Source of the DNA: Catajapyx aquilonaris
Taxonomy: Eukaryota
DNA: 56,436 nucleotides
Direction of reading: 5' to 3'
NCBI GenBank assembly: GCA_000934665.2
Contig: JYFJ02002469.1
Location: 1-56,436 of the forward strand
Part shown: positions 1 to 56,436 of the stretch, piece after piece
Position numbering within the stretch: position 1 is the first letter of the stretch
Layout: each line of letters begins with the position of its first letter
Translations under genes and position numbers: made by a program
The notes under the pieces: model-generated
The model's input: the letters and a program-made list of their open reading frames with translations, nothing else
The model's database searches: none
What the model was told of the DNA's origin: nothing

Positions 1-120
1 AACAGATTTGGAACGAACCCTGTTGTTGCATCCATTTTATTTGGGTCTGCAACGTGTGCCCTCTTGGGTCGCCTTTACGTGGCCCGTTGGGTCACAACAC
101 AAAAGGCGCACCACGCATGA
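1..120 (+). CDS. Possible 3' terminal coding fragment of an upstream gene (hydrophobic C-terminal segment)
   Basis: Frame 1 is open from the window edge: NRFGTNPVVASILFGSATCALLGRLYVARWVTTQKAHHA*, followed by AT-rich UTR-like sequence. No family recognised. Confidence 0.25.
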   Translation, partial: NRFGTNPVVASILFGSATCALLGRLYVARWVTTQKAHHA

Positions 121-1820
121 AGCCGATTGTAAGATACAGTTACTTTGTATATGAAAATTGCGCAAACAATATGCACAGTACGATAAGTTTTTCATGTTAC
201 AGTAATCTTTAAAAAGTAATAATTTTCTCCTGAATACACCATCAATAATGACGCATCAAATATGATCAATTTACCATCAGCATTATTTAGCTGAGTATTA
301 CTGTACATTTAAAAAATATTAATATAGAAGGTGCAGGTTACACTAACGTGTTGCAAGTCAAATGCTTTACTAGATTTTTAGTGATATGCCTATGCTATAT
401 ATCGACAATAAAGGTCGTTTAGGTATGTAGGGAGGTCTGGATGGCCACCCACGAGCATGCATGGCTGGATCTACTCAAATTCCTGACATAAGCATCTGGA
501 TTTGAAAGCTACCCCTGGAGACGTCCGTGCTGTTGCGACTTTATAATCTTCCAGTTCAGGTAGGCGAGTCACTTGTTATAATGCAGGAAAATTGGCACCG
601 GTAAGTTGTGGCACGTGTAATAAAACCAGATTGGAGATTAAAGAATGGTATGAAATGAATATTTAGTGCATATAAATGGGGAAGCTAAATGAACTGGATC
701 TATAATACTGCAGTTCCTATCAGGCTATAAATAGGGCTGTTAAATATTTGCAAGATGTCGGACATACGGTGTAGATGAATCTCTCGCATTTTCCTCGAGT
801 AATTGCGAACCTCCGCATGATATTTGGATTCATAACGTTTTACAATAAGTTGCTATAAAAGGCCCTATAGGTAGACTACTAGTGCTTTATAAGCTTTTCT
901 GAATAGGTGCAACAAAACTGTCACATAAGTAATGAACCGTATAATTTGCAGGCATCGCTCAGGCAATCCAGCCTGCTTTATATTATACAACGACAAAGTA
1001 TAGTAAAGTGTTTCAAACCAGACAGTGAACATAATTATGTAACTCCAGCAGAATAGTATTTTTATAGTATTAAATAAGGGCAATTCCCTTTTAACTTCAT
1101 GCTACCTGTAAGAAAACAAGAGGCTATTATAAATCAACGATAATGCACGCCTTCAATTACGATACAAACTCATATTGTTATACTGTACGTAGCAGGTACG
1201 TAGGACCTAACGTTGCCCAACCAAGTACTATAATTATTATAGATGGGCAAGAAAATGTGATTTTGCAATAATGAAAAGCAGTTAATGCAGTCCTGATTGT
1301 GGGTCTCTTTCAAGTAATGTGTGGTTGACTAGCAGAAAAGCAAGTTTAAAAATGCTTTTTCAGAAAATACGGTACCTATAAATAAAACACAGGTACTCGA
1401 TAATGCGACAGGAACTGCAGAACAAGGAGAGAATAATTAGTGTCTGTACTATGGTTTTTATCCGGTCGAAATTCATCCCTTTTGTTACCATTGTTACTGT
1501 CTAAGCATAGCAAACCATAAAAATGGTCATTGTCCCCTAATCATCAAGCGGTTACGACTGTTGGGTTTTGAACCACACGTTACCCTGAGTTTTTGACTGG
1601 CTCATGTCATTTTCCCTTCAGCCTGAAACGTGCTTGGCAAGCATTACTTTGCAACGCGAGAGCGCTCTCTGTGACCGCAATTCACCGTGTCGCACAATCC
1701 GAGCTGCAGTGCATGACCCGCAATTACCGGTAACCCCCATTTTGATTGCGCCGCCAGGAGGACACCAATCCCGTACCACCAACGCCATCTGACATCCCCA
1801 TATCCAACCAAACCCGTCAT

Positions 1821-1990
1821 CGCCGCCATCTTGCAGCTCCTGGCCAATCAGAACAAAGGAGCTCAAAGATGGCTTCGAGCCGCCATCTTGCAGCTCCTTC
1901 CCGCTGATTGGACAGAGCAGCAACATGGCGGCTCGAAGCCATCTTTGAGCTCTTTTGTTGTGATTGGTCAGGAGCTGCAAGATGGCGGCG
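1821..1990. promoter_or_regulatory. 76-bp-arm inverted repeat packed with YY1/Pho-type and CCAAT motifs; probable HMIT1 promoter
   Basis: Arms 1821-1896 and 1915-1990 match at 71/76 positions with an 18-nt spacer. Six GCCATNTT/AANATGGC motifs and three CCAAT/ATTGG boxes, about 280 bp upstream of the HMIT1 ATG. Confidence 0.7.
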
Positions 1991-2270
1991 GGGCTTCAAG
2001 GCTGGTGTTCGTTCTAGTGATTTCTGTGTTGGGGCGAGGGCGACGTGCATTGTCTCCGCTCCGTACAGCCACCTGCGTGTTGCCGTGCCAGCCCCCAGCG
2101 GACAGCTGGAATGGAGCGCCGCGCTTGATTCCATCCCGCCCACCACCCCCGTCACTACTATTGGGTGCCTGCCCATTTTTTTTTTTTTAAAAAGGACAAG
2201 ACTGATTAGATTTGTAAGGAGGGTTTTTTGAAGGGAGGGTAAAACTATAAAAGGGGAGGTTGCACCAAGG

Positions 2271-5200
2271 ATGACGAACAAGTACAGGCGAAGTGCCAGT
2301 GGTGAGGCTGGTGAGGGAGAGAGGAGGCCTGTGGTGGTCAAGAGGCACTGTTACGGAGGGATGGTCACTTCTCCGACGGACAGCAGCGGGCTGGTGGGGT
2401 CACCCAGCGGGGATGAGGAAGGAGGACTGGTTCAACGCACCGGGACACCCAGGCTGGTGTACCTCCTCACCGTCATCAGCGCCATTGGGGGTTTCCTCTT
2501 CGGCTACGACACCGGGGTTGTGTCCGGAGCCATGCTGATTATACGGTAGGAGAAAGTGTGTTCTGTGGCACCTCGCCTGTGGAAATATGTACATGGCACA
2601 GGCGCACCTGTAAAGGACAAAAATTATACCACATTAATTAATTTTCACTGCTTATGACAAAGCTTGCAGGCCAGGCTTTATCATCTGCGCACATTTTTTC
2701 CAATTGGAAAAGAAGTGGCTGTTCAAATGGGCTGCTAAACTGCAGAAAACGATACTACGATCCGACGTCTTTACACAACAATATCAGTAAAGAGTGTCAA
2801 CAAAAAGAACACTGTTTACGCCAATTGTTGCCTGAGAACAAAATGACGACGTCAGATTGTCGTTCCTTTTTCCGCACTGTAGAATAGGATTGCCATTACA
2901 AACAAGCAATAATCGCTCAATATTAGGGCCAGTCACATGTCATGAAAATATATTTTGTGATTAGATTGTATTTTTTATTGTTGAATTACAATGAAAAACA
3001 TAAGGCCACAAAACTGTGTTACAAATGGCATTGATATGTAGCCATAGGCCGGATTGCTCTGTAAAGTTTTGATGGCCTGCACTTCATCGGTACCATGTTT
3101 GTTTGGTAAACAATTGATGATAAAATATGGGCCAGAAATTCTTTCCGGATATAGATACACAATCTGGCTGAAGGTTGACGAAGTTGCTATTTTTCATATT
3201 GATTAGATGATGAAGGGTAATTCAGACTGCAGCTGCATGAAAATATGTTATTGACGTTCATTTAAATAAGCTGGCTTCCAGAATTTTCTTAATTATTAGC
3301 CAATTAGATTTTTCTCTGGTGACATTGGTGCGTAGGGGTAGGTCAGAGCTATTAATTGGTCACTTGAACTGATTTTTTTTCTTTCAATTATAATGAACTT
3401 CAGTATACAAAGTTTGAGGACAATGGACTACAAGTTACCTTGGCCTTTAGCTGATTCCCTGCCCCACCCAAGTGGCCAACTACGATTTGGCTGCAATGAG
3501 GCTAATGAAATTACCCTGAATGAAGTAAAAAAAGTTGTTTTTGTAATGTAATTGTTCATTCCTTCTTTGTTTTTTTGTTGGCGAGTCCTTACTGAATTGA
3601 CATTGCCACTAGCAGAGGGTGAATAGCTTTAACAAGCTAGGTTTGGTGCAGTTTTATTTTGCAAGTTCAGACAATCTCACCACTTAACCCACTTAAATTG
3701 GTATGTCATGTGTCAAAGCACATGGAATCATCTGGAACAAAATCGGGTAGAGAATTTGTGAAGATCACTCTGGAGAAGGAATATTATCAGCAATTATGCA
3801 TAAATTGTGAATCAATAGTCGACTTTCTCAGCATGATAAATAATAGCAGATACGGATATTTGTGCTGAAAACCTGGGAACAGAATTTTTGTGACCCATTG
3901 TGGAATTAGTACATGCTTCCCTGAATCAGAATTAGTCACGATGTGGAGTGTTTTCTTATGCAAGGTTTAAAAAAACCTCACTCAAATCAGTGTTACCTAT
4001 TACTTCGTCAAGGACGTTATTTTTGTTTTATTTTCCGAGGAAGTGTTTGTTGGTGTTGACTTGCATCAGGATGGATGCATGCATGTTGCTAATGTAAGCA
4101 TGTAGAATTTGCTTTGATTGCACAACACCTCCCAGGAAGTTGACACGTTTGCTTATCTGCGCAGATATTATTTGCACAGAACGTGTTCTGTGACATAGTT
4201 TTTCTTGAAATGTGGAATTTTAATGTCGTTGGATTTGCCTTTCTGTTGTGTGCAATCACGTGATGATTGAGGCAAAGATATTGTGTCTGAAATTAAATTG
4301 GGAAACCACTGCCGCAAAATCCAGAATTTTCCATCTTCACTGCAGTGTTTCCTTTCCAGAACTCTGCCAGAAGGCTCTATACACTTTCTCTGCGCATAGC
4401 CCACATTCGGTTTTTCCTGGTGCACTGCCATTAATAGCATCAATCATTTCCCTCGACTAATGACTAAAAGCTATCCAAAAAATAACCTTATTGGTGTTTG
4501 AACACATGCCAATATCACTTGAGGGTTATGTGTCACAATAACTACTATTGATTAGGTTCTAGGAAAGTGGTGTATTCACTGTGTAACATGGGATTCCTCA
4601 TTTTCTTTTTCACAGGGACGAGTTCAGCCTAAATGACTCTTGGCACGAAGCAATTGTTTCAGGAACCATTGCTGCTGCCTGGGTTTTCGCTCTTGTTGGC
4701 GGGTTTCTTACTGGTAAGCATCGTGACTCACTATTGGAAATATGAGGCCATGCAATAAAATTCCACCCAGCCCCTGCCATTGCCCAGGGTCACAATATCA
4801 GCTGTGTAATAGTGTTCTTGGATTACCTGCATATGCCCATCTGGCATATCGAGTTTGGAAATGCTTTGTTATCATATGAATAGATTGGCTATGATTTTAA
4901 TGCATTACTCTGTTGATCAATAATAGCATCAATTCATTAAGCTAGCAATTTCATTACAGACAAATTAGGTCGTAAACCAGTCATCATCATAGCCAGTATT
5001 GTCTTCACTGTGGGTGCTGTAGTCATGGGAGCAGCTAATTCCAAGGAGGTACTTCTAGCAGGGCGTGTCGTCGTTGGAATTGGAATTGGTTAGTAATGCC
5101 ATTCTTTCCTACAACAGTATAATTTGAATCTGAAAGGGATTGGCAAGCAGCTAATTACAAGGTGGTTTGGAGGTAGCCTTTGGTAACTAATCTTTCCAAG

Positions 5201-5751
5201 TTAGTAGTAAATACATGAGAAGTAACAGATGCTGTTAATTTCAGACCACCCTGTACCAGGTTGTTTTCCACTATTGTACATAGGGGTAAAATTACATGAT
5301 AACATTACAGCCAGAGGGTTATTTTGGGAATATTTTACATGTATTATATAATTTAATGACACCAATTATATGCCTGGCATATATCAGATGAAACCATATA
5401 GTCATCCCCAAGGGGAGGCGGAGTGGTGATGTAGTGCTCCAGACGGAAGGTTCCTGGGGTCAATCCCAAACTGAGGAGTTCCCCACTTTCATCTCATGTG
5501 GAGTTGGGTTGTAGCTGGCATTGTCATGGCATCAGATTTGTTCAGACTGAACAGGAAGAAGGATGGGATCAAATTCACCCATAATTAATGTTTTTCAGTC
5601 CCCCCCACAAAATATAACCTTGACAGTTTGTGTCACCAAGACCTTGAACGGTTCACTTTTATCAGAGTTTGCAGCTTTGCGTCATGGCCAAGTCTTCCAT
5701 TTAGGTTATTTTTTATGTGTAACCTGTTATGCAACCATCCCACAATGACAA

Positions 5752-5810
<59 letters not shown>

Positions 5811-8800
5811 AAGATATGTGCTCAATATTGTTGGAATTGTACGAGTTACTTCAAGTGCAATGATTATGGATATTGGTTGAGTGCATCTGATAGGCTTGAG
5901 CGACAAACATAGTAGACAATAATTATTGAACAAGTATTTGAAGGAAGGTAGTAGCAGATAACTTATCGCCAGTTAAACACCAATGCAGGTAGTGGCACAT
6001 GTAGCCCTGCAGAACAATGCTTGCTTTTGTAATGTTATATCTACGTCATTCTTAATTAAATGCATTACTTGTGAATAAATTCTATTTAAGGTTGAAAAAT
6101 TAGTCTGGTATTTTACTTTGTTTTAGAAAATGCATTTTTGAACAAAATTGCACCTACCACACTGGTGTGATGAAAAATGTGTGCTTCAAGTGATAGGCCC
6201 TAGTAAATTAATCTAATTTGAAGTACAGTACACAGGGATCCTTGACTTTTAAACACATAAATCCATACCAACTCGTGGCATTTATGTTATGCATTGATGA
6301 TGATGATTCATGTATTTTTACCTTTCATTTGTGAATATTATATGAAGTGCTTACATAATTTATGCTGCAGTGGAAAGATGCTGCAGTCTGTTATTAAACT
6401 TACTGAGGGGAGTGACTGATATCACACTTTATACTTGTTAGTGTTGTTGCCTTACATAATCACTTTACAAATACTGGAGTTGCATGATTTTGTGTTCCTC
6501 GTTGACTGATCAAAGCTACTAAACCGCAGATGCAACAGTGCTCATGAAATAGTCATTTCTCTGCTGATTTCAATCAGTCCTCTCGTGAATAAGGGCTTCG
6601 TGCACTCCACTCTGTTCAACTGGATTTACCCTATTTTGAATTTAATGACTGCCTCCCCTTGTTGAAAAATTGATGTCCATTCCTATAGGCTGGATCAATG
6701 AATTCCATTTGCTTGTGACCCTGTTACATCAGTACTCTCCTAATTTGAGAAATAACACATCAGAGGTCACAGCCAGTGCCGGATTTAACACCACCATCAA
6801 CCCCCCCCCCCCCCCTCCANACTTAAAAATTCAACTTGTCTCTTGAGTTATCTCCTTCATTTCATTTTATTATATTAAAAATTTATGTTTCAACTTATGG
6901 GCGCCCGTAAGCGTTTCTGCCAAGTGGCAAATCTGGCGCTGGGAATATCCCAGCGAAAATTTGGAATTTTTAAATGATTTTGCCTTTATTTCCTATTATT
7001 GTAGCCTGTTTGAAAAATATTTATTGCAACGCGCAGCTGCTCCTAGGCAATTTATTGCCTACCCTGCCTTACGGTAAATCCGGCGCTTCTTCCAGTCGCA
7101 TAATAATTTATTATTTATTCTTCGTTTAGTTTTTTGGGGTACCTAAATTTGCCGCCCCTTGAAATCTGCTGCCCTAGGGAACTGCCTAGTTTGCATTGAC
7201 GTAAATCCGGTGCTGGTCACAGCTCCTGTGTACCATGCGTATCACTTGAGTGAAAATATATTTAGTACTGAGGCTGCCATATGTGAAACATTCATGAGGC
7301 AGTAATTAATTCTTTCCTAATTTGGCCTGATGAAACTCATGAAACACGGGAAGCCTGAATTACTTATAACTTGTGGCATTTGGTAAGGAGGAGTTTTACG
7401 TACGTTTTCAAGGGTAACATAAGACATGGCGAAAATTTGAAACACTGCTCACTTTTTCATGTCGTCTTACCACTAGAGGTTTATACATATCTCCACTTCA
7501 GCTTACTGTATGTAACTGATTATAATATCTGATATGATACTGGTTAACTAGTTAACTAGTGTCACCTGTTTTAAAAAGCTTCATTAGCCTGTGGACAACT
7601 GCATAAGTTTAATGTAAGAAAATACACCCTGATTGGATATGTCTGCAGATCAGTTCCTTTCTGCCCTTCTCTGATCCCCCTGCCACCTGATTAACCTGCA
7701 ACACCTGTTCCGTTGAACCCAGGCCTCACCTCCACCACAGTGCCCTTCTACATTGTGGAGTGCGTACCGACGAGGCTGAGGGCAAAACTCGCCTCCTACC
7801 AGGTGGTGATGACCGCCTTGGGCCAGCTCACGGCCTGCTGCATTGATGGAGCCCTCAGCAGGCTTCCTCACAGCGTCGCATGGAGGTACATGAACTCTGT
7901 TTTCCCACACAATACTCTATCCTTATGTACCTTCCTTCATGCTTTTAACACCACATCCCAGACTCATCCTGCACAGAAGTAAAAATTCAGTTCTTTTAAC
8001 CTTGATTGCAATAGGTGGCTGGAAATTAGGAATTTTTTGCAGTTCTCTTAGTTTATGATGCTAATGTCGATGTGTAACTCTTTGTTTTCTGCCACCAATT
8101 CCAGTCAAGCTAACCCCCCACTTTTCAGGCATGCAGTGTTATTTAGTAATGCATAGTGGATCCCAGCAGCCAGGGTTTTATGCCTAATTTTTATGGTCTG
8201 GTATGTTGTTAACGAGCATCTCTTCTAATTGGGGAAAGTGACCTCAGTAGGTATTACCATGTTGGTTTTTATGTATGCTATTTGTGTGAGTCAGCGTCAT
8301 TGCTTAATTATTGATATTATTTTTGGCAATTTATATAATGTGTGGAGCAGTGCATATTTTTATTTGTGGATTTTGTAATGCAGGAAAAGCATGGATTATT
8401 GTTGTGATCATATCCTGAGAGCATGCAGTTTAATTTCACGTCAATTGGCATCATGTTGCAACATGCATAATGCTAATTAGATACACCTTTTCAAGTGATA
8501 AGGTACTGCAGTCCCAAAGGATATAACATATCAATGTGATTTGATTTGTTGACTGGGCTCACATAACATGCACCTGACATAACTACAAATCAGGAATCAG
8601 TGAGACGCATGGTAGGAATGATCATCCACTTGTCACAGCTGCAGTGCCACCTGTTCAAATCTAGCCTGCATTTGCATTACTCAACCACACAAACCTTGCA
8701 CTGCCCTCTACCACCCATCCACATGCAGAAAGAAATGATTTGCATATACCACTCAAGGCTTTGGAGGTTGTCACTTGCGAGAGGATTTTAATGTGGTACC

Positions 8801-11800
8801 AATGGACATGGATACTGATATGAAGGAATAGTCTAGTTGTTATATTTCTTCACTCTACCATGTACTGTAATTACAGTAGTATCACTTCAGACGGTCAGGT
8901 TCAAGACACCTGCATTTTTCTGTGAAATGTAGGTCAGCAACATTACGCAAGCGATAATGGTGATATTTATGTATTCCAGCTCCACTAAGTATTACAGTGA
9001 TATAAATCAAAACCAAGAGGTGTCAATGCAATAGGAGGTTGATTAATATTGCAGAATTTTGTCCAGGCAGAAAATAAAATGAATTAAATAGCTAGCACAG
9101 TAACATTGCTTGTTGTGGATTAATCGTGATTTTTTGCAATAATATTATTGTTTATGTATGCAGGGAAGGGAGGAGGATAGGAACATTTGAAATCATGCTT
9201 TTTGCAGCAAATGTTCTTGTAAATAGCTTTCATTCTCTGCAGCTAAAAATGGATTTGTGGGTTCAACTCGTATGAATAACCTGAACTTAAGAATGTGGAC
9301 AGTCATTGCCCTGTTTCTTAATGTTTTCTCACAATTTTCTATTTACAGCTAGTCGCAACTTTGAGAAACATGCTTGTTCATTGCCCTGACTCAGTCAGTA
9401 GAAAAAAGGGTGCACTTTAAATCATGAATTGAATACTTCAGCACGTTAATGTGTAGCCAGACATCGTTTGTCATCTTTACATTACATACATTACATCTGG
9501 TGAGGTGCATGCCTCAGCATATCGTACTAGTACAAAGCCCAGCTCTGATAGGCGCTCTGGTCACATGCTTGTTCTCATTAGAATTACGGTATTATTAGCA
9601 AGTACATTAAGAGTAATGGTACTTCTTACACTGCCAGCTATGTCTGTGCTGTGTTGTAGGCTGTGTTATTTACTTGTTAATTTTTGTCAGTGTCCATGCT
9701 TTTAGTGTGGGCCCATGCCCGACTTCACTTATGCACTTATGCACGTGTACACTGATACAGGCTTGACCAGCATGAGTGTGCCTTTGTTCATCGCCGAACT
9801 GTCTCCACCTGAAATCAGAGGTGGCCTGGTGACCCTCAACAACCTTTTCATTACTGGAGGACAGTTTGTTGCTGCTTCTCTCTGTGGGGGCTTTGCCCAT
9901 GTTGACGAGGGCTGGAGGTGAGTGTTGTTTTTTTAATGCCCCACTATTGAGCCGTGGAGGAAGGTTTGGAGTGAATGTTTCCATTTTATTTGTCATCAGC
10001 TGTGCCAATTATATCCTGCAGTCCAAGCAGCAGCATGATGTAATCATTACAGAGCTGTAACACTGCCAACTCTTAACTTTGAATATCTCAGTTTTGCTTT
10101 CAAGACTTGTGAACTATAATTTTGACAATCCTCCTTCAGGTACATGCTTGGGCTAGGTGGGATCCCATCACTGATTCAGCTGGTGGGAATGTTTTGGATG
10201 CCTGAATCTCCCCGGTGGTTAGTAGCCCATGGCCGCATTGAAGATGCTCGGGACGTGCTCAGGAGGACCAGGGGTGGGTCATGGGAGGCAGTGGAGCAGG
10301 AGTTAGATGACATCCGACTGGCATGTGAGGAGGACCGTGCTTGCCAGGAGGAGGATGGAACCTCCTCAGTATTAATCAGAGTGCTGCTGTCTACTGCTAC
10401 GAGAAGAGCATTGCTACTTGGGTGCCTCCTGCAGTTATACCAACAGATCTCTGGGATAAACACAGTCATGTACGTGCGTGTAGCTCTATGGCCAATAATT
10501 TGATATTACTACAATGCCATGAACCTCCTTAATTTTGCAGGTATTACAGTGCAAGTATCATCCGAATGGCTGGGGTGAGTGACAACTCACTGGCCATCTG
10601 GCTGGCAGCTGCAGTTGCCTCAGTGAACTTTGTGTTCACCTTTGTCGGACTGTACCTGGTGGAGAGAGCAGGCAGGAGGAAGCTCACGTTGGGATCCATG
10701 GCTGGTGTTGTGTTGGCCCTTGCCTGTTTGGGAGTTGGATTCCAGCTCGCGGATTGGAAAACCCCACCTGTGCAGATTCCTGTTCTAAACCAAGGGGACT
10801 GTTCTAAAGCAAGGTTTGTGACATCACCAGGTCAGAGTATAAGTGCATGGGATTGATGTTGCATACTTCCCGCCTGTGTGGGATGATGCCTCTGGATTCA
10901 TGGTGTGTGTAATTTTTTTCCAGCACATGCTCTGACTGCACATTCATAAGCTCTTGTGGCTTCTGTTATGAGAGCTTGCCAGGTGGTGTGGCAAATGGAT
11001 CATGCCTTCAGGCAAGCCCAAGCCATGCCGAGTCATATTCTGCCTTGGGGCAATGCAGCAAGCCAGTTGAGCCCTGGGTATGGTCCTATGGATTCTGCCC
11101 ATCCCAGTTTTCCTGGATGATCGTAGCCTCATTGTGCGTCTATCTGATGTTCTTTGCACCAGGTCTGAATAGAGTGTCAGAGATTGGAATTTTACTAAGT
11201 TGTGTGCATACTGTCCTTATGCCATGGTCTTCCTCCTCTTTTGAAAGGCATGGGCCCAATGCCCTGGACCATCAATTCAGAGATCTACCCCATGTGGGCC
11301 CGCAGCACATGCACATCCATCGCAACTTCAGTCAATTGGCTTTTTAATCTCCTGGTGTCCATGACCTTCCTTACACTTGCCAACTTCCTCACTCAATATG
11401 GTGAGTACTGATAACTTTTTTTGCTTCCTGCATTATCTGACATCTCGTTGGGTGACCTTCAGAGATGTTTAAAAACAAAGTATTTGAATCCAATTATATG
11501 ATTGTCAACTATCCATTTTAAAAATGTAAAGTGGGTTTAGGTGGGAGGCTAATCTGAGCTTCGAATTAATACAATACTGTCTATATTTCCAGGTGCATTC
11601 TACTTGTATTCAGGCATAGCAGCTACTGGCTTTATTGTCTTGTTCCTACTACTTCCCGAGACAAAGGGAGTAAGTCTAGAGGACATGGAGGTCCTGTTTT
11701 CTAAGAGCTGGTGCTGCCCTGGGGCCAATTTCAAGGTGACTTCATCTGGAAGCCTATCCATCGGCTCTGTCAGACACTCAGAAGATGGATCCGCAGTTCA

Positions 11801-11873
11801 GTACGTACATATTCGTGGACTCAACCGTGATTGTCGTCCTGCTGAGTACGAAAGTCCCGATTCAGACTCGTAA
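2271..11873 (+). CDS. SLC2A13: Proton myo-inositol cotransporter (HMIT/GLUT13, sugar porter family), copy 1
   Basis: GT-AG exons 2271-2545, 4616-4713, 4960-5088, (7723-7885 or 9761-9917), 10140-10469, 10541-10813, 10924-11162, 11248-11400, 11593-11873 splice in frame. Motifs [47 protein letters not shown], Cys-rich TM9-10 loop, [23 protein letters not shown] 2361 is an alternative start. Confidence 0.93.
5411..5750 (+). mobile_element. Decayed tRNA-derived SINE
   Basis: Head GGAAGGTTCCTGGGGTCAATCCC...AGGAGTTCCCC resembles the cleaner copy near 38607 (GGAAGGTCCCGGGTTCGATCCCC...AGGAGTTCCCC). Followed by a (TAA)n tract that could be its tail. Boundaries approximate. Confidence 0.45.
5754..5809. 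repeat. (TAA)n microsatellite, about 18 units
   Basis: Perfect trinucleotide run visible in the sequence. Confidence 0.98.
6774..7215. mobile_element. Non-autonomous hAT-type DNA transposon (MITE)
   Basis: Terminal inverted repeats CAGTGCCGGATTTA / TAAATCCGGTGCTG with an exact 8-bp target duplication GTCACAGC (6766-6773 and 7216-7223). Extra right-end-like motifs near 6928 and 7075. One N at 6820. Confidence 0.85.
7723..7885 (+). CDS. SLC2A13: Alternative (duplicated) exon 4a of HMIT copy 1, encoding a divergent TM4-TM5 segment
   Basis: AG/GT-bounded 163-nt exon with the same splice phases as the 157-nt exon 4b (9761-9917). Encodes [55 protein letters not shown] versus [53 protein letters not shown]. 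Confidence 0.82.
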
Positions 11874-14800
11874 TTTGATCTGTGTTGGGGAAACCTGGTT
11901 ACCAAAAGGGAGTGTGAAAGAGGTCGAGTGACAAGCTGCAGTTTATCAGATGGCTTTTAGCTTTTCTAATGCTGGGACCATGCCCAAGTTGTTTCAGCTG
12001 TTTTTAAGTGGAGCTATCACTGTCTGACTAGAAAGGTGTACAATACGGGGGCCCCTTTGTTCTTTTGGGTCAGTCTAGGTGCCATTACTGTCATGCATTT
12101 ACACTAATGACAGGCTCCCCTTGCATGTCTGAACCAATTGCAAAAAAGGTCACCCAGTTTTTATTCCTTGTTTTTATTCCCTACATCTTGGTGCATTAAG
12201 TTTTTAGATCCAACCAGTTGGGTCACCAACTTCTTTTTGCATTTCTTTGCAACTTAAGAGCATTCCACATAAGGTATGTGACAGTCACAACTGTTTTGGT
12301 TTGCAAAAACATTTACAAGACACCAAAGCAGCTCTTTAAGACAAAACAGGGTCCATCACGTTTAATATACCTTCAACAATGCCACAAAATTTTCTCAGAT
12401 TATTATTTTTCTTGAAAAATATTGTTTGTAGAACGATATAATAGGCTATATACGAGTGGTGTGTTGTACCTGTTTATGCATTGTTAATAGTATGCTGTGC
12501 TCTGGATAATGATGAAGTGCACATGTGACATGTTTCTGGATGGATTTGAAAAATTTGGCCAGATCAAAAATCAAGACATAAAATTTTGTACGTCCATTTT
12601 TACAACTCGAGCCTGCTGCAACTGTGGTGCTCTTTTGCACATAATTGCTTAGATGTAGAATCCAGCTTGATAGATTGCTCACTCAAGCCTTATCACTTTT
12701 CTCGTCGTGACTTGTAGACAGTTGGGAAAAGTATGTATTTTCCAGCACGCAAACTGTGGCTTGCACACACACTGCACGAGACTAACTCAGGTGGAGGTGG
12801 TGGTGGTCGAGGCAGGAGAATTACAAATGTGAAGTAGCTGCATGCGTTCTTAATTTATTCAGATAATAATTTATCAGTGCAGACTTTCTGCTGGTGCTGT
12901 GTTGTTGAAAGAATGTTACCATATGAAGAATGATTTATATTGGGTCATTTTCTTTAAAAGTAGTAGGTGTGCTATAATATTTCACGTCCCTTCAAAAATT
13001 TCTCCAGAAATGACACAAACTGTAAAGCTAGGTGCTTCTAGTATTGTGGTGCATTATCGATGGGGAAGGGACTGTGGGTGTGCGTATTGTGTATAATCGG
13101 CCAGACATTATAAATTTGTGAAAGTGTGTTGATGTACAGTGTGTGAGAAATCCAAATCTATGTTACTAATGCATGTTCCTGATATGCCACATAATTATTT
13201 CCAAAATATGACAATTTTAATTTGTAATTGTGTGACTTGAAACTTTTGCTTTGCAGAGTTTGGCACATTGGCTTTCCTTGATTTGCATTAGCTAAATGTA
13301 ACATGGCATGCTGCACTAATGCAATGTTTTATTGTTTTCTGCCGTATGATACAATGGAAATTGCTAATTTTTAAAGTATTTTGGTTCTGAGGTATGCTGT
13401 CAATACTTAAAATATGCATTGTCAGGACTTCATAGAATAGCCATTTTAGTGGTGAATGGAATAAGATTTAATATGTACCTGTGAGGAATTCTTCCACGTT
13501 TGTTATGTTAATCAATTATGTGAAGGAAAACATTTGTTCAATATTGGCAGTTATTGAAGAAAGAGTTAAAGTTATGAGGGGTACTCTCTTTTTGTCGTAA
13601 AGAAAATGACCCAATACATGTTTATGTGCCATAATCAGTGATGCAAAGATCTTAATTATATACAACGCATAAGAACTTATTAACGACATGAATCAATGTC
13701 AAACTCAGTGTATATTTCCTTCAATTCCTTTATTGTGACCATTTATTTACATTGCTGTAATGTAATTTAAATTCAGTGTATTATATCAACACAACCAGAA
13801 TTATGTTAGGATTGTCTGTACATATCTCAAGAAGGACCAAAGTGCTTCAAATAATGCAACTCTCTTTTGCAACTACAAATGTTCATATGATGTACACATG
13901 ATATATTTAATGCTGTCAAATAGTTATGGTACAGTATATGCAGATAATGAGGAGATAACTATTTTTAAACTTGATCCACAGCATTTTAAAAATACTAGTC
14001 AATTTCAGGCATTTTCTATTGCTCAACAGCATAGTTGGCAACAATATTATTTTGATCTCCACAAAAAGCTTTTACTAATAAGAGAGTTACATTGAAACGT
14101 GTGGCTCTTATCTTGGTTAAAAAGCTTTGATTATATATAAAGCTGAAGTGGTAAACGCCAGTACACCAGTAAAAACACTGCAATATATATGCATCGTATA
14201 ATTAATGTGAAGGCTGATAAAAATATGTCTGTGATTTGTTCAATAAAATATGTATGTTTTATTCGTCCACCACATGCATAGTAATTTGAATGTTGCGTGT
14301 TTACCCTGTCATGCCTTTGTGCTGCTGGTGTTTGGTATACAAACTAACTGCATTGGAATATTGACGGTAAAGGATCAGAAGGGTGCATCAATCACTTTGG
14401 ATGGCAGCTGTTTTGTGAAACCCAGAATGCTCCCAGGAGGGAGCCCTACTGAATTTCCAATGTGGAACTTCCCAGCACTCCTTTTGTCATTCTGTGTTTT
14501 GACATGCAGCTCCTGGTACAGAGCCATTTTTATTGATGATATGCCCTCTCGAATCATTTACCTTTGATATAAATCGCCTATTAACATATTTTGCTAGAGA
14601 TGATTGCAGATTTCTCATCTCATGCCTTTTGCTTTATCAGTGTAATCTCCTGCGGCTGCTCATCCAAGTTCATAAGTTATGCTTAAAAGATATTTTTTGC
14701 ATTCAGGCAGCTCTTACCACAAGGGAGTTTAGCTTGAACTATTTTGACATTATGTATAATGATTGGATCTATAACTTAATTAATCCTCTAACTGCCATAA

Positions 14801-16559
14801 AGTCTGGCTATGACCTTCTAACTTGGCTTGGAAGCTCACAGTCACTGCTCATGAGTGGATGTCAAGGGAGGTTGCACAGAAAACGCTTGGGCCTATTACA
14901 GGCGTAGCAGTGGCAGTGGTAAGGTTCCTTTTTACTGTGGGAGTTGTCCATCAGTTGTGTTGCACTGTGTGTGCTACACAGTAGAGTACCGCTGCCTACC
15001 ACAATTGCTGTCACTCATGCTGTTAAGCAGTGCGAACATGATCCGTGGACAACTCTCAGCGCACAAGTTCTTCCTTGCTAACCATTGCACTCTTTTTTTA
15101 AATTTTGCAGGAATCAGGATGAAGAAATGCACGAACGTAATTCAAAGATTCTCAATGGCATTAAGGAAAAGCACCAAGCAGAGGTCAAGATCTGAACAAA
15201 TGTTTCATCAGTATGCAAGGCAGTTGTACTTGTTAACTCGCATCCAACTTCTGCATGGATGCATTTTATTGCAAATCCGAGGGGCACCTGAGAAGTAATG
15301 CATCTTGGTTTTGGCTTATGTATACCGTACTGTCTTATATGTGATGGAGGTAAGGCATTCCTCCTCAGTTCACCCAGAGCATGCCAGAATCAAGTCATGT
15401 AAGCCGTGGAGAAAAGTTGTGTTAGTCTTAACTTACTACATTTGTGACTGAGGATTTACTCTCAGTTTCAGAACCACTTGCAAGAACAAAAAGCTTTGAT
15501 TATGTTGCATTGTGTATTGTGAATACCTGATAGTAATTAGAGATCTCCTGAATGCCGTTCTGTGTTGGGATGCACTGGGTAAACTGAGGTAAAATGCGGT
15601 GAGCATTACTTTCAATTCAAGATAGCAGGTGAAATGTGTAGTTTGTATGTTATAATTTTATTGTAAGACTTGAGAGACTGGTTCTGATCAAGATGAAACC
15701 CATATTTTTCGTGCATTTACATTCCTCTGGATATGAACCCGAAGCATTAACTTTTCAGAATGCCTTTCTATGCTTTATTCACAGATATGTCTATTTTTGT
15801 TGTTCCAATGGCTATTGTACACTTTTCTTGATTTTCTCTTTGTAGTTCTTGATACAAGTATACAGTTTCATACAAAAGTGGCATTGATTTGAATGAATGT
15901 TTGACCCACTCAGGTTCTACATAGTAATAGATTGATGCAGGGTAGTGTGGATCTTACCTGAAGATATGTGCCTCCTGGTAATAGTAGAGTGATTCACTCA
16001 CTGTGCAACCCTGATTTTGTGAAATATCTCGGGAGCATGTGAATATTGCTAAGCGTTATGCATCGGAAGTGGTGCCTTACGATGCTTACATTATGAGAAT
16101 GAAGACGTATTATGGAAAACAGAAAATGTCTGTTACTGGCTCCCTGGGTGCATATGTATTTGCTGAAGAGCATGACCTGATATTACTGCACTGTCGCATT
16201 TTTGAGTGAATCACCCTACACCTCATGTTTAGTAAGCAAAGCTCATGTTTGACCATATGACAAAGTGGCACTTTTAAGGCTTTCATGTTCCCAATGTCCA
16301 TACAACCACATTGCTTTTTAGGGTCAGGCTGAGAAAATTACAGGAGGGTAATCATATGCAAGGCAGGGGCTTCGAGCCCCTCCCCTCAGTCCTTTTTTGT
16401 AAATTTTCACTTTTATGTCAAGACTATCCGGAGTGATAAATACTGTAAAGCATAATATTATTCTTTGAGCAAATTAATACCAAACTTATAGGCCTACAGA
16501 TCACAACTTTTGAGTGAATAGCTTATTCAAATGATTGCAAAAAAACAAAAAAAAACGTG

Positions 16560-16820
16560 AGCTATGAACACGCTATGAAATTCTGCTTTTGCCTCAAGAA
16601 GACAGCCAGTGAGTTGTACTCCACACTGACATAAGCATATGGAGAAGATATGTTCAAGGAGGACCCCAAATCCATCTGTATACAGGGCTCTACGGGAGAT
16701 CCTGCACCAGAGCTCAGATGCAGGTGGCCATCAACACGGCCTCATTCATCATATGTGTAAGGTTGACTGTCCTATCTGATTTGTTACAAGTATCTGTGGG
16801 TGGTGTGCACACAATGGGGT
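16560..16820 (+). mobile_element. Degenerate mariner transposase N-terminal (HTH) remnant
   Basis: Translates to HAMKFCFCLKKTASELYSTLT*AYGED...RCRWPST...LSDLLQVSVGGVHTM, matching the mariner pattern AIKFCF-LGKTATE-AYG..., RSGRPST, ISVGSVHTIL. Contains a stop and deletions. Confidence 0.7.
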
Positions 16821-18551
16821 CCTAGCTCCTAGCCTTGGTCTGGGATTTGGGATATTTGTACACAAATATAGCTCAACCGTACCTACATATAACCACTCAT
16901 TCCACCACTTTTAAGTACCAAAATGTAATCATTTGATAAATTATCGTGGGTTTAAAAGTCACTCAAATTGGTGGGAAAAAGGGGGTGTGGCATAATGGCT
17001 CTTTAATGTAGCTATGCATTTCACCTAGAACTGACACAGTTTCATAGTAACAACCTTAGACAGTGGTAACAACTAATTGTGTTACAATGAATGGATAGCA
17101 GCTATGAATTTGTAGCATTACTTACGTGGAAGTTAGGGAGGAACAAACAATCATTGCTGTTAGGGAAGGTGAGGAAACATGGAGCAACATGACCTAGATC
17201 CCAGTTAGTGAAGAAGCGAGCAGGACAGAAAAGGTTGGTAATAATAATTTAGATTAACTCAACAGTGCAAAACTGCTGGAATGATTTGTGGCATATGATA
17301 TGCCTCTTACGTCCATGGTTTAATGTTACTTTAATAAAATATGGAGAGGCACTTATTTAATTTCTGTGAATGCAAAACCTACCCGTTAACACCAGATATG
17401 GTTTTGTGTAATATTTTCAAAGGGAAAACATGTGATTCTCATTGGGTTTGAATTGCATTTTGAGGCATAATTAAGGTGGGGAAATATTTCCAAGTCGAGG
17501 AAGATTATTGCGTGAAGCTGATTAGTGATTAAGATAAAAAATTAAGGAATAAAATGTAGCAGTAGCTGCAGGGAAAGCCCTTCTATGCCATGTATGGAAA
17601 GCCATACTGCGGAGTGGACTACTTGGTACGACCTACTGTCCATAGCCTTACTGGCTAAAGTGATGCTTATTTCCTTTTTCTTCTTCTTAAAAACAGAACA
17701 GCCAATATGTCTGGGTAGATAAAGTCATCATGGAAAAGTAATAGTGGAGGCTTAGGTATTTGCTTGTACTGTGTGTCTATATAAATAGCTTTTGCACCTT
17801 TGGATGGAACTGACAGCTTCTTGTGCAATTTCCAGGAACATGTACTGTATATGTAAACTGCAACAGCAATGTCCCAAATTCCACTGACAGGGGGACAGGG
17901 ACAGGGGGGAGGGGAGATTTTTTTTTGGAAATTTTTAATCCATAGAGCAATGCCACGAAACAGTGATGCCGAATGTCCGTTCTGATGACCACAAGAGGTG
18001 ACCACTCGCCTACGTCACATTCATACTGATACCAGCCAACTGGGACTGCTACATTTGGCTAGGGGCATACGTGTTCACATATGGAGAGATATACTGTATA
18101 TCTATGTACTGTGCTCTGTCCAGTCTCATTACGAGTGATCCGACAGATGGATACCGATGTAGGCCCTCGCCCCAGACCAAAAACCTAATATTAGGGCCTT
18201 TCAGGTCAAAGGTCAGCCTGCAAAAAACCATTGAAAATGCCCTCCCATTAAAGCAGGTGTCTTAATAATTTCAAAAAAAATAATCTCTCCCACTCTTCCA
18301 CTCGTCAAAAACATAACAAAAAATGATAAGAAACTGCGTATGATCACAAATTATTCCGTCTGCAGTACACCACCACCCTCATGTACATTTACTTCTTATG
18401 CAAAGTTAACATAGTTATTTGTACAATTATGCCTACATGTTTTCTTTCTTGTGGGTGACCGCAAAAGGAAACCATGAAGGATGTGAATGATTACCTTGCT
18501 TCCATCTGGAAATGTTCTAGCAACGGATGTGTTGCACGATTGTTCTACTGC

Positions 18552-21500
18552 ATGTTGAAGTTGTGGACCAAGATGGTGTTGTTCGGTGTATGTTCTGCAG
18601 TGAGCCTTGTCTTCTTCCTAAGTTGGACAAAGGGTAAGGAATATTGTGTTACTTCTCCATTTGGGCTCACGGTGTTCCCCATCAGCTCACACTTGAACCT
18701 ACAGATTGTCAGGCAAGGAACAAACCGTACCATCCCAGGATATATCCACCAAATAGCCAGATAAACTTGATAGAAGATGACGTGTTTTTGATATGTCGCC
18801 ATACGAATCCCAACATCACGTGGTCCTATCCGCATATTATGGTATGGGAAAGGATGCAGGGTGTGACAATGCACACCATCGTATTTCAGCATCAATAGAT
18901 TTTCTTTTTAGGGTAGTGTTTCCTCAAGTCACGAGGTACTGACCGGTACGTACGATGTCACCAAGTACATGTACGTGTCGGTGCTGAAAGTCACGAAGAT
19001 AGATTACACTCATAGTGGCTATTATTACTGCTCGGATGTGGTCAACGGACTTGGAAACCAGATATATGTTCACGTTCAAGGTAAGGATGATGCCAATTCA
19101 CAATAATCGTTCCTCTCCTTACTTCATCCTTCCAATCACAATACAAGATCTGAAAATTTATATCTCTCAATCAGGTCCTGTGGACGCAGTCTTTTTCGAT
19201 GATGGCAAGGGTGACCGGGCAGTGTCTGCTTACCTGCACCAACGGTTTATTATACCGTGTCGATTAACTAACAATTTTTTCGTAATTTTTCTCTGGAAAT
19301 CTGTTCCTGATGGAGGGGACCCTCTTCTAGTTGCCCATTCAGTGAGTTACCCTTTTGCATTATGAGTAGGAAACATCATGACAAGTGTATCAGGAAACAT
19401 CGCCGGTTGATTTCATAAAAATATTATTAACTTAATAGCCTCTTGATCGTTTCAGGATGGATCTTCGCAAGGACCAATCAGATACGATCCACAAGTAGGA
19501 TTTGTTTTTCTGAATGCATTGCCCCAGCACAACGGCGATTATTTTTGTAGTGCTGATTGGTATGTAGAATGGCCGATAGTCTCTGGACCTGTTACTTCGT
19601 TATTCTCCTTTTCGATCAAAAGTAAGCTGGGTGCACTTAGGAGGAAACTTATTTTCATAATATTCTTGTGATTATATCAACCACATTTCCAGGTAATCGG
19701 CTGAACATTGCTCCGAGGACTTACATCACGGGGCCTTCCGATTCGACTATTCTGATTGGACACGACCTGATATTAACCTGTGAAGTGTTTTTGGATCACA
19801 ACGCGACTCTTAACCTTCGATGGGCTCTGCCTGAACTCACGCTCAAACGAAAGGTGAAAATTTTATTAGTCACTGATGACTACTTTGTCAATAACCCAGG
19901 TTGAATATAACAAACACTTAATTTGTTCGCGTTTTCAAATAGAGCCGCATAAGTCAAGTTACCAATATTACACGAAGACATGATGACCAACTCTTCTCAT
20001 ACACGTCCACATTGACAGTCGGAGATGTGAGCAAAGAGGACGAGGGACTGTACTACTGCATCAGCCAAATGAACGGGATGCACAACAAGCTGACTTCTCT
20101 CTACATAAATGTCATCGAAAGTCCGAATATTATTATTGCAATTCGCCAATTAAACGCGAATAACTACTTCACTAAAATTTTAATGTCTCATTACAGACAC
20201 ATCCTTAATATTGTTGTCGTCAGAAGCTGAGAGGAGAGAGGTATTTTCGATAACAGAGCTGGAACCACGATTGGAAGTCCAAGTTCTTACGTCGGATCAG
20301 AGCATCGAAGTAGCCTGGACACGAGACAAGCAAGTCCTCATCAACAGTCCCAAAATTCGCGTCTGCATGAAGGAGGACGAAAAAGGAATTTTGCATGATA
20401 CATGGTTAGAGTTTACCAATCTCAGCTTGAAAGACGCTGGGAATTACACCCTACTAGGTAGCGATTGGAATGTGATTCAAAACACAAATATCGAGATATA
20501 CGGTAAGTACACCATTGCCACCAATTCTGGCATTTTGGCCATACAAAATATTTTTTGTTCTAGTAGGAGTCCATATTGAAGGGATTGAGCGCTATTTTCC
20601 GTTCGGAATGGGACAAGTATTTTTTCAGTGTTACGGACTCCTGGACAACAATAAGACATCCAGCGCCACGAGGAATTTTGAATGGCATTTCATTCCATGT
20701 GCCCAAAGAGGATCCTACGAAGAGCAATCCCATTATGTGATGGAACATACGAAATACGAATAGTTCCCTTGAAATATCACTGTAAATATATGTTGTAATT
20801 TTCGCGCAGGTGATCGGTTCTTCAACATGCAGAGACGGGAATCTCGGTTGTTCCAATGCATCTCTCCTGATGCTACATTCAGGTACTCTTTCCTGCACAG
20901 CCGCCGATATCTCTACTTTCGATCGAAATATATACTCCACATATTCCGCCGAGATCATTGTCGTGAGTAGGTATCAGACATGAGCAATTTCGGCTACATG
21001 TGCCCTAACATTCATTTGTTCCTAGGAGGAAATGAACCTTTGTTTGTTGAGGTAGTAAGTGGCAAGAGAAAATTGCTTGCTGGCGACACACTGCAGATGA
21101 GCTGCTCTGCTAGCTCATACTTGTTCAGTCAAGAATCAGTTGCCTGGATGCATAATGGGCAACTAATCACAGTCAATGAGGCAACAGGTACACTGATTAT
21201 ATTTGTATTATTACTTGCACAATAAGAATAAGTATAGCGATTGGTACCGATTTACAGGAGTGGTCACTAGACCATGGGAAACAGAATTGAGCTATGACCT
21301 CGAATTAATTATTCAGCATGCACGCGAGGATCATTCGGGTTCTTACCGATGTGCCGCACAAGAAATTAGAAACCAGAATGAAGTTCCTTCGCTGTCAACC
21401 GTGGTTCAGGTTGAAGTAAAGAGTAAGTACTGGAATAAATTATGACTTTATTGTTATGGGGTATGGTGTGCATGTGGTAAAATGCATGTTTGGATAATGA

Positions 21501-23935
21501 GATTAAATATAATGTTAACTTTTTAAATACGGACAGAATCGTCTTCCCCTCGCATCATTTCTGCTGACCTAAACGGAGGCATCAAGGAAGTTGAACCAGG
21601 AACGGGTGTGGAGCTGGACTGTTCAGCAGAAGGATGGCTGGAACCGGACATTGCATGGTATAGGACTACAAATGCTGGAGAGGTCAGAGAAATATGTCGT
21701 GACCTTTCTGCCACACGCTGTTGCATCACTAACGCACATTGCAAAATTCCAGGTGATGGAAGAGGAGATGCTGAATGTGACTGGTAGTGGGGTGCTGAGA
21801 ATAGACCCTGTGAGGAAGTCTGATATAGGGAGATACATGTGCAGGGCAACGAACCAAGCGGGTCAAGCTGAGTCGTTTGTGGACATCGTATTCGAAGACT
21901 ACGGTTTGCATTAGATAGTTGCCTGTAGTATTTTAAAAAGATATTTATGAACCTGTTGACTGAAAAGTTATTGCATATGTTTCTCATAGTTATGTAGTAT
22001 AAAACTAAGGTACAGTATAAAGACAGGAGCAGTGCATTTCTGGCTGACCAATAGCATGTCTTATCATTTCCCAGGTCCTGGAATATCCAAGAGTGATTTG
22101 GCAATAGTGCTGGGATCTGGGGCTGTAATTGTCCTCAGTATCGCACTTTCTGGAATTATTTTGGGACGTTACATATATATTCAAAGGGTAATCACATCAT
22201 CATTTCTACATTCTCACTAACCGTAACTCTCATCGTGTTAAATGCAGAAACATCTGAGGGAACTGGCCTCTGACTTGGAATTAGTACATGGAAGCGAGAA
22301 CAGGATAGACCCAGATGTGCCCATAAATGACCAGCCAGAGAACCTGCCCTTTGACCCACAATGGGAGTTCAACCGACAGAGGGTCACACTTGGTAAGCAT
22401 ATTGGACAACACTGTTCGTGCATGTTCACCTGATTGAATGAAACTATCTCAGACAAGAAGGTGGGAAGCGGCCAGTTTGGAGTGGTGTACTTGGCCGAGG
22501 CTGTTGGCATTGATGGAAGCGACGGAGTGGTCAAGGTCGCTGCTAAGACCGTCAGGCCTCCGGCATCCATAGGTCAGATGAGGAGCCTGATTGCCGAGAT
22601 GAAGATGATGGCTCACGTGGGGAAGCACCTCAACGTGGTCAGCCTGCTCGGGGCATGCACCAAGAACCTAAGCAGCGGTGAGTGGTATTCTCCTGAGTGA
22701 CATGACCTCCACATTCAATGACCCTCCACAGGTTCCCTCCTGGTCCTGGTGGAGTACTGCAAGTACGGCAACATCTTGGACGTCCTGAGACGAAGGAGGG
22801 AAGACTTTGTGGACGAGATGGACCCAATCACGGGGATAGTGGACCGCAGAGGAGAAGCCCAGCTGGACCTGGAAGGAATAACCACCACCACCCACCTGAT
22901 ATCATGGTCACTCCAGGTGGCCAGGGGGATGGGTCATCTCGGGTCAAAAGGGGTATGTGACAACATCACACATAATGGTCAAATGGTTGACATGTCATCT
23001 TGTGCAGGTGGTCCATCGCGATCTGGCTGCCAGGAATGTCCTCCTCTGCTCAAACAACGTGGTCAAGATTTGTGACTTCGGACTGGCCAGAGATGAGTCT
23101 TATTATAAGGAGAAGAAGGGAGGAGGAGGACTGCTGCCTGTCAAGTGGATGGCCATCGAGTCCATCCGCGACCGAACATTCTCGACCATGTCCGATGTTT
23201 GGTCCTACGGGGTCCTACTCTGGGAAATGTTCACTCTCGGGGAGGATCCATATCCAGGTATGATGCAGTGCACGTGCGACTCGTTAGATGAAAAGTTTAC
23301 CGGTTGTTTAAATTATTTCCGGTCTAATTTGAGACTCATTTCGGAACAGCTATTTTGTCCATCCTATTTCAGGCATCTACATTCGAGATGTGTACCCTAT
23401 GATATTGGCTAACTACCGGATGTCAAAGCCTCAATTGCAACCGTTCTTTATGTAAGTATTCGCCTGTTCAATGCAACATGCAATGTTTTGAGTATGTTAC
23501 ATTCATCCTATTGAAATCACTCTTCCAGGTACGAGTTAATGAAGGATTGTTGGAACTCAAAACCTGAGAAGAGACCAACCTTTGACCATCTGGAAAGGGA
23601 AATATTCTCATTGTTGGAAGATAGAGTGAAGAGGGTATGTGTTACTGAAGAAGAAGAATTCATCTGAGAACTTTATCTAGCATTATAGTGACGTAATATT
23701 ACCATTGCAGTTTTACTTGGACCTGAATAGTAAGGCGAGTGACAAGCCATGGACACAATATACGAGGATGCAGTCATCCTGCAATGATCCACGACGTCCC
23801 AACGAGACACAGGTGTCACCAGATGACCTGATGGCATCAGGGTCAACAGATTCCTCCAACATGGAAGCAATGGAGATGAAGGAAATGAGGGGAAAACCAT
23901 GCAGTTCTCCGGAAACAAATGAAATGTCTTGGTAA
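18552..23935 (+). CDS. Pvr: PVR/VEGFR-like receptor tyrosine kinase, copy 1 (signal peptide, 7 Ig-like domains, TM, split kinase); appears intact
   Basis: About 22 short-intron exons splice in frame. Ig motifs (HSGYYYC, DEGLYYC, DAGNYTL in a domain 4 lacking the canonical Cys pair as in VEGFR, HSGSYRC, DIGRYMC), [103 protein letters not shown]. Symbol denotes family, not proven orthology. Confidence 0.88.
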
Positions 23936-24787
23936 CAACGGAGTCAAGCTATTCCCAGATAATAAAATATGCACCACCATAATACTGTCTATATTTCGAA
24001 AACGGCTTGAAATTGCTAAAAATGCACCACCTCATATGCATATTTCAATGACAATACATGTGACTCCGCCTCCGACCTGTATTTTAACCTATACAATGAG
24101 TTCAATTACTGATAGGTCACGTACTGTACTGCTGTTGGAAACTTCCATGCAGATATTACGCATTATCACTTTTGTCCGTTTTCCCTATATACACATCATT
24201 CTCGGATTTTTTTTTGAAACATAAACCGGATAAATTTGATTTATTTTTCACGTTTTTTGTTTCTTTAACAAAGTGACCACCCCCTCCCCTCTCGTTAAGG
24301 AAGGTGTCTTAAGACATGCAAAAGGTCATCTTCCCCCCTACTTCTCCTCCTCCTCCTTACTGTCCCTCCGACCATCTTATACAAGTTTTGCAATGCAAAA
24401 GATGTGTTGGGGAACATGCAAAGAAGTCGCCACCTTGGCCAGTGCTGACGGCTTCAAATACGCATTTTTTTCCAGCAGATCACAATCGAAGAAGCACCAG
24501 GATTTAATCCCAGAACCCTTCAATTGAGAGTCTGATGTGGTACCAACAGAGCTAACTATGTTGCAACGAGATCGTGGGTGTACCGACGGTCTAGCTTATT
24601 TACAACCGCAGTTCAAAGAGAAATAAATGTGAGATGAAGTAACAGCGAAAAAGAAGAAAAAAAACACGTATTGTGGGTGACCGCGAAAGGAAACCATGAA
24701 GGATGTGAATGATTATCTTGCTTCCATCTGGAAACGTTCTTGCATACAGCAACGAATGTATGTGTTACGACGATTGTTCTACTTTGC

Positions 24788-27700
24788 ATGTTGAAGTTGT
24801 GGACCAAGATGGTGTTGTTCGGTGTATGTTCTGCAGTGAGCCTTGTCTTCTTCCTAAGTTGGACAAATGGTAAGGAATATAATTATGTTAGGTCTACTTC
24901 TCCATTTGGGTTCACGGTGTTCTCCAGTTAACACTTGAACCCTTGAACCTACAGATTGTCAGGCAAGGAACAAACCGTACCATCCCAGGATATATCCACC
25001 AAATAGCCAGATAAACGTCATAGTAAATGACATGTTCCTGATATGTCGCCATACGAATCCCAACATCACTTGGTCCTATCCGCATATTATGGTATATGGG
25101 AAAGGATGCAGGGTGTGACAATGCACACCATTGCATTTCCATATCAATTTTCTTTTTAGGGTAATGTTTCCTCAAGTCACGAGGTACTGACCGTTACGTA
25201 CGATGTCACCAAGTACATGTACGTGTCGGTGCTAAAAGTCACGAAGATAGATTACACTCATAGCGGCTATTATTACTGCTCGGATGCGGTCAACGGACTG
25301 GGAAACCAGATATATGTTCACGTTCAAGGTAAGGATGATGCCAATTCACAATACTCGTTACTCTCCTTACTTCATCCTTCCAATCACAATACAAGATCTG
25401 AAAATTTATATCTCTCAATAATCAGGTCCTGTGACCGCAGCCTTTTTCGATGATGGCAAGGGTGACAGGGCCGTGTCGGCTTACCTGCACCAACGGTTTA
25501 TTATACCGTGTCGATTAACTAACAAATTTTTCTCAATTTTTTGTGGAAATCTGTTCCTGATGGAGAGTGCCCTTTTCTAGTTGCCCATTCAGTGAGTTAC
25601 CATTTTGCATTATGAGTAGGAAACATCGCGATTGACTTCACAAAAATATTATTAACTTAATAGCCTCTTGATCGTTTCAGGACGAACCTTCGCAAGGACC
25701 AATCAGATACGATCCACAATTAGGATTTGTTTTTCTGAATGCCTTACCCCAGCACAACGGCGACTATTATTGTATTGCTGATCGGTACGCAGGTACGCCG
25801 AGAGTCTCTGCACAAGTTACTTCATTATTCTCATTTTCGATTAAAGGTAAGCTGGGCGCACGCAGGAGAAAACATTTTCATAATATTCTTGATATGGTTA
25901 TATCAAACTACATTTCCAGGTAAACAGCTGAACATTGCTCCGAGGACTTACATCACGGGGCCTTCCGATTCTACTATCCTGATTGCACACGACCTGAAAT
26001 TAACATGTGAAGTGTTTCTGGATCACAACGCAACTCTTAACCTTCGATGGGCTCAGCCTGAACTCACGCTCAAACGAAAGGTGAAATTTATATTTTTGTC
26101 AATAACCTAGGTTTGACACAATAAACACTCAATTTTTTCGCGTTTTCAATTAGAGCCGCATAAGTCAAGTCAAGACCAATGTTACACGAAGACATGATTA
26201 CGGACTCTTCTCATACACGTCCACTTTGATAGTCGAAGATGTGAGCAAAGAGGACGAGGGACTGTACTACTGTATCAGCCAAATGAACGGGAAGGTCAAC
26301 AAGCTGACTTCTCTCTACATAAATGTCATCGGAGGTGCGAATATTATTTTGTTCTTGTAATTCGCTCGTGAAACATGCTGGATAAATACTGCACTATTAT
26401 GTCTCATTACAGGCACTTCCGTCGCATTGTTACCGTCAGAAGCTGAGAGGAGAGAGGTACTTTCGATAACAGAGCTGGAACCACGATTGGAAGTTCAAGT
26501 TCTCACGTCGGATCAGAACACCGAAGTGGCCTGGACACGAGACGGTCAAGTCCTCCTCAACAGTCCCAAAATTCGCGTCTGCATGAAGGAGGACGAAGAA
26601 GGAATTTTGCATGATACGTGGTTAGAGTTTAGCAATCTCAGCTTGAAAGACGCTGGGGATTACATACTGCTAGTTATCGATTGGGAAGTGTTTCAAATCA
26701 CAAACATCGACATCTACGGTAAGCACACCATTGCCACAAATTCTGGCATTTTGACCATACAATATATTTTTGTTCTAGGAGTCCATATTGAAGGGATTGA
26801 GAGCTATTTTCCGTTCGGAATGGGACAAGAAGTATTCTTTCAGTGTTATGGACTCCTTAATAACATGACATCCGTCGCCACGTGGAATTTTCAATGGCAC
26901 TTCGTTCGATGCGCCCACAGAGGATCGTGCGAAGAAGAATCCCATCATGTGATGGAACATATTCACTTGGAACATCACTGTAAATTAATTTTGTAATTTT
27001 CCCGCAGGTGATCAGTTCTTCATGCGGAGACTGGATGTTAAGTTGTTCCAAAGCCTCCCTCCGAATGGTACATTCTGGTATTCTTTCCTGCACAGGCGCT
27101 AATGTCTCTACTTTCGATCGAAATATATACTCCACATATTCCGCCGAGATCATTGTCGTGAGTAGGTATCTGCAATATATTTGTACCAGACACGAGAGTT
27201 TCTGTGCTACACTTGCCCTAACACTACTACTTAACACTCATCTATTCCTAGGAGGAAATGAACCCTTGTTTGTTGAGGTAGTAGGTGAAAGGATAAAGTT
27301 GCTTCCTGGCGACACACTGCAGATGAGCTGTTCTGCTAGCTCCTACTTGTTCAGCCAAGAATCAATTGCTTGGATGCATAATGGACAACTAATCACAGTC
27401 AATGAGGCAACAGGTAAGGAATCAGTACACTGATTGTATTATTTTGTAAACACCATTACTATTCCTTGCACAATATTTATAAAAATAAGTATAGCGATTG
27501 TTGTTGCTTTACAGGAGTGGTCACTAGACCATGGAGAACGAAATTGAGCAATGACCTAGAGTTAATTATTAAGCATGCACGCGAGGATCATTCGGGTTCT
27601 TACCGATGTGCCGCAAAAGAAATTGGAAACCAGAATGAAGTTCCTTCGCTGTCAACCGTGGTCCAGGTTGAAGTAAAGAGTAAGTACAGGAATAAAATAA

Positions 27701-30184
27701 TGATAATTATGACTTTATTGTTATATGGTATGGGGTGCAGAACTAATGCATGTTTGGACAATGAGATTCAATATAATTTTAATTTTCAACACGGACAGAA
27801 TCGTCTTCCCCTCGCATCATTTCTACTGACCTAAACGGAGGCATCAAAGAAGTTGAACCAGGAACGGGTGTGGAGCTGGACTGTTCAGCAGAAGGATGGC
27901 TGGAACCGGACATTGCATGGTATAGGACTACAAGCGCTGGAGAGGTCAGAGAAATATATCGTACCTGCCTGCCACACGCTGCTGCATCACTAACGTACAC
28001 TGCAAAATTCCAGGTGATGGAAGAGGAGATGCTGAATGTGACTGGTAGTGTGCTGAGAATGGACCCTGTGAAGAAGTCTGACATCGGGAGACACACCTGC
28101 AGGGCAACGAACCAAGCGGGTCAAGCTGAGTCGTTTGTGGACATCGTATTCGAAGACTACGGTTTGCATTAGATAGTTGACTTTAGCATTTTAAAAATAT
28201 ATTTATGAACCTGTTGACTGAAAAGTTATTGCATATGTTTCTCTTAGTTTTGTCGTATAAAACTAAGGTATAGTAAAGATAATGGCAGTGCATTTCTGGC
28301 TCACCAATAGAATGTCTCATCATTTCATGTATAGGTTCTGGAAGATCCACGCAAGGATCCACGAGTGATTTGGCAATAGTGCTTGGAGCTGGAGCTGGAA
28401 TTGCCCTCATTATCGCACTTTCTGGAATTTTTTTTGGGACATTACATATATATTCAAAGGGTAATCACATCAGCATCATCATTTCCAACTTCCCACTAAC
28501 AGGAATAACTTTCATCATGTTAAATGCAGAAACATCTGAGGGAACTGGCCTCTGACTTGGAATTAGTACATGGAAGCGAGAACAGGATAGACCCAGATGT
28601 GCCCATAAATGACCAACCAGAGAACCTGCCCTTTGACCCAAAATGGGAGTTCAACCGACAGAGGGTCACACTTGGTAAGCATATTGGACGACACTATTCG
28701 TGCATGTTCACCCGACTAAATAAAACTATCTCAGACAAGAAGGTGGGAAGTGGCCAGTTTGGAGTGGTGTACTTGGCCGAGGCTGTTGGCATTGATGGAA
28801 GCGACGGAGTGGTCAAGGTCGCTGCTAAGACCGTCAGGCCTCCCGCATCCATAGGTCAGATGAAGAGCCTGATTGCCGAGATGAAAATGATGGCGCACGT
28901 GGGGAAGCACCTCAACGTGGTCAGCCTGCTCGGGGCATGCACCAAGAACCTCACCAGCGCAGCGGTGAGTAGTGTCCTCCTGAGTGACATGACCTCCACA
29001 TGACCCTCCACAGGTTCCCTTCTGGTCCTGGTGGAGTACTGCAAGTACGGCAACATCCTGGACGTCCTAAGACGAAGGAGGGAAGACTTTGTGGACGAGA
29101 TGGACCCAATCACAGGGATAGTGGACCGTAGAGGAGAAGCCCAGCTGGACCTGGAAGGAATAAACCACCACCACCCACCTGATATCATGGTCACTCCAGG
29201 TGGCCCGGGGGATGGGTCATCTCGGGTCAAAAGGGGTATGTGACAACATCACACATAATGGTCAAATGGTTGACATGTCATTGTCTGCACGTGGTCCATC
29301 GCGATCTGGCTGCCAGGAATGTCCTCCTCTGCTCAAACAACGTGGTCAAGATTTGCGACTTCGGACTGGCCAGAGATGAGTCTTATTATAAGGAGAAGAA
29401 GGGAGGAGGAGGACTGCTGCCTGTCAAGTGGATGGCCATCGAGTCCATCCGTGACCGAACATTCTCGACCATGTCCGATGTTTGGTCCTACGGAGTCCTG
29501 ATCTGGGAAATGTTCACTCTCGGGGAGGATCCATATCCAGGTATGATGCAGTGCACGTGCCACTCTTTGGATGAAAAGTTTACCGGTTGTTTAAATTACT
29601 TCCGGTCTAATTTGAGACTCATTTCGGAACAGCTATTTTGTCCATCCTATTTCAGGTATCTATACATTCGAGATGTGTACCCTATGATATTGGCTAACTA
29701 CCGGATGTCAAAGCCTCAATAATTCCAACCGTTCTTTATGTAAGTATTCGCCTGTTCAATGCAACATGCAATGTTGTCAGCATGTTACATCCTATTCAAA
29801 TCCCTCTTTCAGGTACGAGTTAATGAAGGATTGTTGGAACTCAAAACCTGAGAAGAGACCAACCTTTGCACATCTGGAAATGGAAATATTCTCATTGTTG
29901 GAAGATAGAGTGAGGAGGGTATATTGATACATATGAGAATTTATCTTGCACTAGTGACATTTGGTGACATTTTATTACAGTTTTATGTGGATCTGAATAG
30001 TAAGCCGAGTGACCAGCCATGGACACAATATAAGAGGATGCAGTCATCCTGCAGGGATCCACGACGCACCAACGAGACACAGGTGTCACCAGATGACCTG
30101 ATGACATCAGGGTCAACAGATTCCTCCAACATGGAAGTAATGGAGATGATGGAAATCAGGGAAAAACCATGCGGAAACAAATGA
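24788..30184 (+). pseudogene. Tandem duplicate of the PVR-like RTK with frameshifts and a lost splice acceptor (pseudogene or kinase-less form)
   Basis: Colinear with copy 1. Lesions: -1 near 25521-25543, +1 in T8 at 28428-28435, 5-bp duplication near 28955-28964, +1 A at 29162-29164, acceptor AG>AC at 29289-29290, +2 near 29660. Confidence 0.85.
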
Positions 30185-30370
30185 AATGTCGCTCTAACAA
30201 TAGACTCAATTCCCCATCCAATTCAACTTAACTGTTTATTATATTAGTGCTAAGAAGCTAATAAAAAGTGCACAAATATTAGTAGCATTGAAATTGCAAA
30301 TAATGCGCCTCCTCATATCCATATTCCAATAACAATACATGTAACTCCGCCTCCGACCACGTGCGAGGCA

Positions 30371-30453
30371 GTCGAGTGACGGAGGACACGGTATGGCATC
30401 CACTCAGGTGGCTTACATGAGTGGATGCCATACCGTGTCCTCCGTCACTCGAC
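30371..30453. repeat. Perfect 36-bp-arm inverted repeat (11-nt loop) upstream of HMIT copy 2
   Basis: GTCGAGTGACGGAGGACACGGTATGGCATCCACTCA (30371-30406) is the exact reverse complement of 30418-30453. Confidence 0.97.
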
Positions 30454-30590
30454 GTCAGCACACAACGTAACCTGCAGCCTGCAGGGGTCAGAGAGCAATT
30501 TTTTTCCGGCTTTTTCTAAACAGATTGCAGATAAAAAGGGTATGCCGATAAGCGTGTAAAGGACAGTCAGTTGCGGACCAGTACGGCGGT

Positions 30591-33500
30591 ATGGTGTCTC
30601 CAGTGTCGAGTGATGGCCCCAAGTGCGCGACACAAGATGACCAAGGGTTGTCGGACCTGGTCAAAACTACGCCCAAGTTGGTGTACCTCTTGACAGTGCT
30701 AAGTGCCATTGGTGGGTTCCTCTTCGGGTATGACACCGGTGTCGTGTCAGGTGCCATGCTACTTATACGGTACATGTATTATCCATATCTGCATGCAATA
30801 ATTTGAATCTATACAATGAGTTCAATAACATCTAGGTCATATCTGCTGTTAGAAATTTCCAGATATTAAACTTACTCATTATCACTTTCGTCTGTACATC
30901 ATTCGTGACATTTTTTCAAGGTCACTAGACATGCGTATTTTTTAAAAAAAGGATTTGAACAAAAACAATGCGGATATCCCGCTCATTGACATATCTGGAA
31001 TTTCTATTTAGTCGATTGAAATCAGGAATGTTATTGCAGTGAAGCCTTCAACTTGGATGACACATGGCACGAAGCAATTGTATCCGCAACAATAGGCGCA
31101 GCCTGGATTTTTGCACTTGTTGGAGGCTTCCTCGCAGGTATTATGGCGAATATAAACAATAACTGCGCAGACTGATATGTAGTTTTTTGCAGATAAATTG
31201 GGACGTAAGCCGACAATTATTATTGCCAGTATTGTCTTTACGGGCGGTGCTGTCATCATGGGCGTAGCCAGATCCAAGGAAATTCTTTTGGTTGGACGCA
31301 TAATCGTCGGAATCGGAATTGGTCAGTTGGTGTTCTATACTGGTAAAAAGGTCACTAACAGCAGTCAATGCCATTATTATACTCGCAAATACTGTTGTAT
31401 TCTAATTTCGTCCCGGATAGACACATTAGAAGCGCATCTCAATGCCATGCCTTTGTTTATATTGGAACCTTGTGTATGTGATCGACCCGGGATTGACTAT
31501 GTAGGAAACTGATCAGTCTATGAAATCATATATTTGGTCTCAGACCTTGAACTTTATACATCAGTTGTATCGCAATTGGCAAATTGTCGTCTTGGTAAAA
31601 TTACTCTAACATTTTTAAAGCCTGCAACATTAGGAGCATTGTGTTTACAAAAGGCGAATTTAATCTTAACAAACTTCCTCAAGGAAAATAAATAATGAAA
31701 TCAGTGATAACATTACCTGTACTTATATTATAGGATAATAGCACGTGCATGTACGGTGTGACGGTAGGTCATGGTAGGTGATAATAGTGTTTGATGTTAC
31801 ACATTATATCTATAGATAGGAAGAATGTATGTCGTGATGTCTGACTTTGAATGTCTTAGATGACGCAAACGATTTAATTTATTTATTATTACTGTTTAAA
31901 ATTCAGGACAAGGACGAGAAATACCTTCATGAATTCAGTATTGGAGGCATTTCAATTACAAGGTCGAGAAAACATTGTTGTAATCACGATTCCTGTCGTG
32001 TTGTTTCCTCAAGAGCGTTTAGCACTTATGGAAAGTACAATTATTTGCACGAACCGTACAATTGGCTCTGTGAATATTTATGATGTGATGTTACCAGAAG
32101 GTTCTGACATTAGTAGTCAAGGTGCAACTGATCTAACAATCGGAATGTTTGTTACGGGTATGAAGGTATGAAAAGTAAACATTTTGCAAAGTTTAATCTC
32201 AGCAATGTGGGCAATTCGGTCAAGTCATGCTTACATAATAATTGCATAATCCAGATTATCGGTTGTAATGTTGAAAGGTCATGAGTTCATGCTCATTGGG
32301 ATGACATCCACATCGATGATAATGAGATGTCCTTCATTATTGTTGTTATGGCATGCATTATTATTATGTGTCATAGGCTTGGCCAGCATGAGTGTACCTT
32401 TGTTCATCGCCGAAGTCTCACCACCTGAGGTCAGAGGTCGTCTAGTGACCCTCAACAACATTTTCATAACAGGAGGGCAATTTGTGGCCTCCATTCTTTG
32501 CGGCGCTTTTGTCAACGTCGATGAAGGTTGGAGGTGAGTCCTGTCATTGGGTTGGGTTCACACGAATGTTTTTGTCTGTGTCGTTGTAGTTGGGGACTAC
32601 CATTCAGCTCGTGCTGATTGCCCCATCGGCCAAAAGACGAAGACGTTCGTGTGAACAACAGATTTTTGGACATTTGGAAACATTCCAGGTACATGCTAGG
32701 TCTTGCTGGTGTCCCATCCTTAGTCCAACTGGTGGGCATGATGTGGATGCCCGAGTCGCCCCGGTGGCTGATGGCCCAGGGTCGACTGGAAGAAGCCAGG
32801 GCAGTGCTGAGAAGGACCAGGGGTGGGTCTCAGGCGGCGGTGGACGAGGAGATCGAGTCCATCCGAATAACCTGCGAGGAAGATCAAGCCTGCAAAGAAG
32901 ACGAAGGACAATCTTCATACACTATTGTCCGGATCCTGACCTCCACTGCGACCCGGAGGGCGCTGGTGCTTGGCTGTGTCTTGCAGATGTACCAGCAGAT
33001 TTCGGGGATTAACACGGTCATGTAAGTGGCCATCGCTGGTTGTACGCTGTATCACTGAAAGAGCATGTCTTGTGCAGGTACTACAGTGCCAGTATCATCC
33101 GTATGGCTGGAGTCAACGACAACTCGATGGCCATCTGGTTGGCAGCCGGTGTGGCTGCAGTCAACTTCGTCTTCACTTTCGTTGGGTTGTACCTGGTGGA
33201 AAGAGCAGGCCGAAGAAAGCTGACCCTGGGGTCACTGGCAGGGGTGGTAGTGGCACTGGTATTTCTAGCTGTGGGCTTCCAGCTGTCACATTCGTACGCA
33301 CCTCTCGTGCAACAACCGGTCAATGGACAGGGTCACTGCTCTAGTGCTAGGTAAGTGCATAAATTCCGCTTTCTCTTTGTCTCCTTGTCCCTGAGGACAA
33401 AGCGACGTCCGTGTGAACCCAACACTGAATGTTTCAGGTCATGTTCCGACTGCACCTTCATGAGTGATTGCGGCTACTGTTACGAGAGCTTGTCAGACGG

Positions 33501-35880
33501 AGTGGCGAATAGCTCATGCCTGCTTGTTGCTAAAGGTCATGAGGACTCATTCTCCACATCGGGAAACTGCAGCCACCCCGTACTACAACCCTGGGTATGG
33601 GCCTATGGGTACTGCCCGTCCCAATACTCATGGATCATAGTGGTAGCCCTCTGCGTCTACCTCTTCTTCTTTGCACCAGGTGAGACTGCCAGTTTGTTCT
33701 ACACGATTCGACAATGATCCCCACTGTTTCGTAGGTATGGGACCAATGCCATGGACCATCAACTCCGAGATTTACCCTCTTTGGGCGAGGAGCACCTGCA
33801 CATCCGTGGCGACCTCGGTTTGCTGGATGTTTAATCTTCTGGTGTCTATGACCTTCCTGTCACTCACAGGAGCCCTCACCCAATACGGTAAGCCACTCAA
33901 TTACAAACAATGAATAGCAAGAACCATCCCATTTTTGATAATAGAATGCATCACTTTAATGTGTAAAGTTGTAAGTACAAATTATACCGCCTTGGTTATA
34001 TCATAATAGGTGAAGCGGTACCTGGGTTGAGACAGAGCTTGAATCCTCCTGGACGGACCCACCTGAAAAGAATCATTGTTGTGAAACAATAGCAAATGAC
34101 ATGAGTACTAATAAGGCTAATACTTACACGGAGCACTGCCCCTGGGATAGGTCGAGGCACTGAGAAAGGCATCTGGAATTCCGGATGAACTTTCCTCGGG
34201 ACTGCCAGCCTCTCTGTCCTCTGGCTGCACTTGTACGGAAGCACTACTTTCTTGACACGCACGATGCTTTCACTGCTATCCTCCTTTGCACACAAGATTG
34301 GTACATTGTATTGGTTCCGGTCGTGGCGCGGTATCAATTCTGATGGAAGCGTTGAGTTCCGTCGAAGTGTGTCGTATATCTTCTCAGCTCGCGTACGGTT
34401 GTCGTCTCCTGTCTTGGGAACATCTGGTATGCAGAGGTGCTCAAATGGATTGTGCTTGAACTCCAACTGTCGTGCCAGCTGGAACGGTTTGCCTATGACG
34501 GCTCTGGGGTTGTCAGAGAACATCTTGCACTCCATGATTCTCTTGACGCTTGGACAGCACGTCACGTCTATGAAAGACTTTGACATCACTTTCGGCTTAC
34601 GCGGCTTCTCTGCCAGTTCCACTTTCCGTAGAGGCCCCAGAGTATCAGGCTCCGAGTACATTACAGACGATGTCTTCATGCCTAGCACATTCTTCTCCAA
34701 CGTTGGCGCCTTCAGGATCATGATTGGAGGTTCAACATGTGGCGGCTTAGATGGTTCCTTGTGAGGCTTCTCGTCCTTCTGTTTAGGTGGTTCCTTGCGA
34801 GGCTTCGCGTCCTTCTGTTTAGGTGGTTCCTTGTGAGGCTTCGCGTCATTCTGTTTAGGTGGTTCCAAGTTACGCTTGGTCTTCATGTCCATTTGCAGAG
34901 GCCTACCTCTTGCCTGCCGCATAAGCATATCAGCTTGGGTCACAGTCTCCTTGAAGACTTTCTCGAGGTTCTGGACTACGCCCGATTGGACTCCGACCAG
35001 TTTCTTCGGGCGTACTGCCAGCGTCACCAGTAATCCCCGGATATCACTTTCGTCCCTGTGCTTGGACAGTTCTATGATGCGGTTGGTTGGCACGTAACTG
35101 AGGGTCGCCTTTTTCACTGTCCATTGCGGGTCTTTCGGGTGGGAGTAGTCCTTATGTATTGGCCGAGGCTTGGAAAGTCTTGCGGTCAGGTTCTCCTGCC
35201 TCTCCCACAGCTGCTTCTTGGTCATGCCACCAAACGCGACGTCGTTGGAAAGGAACTCGATATCGTCGCTGTTGACGACACTTTCAACCGCCCCATCGTT
35301 CTTCCCCTTGAGATTGATGAACCTTCTTCTCATTTTTCACCAGTTTTTTGATCCGTGAACTGAAGGGAATATGCTTGCCAGTAGACATGTAAAATGTAAC
35401 TACTGACGATTTGTAGGCAACACTGAAAGTCAACAACGCGTTGACTGTTGGGCATGACATCGCACCATGGTTACAAATGCAGGGTAGGCAACACTTGACA
35501 TATTTTGGGAGCCAACAGCCACTTGTATGCAGGATCTCATTTCATCTTGACTACAATAAATTGTGATGTCACTAGCAACTGTTAAAGAACTGAGGTTACC
35601 ATAATTCACAACTGTCATTTCAGGTGCTTTCTACCTGTACGCATTCCTGGCTTCTACTGGTTTTGTGGTCCTGTACTTGCTCCTGCCAGAGACAAAAGGT
35701 GTCAGCTTGGAGGATATGGAGGTCCTCTTCTCCCAGAGCTGGTGCTGCCCTGGAGCCAACCTGCAGAGGACGGAATCTGGGAGCCTGCAAGAGACCAGAC
35801 GATCAAGGGACGGATCGCAGTACGTACCAATTCCTGGAATGAACCATAGATCTCATCTCTCGAACCCTGCAAGGATGTGA
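30591..35880 (+). CDS. SLC2A13: Proton myo-inositol cotransporter (HMIT), copy 2
   Basis: Exons 30591-30769, 31040-31137, 31193-31321, 32377-32533, 32689-33021, 33078-33350, 33438-33679, 33735-33887, 35624-35880. Same intron positions and sugar-porter motifs as copy 1, with no lesions seen. Confidence 0.93.
33982..35333 (-). CDS. THEG-repeat (testicular haploid expressed gene / sperm microtubule-associated) like protein nested antisense in HMIT2 intron 8
   Basis: Exon 35333-34128 (donor CGT|GTAAGT) and exon 34062-33982 ([26 protein letters not shown]). Repeated R-x-x-x-L-[AS]-x-P-[RK]-type motifs ([41 protein letters not shown]). Lys/Pro-rich. ATTAAA signal at 33960-33955. Confidence 0.72.
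34750..34866 (-). repeat. Coding 36-bp tandem repeat, three copies (EPPKQxDxKPxK)
   Basis: [12 protein letters not shown] / [12 protein letters not shown] / [12 protein letters not shown] in the 445-aa ORF. Confidence 0.9.
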
Positions 35881-36586
35881 CCCTTATGGCTCTTGCTGAC
35901 TCTTTGTTTGTTTACTGTTGCTTCACCAGTGCAAATCTTTCGTAGCTCCTCCTCCTCCTCTCAGCAATAGGAATTTTCCATTATGGCATAATGTGAAACA
36001 CTAGTTGCTTTGTGTTGGTGTATCTACCTGTACATTCATTCTTAAAGTGATCATATTTCACTATTCTCTTTCTCTGTTTGTGTTTTGTTGCAGTGGTAAT
36101 GGCAAGGTACTGTATGAGTTGTCCATCAATTGCGTTGGGCTCTGCACTAATTTCTCATCCTTTTTAAAACTTCATAATTAACCATTTTGCATAGAACAGA
36201 GTTGCCAACACAATCCTTGGACAAGTGCAATAACCTTTATTGACGCTAATCCGAATTTTTGTTTAAACTTTTCAGAGGCCAAGCTGGAGACATGAACGGC
36301 CATGCTTCTGTAGATTCCAGAAAGCATACTCAAGAAGAGAGATTTTAAGTATAGGTCATAATCAGCAGGTCCCAGTCTCGCTCCGAAGTTGCGTTCATTG
36401 CTCCAGCACTGCATGTTGCAATAAGGACATAGTTAGGGCTGGTTGCTTGAAATCAAATGAGATAAAATCTCTGAATCCATACAGGTCATACTGTAATACC
36501 AGCCCTTAGTAACATCATCATTACCTCATGAAATGGTCTGGACATATAAAGGGCATCCTAAGTGAGTGAACTATTTGTTGAGCTAA

Positions 36587-37945
36587 AGGGTCTCCCAAAG
36601 TTGATTCTGGCTTGTTGGTCTAATTGACGATGTCACTTGCCAAAGGGCCCAAGTCCCAAAATTTCGAAAAACCATTTTATTGCGGATTACTACTCTTGGA
36701 GTCGGGCCTCACAGCCCTGGTGAAGATGAAGAGCCAAAGTCAATCAGAAGTGCCTTAAAATTGAATGTGATGATTTGTGGTCCATTGCCTGCTACTGGAC
36801 TTGGGCCCTTTGGCAACTGACTGGACGTAAATCAGATTCTGATTGATGTTGATAATAATTAACAGAGTATGGAAATAAAACTGGTCACACCTTTCTTTGT
36901 AGTACTACTTTATGAATATGATATGTTCAGATGGACAGCAGGACAGGCATGACTATACCAGTGAAATTTGCAACATGAAATGTTGGTGCGGGTGTTCAGT
37001 TGCCAAAGGGCCCAATCCACTGATTTTGACCTTCAATAGACTCCGACCCATTGCTTTCTACTAGATTATGTTTATGCCACTAGGTGTGTATAATGGTGCC
37101 CTATTTCCTATTAGCATCATAAACTGCAAAACTCTGAATGGAGCAATTATGCAGTTTTTAGTCTCTCCTGAAAAATTTCACCTCGTGAACTTGGGCCCTT
37201 TGGCAAGTGACGTCTTCAATTGTTCTTACATTTCTGTCAAGTTCATCCCACAAAAACTCGACATGATTCAAATAGAGTTCAAGTCAGGTGATTGGGCCAG
37301 TCATTCCATATTTTCCAGTTCCGTTTTCTTCTTATTTGCTAAATAGTTCCTGAACAACTTCGAGGTGTGTTTTGGGTCATTATCCTGTTTTAGGACATAG
37401 CTATGACCAACCAGTCTCATGCCAGAGGGAATAGCAAGTGATTGGAAAATGCAGTGGTAACCTTCTTTGTACAAAATACCCTCAATTTGCACAAGGTCAC
37501 TCACCCTTTTCCCTGCAAAAGACCCCCACATGATGACTGAACCCTGTCTGTGGTTTACAGTTGGTTCTACGCATTGGCTCATCATCAGCTCACAGGTGAG
37601 CTCCAAAACATAACCTGTCTCGCTTCCCGCACAAATTTTGAACTTGGACTCATCTGTGAAAAGCGCCAGAGCATTGTTACACACTCCAGAGGTTTACGAG
37701 ATCAGCAACCGATTCTGATTGTTCTGCTTACATAGCAATGGTGTAAATGAGCAGCTAAGCAACCCTTGAGACCACGATCGAGCAGGTGATGCTTGGTAGC
37801 TGAGACTGATATTGGGATAGCTCACATATCATTCGCGTCTTTGCGAATTTTAGGGGCAGTGTCAGTCCTGTGGAGCTTTCTTAGGATGCAGATGAACTTG
37901 TCCTCCCTATCTGAAGTGACTCATGGTCTTCAGAGCGAATGCAGT
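36587..37945 (-). mobile_element. Degenerate Tc1-family transposase fragment (interrupted by the 36626-37217 element)
   Basis: RP*VTSDREDKFI, LFTDESKF, PTVNH-GSVIMWG, QDNDPKHTS, AQSPDLN, LWDELDRNVR and QLWETL motifs with stops and frameshifts. Confidence 0.9.
36626..37217. mobile_element. 592-bp non-autonomous TIR element with 4-bp AATT target duplication (possibly Sola1-like)
   Basis: 29-bp TIRs GA(C/A)GA(T/C)GTCACTTGCCAAAGGGCCCAAGT. AATT at 36622-36625 and 37218-37221. The empty site is visible in the paralogous Tc1 segment at 39356-39359. Confidence 0.88.
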
Positions 37946-38009
37946 TTGAAGGACCTTGAGGAATTTAACATTCTCCCTTTTCAAATAGTCCTCTTCCCCT
38001 GGCTCCTTT

Positions 38010-39240
38010 AGAAGGTACTTATAGTCTGTCCAATTTTCTGAGGCATTTATTCTGGCCCACCTTCCTGTCTTTCAGCTCATTTAGCAATCCTATCCTCTTT
38101 TCCTCCCAAGTCTTTCTCTGCCACTCTTCGTCATCTTCAACACCCCATTCCCTTTCCTTTCTTTTTAAGTCCTTCCACTGTAACTGATTTTCTCCGCTCA
38201 TCCTCATCACATCCGTCCATATCGTCCCCAACAGAGTGCCTTGATCCATACTCTCAATTTTGGCCATCCAACGTAATTCCCCGCCTATTGCCGCCACCTC
38301 CACCTCTACCACACAGTAAATACAATGTACCCTGGGGTATTTTTGGTCAACCCGAGCTATGGTTTTATAAATCCCTCCTGAACACTCTCCAGTACTGGCC
38401 CCACCTTCAATCCCCAAATCTCCACCCCTTGCAGGAGAATGGTTCTGACCAAGGCAGTGAATAAACTCTTGAACACTCCCCATTGCTCAATTTTAGCCAC
38501 AATTTTATACCATCTATTCAATAAAGAGATTCCTCTATAATTCCCCACTACCCCTTTGTCCCCACCGTCTCCCAGCGAGGCATGGTAACGTCTCGGCTTG
38601 CTGTGCGGAAGGTCCCGGGTTCGATCCCCGCCCAGGAGTTCCCCTTCGCCTGCATCAGGAGGGTCTCTGACCTGTGCCTTGGAGGTGTATGGCAACCTAA
38701 CCTCCAGGGAGACTGCACATGACTCTTTTTCAGACTTTGCACTTGCGTCTCCTCCCCAGAAATCCCCATCTTTACCCCATAGCCTTTCATCTTCGCACCA
38801 GAGTTGAAGAAAAATTAAAGAAAATTGATGGAAAATGGTTGAATTCCACCCCCCTCCTATCACATGGTAAAGTTTAAAAATATATATTTTTTAAAGTGCC
38901 TCCCTCCATTTCTCAGGGATTTCCTCTCTTTCCCAGATATAATTAACTAACCGAGCTACTACTTCTACCATCCTATCACCACCACCTTTAAAAATTCATT
39001 AACTATACCATCTGCCCCTGGCGCTTTCCTTCGTTTTTATCTCCTTATACTATCTTCTATCTCCTGGCCTGTTATCTCTCGATCCCACAAATTCATGCTA
39101 TCTTCTCTATTAATTGGGAATGCCACAGTGGTCCTACTCCTTTCCCCTTCCAAAAGTGCTACGAAGTGGTCTACCCAGGCCTGGTCAGTGATTGACTTAT
39201 CCACAGCCTGTCTCCCCTTGACCGTCCCTCTGTCAATTGT
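38010..39240 (-). mobile_element. Degenerate, internally deleted non-LTR retrotransposon (LINE ORF2) fragment
   Basis: WVDHF...REITGQEI...KAPGADGIVNEFLK, GDKGVVGNYRGISLLN..YKI and FTALVRTILLQGVEIWG motifs. The RT core is missing and stops are present. Confidence 0.85.
38564..38750 (+). mobile_element. tRNA-derived SINE inserted in the LINE remnant
   Basis: A-box-like CAGCGAGGCATGG and B-box GGTTCGATCCC. Interrupts the LINE frame next to the GDKG-NYRGISLL motif. 3' boundary approximate. Confidence 0.65.
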
Positions 39241-39267
39241 TACCTGCCAACCCACTAGAACAGGTAA

Positions 39268-39676
39268 ATATGGAATGGCCAGCCTAATCACCTGACTTGA
39301 ACCCTATTTGAATCGTCAAGCTTTTGTGGGATGAACTTGACAGAAATGTAAGAACAATTAGACCAACAAGCAAGAATCAACTTTGGGAGACCCTAAAGGA
39401 GTGCAGGAATAAAATACCAGTCGAGACTTTGCAATACCTTGCCTCCAGAATGCCTAGAATATGCAAAGCTCTAAATAAGGCCAAAGGCGGGAAATATGAA
39501 AAATTCAAAATTTAACTATGATAAGGAAGTGTGTATAGCTTTTCATTAGGTTTCTTAAAACACACTAAATTTTGATAAAATAAAGCTTATTTTATGTTTC
39601 TGAACTTTATATTAGAGCTTTAATGACCAAAAAATCATGTTTATAGGGGTGATGCTAAACTTCTGAGCAGAAGTGT
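39268..39676 (+). mobile_element. 3' end of the Tc1-family element with right terminal inverted repeat
   Basis: EWPA*SPDLNPI, LWDELDRNVRTIRPTSKNQLWETLKECRNKIP...LASRMPRICKALNKAKGG. Ends ...CTTCTGAGCAGAAGTG followed by TA. Confidence 0.85.
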
Positions 39677-40409
39677 AAGTTTATATATAAGATGTATACA
39701 CTGTATTAATCCAATCATTACCAATCATTACCAGCTTCTGGCATTTTGACATCCTTTGCAGTTGTTGTTGTGTCACCATTTTGAGCTGGAAAGTTACATG
39801 ACATTTCAATGAAGCACTTGTAATTGTCACCCATATCATTTACCTTTCTTTGCCGGTGTCAATTCTTCATTCAGGTAATAAATTGTAATCGATCTCATCA
39901 TTTGAGGACATCCCATCATTGATCTCTTCATCACCCACGTGCACGTCACTTGCATCTCCATCTGAATGAAGTTTAATTTTTAAAATACATTACAGAAATT
40001 TTATGAAGAATATTATACTGCAGCAGTTCTGAATTTGTCAATAAAAATATTTAAATATTATTATTGTTTATGGTCGCTAATAAGGTTGTATAACATAAAA
40101 GGTTTCATATTCACCAGGATAAAATAGAGGCATAAGGCTAAGGTATGGATCCTGCCCATCTGAATGTCGTTGTAGTAATGTTGAAACGTTATTAAATACT
40201 ATAAACCCTGATTTACATATATTGGAAAATATTATTACTTGTGCTTTGGCGGTATTAGATCCATCTTGGCGGGAGAATCAACAACCAGCCAACTACATAA
40301 GTGAAACTGATATATTTGAGAAAAACCTGTTCTTTCATCCCAATAACAGTTATAGACAGCAACTTTGGTAAGCGGTACTGTACACGCAGAAGCTATTGAT
40401 ATATCAATA

Positions 40410-40482
40410 CAGTGGAGCATCGATTATCCGAACAGAGTCTGCCAAGGGGGTGTTCGGATAACTGATTGTTCGGATACCCGAA
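40410..40482 (+). mobile_element. pogo/Tigger-like terminal remnant
   Basis: TA|CAGTGGAGCATCGATTATCCGAAC followed by inverted GTTCGGATAA sub-repeats. No matching second end found. Confidence 0.5.
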
Positions 40483-41225
40483 CTATGAAACTAAGAAACA
40501 GTGATATTAACCACACTGCACTTACTTTTTTGGGAAGACGTGTTGATGACTGTCACAACTGAAGGACAAATTACTTGTGCTGTGAAATAAAAAGGGAATA
40601 AATTGGAATGTTCCATACTGGCATCACAGGTATCAGACTCTATCAGTATCTTATAATTATTAGCTATCCGCAAACAAAGAGTGGAAAATAATACAGGGAG
40701 TTCCTGATGAGTAGGTCATCCGGGTGCCAGAAGATAAATTCGAATAAAACAAGTACAAAAGCTAGTGGAAAGGAATGTAAAGGAACCAACCTGTACCAAT
40801 GGAGAAGACATCAAAGATTCTGATTTGCCCCCTAGACATGTTCCGCAACATGGCCATGCACAGATTTGGCTTGCTGTACTGTATATGCCAGAATAGCTTA
40901 CAGCCTTACGTGGCAAGTGCCAAAGTCATTTTTCTTGTAAGCAGTGACTTTTTGAACTGAACTTACTATTAAGCAAATCGGTACTTTACTTCAGATACTC
41001 CTCAGAATTATTATGCTACCTAACAATTAGCGACTTATGCAATTTTTAGGGGGATGCCTTTAAATAACATCATAGAGGCAAACTTTACATCCGCAGCAAA
41101 AAGGGCCATGGTCTCAAAATGGGTAAGAATAAATGAAGAAACAGCTTACTGCATCTCAAATCAGAATCACTGATTGCTACCACTAGAAGTAATACAGTTT
41201 GAATAGTGACACAAATACCTTCAAT

Positions 41226-42973
41226 TTATACATCTTCATCTTTCTCCTGAACAATCCCCCATTCTTTGCATACATTGTGGAGAATGCAACATGACACAAT
41301 AATTTTGCATGCTTTTGATGGATCATACTCCAGTTGACCTTTTGACAAGTCAATACACCGGAATCTTGACTTCAACTCTCCTGCAAAGAGAGATGTAAAA
41401 ATCTTCTTTCATTATAACTACGAGATCACACTTACCTATGGCATGACTGATGAATTGATGCCCCTTTTTATGTCGCTGATTATACCTGTACTCTTTTGCC
41501 GTGGTTGGGTTTCTGACGGGTGTCAAAATGTATGGCTGCAAAGGATATCCTTTGTCTCCTAGAAGAGCACTCCTGGGCTTGATGACACCTGATTCAAAGT
41601 TGTGCTTGATTCGTGACTGATCCCACACATATGAATTGCTGCAGCTCCCTGGCCATTTTGCTACGACACTCAGAATCTGCCTCTTGGCATTGCATATCTG
41701 TATGAGAAAATTAATTTTGTCAGATCAGTCCGGATCAGTCTAATACAGGAGGTAACAATTTCAGTTATAGATGTTTCACTGTGTCATGCAAAATAATGTG
41801 GACTCTTCAATAGCACCAAATGATATGCAGCATATATCTGCGTAATGCCAAAACTGATGGCATAACTCAATATTGACATTTTTCTGGGTTGACCCATTAT
41901 TGCATAACACTGTCCAATTATCCCTCCGCTTTCGATCACTTCTGTGTACGTTGACTGACACCAAGTTCAACATATGTACCAGACACTACACATGGGTTTG
42001 CTGCTATAAATTAATTAATATATAACATGTTTTGATAATCTACGTATGTAAGGCAAAGTTTCTTTGTTTTTTGTTTTCCCCTGGCAACAGCACTTAGTTG
42101 GTGATGGAAGCAGGTCGTGTGAAGAATGGGCTACTCTGCTAGTCATGCATAACAAGAAAATAAAAATCCAAATTTCTAGGATTGTCTCATAGTAATGGAA
42201 GCATTGACAACTGCCTGGGAATGTAAAATTTAATTGAAGAAAAAAGATTTAACATAAACACTGCCTGAACTCGCCAACGTGCTTCCCTACTTCGTTTCTT
42301 TCTTGGGATGGCCTGCATTATTGCGTGGCTCTGGTTACATTTCAATACATACCAACTGTACATTGATGGAATGTGTGGACATCTTGTTGACATATGCATG
42401 TGGGTTCACACTTGGGGCTCTTATCTGTACATGGGTAGTGTCAATGGCACCCACAATGTTGGGAAGTCCACATGTTTCCTTGAACCCTGCCTGGAAAGAC
42501 GCAAAATGCCATCCATAATTAATGTGCATAACTAATAATTAATGGGATTTAATATCGTTACACTACGGTACCTTTGTCTTTTCCACTTCCTCCATGGGAA
42601 AGGCAACCAATTTGGTCATACCCTGCAACAGGGCATTCACAACCTGGTCCAGGGCATGACTAACAGTTGCTTGGCTGAACGGGTGATGATCGCTGCCGTC
42701 CACAATTGCTGCCTGGTATCCCCCCAATCCAAAGTACCTGAGAGCAATCAAAACCTTCTCCTCGACAGACAGTGCCCGAGGGTTGGTTCCCCGTGGAGAG
42801 AGGTACGGTCGAAGCTCATCGCAGAGGAAGAACACGGCGTCCTTAGGGAGGCGGTACATCAGGAGGAAGTGATCATCAGGCAGCTCAAAGGCATTCCTGC
42901 GGTCCCTCAGGACCCTCTCCCTACGGAAGTGGAGTCTCATCATCACGTCCACCACGTACGCAGCAGCCAACAT
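41226..42973 (-). CDS. Harbinger/PIF transposase-derived protein (HARBI1-like), four coding exons, catalytic Glu absent
   Basis: Exons 42973-42572, 42490-42353, 41697-41436 and 41380-41226 splice in frame. Motifs YRL, LSVEEKVLIALRY, SQATVS, GAIDTTHV, HSINVQL, KWPGS, LLGDKGYP, EYRYNQRH, LKSRFRCID, CCILHN. Probable non-coding first exon ending at 43145 (GAG|GTAAGC) spliced to 42982. Confidence 0.88.
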
Positions 42974-43275
42974 CTCAGGCCTCTGTGATCACAGACACTG
43001 CATGCAACCAACCTAAAACGGTCCAACCGGTGTAAGTGAATGTTCACAACTTCACATGCAGGCAGCTGTGCTGGGCAATGATACACCCTGCACGTGCAGC
43101 CACTGCAACGTTTAGATCTGTCCCGCACTGCCCCCGAGGCTTACCTCCGCCAGCCTCCAGAACCAGCCACAACTCTAAAGCCGGCTTGAGTTGCCTCGAC
43201 TCGAGTTTGTCTACATCGCCCGCGCCATGTTTGCAAAGCCGCGGGGGATGCTGGCGTACGAGAATGCATCTGTCC

Positions 43276-43291
43276 TCAGCAGATGGCAGCA
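43276..43291 (+). promoter_or_regulatory. CTCF-like motif
   Basis: TCAGCAGATGGCAGCA is close to the CCASYAGRKGGCRS consensus. Motif match only. Confidence 0.35.
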
Positions 43292-43521
43292 CCATCGCAC
43301 ACCCTGATTTAACATTAAAGGAATATTATACGCGTAAATAACATTGCAAATTCTCCCATGCAATGTGCAAAACGTATTGTACGGCAGCCTCTTCCCGGAC
43401 ATACCATCCGAATGGGATAATATGAAATGATGAAAACGTGCGAGCCGTTCATAGCGTGTGCTGAGAGGTGCGAGCAGGTCCCTCGTCGGAATGACAAGGC
43501 AGGAGGTGCAGCTGGGAACTC

Positions 43522-43686
43522 ATACTTACCTGGCACGGGACATACCTTGATCACCAAGGCGGTTGTCCCAGGGCGAGGCCCTTCCATTGCACTGCGGTTG
43601 GGTTGACCCCTGCGATTATCCCAAATGTGGATAACTCGAGTGCGTTATTTCTGGTAGTGGGGGACTGCGTTCGCGCTAACCCCCGA
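43522..43686 (+). ncRNA. U1: U1 spliceosomal snRNA
   Basis: 5' ATACTTACCTGG; helix H GCAC/GTGC; stem I GGGACA/TGTCCC with GATCAC loop; U1A loop ATTGCAC; stem III TTATCC/GGATAA; Sm site ATTTCTGG; stem IV GGGGG..GCGTTCGCGC..CCCCC; about 165 nt. Confidence 0.97.
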
Positions 43687-44003
43687 TCAACCAATCAAAA
43701 GACAATACAATTATCTGGGGTCATGCGGTACCTGCCGTATGCCCACGGATGTTACCCATTCATTGGCGTGATCTCGGTTAACCCGCGTCACGTTCTCTCC
43801 GATAATCTCACTTATTGTCTCATTGTAGGTTATGTATTTAATCACAACACATCGAATCTGGTCTGGACGAACCGTGTACTCAACAAGAATGATGGATTCA
43901 AATAAAGCGGGCCGGCCGGCATGTCAGGGTTGGAAATACCAACCCGCGCCTTATTTCCAGGCGTGCACCACAATGGTGGCAGTCGGAGGCGAAGGCTTGT
44001 AAA

Positions 44004-47000
44004 ATGCTCCTGCGGTTGCTTGGTCGGCTGAAGAACTGGGTGGTGTGGTCGTGGACGTACCTCTGGGCCTTCTGGTTCCTGCTGGTCGTCTTCGTGCTCT
44101 ACTACCTGCGAGGACCGCTCAAAATCAGCGAGAACATCAGCATGGGTGAGTCCCCCACTGGCTGTCAGGCCGTCTCTCGGCCACTCCAGGCCCCTACGTA
44201 GTATCCCGTTCATGCTGCGTGACCTCCAGGTTGTGTTGACTGTTGATGGGGTCAGAGTTCATGGTGTAGGATCAGCTGTGGCATGTCACGCCATGTTCGG
44301 TTACGTAAGTGAGGAAGGGTTGGATTCAAAATGCCCGCTTCTACGTGCAAACCTGCATCAAAGATGGCGGCCACTGCAGTAGCCTGCTTTATTACTGTGC
44401 GTATGGCCGTACCCGCTGGGGGTTAACTAGAGGTCAACCCCTGACATGTCCTCGCCGCCTTCACCAAACATGCTGGCCGCCCCTGGGCCGCCCCCAGTCC
44501 ATTTGACTCCATGTCAAGTGCTGCCACCTTTGAGGCAAGCAATAATGCTGTGGAGCACGAAGCCTGTAATAAAACACACCCTGTCCCTGGCTGACCTCGT
44601 TTACTCCCGTCAATCACACGTACATCAACCGTGGATACTTTTTTTCACCCCCACTGAGACGGAGGGGGGTGCTTCGAGTGTGGGCGGGAAAGCAGCTTTG
44701 CCCTTTGTGTGGAGAGGTCAAGGGGTGTCGGCCACGGAGAGACAACGGGGCAGGCAACGGTACTCGTCGGTGTCGACCGCGTGCCACCGGTACAGGAAGG
44801 GTCTGCCAAGGAGGGGCTCATCCAGTGGCGGTGGTGTTGCCGCGTCGGCGCAGGCGGAGTGGGGCAGCCAGCACCCCTCCCGGAGGCGGCACAACAAGGA
44901 GGGAGGAGTGGGAGGTATCGATCCCGCATCCTCCAGAGTGCCATCGATCTGCTGCTGGTGGTGCTCGAGGAGGGCTGCTTGGGAGAGACCTGCTCGGGAT
45001 AGGACTCGGATTCGTCTTCGGGATCAGTCCAGGCCTGGCCATGTGGGACTGTAAGGACAGGGAACTCGTCTTGGGCTCTTTGGACGGGGGACATAAGCCA
45101 CGAGAAACACTGCACTTGGCAATGTTGCTGGCCGGGTGGGCTTGCCATAAGGACAGCTGTGGAAGGGATTTGGGACTCTTCGTACAGGTTGTCATAGGCT
45201 GTTAATGCAAATTTTAGAGTTGCAACTAGGTCACAGATGCTGCAAATTCGCTGGGTGTAGTCACGAGCCAGCGTTATGGTACTCTCCAATGTAATCATGC
45301 AGTTTCACATTGGGGTGGAGGCATTAGCAGTTTTGCATTGAACTCGTTGCAGCTGCTGACCAGTCACTATGGCCACTAATGCACCAGTGATTAATAGTAA
45401 TGCTTTTAATGTAGCAACCGTGAAGGCTGAGGATGCTATTCATGAAAATGTCACAGGTGGTATATTGGGCCAAATGATGTTCATTGTTCTTCTTGGATTG
45501 CTGCCATTCAGCTGCCACTCTCTGACAGGAGTAATACCTGTTGAAGCGGCATATTCCTAAAGAGATGTGATACGCTACAACTCATGCCATGTACAGTAAT
45601 AGTCTTATTATCAGCATTGTTGTCATTGTGATGCCATCAGCACCAACAAGTTCCAATGTGATTATAACAGAAGGTCCTGGTAACGTGAGTGAGCGTTGCC
45701 TCATTTGCTGATCAGTACTCTGCTTTTATTGTGGCATAAAGGATTTGGTTGACATGTGTCAATGGATGATACCTTTACAATTTATTTTACTTTCAGTAAC
45801 TGTTTTAATGGGATAAATTCCCCCTGTATGCAACAATGTGCTGATACATGTGGCTAATGTTTTGTGTTTTGCAGCAACAACTTTCCTGAGCACCCTGACA
45901 CCAAAATTCTATGTGGCGCTTACTGGGACTTCCTCACTCATCTCCGGTCTCATTTTGGTATGAATATAGCTAGTGTTGTATGCTCAGGTAAAGGCAATTT
46001 CAATATTGATTTCATTTTCAGATATTTGAATGGTGGTACTTCCGGAAGTATGGGACATCCTTCATAGAGCAGATGTCTTTGAATCACCTGAGCCCATGGA
46101 TCGGAGGTGGTGAAACTGCAGGTGCCACTGGGGGGGCCAATGGAACAGGAGGGAACGGTGGGGGGTCGTCTGGATCAGGTGGAGGAGGGGCTGGTAGCAG
46201 TAGCGGAGGAAGTTCTTCAAGCAATGGAACAAGCAGAGGGCAATCTCAATCTGTACCAGGTGATTATACAGGATGCTGCCCAAATCTGCAGTAGAGGAGT
46301 GGGGTCAATGGGAGTGAGAACATGTTGGTTTGCTCACTTAAATTTCAACTTGCAATATGTGCTATAAGGCTTCCTCTGCAGTATGGAGTGTTTTTAAATC
46401 TCTGCTGTAGACATGGAGGTAGCTGGTAATTATTTACTGTCTTAAAAATATATTTTTGGAATGTGGAAATGGAAACAATTTGGTGGAACCTCCAAAGTGC
46501 TGTCATTAGTCCAGATGTGCCCACAATGTAATAGTTTTGTGGAAAGTCTTTTTTTTCTGGTAATGCTTTAAGATGTAAAACATCTGTTGGATACATGCAG
46601 TCCACCTCCTAAATACAAAAATACTCCAATTTATAAAGAGAAGCCCAAACTGTTGGTTAAATCACCACACTCCAGCAACCCATGATCATGACCAACTGGC
46701 ACTTGCTAGTTATATTGTGAAAATCTACACAAAGTATTGCATCAAGATATTTATTGTGGTTGACTTTACAAATTCTATGTCATTCAATATTACAGAGTGC
46801 AAAGTATGGCACAACCCACTGAATCTCTTCCGAGGATCAGAGTACCAACGCTTTTTATGGGCAACCAACAAGGAGCCCTTGACATATTACGACATGAATT
46901 TATCTGCGCAGGATCACCAGACTTTTTTTACTTGTGAAGCTGATTCTTCTCGACCAGAATATGAAAGTGAGCATGGTTTTATCATTTCATTTTACCTGAG

Positions 47001-48659
47001 AATAAGATGCTGATGTCAACATTATCTTCCTGACAAACAGTAATGCAGACAGCATGGCGAGAGCGTAATCCAGGGGCAAGGATCAAGGCAGCGAAGAAAG
47101 CGCTTGAAAAGAATCCTGAGTGTGCCCCTGCATTGATTCTGCTTGCTGAGGAGGAGGCCACCACCATACCGGAAGCCGAGAGAATTCTGAAGCAGGCACT
47201 TAAAGCAGCAGAGGCCAATCTGAGAAGGTCACAACAGACAGCACATCATGGACAAGTGCAAGAAGCAACTCATAGTGAGTGAGACTTTTATTTAAAATAA
47301 TTGATATGTTGCTAGCAGTGATAATATCTTTTTCTTGCAGGAAGAGATACAAATGTACTCATTTACATAAAGAGGCGCCTGGCCATGTGTGCAAGGAAAC
47401 TTGGCAGACTTAAGGAAGCTATCAAACTATTTAGAGACGTGAGTTTGAAGAATGCTTCTCTTGAACCTTTCATTTTTCACATGACTTGTACTTTGAAGGC
47501 TGATGTGGGCTGCTACATTTGACATAAATTACCATGCTTATATTTGCCTCTTTTTTTCCCAGTTGACAAAAGAAGTACCAGCAATGCTGAGTGTCCTCCA
47601 GGTACAAGAGAACCTTATTGAAGCCCTGCTGGAAACGGGTGCATATGCAGATGTACAGGCGGTGCTGGCCAAGTACGACGACATCTCCCTCCCCAAGTCA
47701 GCAGCGATCTGCTACACGGCTGCCCTCCTCAAGGCGCGGGCAGTGGCAGAGCGCTTCTCCTCAGATGCCACCTCGGGGGGTACCCCTTGTGCAGCCCTCT
47801 CCTCGGGTGGGCGCAGGGGATGCTCTTCTTCCTCCAATGGCTGGGGGGGTACCTTAAGTGCTGCAGAGATGGCAGCGGTGGAGGCGGTGCACCGGGCTGT
47901 GGAATTCAACCCGCATGTGCCAAAGTACCTCTTGGAGACCAAGGCACTTGTTCTGCCCCCAGAGCATGTGCTGAAGAGGGGTGACTCGGAGGCAGTTGCA
48001 TATGCGTTTTTTCATCTTCCTCACTGGAAGAGGGTGGATGGGGCACTGCATCTGTTGCACTGCACCTGGGAGGGAACCTTCCGGATGATTCCCTACCCAC
48101 TGGAGAAGGGACATCTCTTTTATCCATACCCCACCTGTACAGAGTGTGCTGACAGGGAACTGTTGCCAGGTGAGGATGGAGTTAATAAGTTTTTCTTTTT
48201 AAATCAGGGGGCATAATTGTAACTGACTGAAGTATATAAATTTGTAAAATTACACCTAACCAGTCCACGTTCTTTCCCAGCTTTCCATGAAGTGAGTGTG
48301 TATCCCAAGAAGGAGCTCCCTTTCTTCATCCTGTTCACAGCTGGACTGTGTTCCTTTACGGCGCTGCTGGCTCTCCTCACCCACCAGTATCCAGAGTCCA
48401 TGGGCGTTATGGCCAAAATGGTTGGTTGATTTTCAAGTGCGAAATTTCCTTCTGCCAAGAAGTGATAGCTTTCTAAAAAAATCCTTTCATGTTACTACAA
48501 ATTTTTTAGAAGTTGCGGCTTTGATAGGCTCCAGTGTGCTGAACGCTACTAATTTTTCCACAGGTGTTAGGTTGGGTGTCAATGCCATTCCATTACATTC
48601 TGGACAAACTGGAGGCAACCCTGCCTGCCAACCTTCTTCAACATCTCTCGAGAGTGTGA
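44004..48659 (+). CDS. ST7: Suppressor of tumorigenicity 7 homolog
   Basis: Exons 44004-44145, 45875-45957, 46022-46259, 46796-46966, 47041-47274, 47341-47438, 47563-48169, 48281-48420, 48564-48659. Motifs [102 protein letters not shown]. Confidence 0.96.
45041..45050 (+). CDS. ST7: Alternative first coding micro-exon of ST7 (M-W-D-S)
   Basis: GCC ATG TGG GAC T|GTAAGG is phase 1, like exon 1. Splicing to 45875 gives [16 protein letters not shown], which matches the insect ST7 N-terminus as I recall it ([16 protein letters not shown]). Confidence 0.82.
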
Positions 48660-49480
48660 CCTTCTATCAACCCGGGCTGTACAACTCTTTTGTCGACCGT
48701 AACAACCCCATTTTTTGACCCAGTTGACCCAGGCTGAATGAAGTGGCAGTCTGATCTCATATCCAGTGACCCTTTCTTTTATTTAAAAAATATATACTAT
48801 GATGAAACAACATGTTGCTATCCTCATTTTGAACAAAAAAAGCCTATTTGCCAAAACTGGTTCCAATTTACTATTTTATTTACTTTGCATTTTCTTAAAT
48901 GCTGCCACAGCTGACTGTGATTTCTGGTGATTTCAGCTTTCAGTTTGCAATATAAGAGCGTGTGTGGTGAAGTTTGTAAATGGAATCATTTCTGATACGA
49001 CCTACAGGAAATGCTGTTACAAATCAAAGCTGATAACTGCAGTAGCTTGTGATTCGAGTTGTGATTACTAGTCCCATATCAATTCCGAGCCAATAATCTA
49101 AATTGCTATTGAGTGTAGGTAACTCATATTATCTTGGAATTTCACTTATCTATAATGTTACTATGTATAAGCCCTCTGGTCCACCGCCAAATTGTTTCCG
49201 CCACTTTCCCATTGGCCCGCATTCTACCATGCGCCATAGGGTGTAAACAATGCATCTGGTGAGTTGCCGGGAAAACTGTCCATGCCTTCTCTGTACTGTT
49301 GCCCAGTTGGCACTACTATGATATTGTTTACGGAGTCAGGACAGACATGTTCTCACTTCTCCCTAATCGGGCCGTTCGAAGTCTGCTGGAAGGTTAACGT
49401 TACACACAGATTCTAGAAGTGACCTCCCAGGCCATATTCCACTATTCAAATGGTCCCGCCCTTTTTCCCTCCGATTTCTC

Positions 49481-49494
49481 CCACCAGGTGGCAT
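49481..49494 (+). promoter_or_regulatory. CTCF-like motif between ST7 and REX1BD
   Basis: CCACCAGGTGGCA matches the CTCF core consensus. Motif match only. Confidence 0.4.
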
Positions 49495-49980
49495 CCAGGT
49501 GCTAGCATGTGGCATTGCATAAGCCCCCCCGCCCACCCACTTCCCACCCTCTTGCCCTCCTCTCAATGGAATGACGAATTGATGATGATTGATGACTGAT
49601 GACTCTCCCCCCTCCACACATCCTTGAAACCGGCTGACCCGTCACTCACTCAGACGTCGTCTCCCGGTCTGGTCTGCACCCCCCCTGGCCCCATGAGCCT
49701 CATCGTCATCACCCCATCACCCGTCGCCGCTCAAACGCCCTGAAGGCACACGATCCGGTTCCAACCCCTACCTCTCTTTCTTTCTTTTTTTTTTGCTGCA
49801 TATACAACCAGGCTTCCCAGCAAAAACCTTGTCTGCACGTCAGAAGAAGAAAGGAAAGGAAGAGAAACTACTGCAGCTGCTTGGGGTGGTGCTGTTATTA
49901 AAAGCCTGTGCCTCGTCCACGTAGACTCATACCGTCACCCACCCACTGCTGGGATCCTTTTGTTAAAAGGCAGCGTAAGC

Positions 49981-52900
49981 ATGGACCTCAGCCAGCGGGC
50001 CACCGACCTCATCAGCCAGTTCCAGGTGCTGCAGGAGGCCAGGGAGTACAGCTACAGGATCTTCCAGGAGTAAGTTTTACAGGCGGAACCAGACCGAGTC
50101 ACCTTGGCCGCTGCCCTTAAAAGAAGCAGTGTGCTGTTCGTTATAGGCTTCGACAGACGTAAGCAATATTACAGGGATTTTGCATTTTAAGAATGGGCAC
50201 CAACGTTCCATTCTCTATTTTTGAGCAATTGTGCAAAGCTTGTGGAAATTGCAGGTACCTATGTGCCCGGTTTATGGCAAGTTGTACGTTGATATCACTG
50301 CGGAATTTAATCTTGTAGGAAGGATGGGAAACTCGTGTTTCGATCATTGCTAGAATTGATCAGGGGAGGCCTGGGGCTTCGACCTCCACAGTTCATATGC
50401 CAGCCAATAGCAACTGATAGCGGCTGACCTACAAGGGTCGGTACACCTCCCCACATCCTATATTATGTCTGAATGACAGGGTTTTATGGGATTGCAAACA
50501 ATCTCCCCTCTGCAGTTAAAACAATGGCAATCGTAATGCAGATGTAGGTGCAAAGGAGAATGAAAGTTACAGCGCCATGCAAATATTCAGAATTATTATT
50601 GTGATATAACCCGAAACAATTTTCCAAATCTGCTGCCTCAGAAATTCTTCATTCTTCATTGGACAAAAAAGTACAAACAGATCTCCATAATGTGACAAAA
50701 TATTAGTCTGAAAAATTGCGTGAAATGCACAAATTGCAGGAAAAAGTGCAGGAAGCATGTAGTTTGATACAATGACAGCAATGCATCGAGCTATGCCACC
50801 AGCCGAACGTTTTGCATTTTACTGCGGAGGCAAATATGGAAGATTCGGATGCCACAGTTTCATAGCCGCAAAGCCTATTGCTGCTTGTGGCCGTTTAGAA
50901 TTTTGCAATTTAGCATGCAGTGGCTTACTGATATTGATAATTTGGAGGTGATATAGTGGAACAACTTACAGTTGGTGTACAGGTTCAGTGACTGCTTTTT
51001 GAGTGCAATGACTTAAGACACTCTTGGTGTCAAGAGCTAAACTCTCATGTAATCGTCTACAGCAAATCTAGACGAAAGCAGATATATCCAGATCAGGGGT
51101 ATCTGACTTGTCTGTAATGTTATGCAGCAATTAATCCAGCTCTTCATGCACATATGCTAGTAAACCGGATCAAAATTATATATAGTGATTCACATGATTT
51201 GTTCAAAATGCCAAGGTTAAGTGAGGCTCAGTTTAACGCGACCTCAGCGTAATGTAATCGAATTGTTTTAAAAACATCGAAGGAAAAAATTCCAAAACAT
51301 AAGGATTCTTTAAAAATAATAACAAGCACACCATAATGAAGCTGAGGATTTTACTTTATAACAGTCCCACTTTTGAATCTTTTTCATATCAGTAATTATA
51401 GCAATAGGCTTCTCGTGTCTTTTCACCAATATCTGATATATTAGAGGTGGGCTGAAGGACTGAAATTCTAGGTCACGTCAGTTAGGGCACAGACTATTGG
51501 TCACTACTTTATCTTCGAAAACAAGGTCATTATGTTGATGTGGAATAAGTGCGTCATTTAGTGACATGTCTTTCAGATCATTTTGATACATTTAATCTGA
51601 TTCCGGGACTTTTATCTCGCATATTTCTTGGACATGGTGTAGGTCAGGGTTCATTTGTCAACAGGATAGATATTTTTTCCACGAATTCCCAGGGTCAACC
51701 CTGAAGGTTATGTTTAGCATTTATAGATACTCTGGTTAAGTTTTCTGCATAGATATTTCTGATGATAAATTTTTTGATCCTTGCTTGATACAATTGAGGA
51801 ATGTTGTGATTGGCTGAGGGCAGACTTGCTTTGAAATTTACTCTATTAAAAAAAGGACCGACATCATTGTTCACATTAATAAGTAACAATGATAACAAAG
51901 TATGACATAAGTGACTGAAGTTGGTCAGTAGATCCTCTGCCTAGCATAAATGAACTGCTGTTAAAATATGAAAAACCCTGATCTTGAATACGTAATAGGG
52001 ATGGAGATATTTTTATTTTGCTTATGAGGGGGTGTTGGGATGTTGAAGTGGGGGCTGAGTGTAATACTCCTCTTATATAATGCCATAACCTACCACAATG
52101 TTGAGTAATGTTGAGTCTTACTGATAAAGTTGGAACAGTTTCAATACTTGTGCAATAACATACAATATATAAATTCCAACTTTCATCATCACTGCCAGCT
52201 TTTCAATGACATCACTTTTGACATAAAAACAGAAGGTCATGATTTTCAAAATGTGGCCAAAGAGTGTATTGTTGGCCCTGGAGATCTGGTTTCATTTTAT
52301 CACTTGACCAAACCTTTGTGTTTCCAGGGGTCACAAGATTTACCTGAGCTCAAGCCCAGAGTACGACTTTGTCCAGTTTCGTGCCCTGGTAGCTGGAGTC
52401 ACCCGTGACTTCAAGGATGTCTCAGAAGGTGTGATTAACATTGAGAAGCAGCTCCGCAGTGAGCTGGGCCAAATATCCCTTGCAGATCATGTTGCTTTTG
52501 TGCAGAATGCAGAGAAGAAGAAGCTGGAGCTGGTAAGGATTGAGATTTTATCACATTTCCTTTCCAATACACAAATGGTGATCAAAAAAGGGTGTTTCTT
52601 AATGACATTGAATAAATGGCTTCAGGGTATCAGCATTTTATGGGTAGTTCTCACGTGGGTAAGCATTCCCATTCATGGTATGCATCCTTTTTATTTGCTA
52701 AACCAGCGGCAGTATAGGTCTATATTCCAAGGTTGCAGTGAAAGTGTAATGCAAGGTCTGCAAGAACCAATCATGAGAGGGGAAAAGTTGGCATTTGTAA
52801 CTTTGTCACAACTTGTAATCATCTAGCAATGAATTAGATGAGATTGTTGCTGGGCCATGAAGTGAAATAGTTGCTCAGAGGCTGTGTGCACTTGTAAGAC

Positions 52901-53098
52901 TGGGTTATTGACAACACCTGCAATGCATTCCAGACAGCCCAACTTCAGCTGAGTCTCCAGGCTCGTCAAGACCATCCGGGACAGAAAGACATTCCTCTTC
53001 AAGTGACCTCTCTTAAAAGCCAATTGCACCAGCTGAATGAGCATATCCAGAAGGAACTACAGAAGATTCGCTACGAGAACCAGGAGCTGAATGCCTGA
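49981..53098 (+). CDS. REX1BD: Required for excision 1-B domain-containing protein (C19orf60 family)
   Basis: Not captured as one ORF by the track. Exons 49981-50069, 52328-52532 and 52934-53098 give MDLSQRATDLISQFQVLQEAREYSYRIFQE-GHKIYLSSSPEYDFVQFRALVAGVTRDFKDVSEGVINIEKQL...LADHVAFVQNAEKKKLEL-TAQLQL...IRYENQELNA*, matching the recalled family pattern GH..YL.S.P.YDF...R..V..VT..F. Confidence 0.85.
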
Positions 53099-54051
53099 TT
53101 GATGGGAATGGAGAGAAAATAATTATACGTACAGGGGGCATCTAGAGAGGTTCTAGAAACAATTTTTATACACAAGAAAGTGAAGAGAAATATGACGTTA
53201 TTAACATAATATTGACATTGACAGGCAGTTGGGAGCATGTTGAAAATATTTATTTGGAGTGTCGAGTGCTCCAGATGATAAAGCCATTGCCTGTGGCCAC
53301 TCATGATTCCATGACATGCACAAAGAAAGAAAGATAAGCAATTTGCATTTAAAAGGTGCCATTTTGATATCTTAAAAATATTGCATTCAAGAGATGTTGG
53401 CATGTTCTGGCCAAGTTATGGAGCTGTTTGTAGATTAGAAAAATTGTTTCTAAACCCCCTTCTGGTGACCCTTGCATTTTGTGGGCCACCCATGGTTGTA
53501 AACGACTGATTGTGACTGAGACCATTGTTTTTTGACACAGCATAATAACAAGTCTGCCATGTTTTGTGACACAGTATTAGCATCATCTTTAGTGTCCAAT
53601 CGTTCTTTTTGTAATCATTGCCTTGTGGAAATAAATATCTTTATTTCTATGGTAGATAAATTCATGCATTGCCTTGTTCATGTGTGGCAGGCACATATCC
53701 TGCCAAGCATGGCCGGCCGTACTGATCTGAGGCCGTTGCCGCTATAAATTATGCCATCCCAGGCAGTGAATTTTCTCCTGCTGGATCAAGGTTTGCTAAG
53801 TTATTTCAATGCTCGTTTGAATTTCCATGGGGTTTTATGGGTTCTTTCCACCCTGAAGTTAACAGGTTGAAAATGCCAATGAAGTAAGGGGTGAGGTCAC
53901 GTAAATGACTATTGTATTGGTCCTTTACATTGAGGCTAAAACTAAACTTCTCAGTTCTTTGCCAAGATAACCCATGTTCTCACTAAAAAATTCCAGTTTT
54001 TGCAAATTCCTTGCACTAGTAGCCAGGGAGCTGATTCACATTATCATGTAA

Positions 54052-54384
54052 CTAGTAGTGAACCTGTTGCTAAATTTTGCAAACACTGACTGCCCCGTCT
54101 GCCTTTCCCACTTGGATGTAAGTACTGTACAATAGGCTCCCTCTGCACACTATTGCCACTCTCAGGGGGAAAGTATTGGTTTACTACATGTTGGTGATTA
54201 GTCACCTCGCGCCCACCAGGCTGGTCTTGCCTCTGCTGAAGTGTGTTCCAAGTTGGGACACACTTGGTTGGGACTCCCAACCTCTATGACTCCTATAGGG
54301 AGTGAACCTTATTTGTGTCCTGTCGTTATTGAACAGGGAAAGTGATAACTACCATAATTATACATGCACTTAGGTGATGAGCCA
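54052..54384. repeat. Diverged direct repeat, left copy (partner 55441-55763)
   Basis: Colinear shared blocks: AAATTT..AACACTG, ATAGGCTC..CCTCTGCACACTA, CTCTCAG.GGGAAAGTA, TTGAAC.GGGAAAGTGA.AACTA, TAGG.GATGAG.CA. Confidence 0.75.
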
Positions 54385-54454
54385 GCGCATTTAGGGATGG
54401 AATCGCCTCTAGTGAATTCTGAATATGCTGAGGATCTTTCTGCTAGGTGCCATG

Positions 54455-55430
54455 ACGTGGATTAATCTGATAGGTTAATTATAATAGGCACGAGGATCAA
54501 TCTGCTAGGTGAATTGTTAGTTATGAGGAGGATTAATCCGCCAGGTTAATTACAACAGCCATGATGAGGATTAATCCACTAGGTTAATTACAATAGCCAT
54601 GATGAGGATTAATCCACTAGGTTAATTACAATAGCCATGAGGAGAATTAATCTACTAGGTTAATTACAATAGCAGGAGGAGGATTAATCCACTAGGTTAA
54701 TTACAATAGCAGGAGGAGGATTAATCCACTAGGTTAATTACAATAGCCATGAGGAGAATTAATCTCTCGATTAATCTACTAGGTTAATTACAACAGCCAT
54801 GATGAGGATTAATCCACTAGGTTAAACCTATTATAATAGCCATGAGGAGGATTANTAATTACAATAGCCATGAGGATTAATCCACTAGGTTAATTACAAT
54901 AGCCATGATGAGGATTAATCCACTAGGTTAAACCTATTATAATAGCCATGATGAGGACTAATCCACTAGGTTAATTGCAATAGCCATGAGGAGGATTAAT
55001 CCACTAGGTTAATTACAACAGCCATGAGGAGGATTAATCCACTAGGTTAAACCTATTATAATAGCCATGAGGATTAATCCACTAGGTTAATTACAATAGC
55101 CATGAGGATTAATCCACTGTTAATTACAATAGCAGGAGGATTAATCCATTAGGTTAATTACAATAGCCATGAGGAGGATTAATCCATTAGGTTAATTACA
55201 ATAGCCATGAGGATTAATCCACTAGGTTAATTACAATAGCCATGAGGAGGATTAATCCACTATGTTAATTACAACAGCCATGATGAGGATTAATCCACTA
55301 AGTTAATTACAATAGCCATGAGGATTAATCCACTAGGTTCATTACAATAGCCAGGGATTAAGCCAGGGAGGAGGATTAATCTAGTAGATGATTATTATCC
55401 GTTATTATCCATGAGGAGGATTAATCCCAG
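54455..55430. repeat. Minisatellite, 35-38 bp unit GGATTAATCCACTAGGTTAATTACAATAGCCATGA(TGA/GGA), roughly 25 copies
   Basis: Directly visible tandem array with degenerate edges and a longer AAACCTATTATAAT variant. An N at 54855 means the true length is uncertain. Confidence 0.97.
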
Positions 55431-55440
55431 TGATTATTCC

Positions 55441-55763
55441 ACTATAGCGGACTCGTTACCAAAATTTGGTAACACTGCTTGGCCCACTGTCCACTTTGAA
55501 GTAGTACAGTACATAGGCTGCTACAGTTGGCTCATAGGCTCACCCTCTGCACACTACTTTTGCTCTCAGAGGGAAAGTAGTACTACGTGCATATGTCACC
55601 GCACGGACCAAGTCCACCAATGTACAGTACTACTGACTGTATAACCAGCACGTGTCTCGCCTCCATTGCAGTGGGTCCCACCCTCTCTGACCACTATTTC
55701 CTCTCATTGTTGAACGGGGAAAGTGAAAACTATGCTTACTACTACCTAGGCGATGAGTCAACT
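55441..55763. repeat. Diverged direct repeat, right copy (partner 54052-54384)
   Basis: Same shared blocks as the left copy. Confidence 0.75.
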
Positions 55764-56132
55764 TGTTTATGACCGGACAAACTTGTGGACAGAGAATAAG
55801 GGGATTAGGTGTATAGGTAGCAAGTAGAGAAGTAGTATACTGCATGCACAAATGGTATACCTGTTCCATATGATATTGAGTTGGCCATAGTGGTGCAGAT
55901 CTTGGAGGTAGCCAGTTCTGTGGGCAGTGGACAGTCAACGTGGGGCATGTGGGACTCCAGGTCATCTTTGCAAACAATATCAAACCCACTTTCCAATTCA
56001 ATCATGCCCGCAGATGCATGATGACTGTTAGGAAACAGTATGGAGAACATCAACCCATCTTGGGTGAAGGTACTATATCGCTCAAAAAGATAGAGACGAT
56101 TGGCATTTGATTCAAGTGAGGCCCCTTCTTCC

Positions 56133-56420
56133 AAAACCCGACAAATCCAATTTCCAAAAAAAATGAGTTAAGGGTGGAAATATGTTCTTCAAGATGTGTT
56201 TCATCACGTAACGACAAAATATTCAGCAAACATCGACAAATGCGGCTGTAATGGCCCGAAGAAAAGTGGCCTATCATGCAAAACCCGACAAATGCAGGCA
56301 GAAAGTTCATATTCTATGTTTCTAAAACCGACAAATCCGCCGAATCATCCATAACCCGACAAATCCAGCGTGAACAGCTCTAGTTGGCCTGGGATATCTT
56401 TCGTACTCAGACAAATCCAT
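56133..56420. repeat. Cluster of six spaced (AACC)CGACAAAT(C/G)C motifs
   Basis: Copies near 56134, 56228, 56281, 56324, 56353 and 56408, all in the same orientation. Confidence 0.7.
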
Positions 56421-56436
56421 CTCTAAGCTACACATG

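Follow-up and report, generated by a model that had tools for sequence, protein, structure and literature searches.

A sugar porter gene in the genome of Catajapyx aquilonaris carries two homologous versions of its fourth exon, 4a and 4b, and we put the probability at roughly 0.6 that these are a real, old, mutually exclusive pair through which one gene would produce two transporters with different substrate pockets, the use of 4a being predicted. The gene (gene 1) is located at 2271..11873 on the forward strand of contig JYFJ02002469.1 (assembly GCA_000934665.2), of which the whole stretch of 56,436 nucleotides was analysed and is referred to here as the window. In the literature listings and abstracts searched, we found no report of an exon pair of this kind, either in HMIT or in another sugar porter.

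Gene 1 reads from its sequence as an HMIT/SLC2A13-like sugar porter, with HMIT profile matches on every exon. Its coding sequence starts with exon 1 (2271-2545), exon 2 (4616-4713) and the constitutive exon 3 (4960-5088), which ends in the residues GIGIG with one base of a Gly codon left over. Exon 4a (7723-7885, 163 nt, 44.8 bits against the HMIT profile) and exon 4b (9761-9917, 157 nt, 70.0 bits) are followed by the constitutive exon 5 (10140-10469), which begins with G/TAC ATG and is read as (R)YM, and by exons 6 (10541-10813), 7 (10924-11162), 8 (11248-11400) and 9 (11593-11873), all on the forward strand. The intron upstream of 4a (5089..7722, 38% G+C) contains a microsatellite at 5742-5817, one N at 6820 and a repeat at about 6950-7220, and the intron between 4a and 4b (7886..9760) is 1875 nt long, also with 38% G+C.

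The Pfam Sugar_tr profile (PF00083, cut-off 22.3 bits) is matched by the frames over exons 3, 4a, 4b, 5, 6 and 8, and exons 1 and 9 fall just under the cut-off with 15.7 and 21.2 bits; jointly, the frames of the gene span profile positions 2-452 in order, with exon 3 at 68-117 and exon 5 at 169-276. Exon 7, which covers the Cys-rich loop region, matches an HMIT-only profile at positions 384-468 (69.4 bits), and a long Cys-rich extracellular loop between TM9 and TM10 is the feature that we take to define HMIT. The closest relatives of exon 5 (44-56% identity) are named proton myo-inositol cotransporter by their sources, a name that stems from annotation and not from assay. Furthermore, when exon 4 is left out of the tree, gene 1 and its tandem paralogue, gene 2, are placed within the animal HMIT set, where they form a clade with the HMITs of decapods and termites (SH-aLRT 99, by a quick method). 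The Pfam matches, the named relatives and the tree thus bear out the inositol transporter identity given in the original prediction; judged by these comparisons, gene 1 is an HMIT/SLC2A13-type sugar porter, for which proton-coupled myo-inositol transport is predicted.

The borders of the two exons are cccag/GCCTCACC...CATGGAG/gtacat for 4a and gatacag/GCTTGACC...GCTGGAG/gtgagt for 4b. Each exon starts at the second base of a split Gly codon and stops after the second base of an Arg codon, and both lengths are 3n+1 with identical phases. In BLASTP the two translations align with 30.8 bits (E 2e-8) and 13 of 47 residues identical (28%), and both fill Sugar_tr positions 119-170, 4a with 26.3 bits (E 4.4e-6) and 4b with 41.5 bits (E 1e-10); as measured by these alignments, their homology is far above chance level. 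The ORFs that overlap 4a and 4b in antisense or in another frame gave no Pfam match. The segment encoded by each exon runs from the last part of TM4 through the cytoplasmic P-x-Y-x-x-E-x-x-P-x-x-x-R loop and the complete TM5 to the loop that leads to WR, where TM6 starts. The 4a acceptor has a pyrimidine share of 0.63 (0.37-0.89 in the other acceptors of the gene), and its donor, GAG/gtacat, resembles those of exon 5 (CAT/gtacgt) and of gene 2 exon 1 (ACG/gtacat), which places the 4a splice sites, as read from the sequence, within the range of the constitutive sites of the gene. An origin of 4a as a processed pseudogene was ruled out, since the homology ends at the AG and the GT and the phases are the same as in 4b; the homology is extended by no more than two codons (YM), and gtacatg is also present after gene 2 exon 1. 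A six-frame search of the whole window with the HMIT profile revealed no third exon 4 and no additional exon 1, 2 or 3 in the neighbourhood of 4a.

The spliced models with 4a and with 4b encode 646 and 644 amino acids, respectively, each with one terminal stop. Inclusion of both exons leads to a first stop at codon 239, and omission of both to a first stop at codon 173. Because 4a and 4b are both 3n+1, a transporter is therefore encoded only by mRNAs with exactly one of them, and mutual exclusion at the protein level is enforced by the reading frame alone. The original prediction had described two homologous exons of equal phase between exons 3 and 5, the broken frame with both or neither, a 4a free of stops with the motif skeleton kept, and a TM5 rewritten relative to 4b; the BLASTP and Pfam matches, the spliced models and the alignment agree with it on all of these points.

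The two exons belong to different classes. A set of 47 exon-4 sequences (19 type-A and 28 type-B rows) is separated by leave-one-out profile scores, the difference of A minus B being +16 to +43 in 19/19 A rows and -13.5 to -38 in 28/28 B rows. Exon 4b scores 89.7 bits with the B profile and 55.3 with the A profile, and 4a scores 61.3 bits with the A profile and 42.9 with the B profile (+18.4 for A); when the termite rows are removed from the A profile, 4a still reaches 59.5 bits, 16.6 above the B profile. The exon-4 tree, from an alignment of 53 columns, supports the split between A and B at 99/99, with 4a on the A side as sister to termite exon A (90/78). In addition, both class-discriminating columns (S24 and M29) are in the A state in 4a.

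Type-A exons are found in several other animals. In the Coptotermes formosanus model (P0082), exon 3 is followed by exon A, four read-through residues, exon B and exon 5, and the Diploptera punctata model (P0128) contains a partial A and then B; we conclude that both models wrongly include both exons. As in gene 1, A lies upstream of B in these termite and cockroach models, with the same flanking exons and both lengths 3n+1, and their orthology to gene 1 is indicated by the tree without exon 4 together with a shared C-terminal tail, which includes DSDS in gene 1 and P0082. Their exon A differs from 4a in its length of 160 nt and lies far nearer to the consensus of the class, with an A-profile score of 94-98 bits, compared to 61 for 4a, which has an extra codon and four unusual residues. 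Exon A was also recovered on four distinct metagenome contigs, with 160 nt, ag/gt borders and a pN/pS of 0-0.19; on contigs L001-L006 exon A is present, and neither exon 3 nor exon B was found there (contig L007, a weak partial match, was left out). Separate genes of molluscs, bryozoans and a nemertean have type A as their sole exon 4, for example in Liolophura (P0083), Mizuhopecten (P0088), Watersipora (P0105) and Lineus (P0106), and the snail Bradybaena has one type-A and one type-B protein with different locus tags. The type-A proteins of these animals share Ser 24, Met 29 and an Ile or Val at the XylE Q168 column with 4a, but the rest of the protein forms a clade of its own apart from the arthropod genes. 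Searches of proteins clustered at 90%, in which exon-swap isoforms would share one cluster, returned no annotated protein of an arthropod in which exon A occurs by itself, and with 4a alone as the query nothing scored among 32 candidates.

Gene 2 (30591..35880, forward strand) encodes a 606-aa model that is 72.5% identical to gene 1. By profile search it has a single, type-B exon 4 (32377-32533, forward strand), which shares 81% protein identity with 4b, and a six-frame search with the HMIT profile found no trace of exon A in this gene. Silent sites between the two genes are saturated (pS 0.69, with dN 0.20), and a comparison of their introns yielded no similarity (best E 0.17).

The transcript data consist of contigs from the one sequencing run found, the kind of which is not on record, with 0.21 of the query words present; no run recorded as RNA contained the sequence. 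These contigs join 2545>4616, 4713>4960, 5088>9761 and 9917>10140, all with GT..AG; one contig skips 4a (5088 to 9761), and a second one connects 9917 with 10140. Junctions that enter or leave 4a are absent from the contigs of this run, and the bin 7515-7915 has no cover in them, which says nothing about expression. A contig piece at 9472-9721 represents some unspliced or genomic signal. Of the junctions proposed in the original prediction, those of the 4b form, 5088-9761 and 9917-10140, were thus seen, but 5088-7723 and 7885-10140 were not. The claim of mutually exclusive splicing itself is borne out in part: the A-then-B order in the termite and cockroach models and the existence of a type-A class speak for it, the missing 4a junctions and the unusual 4a residues against it.

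An alternative origin of 4a would be a fast-evolving, lineage-specific tandem copy of 4b, used or not, that came to resemble type A by convergence. Such a copy would fit the shortness of the alignment and the long branch of 4a, and the AU test retains a clade of 4a, 4b and the gene 2 exon (p 0.094), but this tree is 18.7 log-likelihood units worse; moving 4a off the A side costs 4.5 units (p 0.365). It is also opposed by the preference of 4a for the A profile, with or without the termite rows, by the same A-then-B order in P0082 and P0128 and by the absence of exon A from gene 2. Furthermore, 4a is 47-50% identical to the A exons of other phyla, against 28% to 4b, and it shares the rare states R17, L32 and P48 with termite exon A; each of these is present in 3/19 A rows, which we read as the termite rows, and none is among the four commonest B states. 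A tandem copy is thus improbable, and from the profiles and the tree 4a is a member of the distinct type-A class and not a recent copy of 4b, with the AU tests leaving room for an independent origin.

A more serious alternative, albeit still an unlikely one, is that 4a is a relic, a once functional exon that is now unspliced and has not yet acquired a stop or a frameshift, so that the gene makes the 4b transporter only. Sixteen columns have a single state in at least 90% of the 47 A and B exons, and of these 4a retains 11 and 4b 15; 4a carries G20A, N26Q, F44L and G52A at near-universal columns as well as one extra codon before WR. It has the longest end branch of the exon-4 tree by far (0.79, compared to 0.20 for 4b) and scores lower on the A profile than any other type-A exon (61 bits, with 94-122 in the others). 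Moreover, the only exon-4 joints in the RNA contigs are those of 3-4b-5, and gene 2 indicates that the lineage can do without exon A. Against a relic, however, the four substitutions are conservative throughout (two of Gly to Ala, one of Asn to Gln and one of Phe to Leu) and the extra codon preserves the frame, the exon is open over 54 codons, and its AG and GT stand at the homologous borders in splice sites as good as constitutive ones. In addition, 4a is a G+C island (0.62, with a GC3 of 0.80) amid introns of 0.38-0.40. Given the saturation of silent sites between the two genes and the complete loss of exon A from gene 2, any neutral phase of 4a must be recent, and the fact that 4a is still open and recognizable suggests that it has been kept by selection. 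A regulatory role, in which the inclusion of 4a alongside 4b would lower the amount of transporter through a premature stop, agrees with the stop at codon 239, but such a poison cassette needs neither an open frame nor the sugar-porter motif skeleton nor type-A residues shared across phyla, and we consider this highly improbable.

Under the favoured reading of an alternative pair, gene 1 would hold an old choice between a type-A exon (4a) upstream and a type-B exon (4b) downstream, with one of them in each mRNA. Transcripts with both or neither would be degraded, and 4a is expected to be spliced in some tissue or stage. The exon choice would swap the cavity-facing side of TM5, and the 4a and 4b transporters may differ in substrate or affinity. 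No HMIT structure was found in the PDB copy searched. PMC3853582 gives XylE Q168, I171 and Q175, and GLUT1 Q161 and I164, as TM5 residues of the sugar site. At the column of the sugar-binding Gln of XylE, Q168 (GLUT1 Q161), type B has a polar residue, Asn in 4b, and type A a hydrophobic one, Val in 4a and either Ile or Val throughout the class. The Ile of 4b at the XylE I171 column is replaced by Thr in 4a, and the Gln aligned with XylE Q175 is the same in both. The swap hence alters two of the three columns aligned with the TM5 sugar-site residues of XylE, in keeping with the original claim that it affects the TM5 face of the sugar pocket. Counted from the XylE alignment, the Arg that corresponds to R133 in TM4 falls in the constitutive exon 3. 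As the role of XylE R133 is presumably in proton coupling, its location outside the swapped module favours a changed pocket over a changed coupling. The difference in specificity or coupling proposed in the original prediction is one that the 4a and 4b forms may have.

Mutually exclusive exon pairs are known from other transporters, including exons 3A/3B of SLC25A3, CAT-2A/2B of SLC7A2, exons A/B of NCX1 and insect MRP, where the swaps alter the kinetics or the specificity of the carrier. Similarly to 4a and 4b, the exons of these pairs lie in tandem, are homologous, agree in phase and roughly in length, and exchange one structural module, but they belong to protein families other than that of gene 1. 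In Tubulanus polymorphus, the HMIT-like isoforms X2 and X3 (P0023 and P0021), which are known from annotation, combine alternative N-terminal modules with a common part after GWR; there the whole N-terminal region to TM5 is alternative, as opposed to a single exon in gene 1. If 4a is used, one gene would give rise to two carriers of the proton/inositol type that differ at the cavity face of TM5, including the XylE/GLUT1 sugar-binding position, which would amount to a swap of specificity made by nature within this transporter family. The comparison also suggests that the alternative exons of one lineage correspond to separate genes of another, and that exon A is an exon mishandled by the current termite and cockroach gene models. 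A broader and more tentative proposal, for which we would give somewhat less than even odds, is that the choice between A and B for this HMIT module (TM4-TM5) goes back at least to the protostomes, with arthropods (Catajapyx, termites and cockroaches) keeping it as mutually exclusive exons in one gene and molluscs, bryozoans and nemerteans as two genes, and with the type-A pocket, hydrophobic at the site of the sugar-binding Gln of XylE and GLUT1, serving a second, uncharacterised substrate class.

As for the selection between the two exons, U12-type splice sites were ruled out by the donors, which are gtacat and gtgagt. Steric exclusion of neighbouring exons was also ruled out, as it needs a short intron between them and 1875 nt is too long. 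Positions 7591-7608 could pair with 9727-9752 (18 nt, 83%), and this pairing, 1 of 11 such pairs in 5 kb, is a candidate selector.

Gene 1, an HMIT/SLC2A13-like sugar porter gene, has a nine-exon coding sequence (2271-11873, + strand), the frames of which match Pfam Sugar_tr in order and also match an HMIT profile built from 44 full-length HMIT-like proteins. Two versions of exon 4 are located between exon 3 (4960-5088, +) and exon 5 (10140-10469, +), namely 4a (7723-7885, +; 163 nt, cccag/GCC...GAG/gtacat) and 4b (9761-9917, +; 157 nt, atacag/GCT...GAG/gtgagt), each of which begins at the second base of a Gly codon and ends after the second base of an Arg codon. They are homologous (BLASTP E 2e-8, 13 of 47 residues identical), and both match positions 119-170 of PF00083 (26.3 bits for 4a, 41.5 for 4b) and the HMIT profile (44.8 and 70.0 bits, respectively). 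By sequence, BLASTP and PF00083 the two exon 4 versions are confirmed, and the original prediction was correct in every detail as to the homology, sizes, phases and position of the pair. Models spliced by script run to 646 aa (4a) and 644 aa (4b) and contain no stop other than the terminal one, and the predicted loss of frame was borne out, as splicing in both exons leads to a stop at codon 239 and splicing in neither to one at codon 173.

We consider it probable (about 0.6) that 4a and 4b form a functional, old and mutually exclusive exon pair. Because both exons are 3n+1 in length, exclusion is ensured at the protein level: only mRNAs with exactly one exon 4 encode a transporter, and transcripts with both or neither would presumably be degraded. 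The intron between 4a and 4b is 1875 nt long and the donors are ordinary, which, under the intron-length rule for steric exclusion and the rule for U12-type donors, rules out both of these mechanisms. Some 115 nt before 4a, 18 nt (7591-7608) could pair, at 83% complementarity, with either of two overlapping segments of 9727-9752 just ahead of the 4b acceptor, so that 4a is looped out; with 11 inverted pairs of this sort in 5 kb, the match may be due to chance and is only a lead to a splice selector.

Gene 1 is contained in one public run, available as contigs and of a kind not on record, and these contigs were compared with 1500-13500. GT..AG joints (corrected by stated cut offsets) were found at 2545>4616, 4713>4960, 5088>9761 and 9917>10140, the last two being the 4b junctions named for checking in the original prediction; the joints show that gene 1 is transcribed and that there is a 4b form. 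Exon 3 is linked to 4b across 4a in one contig, which is uninformative on the 4a form. In the intron upstream of 4a, several run contigs cover about 6950-7220 with loose ends and mismatches of the sort that a dispersed repeat gives, and a trinucleotide microsatellite that translates to Ile or Tyr runs is found at 5742-5817.

With 4a as query, phmmer matched 10 of 1.84 billion representatives at E up to 1e-3, nine of which are short frames (67-104 aa) that continue past GWR into unrelated residues and therefore resemble single exons read from genomic DNA. Exon 5 retrieved 71 HMIT-like proteins, the best only 55-56% identical, hence the protein of this species is absent from the collection. An exon-4 segment could be extracted from 65 of the 71; 64 of these segments belong to the 4b kind (LVT.N..FITGGQF), one is unclear and none belongs to the 4a kind. 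A profile of 4a and the nine short frames (A1) revealed that the usual exon 4 is of the 4a kind in a set of proteins of molluscs, two bryozoans and a nemertean, named 'proton myo-inositol cotransporter-like' in their sources. A tree built from 51 exon-4 peptides separates the two kinds, here called type A and type B, with support 99/99; 4a is on the A side, and 4b and the exon of gene 2, the tandem paralogue, on the B side with pancrustacean rows. Similarly, 4a reaches 61.3 bits with the A profile and 42.9 with the B profile, and 4b 55.3 and 89.7; leave-one-out differences (A minus B) are +16 to +43 in each of the 19 A rows and between -13.5 and -38 in each of the 28 B rows.

The same arrangement is found in Blattodea. 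The Coptotermes formosanus protein model P0082 runs ...GVGIG, an exon of type A, the four-residue read-through LVDC, an exon of type B and YMLG..., and the Diploptera punctata model P0128 has a partial A exon ahead of a B exon. Both models show A upstream of B within one gene, but as annotations, joining A, or part of it, and B in one protein, they are probably wrong. In P0082, the short read-through restores the frame between A and B. The termite exon A is the sister of 4a in the exon tree (support 90/78, not starred), and on our reading of the alignment R17, L32 and P48 are common to 4a and the termite rows and rare elsewhere. Scanning with A2, a termite-like exon A query, yielded six metagenome contigs, four of them distinct, in which exon A is 160 nt long with ag/gt borders; pN/pS is 0 to 0.19, from small counts (each pair has 2-6 silent differences and 0-3 replacements), and neither exon 3 nor exon B was found on these contigs with exon A. 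In a tree of 58 proteins excluding the exon-4 columns, genes 1 and 2 group with decapod and termite HMITs (SH-aLRT 99, by a quick, less trustworthy method), and the mollusc, bryozoan and nemertean type-A proteins have a clade of their own. A C-terminal tail common to gene 1 and P0082, [14 protein letters not shown]...DSDS, is a further link between gene 1 and the termite gene. On the simplest reading, the A/B pair predates the split of this animal from Blattodea, which by path length in the same tree is as deep as that of termite and decapod. The two kinds would be older still, as alternative exons in arthropods and separate genes in lophotrochozoans. Two Tubulanus polymorphus isoforms, P0021 (X3) and P0023 (X2), are identical after GWR and differ in the whole N-terminal region up to TM5, which suggests alternative 5' modules in this nemertean HMIT-like gene; the exon-4 segment of P0021 contains PLRLRGR, as in termite exon A.

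Gene 2 (30591-35880, +) is a second HMIT-like gene with a 606-aa model, in which some script-picked junctions outside these exons may be out by a few bases. Its identity to gene 1 is 72.5%, exons 2, 3, 4, 6 and 8 have the same lengths as in gene 1, and there is a single type-B exon 4 (32377-32533, +); the HMIT profile found no exon A in its 1-kb intron 3. The two genes differ by a saturated pS of 0.69 and a dN of 0.20, and blastn detected no intron similarity (best E 0.17). If exon A predates the duplication, as the comparison with termites implies, an unconstrained 4a would have vanished, as in gene 2. Instead, the frame of 4a is open, AG and GT are kept at homologous places, its splice sites are no worse than constitutive ones, and it is a G+C island (0.62, GC3 0.80) within introns of 0.38-0.40, all of which speaks for selection on 4a.

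The divergence of 4a, however, has to be weighed. No other member of its class is as divergent (its end branch is 0.79, its A-profile score only 61 bits), and it keeps 11 of 16 near-universal columns (>=90% one state in 47 A and B exons), compared with 15 in 4b. Its changes (G20A, N26Q, F44L, G52A and one extra codon before WR) are all conservative and in frame, and fit either a relaxed minor isoform or a recently disused exon. A recently silenced relic is an unlikely but still serious explanation. It is improbable that 4a is instead a lineage-specific fast-evolving copy: constraining it with 4b and the gene 2 exon gave p 0.094 in an AU test, but its higher A score, the states it shares with the termite exon A and the A-then-B order in the Blattodea models argue otherwise. 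Constraining it off the A side gave p 0.365, and these tests are not decisive on its origin. A poison cassette is more improbable again.

If 4a and 4b are indeed a functional pair, the swap concerns the sugar site. PMC3853582 places XylE Q168, I171 and Q175 and GLUT1 Q161 and I164 of TM5 at the glucose site. Both exons align from residue 143 of XylE onward (HMMER); the Q168 column is Asn in 4b and Val in 4a, the I171 column Ile and Thr, and the Q175 column Gln in both. At Q168, all 19 A rows have Ile or Val, and B rows mostly Asn (13/28) or Thr (10/28). Both exons retain the cytoplasmic E...R motif. The swap would most likely alter the substrate pocket and not coupling, because the Arg aligned with XylE R133, which we take to function in proton coupling, falls in exon 3 by our count from the alignment.

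Mutually exclusive tandem-duplicate exons that swap a carrier module are known from SLC25A3, CAT-2A/2B, NCX1 and insect MRP. In an abstract-level literature search, with subscription journals largely outside it, no exon pair of this kind came up for HMIT/SLC2A13 or any other sugar porter.

Two receptor-tyrosine-kinase-like genes lie between the HMIT genes (about 19000-23400 and about 27783-29719, both +), each with I-set/Ig_3 frames followed by PK_Tyr_Ser-Thr frames, and the region has the appearance of a duplicated block. The last intron of gene 2 contains, in antisense, a 446-aa open frame (33999-35336, -) that matches the THEG repeat (E 4.4e-12). Further downstream are a DDE_Tnp_4 transposase fragment (41353-41724, -), an ST7-like gene (43893-48213, +; one frame 323.9 bits) and a REX1-B-like frame (52308-52823, +). 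The assembly has single N bases at 6820 and 54855.

Follow-up and report, generated by a model that had tools for sequence, protein, structure and literature searches.

Harbinger transposases have repeatedly been converted into host genes in flies, plants and vertebrates, and the vertebrate derivative HARBI1 retains its catalytic residues. In insects, the domestication of PIF/Harbinger transposases is described as recurrent (PMC9710019), and the criteria of that work were also used here. The genes it describes, DPLG1-7 of Drosophila, APLG1/2 of Anopheles and BPLG1/2 of Lepidoptera and Blattodea, are transposase-derived and expressed, have an intact frame and introns, and show neither TIRs nor target duplications; they were defined by multi-species orthologues, conserved microsynteny and dN/dS values of 0.1-0.25 (PMC9710019). 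In cockroaches and in one Lepidoptera case, according to the same source, no MADF gene lies beside the domesticated transposase. In Arabidopsis, the Harbinger descendants ALP1 and ALP2 (accessory to PRC2) and HDP1 (a member of the IDM histone acetyltransferase complex) are described as having a broken DDE triad and as acting non-catalytically in chromatin complexes (PMC4671723, PMC5339849), with ALP1 carrying DGA as its triad (PMC4671723) and HDP1 lacking a complete one (PMC5339849). HARBI1 is presented as a single-copy, transposase-derived gene reported from jawed vertebrates only; Myb-like proteins import the transposase by way of its N-terminal end, NAIF1 being the binding partner of HARBI1 (PMC9392472). 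Among pancrustaceans, the DDE_Tnp_4 or 'HARBI1-like' family of Eriocheir sinensis is multi-copy (39 genes), some members having introns and expression, with mostly 0-1 introns and three in 1/39 as reported (PMC8697882).

The gene analysed here lies in a 56,436-nt stretch of Catajapyx aquilonaris DNA (contig JYFJ02002469.1), referred to in full as the window. Like the insect genes, it is transposase-derived, has an intact frame and introns in an arthropod host, and shows no TIRs or target duplications, and like the cockroach and the one Lepidoptera case it stands without an adjacent MADF gene; its expression is represented by a spliced contig only, and it is known from one locus, whereas the insect genes were defined across species (PMC9710019). 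Compared with BPLG (378-401 aa, two exons), it is shorter but more divided, with 318 aa in four coding exons (PMC9710019). It belongs to the same Pfam family as the Eriocheir genes, yet is single-copy at 90% identity or above, with three coding introns (PMC8697882). The predicted domain layout and the single-copy state are those of HARBI1, but orthology is unlikely because of the jawed-vertebrate distribution given for HARBI1 (PMC9392472) and the arthropod-like ST7 gene next to the present one. ALP1/ALP2 and HDP1 belong to plant lineages and represent separate domestications.

The initial annotation had proposed a coding frame of four exons with GT..AG borders and intron phases of 0, 0 and 1, and all of this was recovered, on the minus strand. 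Spliced together, the four coding exons form a 957-nt frame encoding the 318-aa protein, and 4/4 splice-site pairs are intact. Coding exon 1 (42572..42973, minus strand, as are all parts of the gene) begins with the ATG at 42973-42971 and encodes 134 aa, predicted from alignment and an AlphaFold2 model to form an N-terminal helical domain; the intron that follows (42491..42571, 81 nt, phase 0) contains an in-frame TAG. Coding exon 2 (42353..42490, 46 aa) carries the first catalytic Asp within GAIDTTH, as located by Pfam and alignment, and is separated from exon 3 by a 655-nt phase 0 intron (41698..42352) that has a high-copy repeat at about 41784-42101 inside it, detected by read depth. Coding exon 3 (41436..41697, 87 codons plus 1 nt) contributes, by Pfam and alignment, WPGSCSN, LGDKGY with the second catalytic Asp, and the H and S that replace the Arg and the catalytic Glu. 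A conserved G-x-x-K-x-RF block is restored in the alignment only once intron 3 (41381..41435, 55 nt, phase 1) is spliced out. The last coding exon (41219..41380), recognised by Pfam and by a contig described below, carries the coding sequence to the TAA stop at 41228-41226, with a GT donor 7 nt later. The outer coordinates proposed initially, 41226 and 43145, fall on the final base of this stop and on the base directly ahead of a GTAAGC donor, respectively. The latter marks the 3' end (GCGGAG before GTAAGC) of a putative 5' UTR exon and promoter region at 43145..43300, assigned from motifs, whose paired acceptor AG lies at 42984-42983; since the candidate exon has a stop and no ATG in the coding frame, it would not lengthen the protein.

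Origin from a Harbinger transposase is borne out both by Pfam and by full-length alignment. Exons 2, 3 and 4 match DDE_Tnp_4 (PF13359) collinearly at positions 1-36, 31-126 and 123-158 of 158, with E-values of 3.6e-4, 1.7e-15 and 9.9e-6 and scores of 20.6, 57.4 and 25.7 bits, the exon-2 piece by itself falling below the family cut-off of 24.8. A search of 1.84 billion representatives returned 2032 relatives at E<=1e-3, and the 318-aa model aligns from Met1 on with 46 full-length Harbinger-type relatives, its first residue coinciding with the start Met in 39 of them. Internal gaps are of one and two residues only, with no internal deletion, and neither junction within the catalytic core coincides with an indel. 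The exon-1 frame had no match in Pfam; its product aligns to the N-termini of the 46 relatives, with R41, L78 and G84 conserved, and the AlphaFold2 model of the domain (mean pLDDT 88.5) comprises seven helices. ESM Atlas led to DUF8040 clusters (score 0.95), while the best Foldseek E-value against solved structures was 1.1 and a sequence search for solved structures gave none at E<=1. A named fold for exon 1 was sought with VIA-align and discarded as too weak, the best Z being 4.9 with sigma region 4, SANT/SLIDE and HTH among the tied rows.

Among the 1.84 billion representatives, the closest to exon 3 is 51% identical. An orthologue search with exon 1 in proteins of 236-2000 aa gave one match from 609 candidates, at 39% identity, and a word search of longer proteins with exon 3 gave three candidates, none significant. 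Two of 142 metagenome stretches passed the exon-1 scan and were rejected as orthologues, with just 32-38 residues at 42-44% identity. In the phylogenetic tree, the model falls within a 9-row clade (SH-aLRT 98) on a terminal branch of 1.04 against a median of 0.86, with no special acceleration or constraint, an ordinary length that makes the tree uninformative on selection.

The motifs quoted in the initial annotation (GAIDTTH, LGDKGY, FISHAIG and WPGSCSN) are all present, and its claim of a catalytically broken transposase holds in comparison with both 46 and 150 relatives, the Glu and three near-invariant neighbours being replaced. Both catalytic Asp residues are kept (D151, Asp in 39/46 full-length relatives; D228, Asp in 46/46). 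The third member of the triad, E264, is Glu in 44 of these 46 and in 131 of the 150 best relatives, and is Ser here, giving a triad of D, D, S. Four residues ahead of it, R260 (Arg in 45/46) is replaced by His, and within WPGSxHD, H200 (His in 40/46) has become Ser and D201 (Asp in 45/46) Asn. Read together, H200/D201/D228/R260/E264 spell HDDRE in 112 of the 140 covering relatives from the 150 best and SNDHS in the model; at least three of these residues are altered in only 3/150 best relatives. ALP1 has lost the second D and the E, whereas here the E alone of the triad is lost, along with R260 and the HD motif. Among 41 columns conserved at 80% or more, 33 are kept, and six of the eight changes fall at R170, K171, H200, D201, R260 and E264, a clustering in the active-site set (6/8 against 2/33, Fisher p 1.6e-4) that is descriptive only, the set having been picked after the data were seen. 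Having lost the catalytic Glu along with three near-invariant residues close to it, the protein would be unable to cut DNA; for the PIF/Harbinger element Ping, a single mutated DDE residue is described as drastically reducing transposition (PMC4671723, citing Hancock et al.). P0126, which also has an active site dead at several positions, was considered as closer kin and set aside, being 34% identical and no nearer than intact relatives.

The hallmarks of a mobile element were sought around the gene and in sequencing data. No TIRs had been noticed initially, which agrees with the finding that none of the 12 inverted pairs, each 14-19 nt long, detected in 39000-45000 brackets it; as no element ends were found, a 3-bp target-site duplication is undefinable. 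Nor was a partner Myb/SANT ORF found, as had also been noted: among 165 frames there was no Myb/SANT/MADF/THAP Pfam match, a screen that a badly decayed remnant could escape, and 0/118 frames on both strands of 36000-46600 (at least 30 aa near the gene, at least 55 aa farther away) were of Myb/MADF type. With the model and the 46 relatives as queries, tblastn gave 124 hits, all of them within the gene, leaving no other Harbinger pieces in the window. In DNA run X1, each half of the gene is covered by one contig with no differences, and the summed depth on the gene equals that of the single contig (18.4 and 18.7); repeats beside and inside the gene reach summed depths of 5018-28152. No second exon-bearing contig was found in this run at 90% identity or above, the limit to which the copy-number reading applies, more diverged copies elsewhere in the genome being outside its reach. 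The high-copy repeats, placed by read depth in the same run at 40406-40511 and, within intron 2, at 41784-42101, show no TIRs and do not recur in the window, and three frames examined in the field initially described as decayed transposons matched no Pfam family.

Run X5, whose kind is not on record, comes from a different sample and study than DNA run X1. Its contig 12 (226 nt, depth 2.4) covers 41366-41219, i.e., 148 nt of the last coding exon, with no differences and then joins 41219 to 40579 across a GT..AG intron on the strand of the gene, a joint present in this one X5 contig and in none of the contigs of DNA run X1. The transcript extends beyond the coordinates first given, through a 639-nt 3'-UTR intron (40580..41218) into a 3'-UTR exon of 54 nt (40579-40526); 202 of the 226 nt are placed and 24 nt are not. 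A further intron is probable, given the GTAAGT directly after this exon. Since contig 12 spans the last coding exon alone, the three coding junctions rest on alignment; exons 1-3 are without cover in run X5, which says nothing on their expression. Introns past the stop codon are a pattern also of nonsense-mediated-decay targets and non-coding transcripts, and with at least one here, probably two, the gene could also be a relic that is weakly expressed or non-coding.

On the other side of the gene, the neighbours named in the initial annotation are confirmed: a U1 snRNA gene on the plus strand (43522-43685, 153.6 bits) and ST7 exons, the first of which lies within 43893-44198, also on the plus strand. 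A CpG-rich island (42750..45000; CpG o/e 0.6-1.1, against 0.2-0.35 alongside) covers exon 1 of the gene, the U1 snRNA gene and ST7 exon 1, and is probably a divergent promoter region common to all three. The best matches of the ST7 gene are arthropod, and a related species in public RNA data has an ST7 93% identical to it. About 5 kb from the gene, a THEG-repeat ORF forms the next large frame on the minus strand.

Of the interpretation offered at the outset, Harbinger descent, the broken site and an anatomy resembling that of a host gene (one copy at 90% identity or above in DNA run X1, introns and a spliced contig, with neither TIRs nor a second ORF) stand as observed, whereas selection after inactivation is something we infer. 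The six changed active-site codons require at least nine nucleotide steps and the eight changed conserved codons at least 11 (three from E to S, two from H to S). Under neutral simulation, stops were absent from the frame in 3.9% of runs with 0.1 substitutions per site, a share that fell to 0.22% with 0.2. That the frame is open despite these multi-step changes argues for selection having acted after inactivation, on the presumption of a consensus-residue ancestor and uniform rates and with two of the steps possibly being fast CpG transitions. We consider it slightly better than an even chance that the gene is a domesticated, catalytically dead Harbinger transposase, a further case of a known kind of event. 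The alternative that an intron-bearing Harbinger element became immobile and survives here as a relic, with ends and Myb-like gene decayed, transcribed only through the adjoining CpG-island promoter and open in frame by luck or recent death, with no host function, appears rather unlikely. In its favour, protein and metagenome searches gave no orthologue, repeats lie within and alongside the gene, expression is supported by one low-depth 3' contig with 3'-UTR intron(s) after the stop, and crustacean Harbinger-type genes with 1-3 introns exist, 22/39 in Eriocheir having introns as reported (PMC8697882). Against it, decay prolonged enough to remove TIRs and second ORF alike and to add at least nine steps would be expected to have disrupted the 957-nt frame as well, and a relic fits poorly with 33/41 conserved columns kept, no internal deletion and all four splice-site pairs intact.

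The continuation of the contig past the stop, through the 639-nt intron to a 54-nt exon ending at GTAAGT and with 24 nt unplaced, would also suit a Harbinger frame that is part of a longer unit, either a dicistronic mRNA with a downstream partner, as described for the transposase-MADF transcripts of Anopheles APLG1-APM1 (PMC9710019), or a non-coding or NMD-regulated host transcript with an exonised transposase. Such a unit seems improbable, considering that neither strand of 36000-46600 holds a Myb/MADF frame among the 118 screened and that the THEG-repeat ORF is the nearest large frame on the minus strand. Retention of both catalytic Asp residues and of most structural residues could still be read as a transposase or nuclease functional via non-canonical residues, or as a copy mobilised in trans, but the changes of Glu to Ser, Arg to His and HD to SN, the lack of TIRs in 39000-45000 and of a second copy at 90% identity or above in DNA run X1, and the drastic effect reported for one triad mutation in Ping (PMC4671723, citing Hancock et al.) make this a very remote prospect.

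If the gene is indeed domesticated, the transposase gene of a PIF/Harbinger transposon would have become a host gene that retained the whole transposase fold, namely the N-terminal helical domain and the RNase-H-like DDE_Tnp_4 core. The gene would be fixed in one copy, with neither transposon ends nor a partner ORF. It would be transcribed divergently out of the CpG-rich region in which ST7 exon 1 and the U1 snRNA gene also lie, and its transcript would be spliced. By analogy with characterised Harbinger-derived proteins, its mode of action is most likely non-catalytic: a DNA-binding protein of Myb/MADF-like type, encoded at another locus, might attach to the N-terminal domain and carry the protein into the nucleus and onto chromatin, where it could serve as an adaptor within a regulatory complex. 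It is by analogy only that binding to a partner and a function in chromatin or regulation are suggested. The fuller account, which we advance tentatively and rate somewhat short of even, is that the domestication was independent and specific to this arthropod-like lineage, which is poorly sampled, that 4/5 near-invariant active-site residues were lost while the fold was kept under selection, that the gene came under the divergent CpG-island promoter also used by U1 snRNA and ST7, and that its product became a non-catalytic chromatin or regulatory adaptor, possibly made from a multi-exon or dicistronic transcript with an unseen partner.

The gene remains a candidate domestication, and the type of event is already well known. 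To our knowledge, a role has been established only for the plant cases (ALP1/ALP2 and HDP1, in chromatin complexes), while what HARBI1, DPLG and related genes do in animals is still obscure. Another such gene from an animal, with its active site clearly destroyed, would allow a non-catalytic adaptor function to be told apart from nuclease activity. The gene would also provide a non-insect arthropod data point on how frequently, and in which genomic settings, Harbinger transposases are recruited, the setting here being beside a housekeeping CpG-island promoter.

The gene is encoded on the minus strand by four frames joined by GT..AG introns of 81, 655 and 55 nt (phases 0, 0 and 1), in agreement with the open four-exon frame and canonical splice sites of the initial annotation. 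Exon 1 (42973-42572) begins with ATG and comprises 134 codons, exon 2 (42490-42353) 46 codons, exon 3 (41697-41436) 87 codons and one base, and exon 4 (41380-41226) two bases, 50 codons and the TAA stop. Reading through intron 1 meets an in-frame stop and reading through intron 3 changes the frame, so the conserved blocks are in register only once spliced. In Pfam, the transposase family DDE_Tnp_4 matched the frames of exon 2 (profile positions 1-36 of 158, E 3.6e-4), exon 3 (31-126 of 158, E 1.7e-15) and exon 4 (123-158 of 158, E 9.9e-6), and exon 1 matched no family. The joined 318-aa model was aligned with 46 relatives, full-length Harbinger-type proteins of 300-420 aa matched in the exon 3 search. 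Its start Met is common to 39 of them, the two catalytic-core junctions carry no indel, its internal gaps are of only 1 and 2 residues, and in the C-terminal tail it falls about 30 residues short of the median relative (350 aa). Given the profile matches, the shared start Met and the indel-free core junctions, both the gene model and its descent from Harbinger are solid at the sequence level.

Conservation reaches 80% or more among the 46 relatives in 41 alignment columns, of which the model retains 33. The catalytic pair D151 and D228 is present and the catalytic Glu is lost, as the initial annotation had noticed: position 264 changes from E (44/46 relatives) to S, and the absence of any gap around it, from an invariant N to the RFRC block, makes this Ser homologous to the catalytic Glu. 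The other changed columns are R to K at 170 (R in 41/46), K to M at 171 (K in 38/46), H to S at 200 (H in 40/46), D to N at 201 (D in 45/46), L to I at 237 (L in 43/46), R to H at 260 (R in 45/46) and A to S at 297 (A in 38/46). Positions H200, D201, D228, R260 and E264 were all covered in 140 of the 150 best representatives from the exon 3 search; 112 of these 140 read HDDRE, against SNDHS in the model. Three or more of the five positions were changed in only three of the 150, the unnamed proteins P0126 (353 aa, KNDLQ), P0063 (166 aa, QNNLQ) and P0011 (86 aa, TNNTE), which may be further dead or domesticated Harbinger-type derivatives; P0126 and the gene share only 34% identity. In rice Ping, the change of one triad residue drastically lowers transposition (PMC4671723, citing others' work), and the replaced active-site residues therefore suggest a catalytically dead protein.

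The gene showed none of the mobile-element hallmarks tested. Terminal inverted repeats (TIRs) and a partner Myb/SANT frame, which the initial annotation had not noticed either, were not found: none of the 12 inverted pairs of 14-19 nt in 39000-45000 brackets the gene, and 165 frames compared with Pfam gave no match to the Myb, SANT, MADF or THAP families (13 large frames, 75 of at least 55 aa in 36000-46600, 43 of 30-54 aa in 39300-41225 and 42990-43520, and 34 more of at least 110 aa window-wide). When the model and its 46 relatives were searched against the window with tblastn, all 124 matches at E<=0.01 fell within the gene. In X1, a DNA sequencing run possibly of the source sample, one contig covers 40486-41914 and another 42047-43375, each without differences, and the summed depth on the exons equals the contigs' own depth (18.4 and 18.7). 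The proposed copy-number check thus yielded no second copy assembled at 90% identity or more, more diverged copies being possible. Two high-copy repeats, within intron 2 (41784-42101) and just past the 3'-UTR exon (40406-40511), reach summed X1 depths of 5018-28152 (unique DNA, about 18); neither has TIRs or a second copy within the window.

Transcription was observed in run X5, of unrecorded kind and from a sample and study other than those of X1. A 226-nt minus-strand contig matches 41366-41219 without difference, TAA included, then continues at 40579-40526, skipping 639 nt with GT..AG ends on the gene's strand; this joint is absent from X1. The contig represents a spliced RNA that includes the last coding exon, so that the gene, its four exons and broken triad upheld, extends beyond the initial annotation by a 3'-UTR exon. 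The end of this 54-nt exon coincides with a minus-strand GTAAGT and the contig has 24 nt left without a placement, making a second 3'-UTR intron likely. The candidate 5' UTR exon of the initial annotation is marked by motifs, a donor of good quality after base 43145 and an acceptor AG at 42984-42983, and would leave the frame unextended. Exon 1, the U1 snRNA gene and ST7 exon 1 all lie in a CpG-rich island (42750-45000; o/e 0.6-1.1 versus 0.2-0.35 alongside), and the gene is accordingly oriented head to head with both of these neighbours, in an apparent shared promoter region. The U1 gene (43522-43685, plus strand), full-length and the sole Rfam match in the window (153.6 bits), is flanked by two protein genes transcribed away from each other; it lies about 550 nt from the ATG of the Harbinger-derived gene and precedes ST7 exon 1 by about 350-450 nt. 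A second X1 contig with 6 differences overlaps 43275-43375, where depth rises to about 39-49; the U1 unit thus probably has more than one copy.

An exhaustive exon 3 search returned 2032 matches, none at E<=1e-30 and the best at 51% identity over 87 residues; full-length identity to the relatives reached 39%. Among longer proteins, exon 1 matched one of 609 candidates, a 242-aa protein of Ixodes persulcatus (39% identity), and a metagenome scan gave two short weak matches and nothing else; no orthologue was found in these protein and metagenome searches. A quick ML tree (47 rows) placed the model in a 9-row clade (SH-aLRT 98) on a terminal branch of ordinary length (1.04; median 0.86). A fold of seven helices was confidently predicted for exon 1 from the 47-row alignment (mean pLDDT 88.5). 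Comparison with solved structures gave nothing significant (Foldseek best E 1.1, VIA-align best Z 4.9, with HTH-type modules among the tied rows), and DUF8040 clusters in the ESM Atlas (score 0.95) serve as a lead only. The neighbouring ST7 exon (47560-48180, plus strand) is unusually long (open frame, about 239 aa) and carries a 23-residue Ser/Gly-rich insert that none of the named ST7 proteins aligned, from arthropods and fish, possesses. Its best named matches are crustacean and insect ST7 (71-77% identity; about 85% outside the insert, as counted from the alignments), and the unnamed transcript-derived P0156 is 93% identical, insert included; the source of P0156 is a related species present in public RNA data. 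By these ST7 matches the host is arthropod-like and lacks any closely related annotated species.

Elsewhere in the window, which contains two N, a receptor tyrosine kinase-like gene occurs as a tandem duplicate (20184-23412 and 26361-29722); at a spacing of about 6.2 kb, Ig I-set frames and PK_Tyr_Ser-Thr frames (131.1 and 130.3 bits) are found twice, and stretches of their peptides are almost identical. Two similar copies of sugar-transporter (Sugar_tr) exons lie on either side of it (10126-11347 and 32618-33717), about 22 kb apart. THEG (testicular haploid expressed) repeats occur in one 446-aa open frame (33996-35336, E 4.4e-12), which lies on the strand of the Harbinger-derived gene, about 5 kb downstream, and a plus-strand frame at 52308-52826 carries a DNA repair REX1-B domain (E 3e-15). 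CpG depletion is mosaic (o/e 0.26-0.4 in several gene bodies, about 0.8 elsewhere), the pattern typically left by gene-body methylation in invertebrates.

The gene is best read, with some reserve, as a Harbinger transposase that has been domesticated and is catalytically inactive. A transcribed relic, a lesser though real possibility, would have drifted neutrally since inactivation. Counted from whichever codon of the original residue is nearest, the eight changed conserved codons required at least 11 nucleotide steps, and six active-site codons account for at least 9 steps in 18 nt (three for E to S, two for H to S); R to H and D to N, two of the steps, are possibly fast CpG transitions, and E possibly passed via D while the protein was still active, several steps remaining regardless. 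In neutral simulation, with indels uncounted, 0.1 and 0.2 substitutions per site left a 957-nt frame free of stops in 3.9% and 0.22% of cases, respectively, yet here the frame is open, every splice site is intact and 33 of the 41 conserved columns are retained. If drift after inactivation ran at about the active-site rate and the ancestors matched the consensus, a neutral frame would rarely have survived, which points to selection, and this pairing of multi-step active-site changes with an intact frame is the main reason for preferring domestication over a relic. That the exons belong to a longer or dicistronic transcript is rather improbable, and an enzyme still active with its remaining Asp pair is very improbable. 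Of the domestication first proposed, the Harbinger descent, broken active site, lack of transposon hallmarks and spliced RNA stand, selection being what we infer.

Domesticated Harbinger transposases include HARBI1 with NAIF1 in jawed vertebrates (PMC9392472) and insect DPLG, APLG, BPLG and lepidopteran genes (PMC9710019). Of the criteria used in PMC9710019, the gene shows those that a single sequence can reveal: an intact frame, absence of TIRs and target duplications, and expression. For crustaceans, a limited literature search turned up no domesticated Harbinger gene beyond family surveys (PMC8697882). Plant ALP1/ALP2 and HDP1, with broken triads, act in PRC2 or a histone acetyltransferase complex (PMC4671723, PMC5339849). 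ALP1 and HDP1, of which the gene is surely no orthologue, would be closest in mode of action, a dead transposase being used as an adaptor. A Myb-like protein imports the transposase via its N-terminal end (PMC9392472, citing Sinzelle et al. 2008); the kept N-terminal domain would fit a partner-dependent, non-catalytic role. Domesticated Harbinger transposases are already well documented, and the Catajapyx gene, if so read, adds one more.
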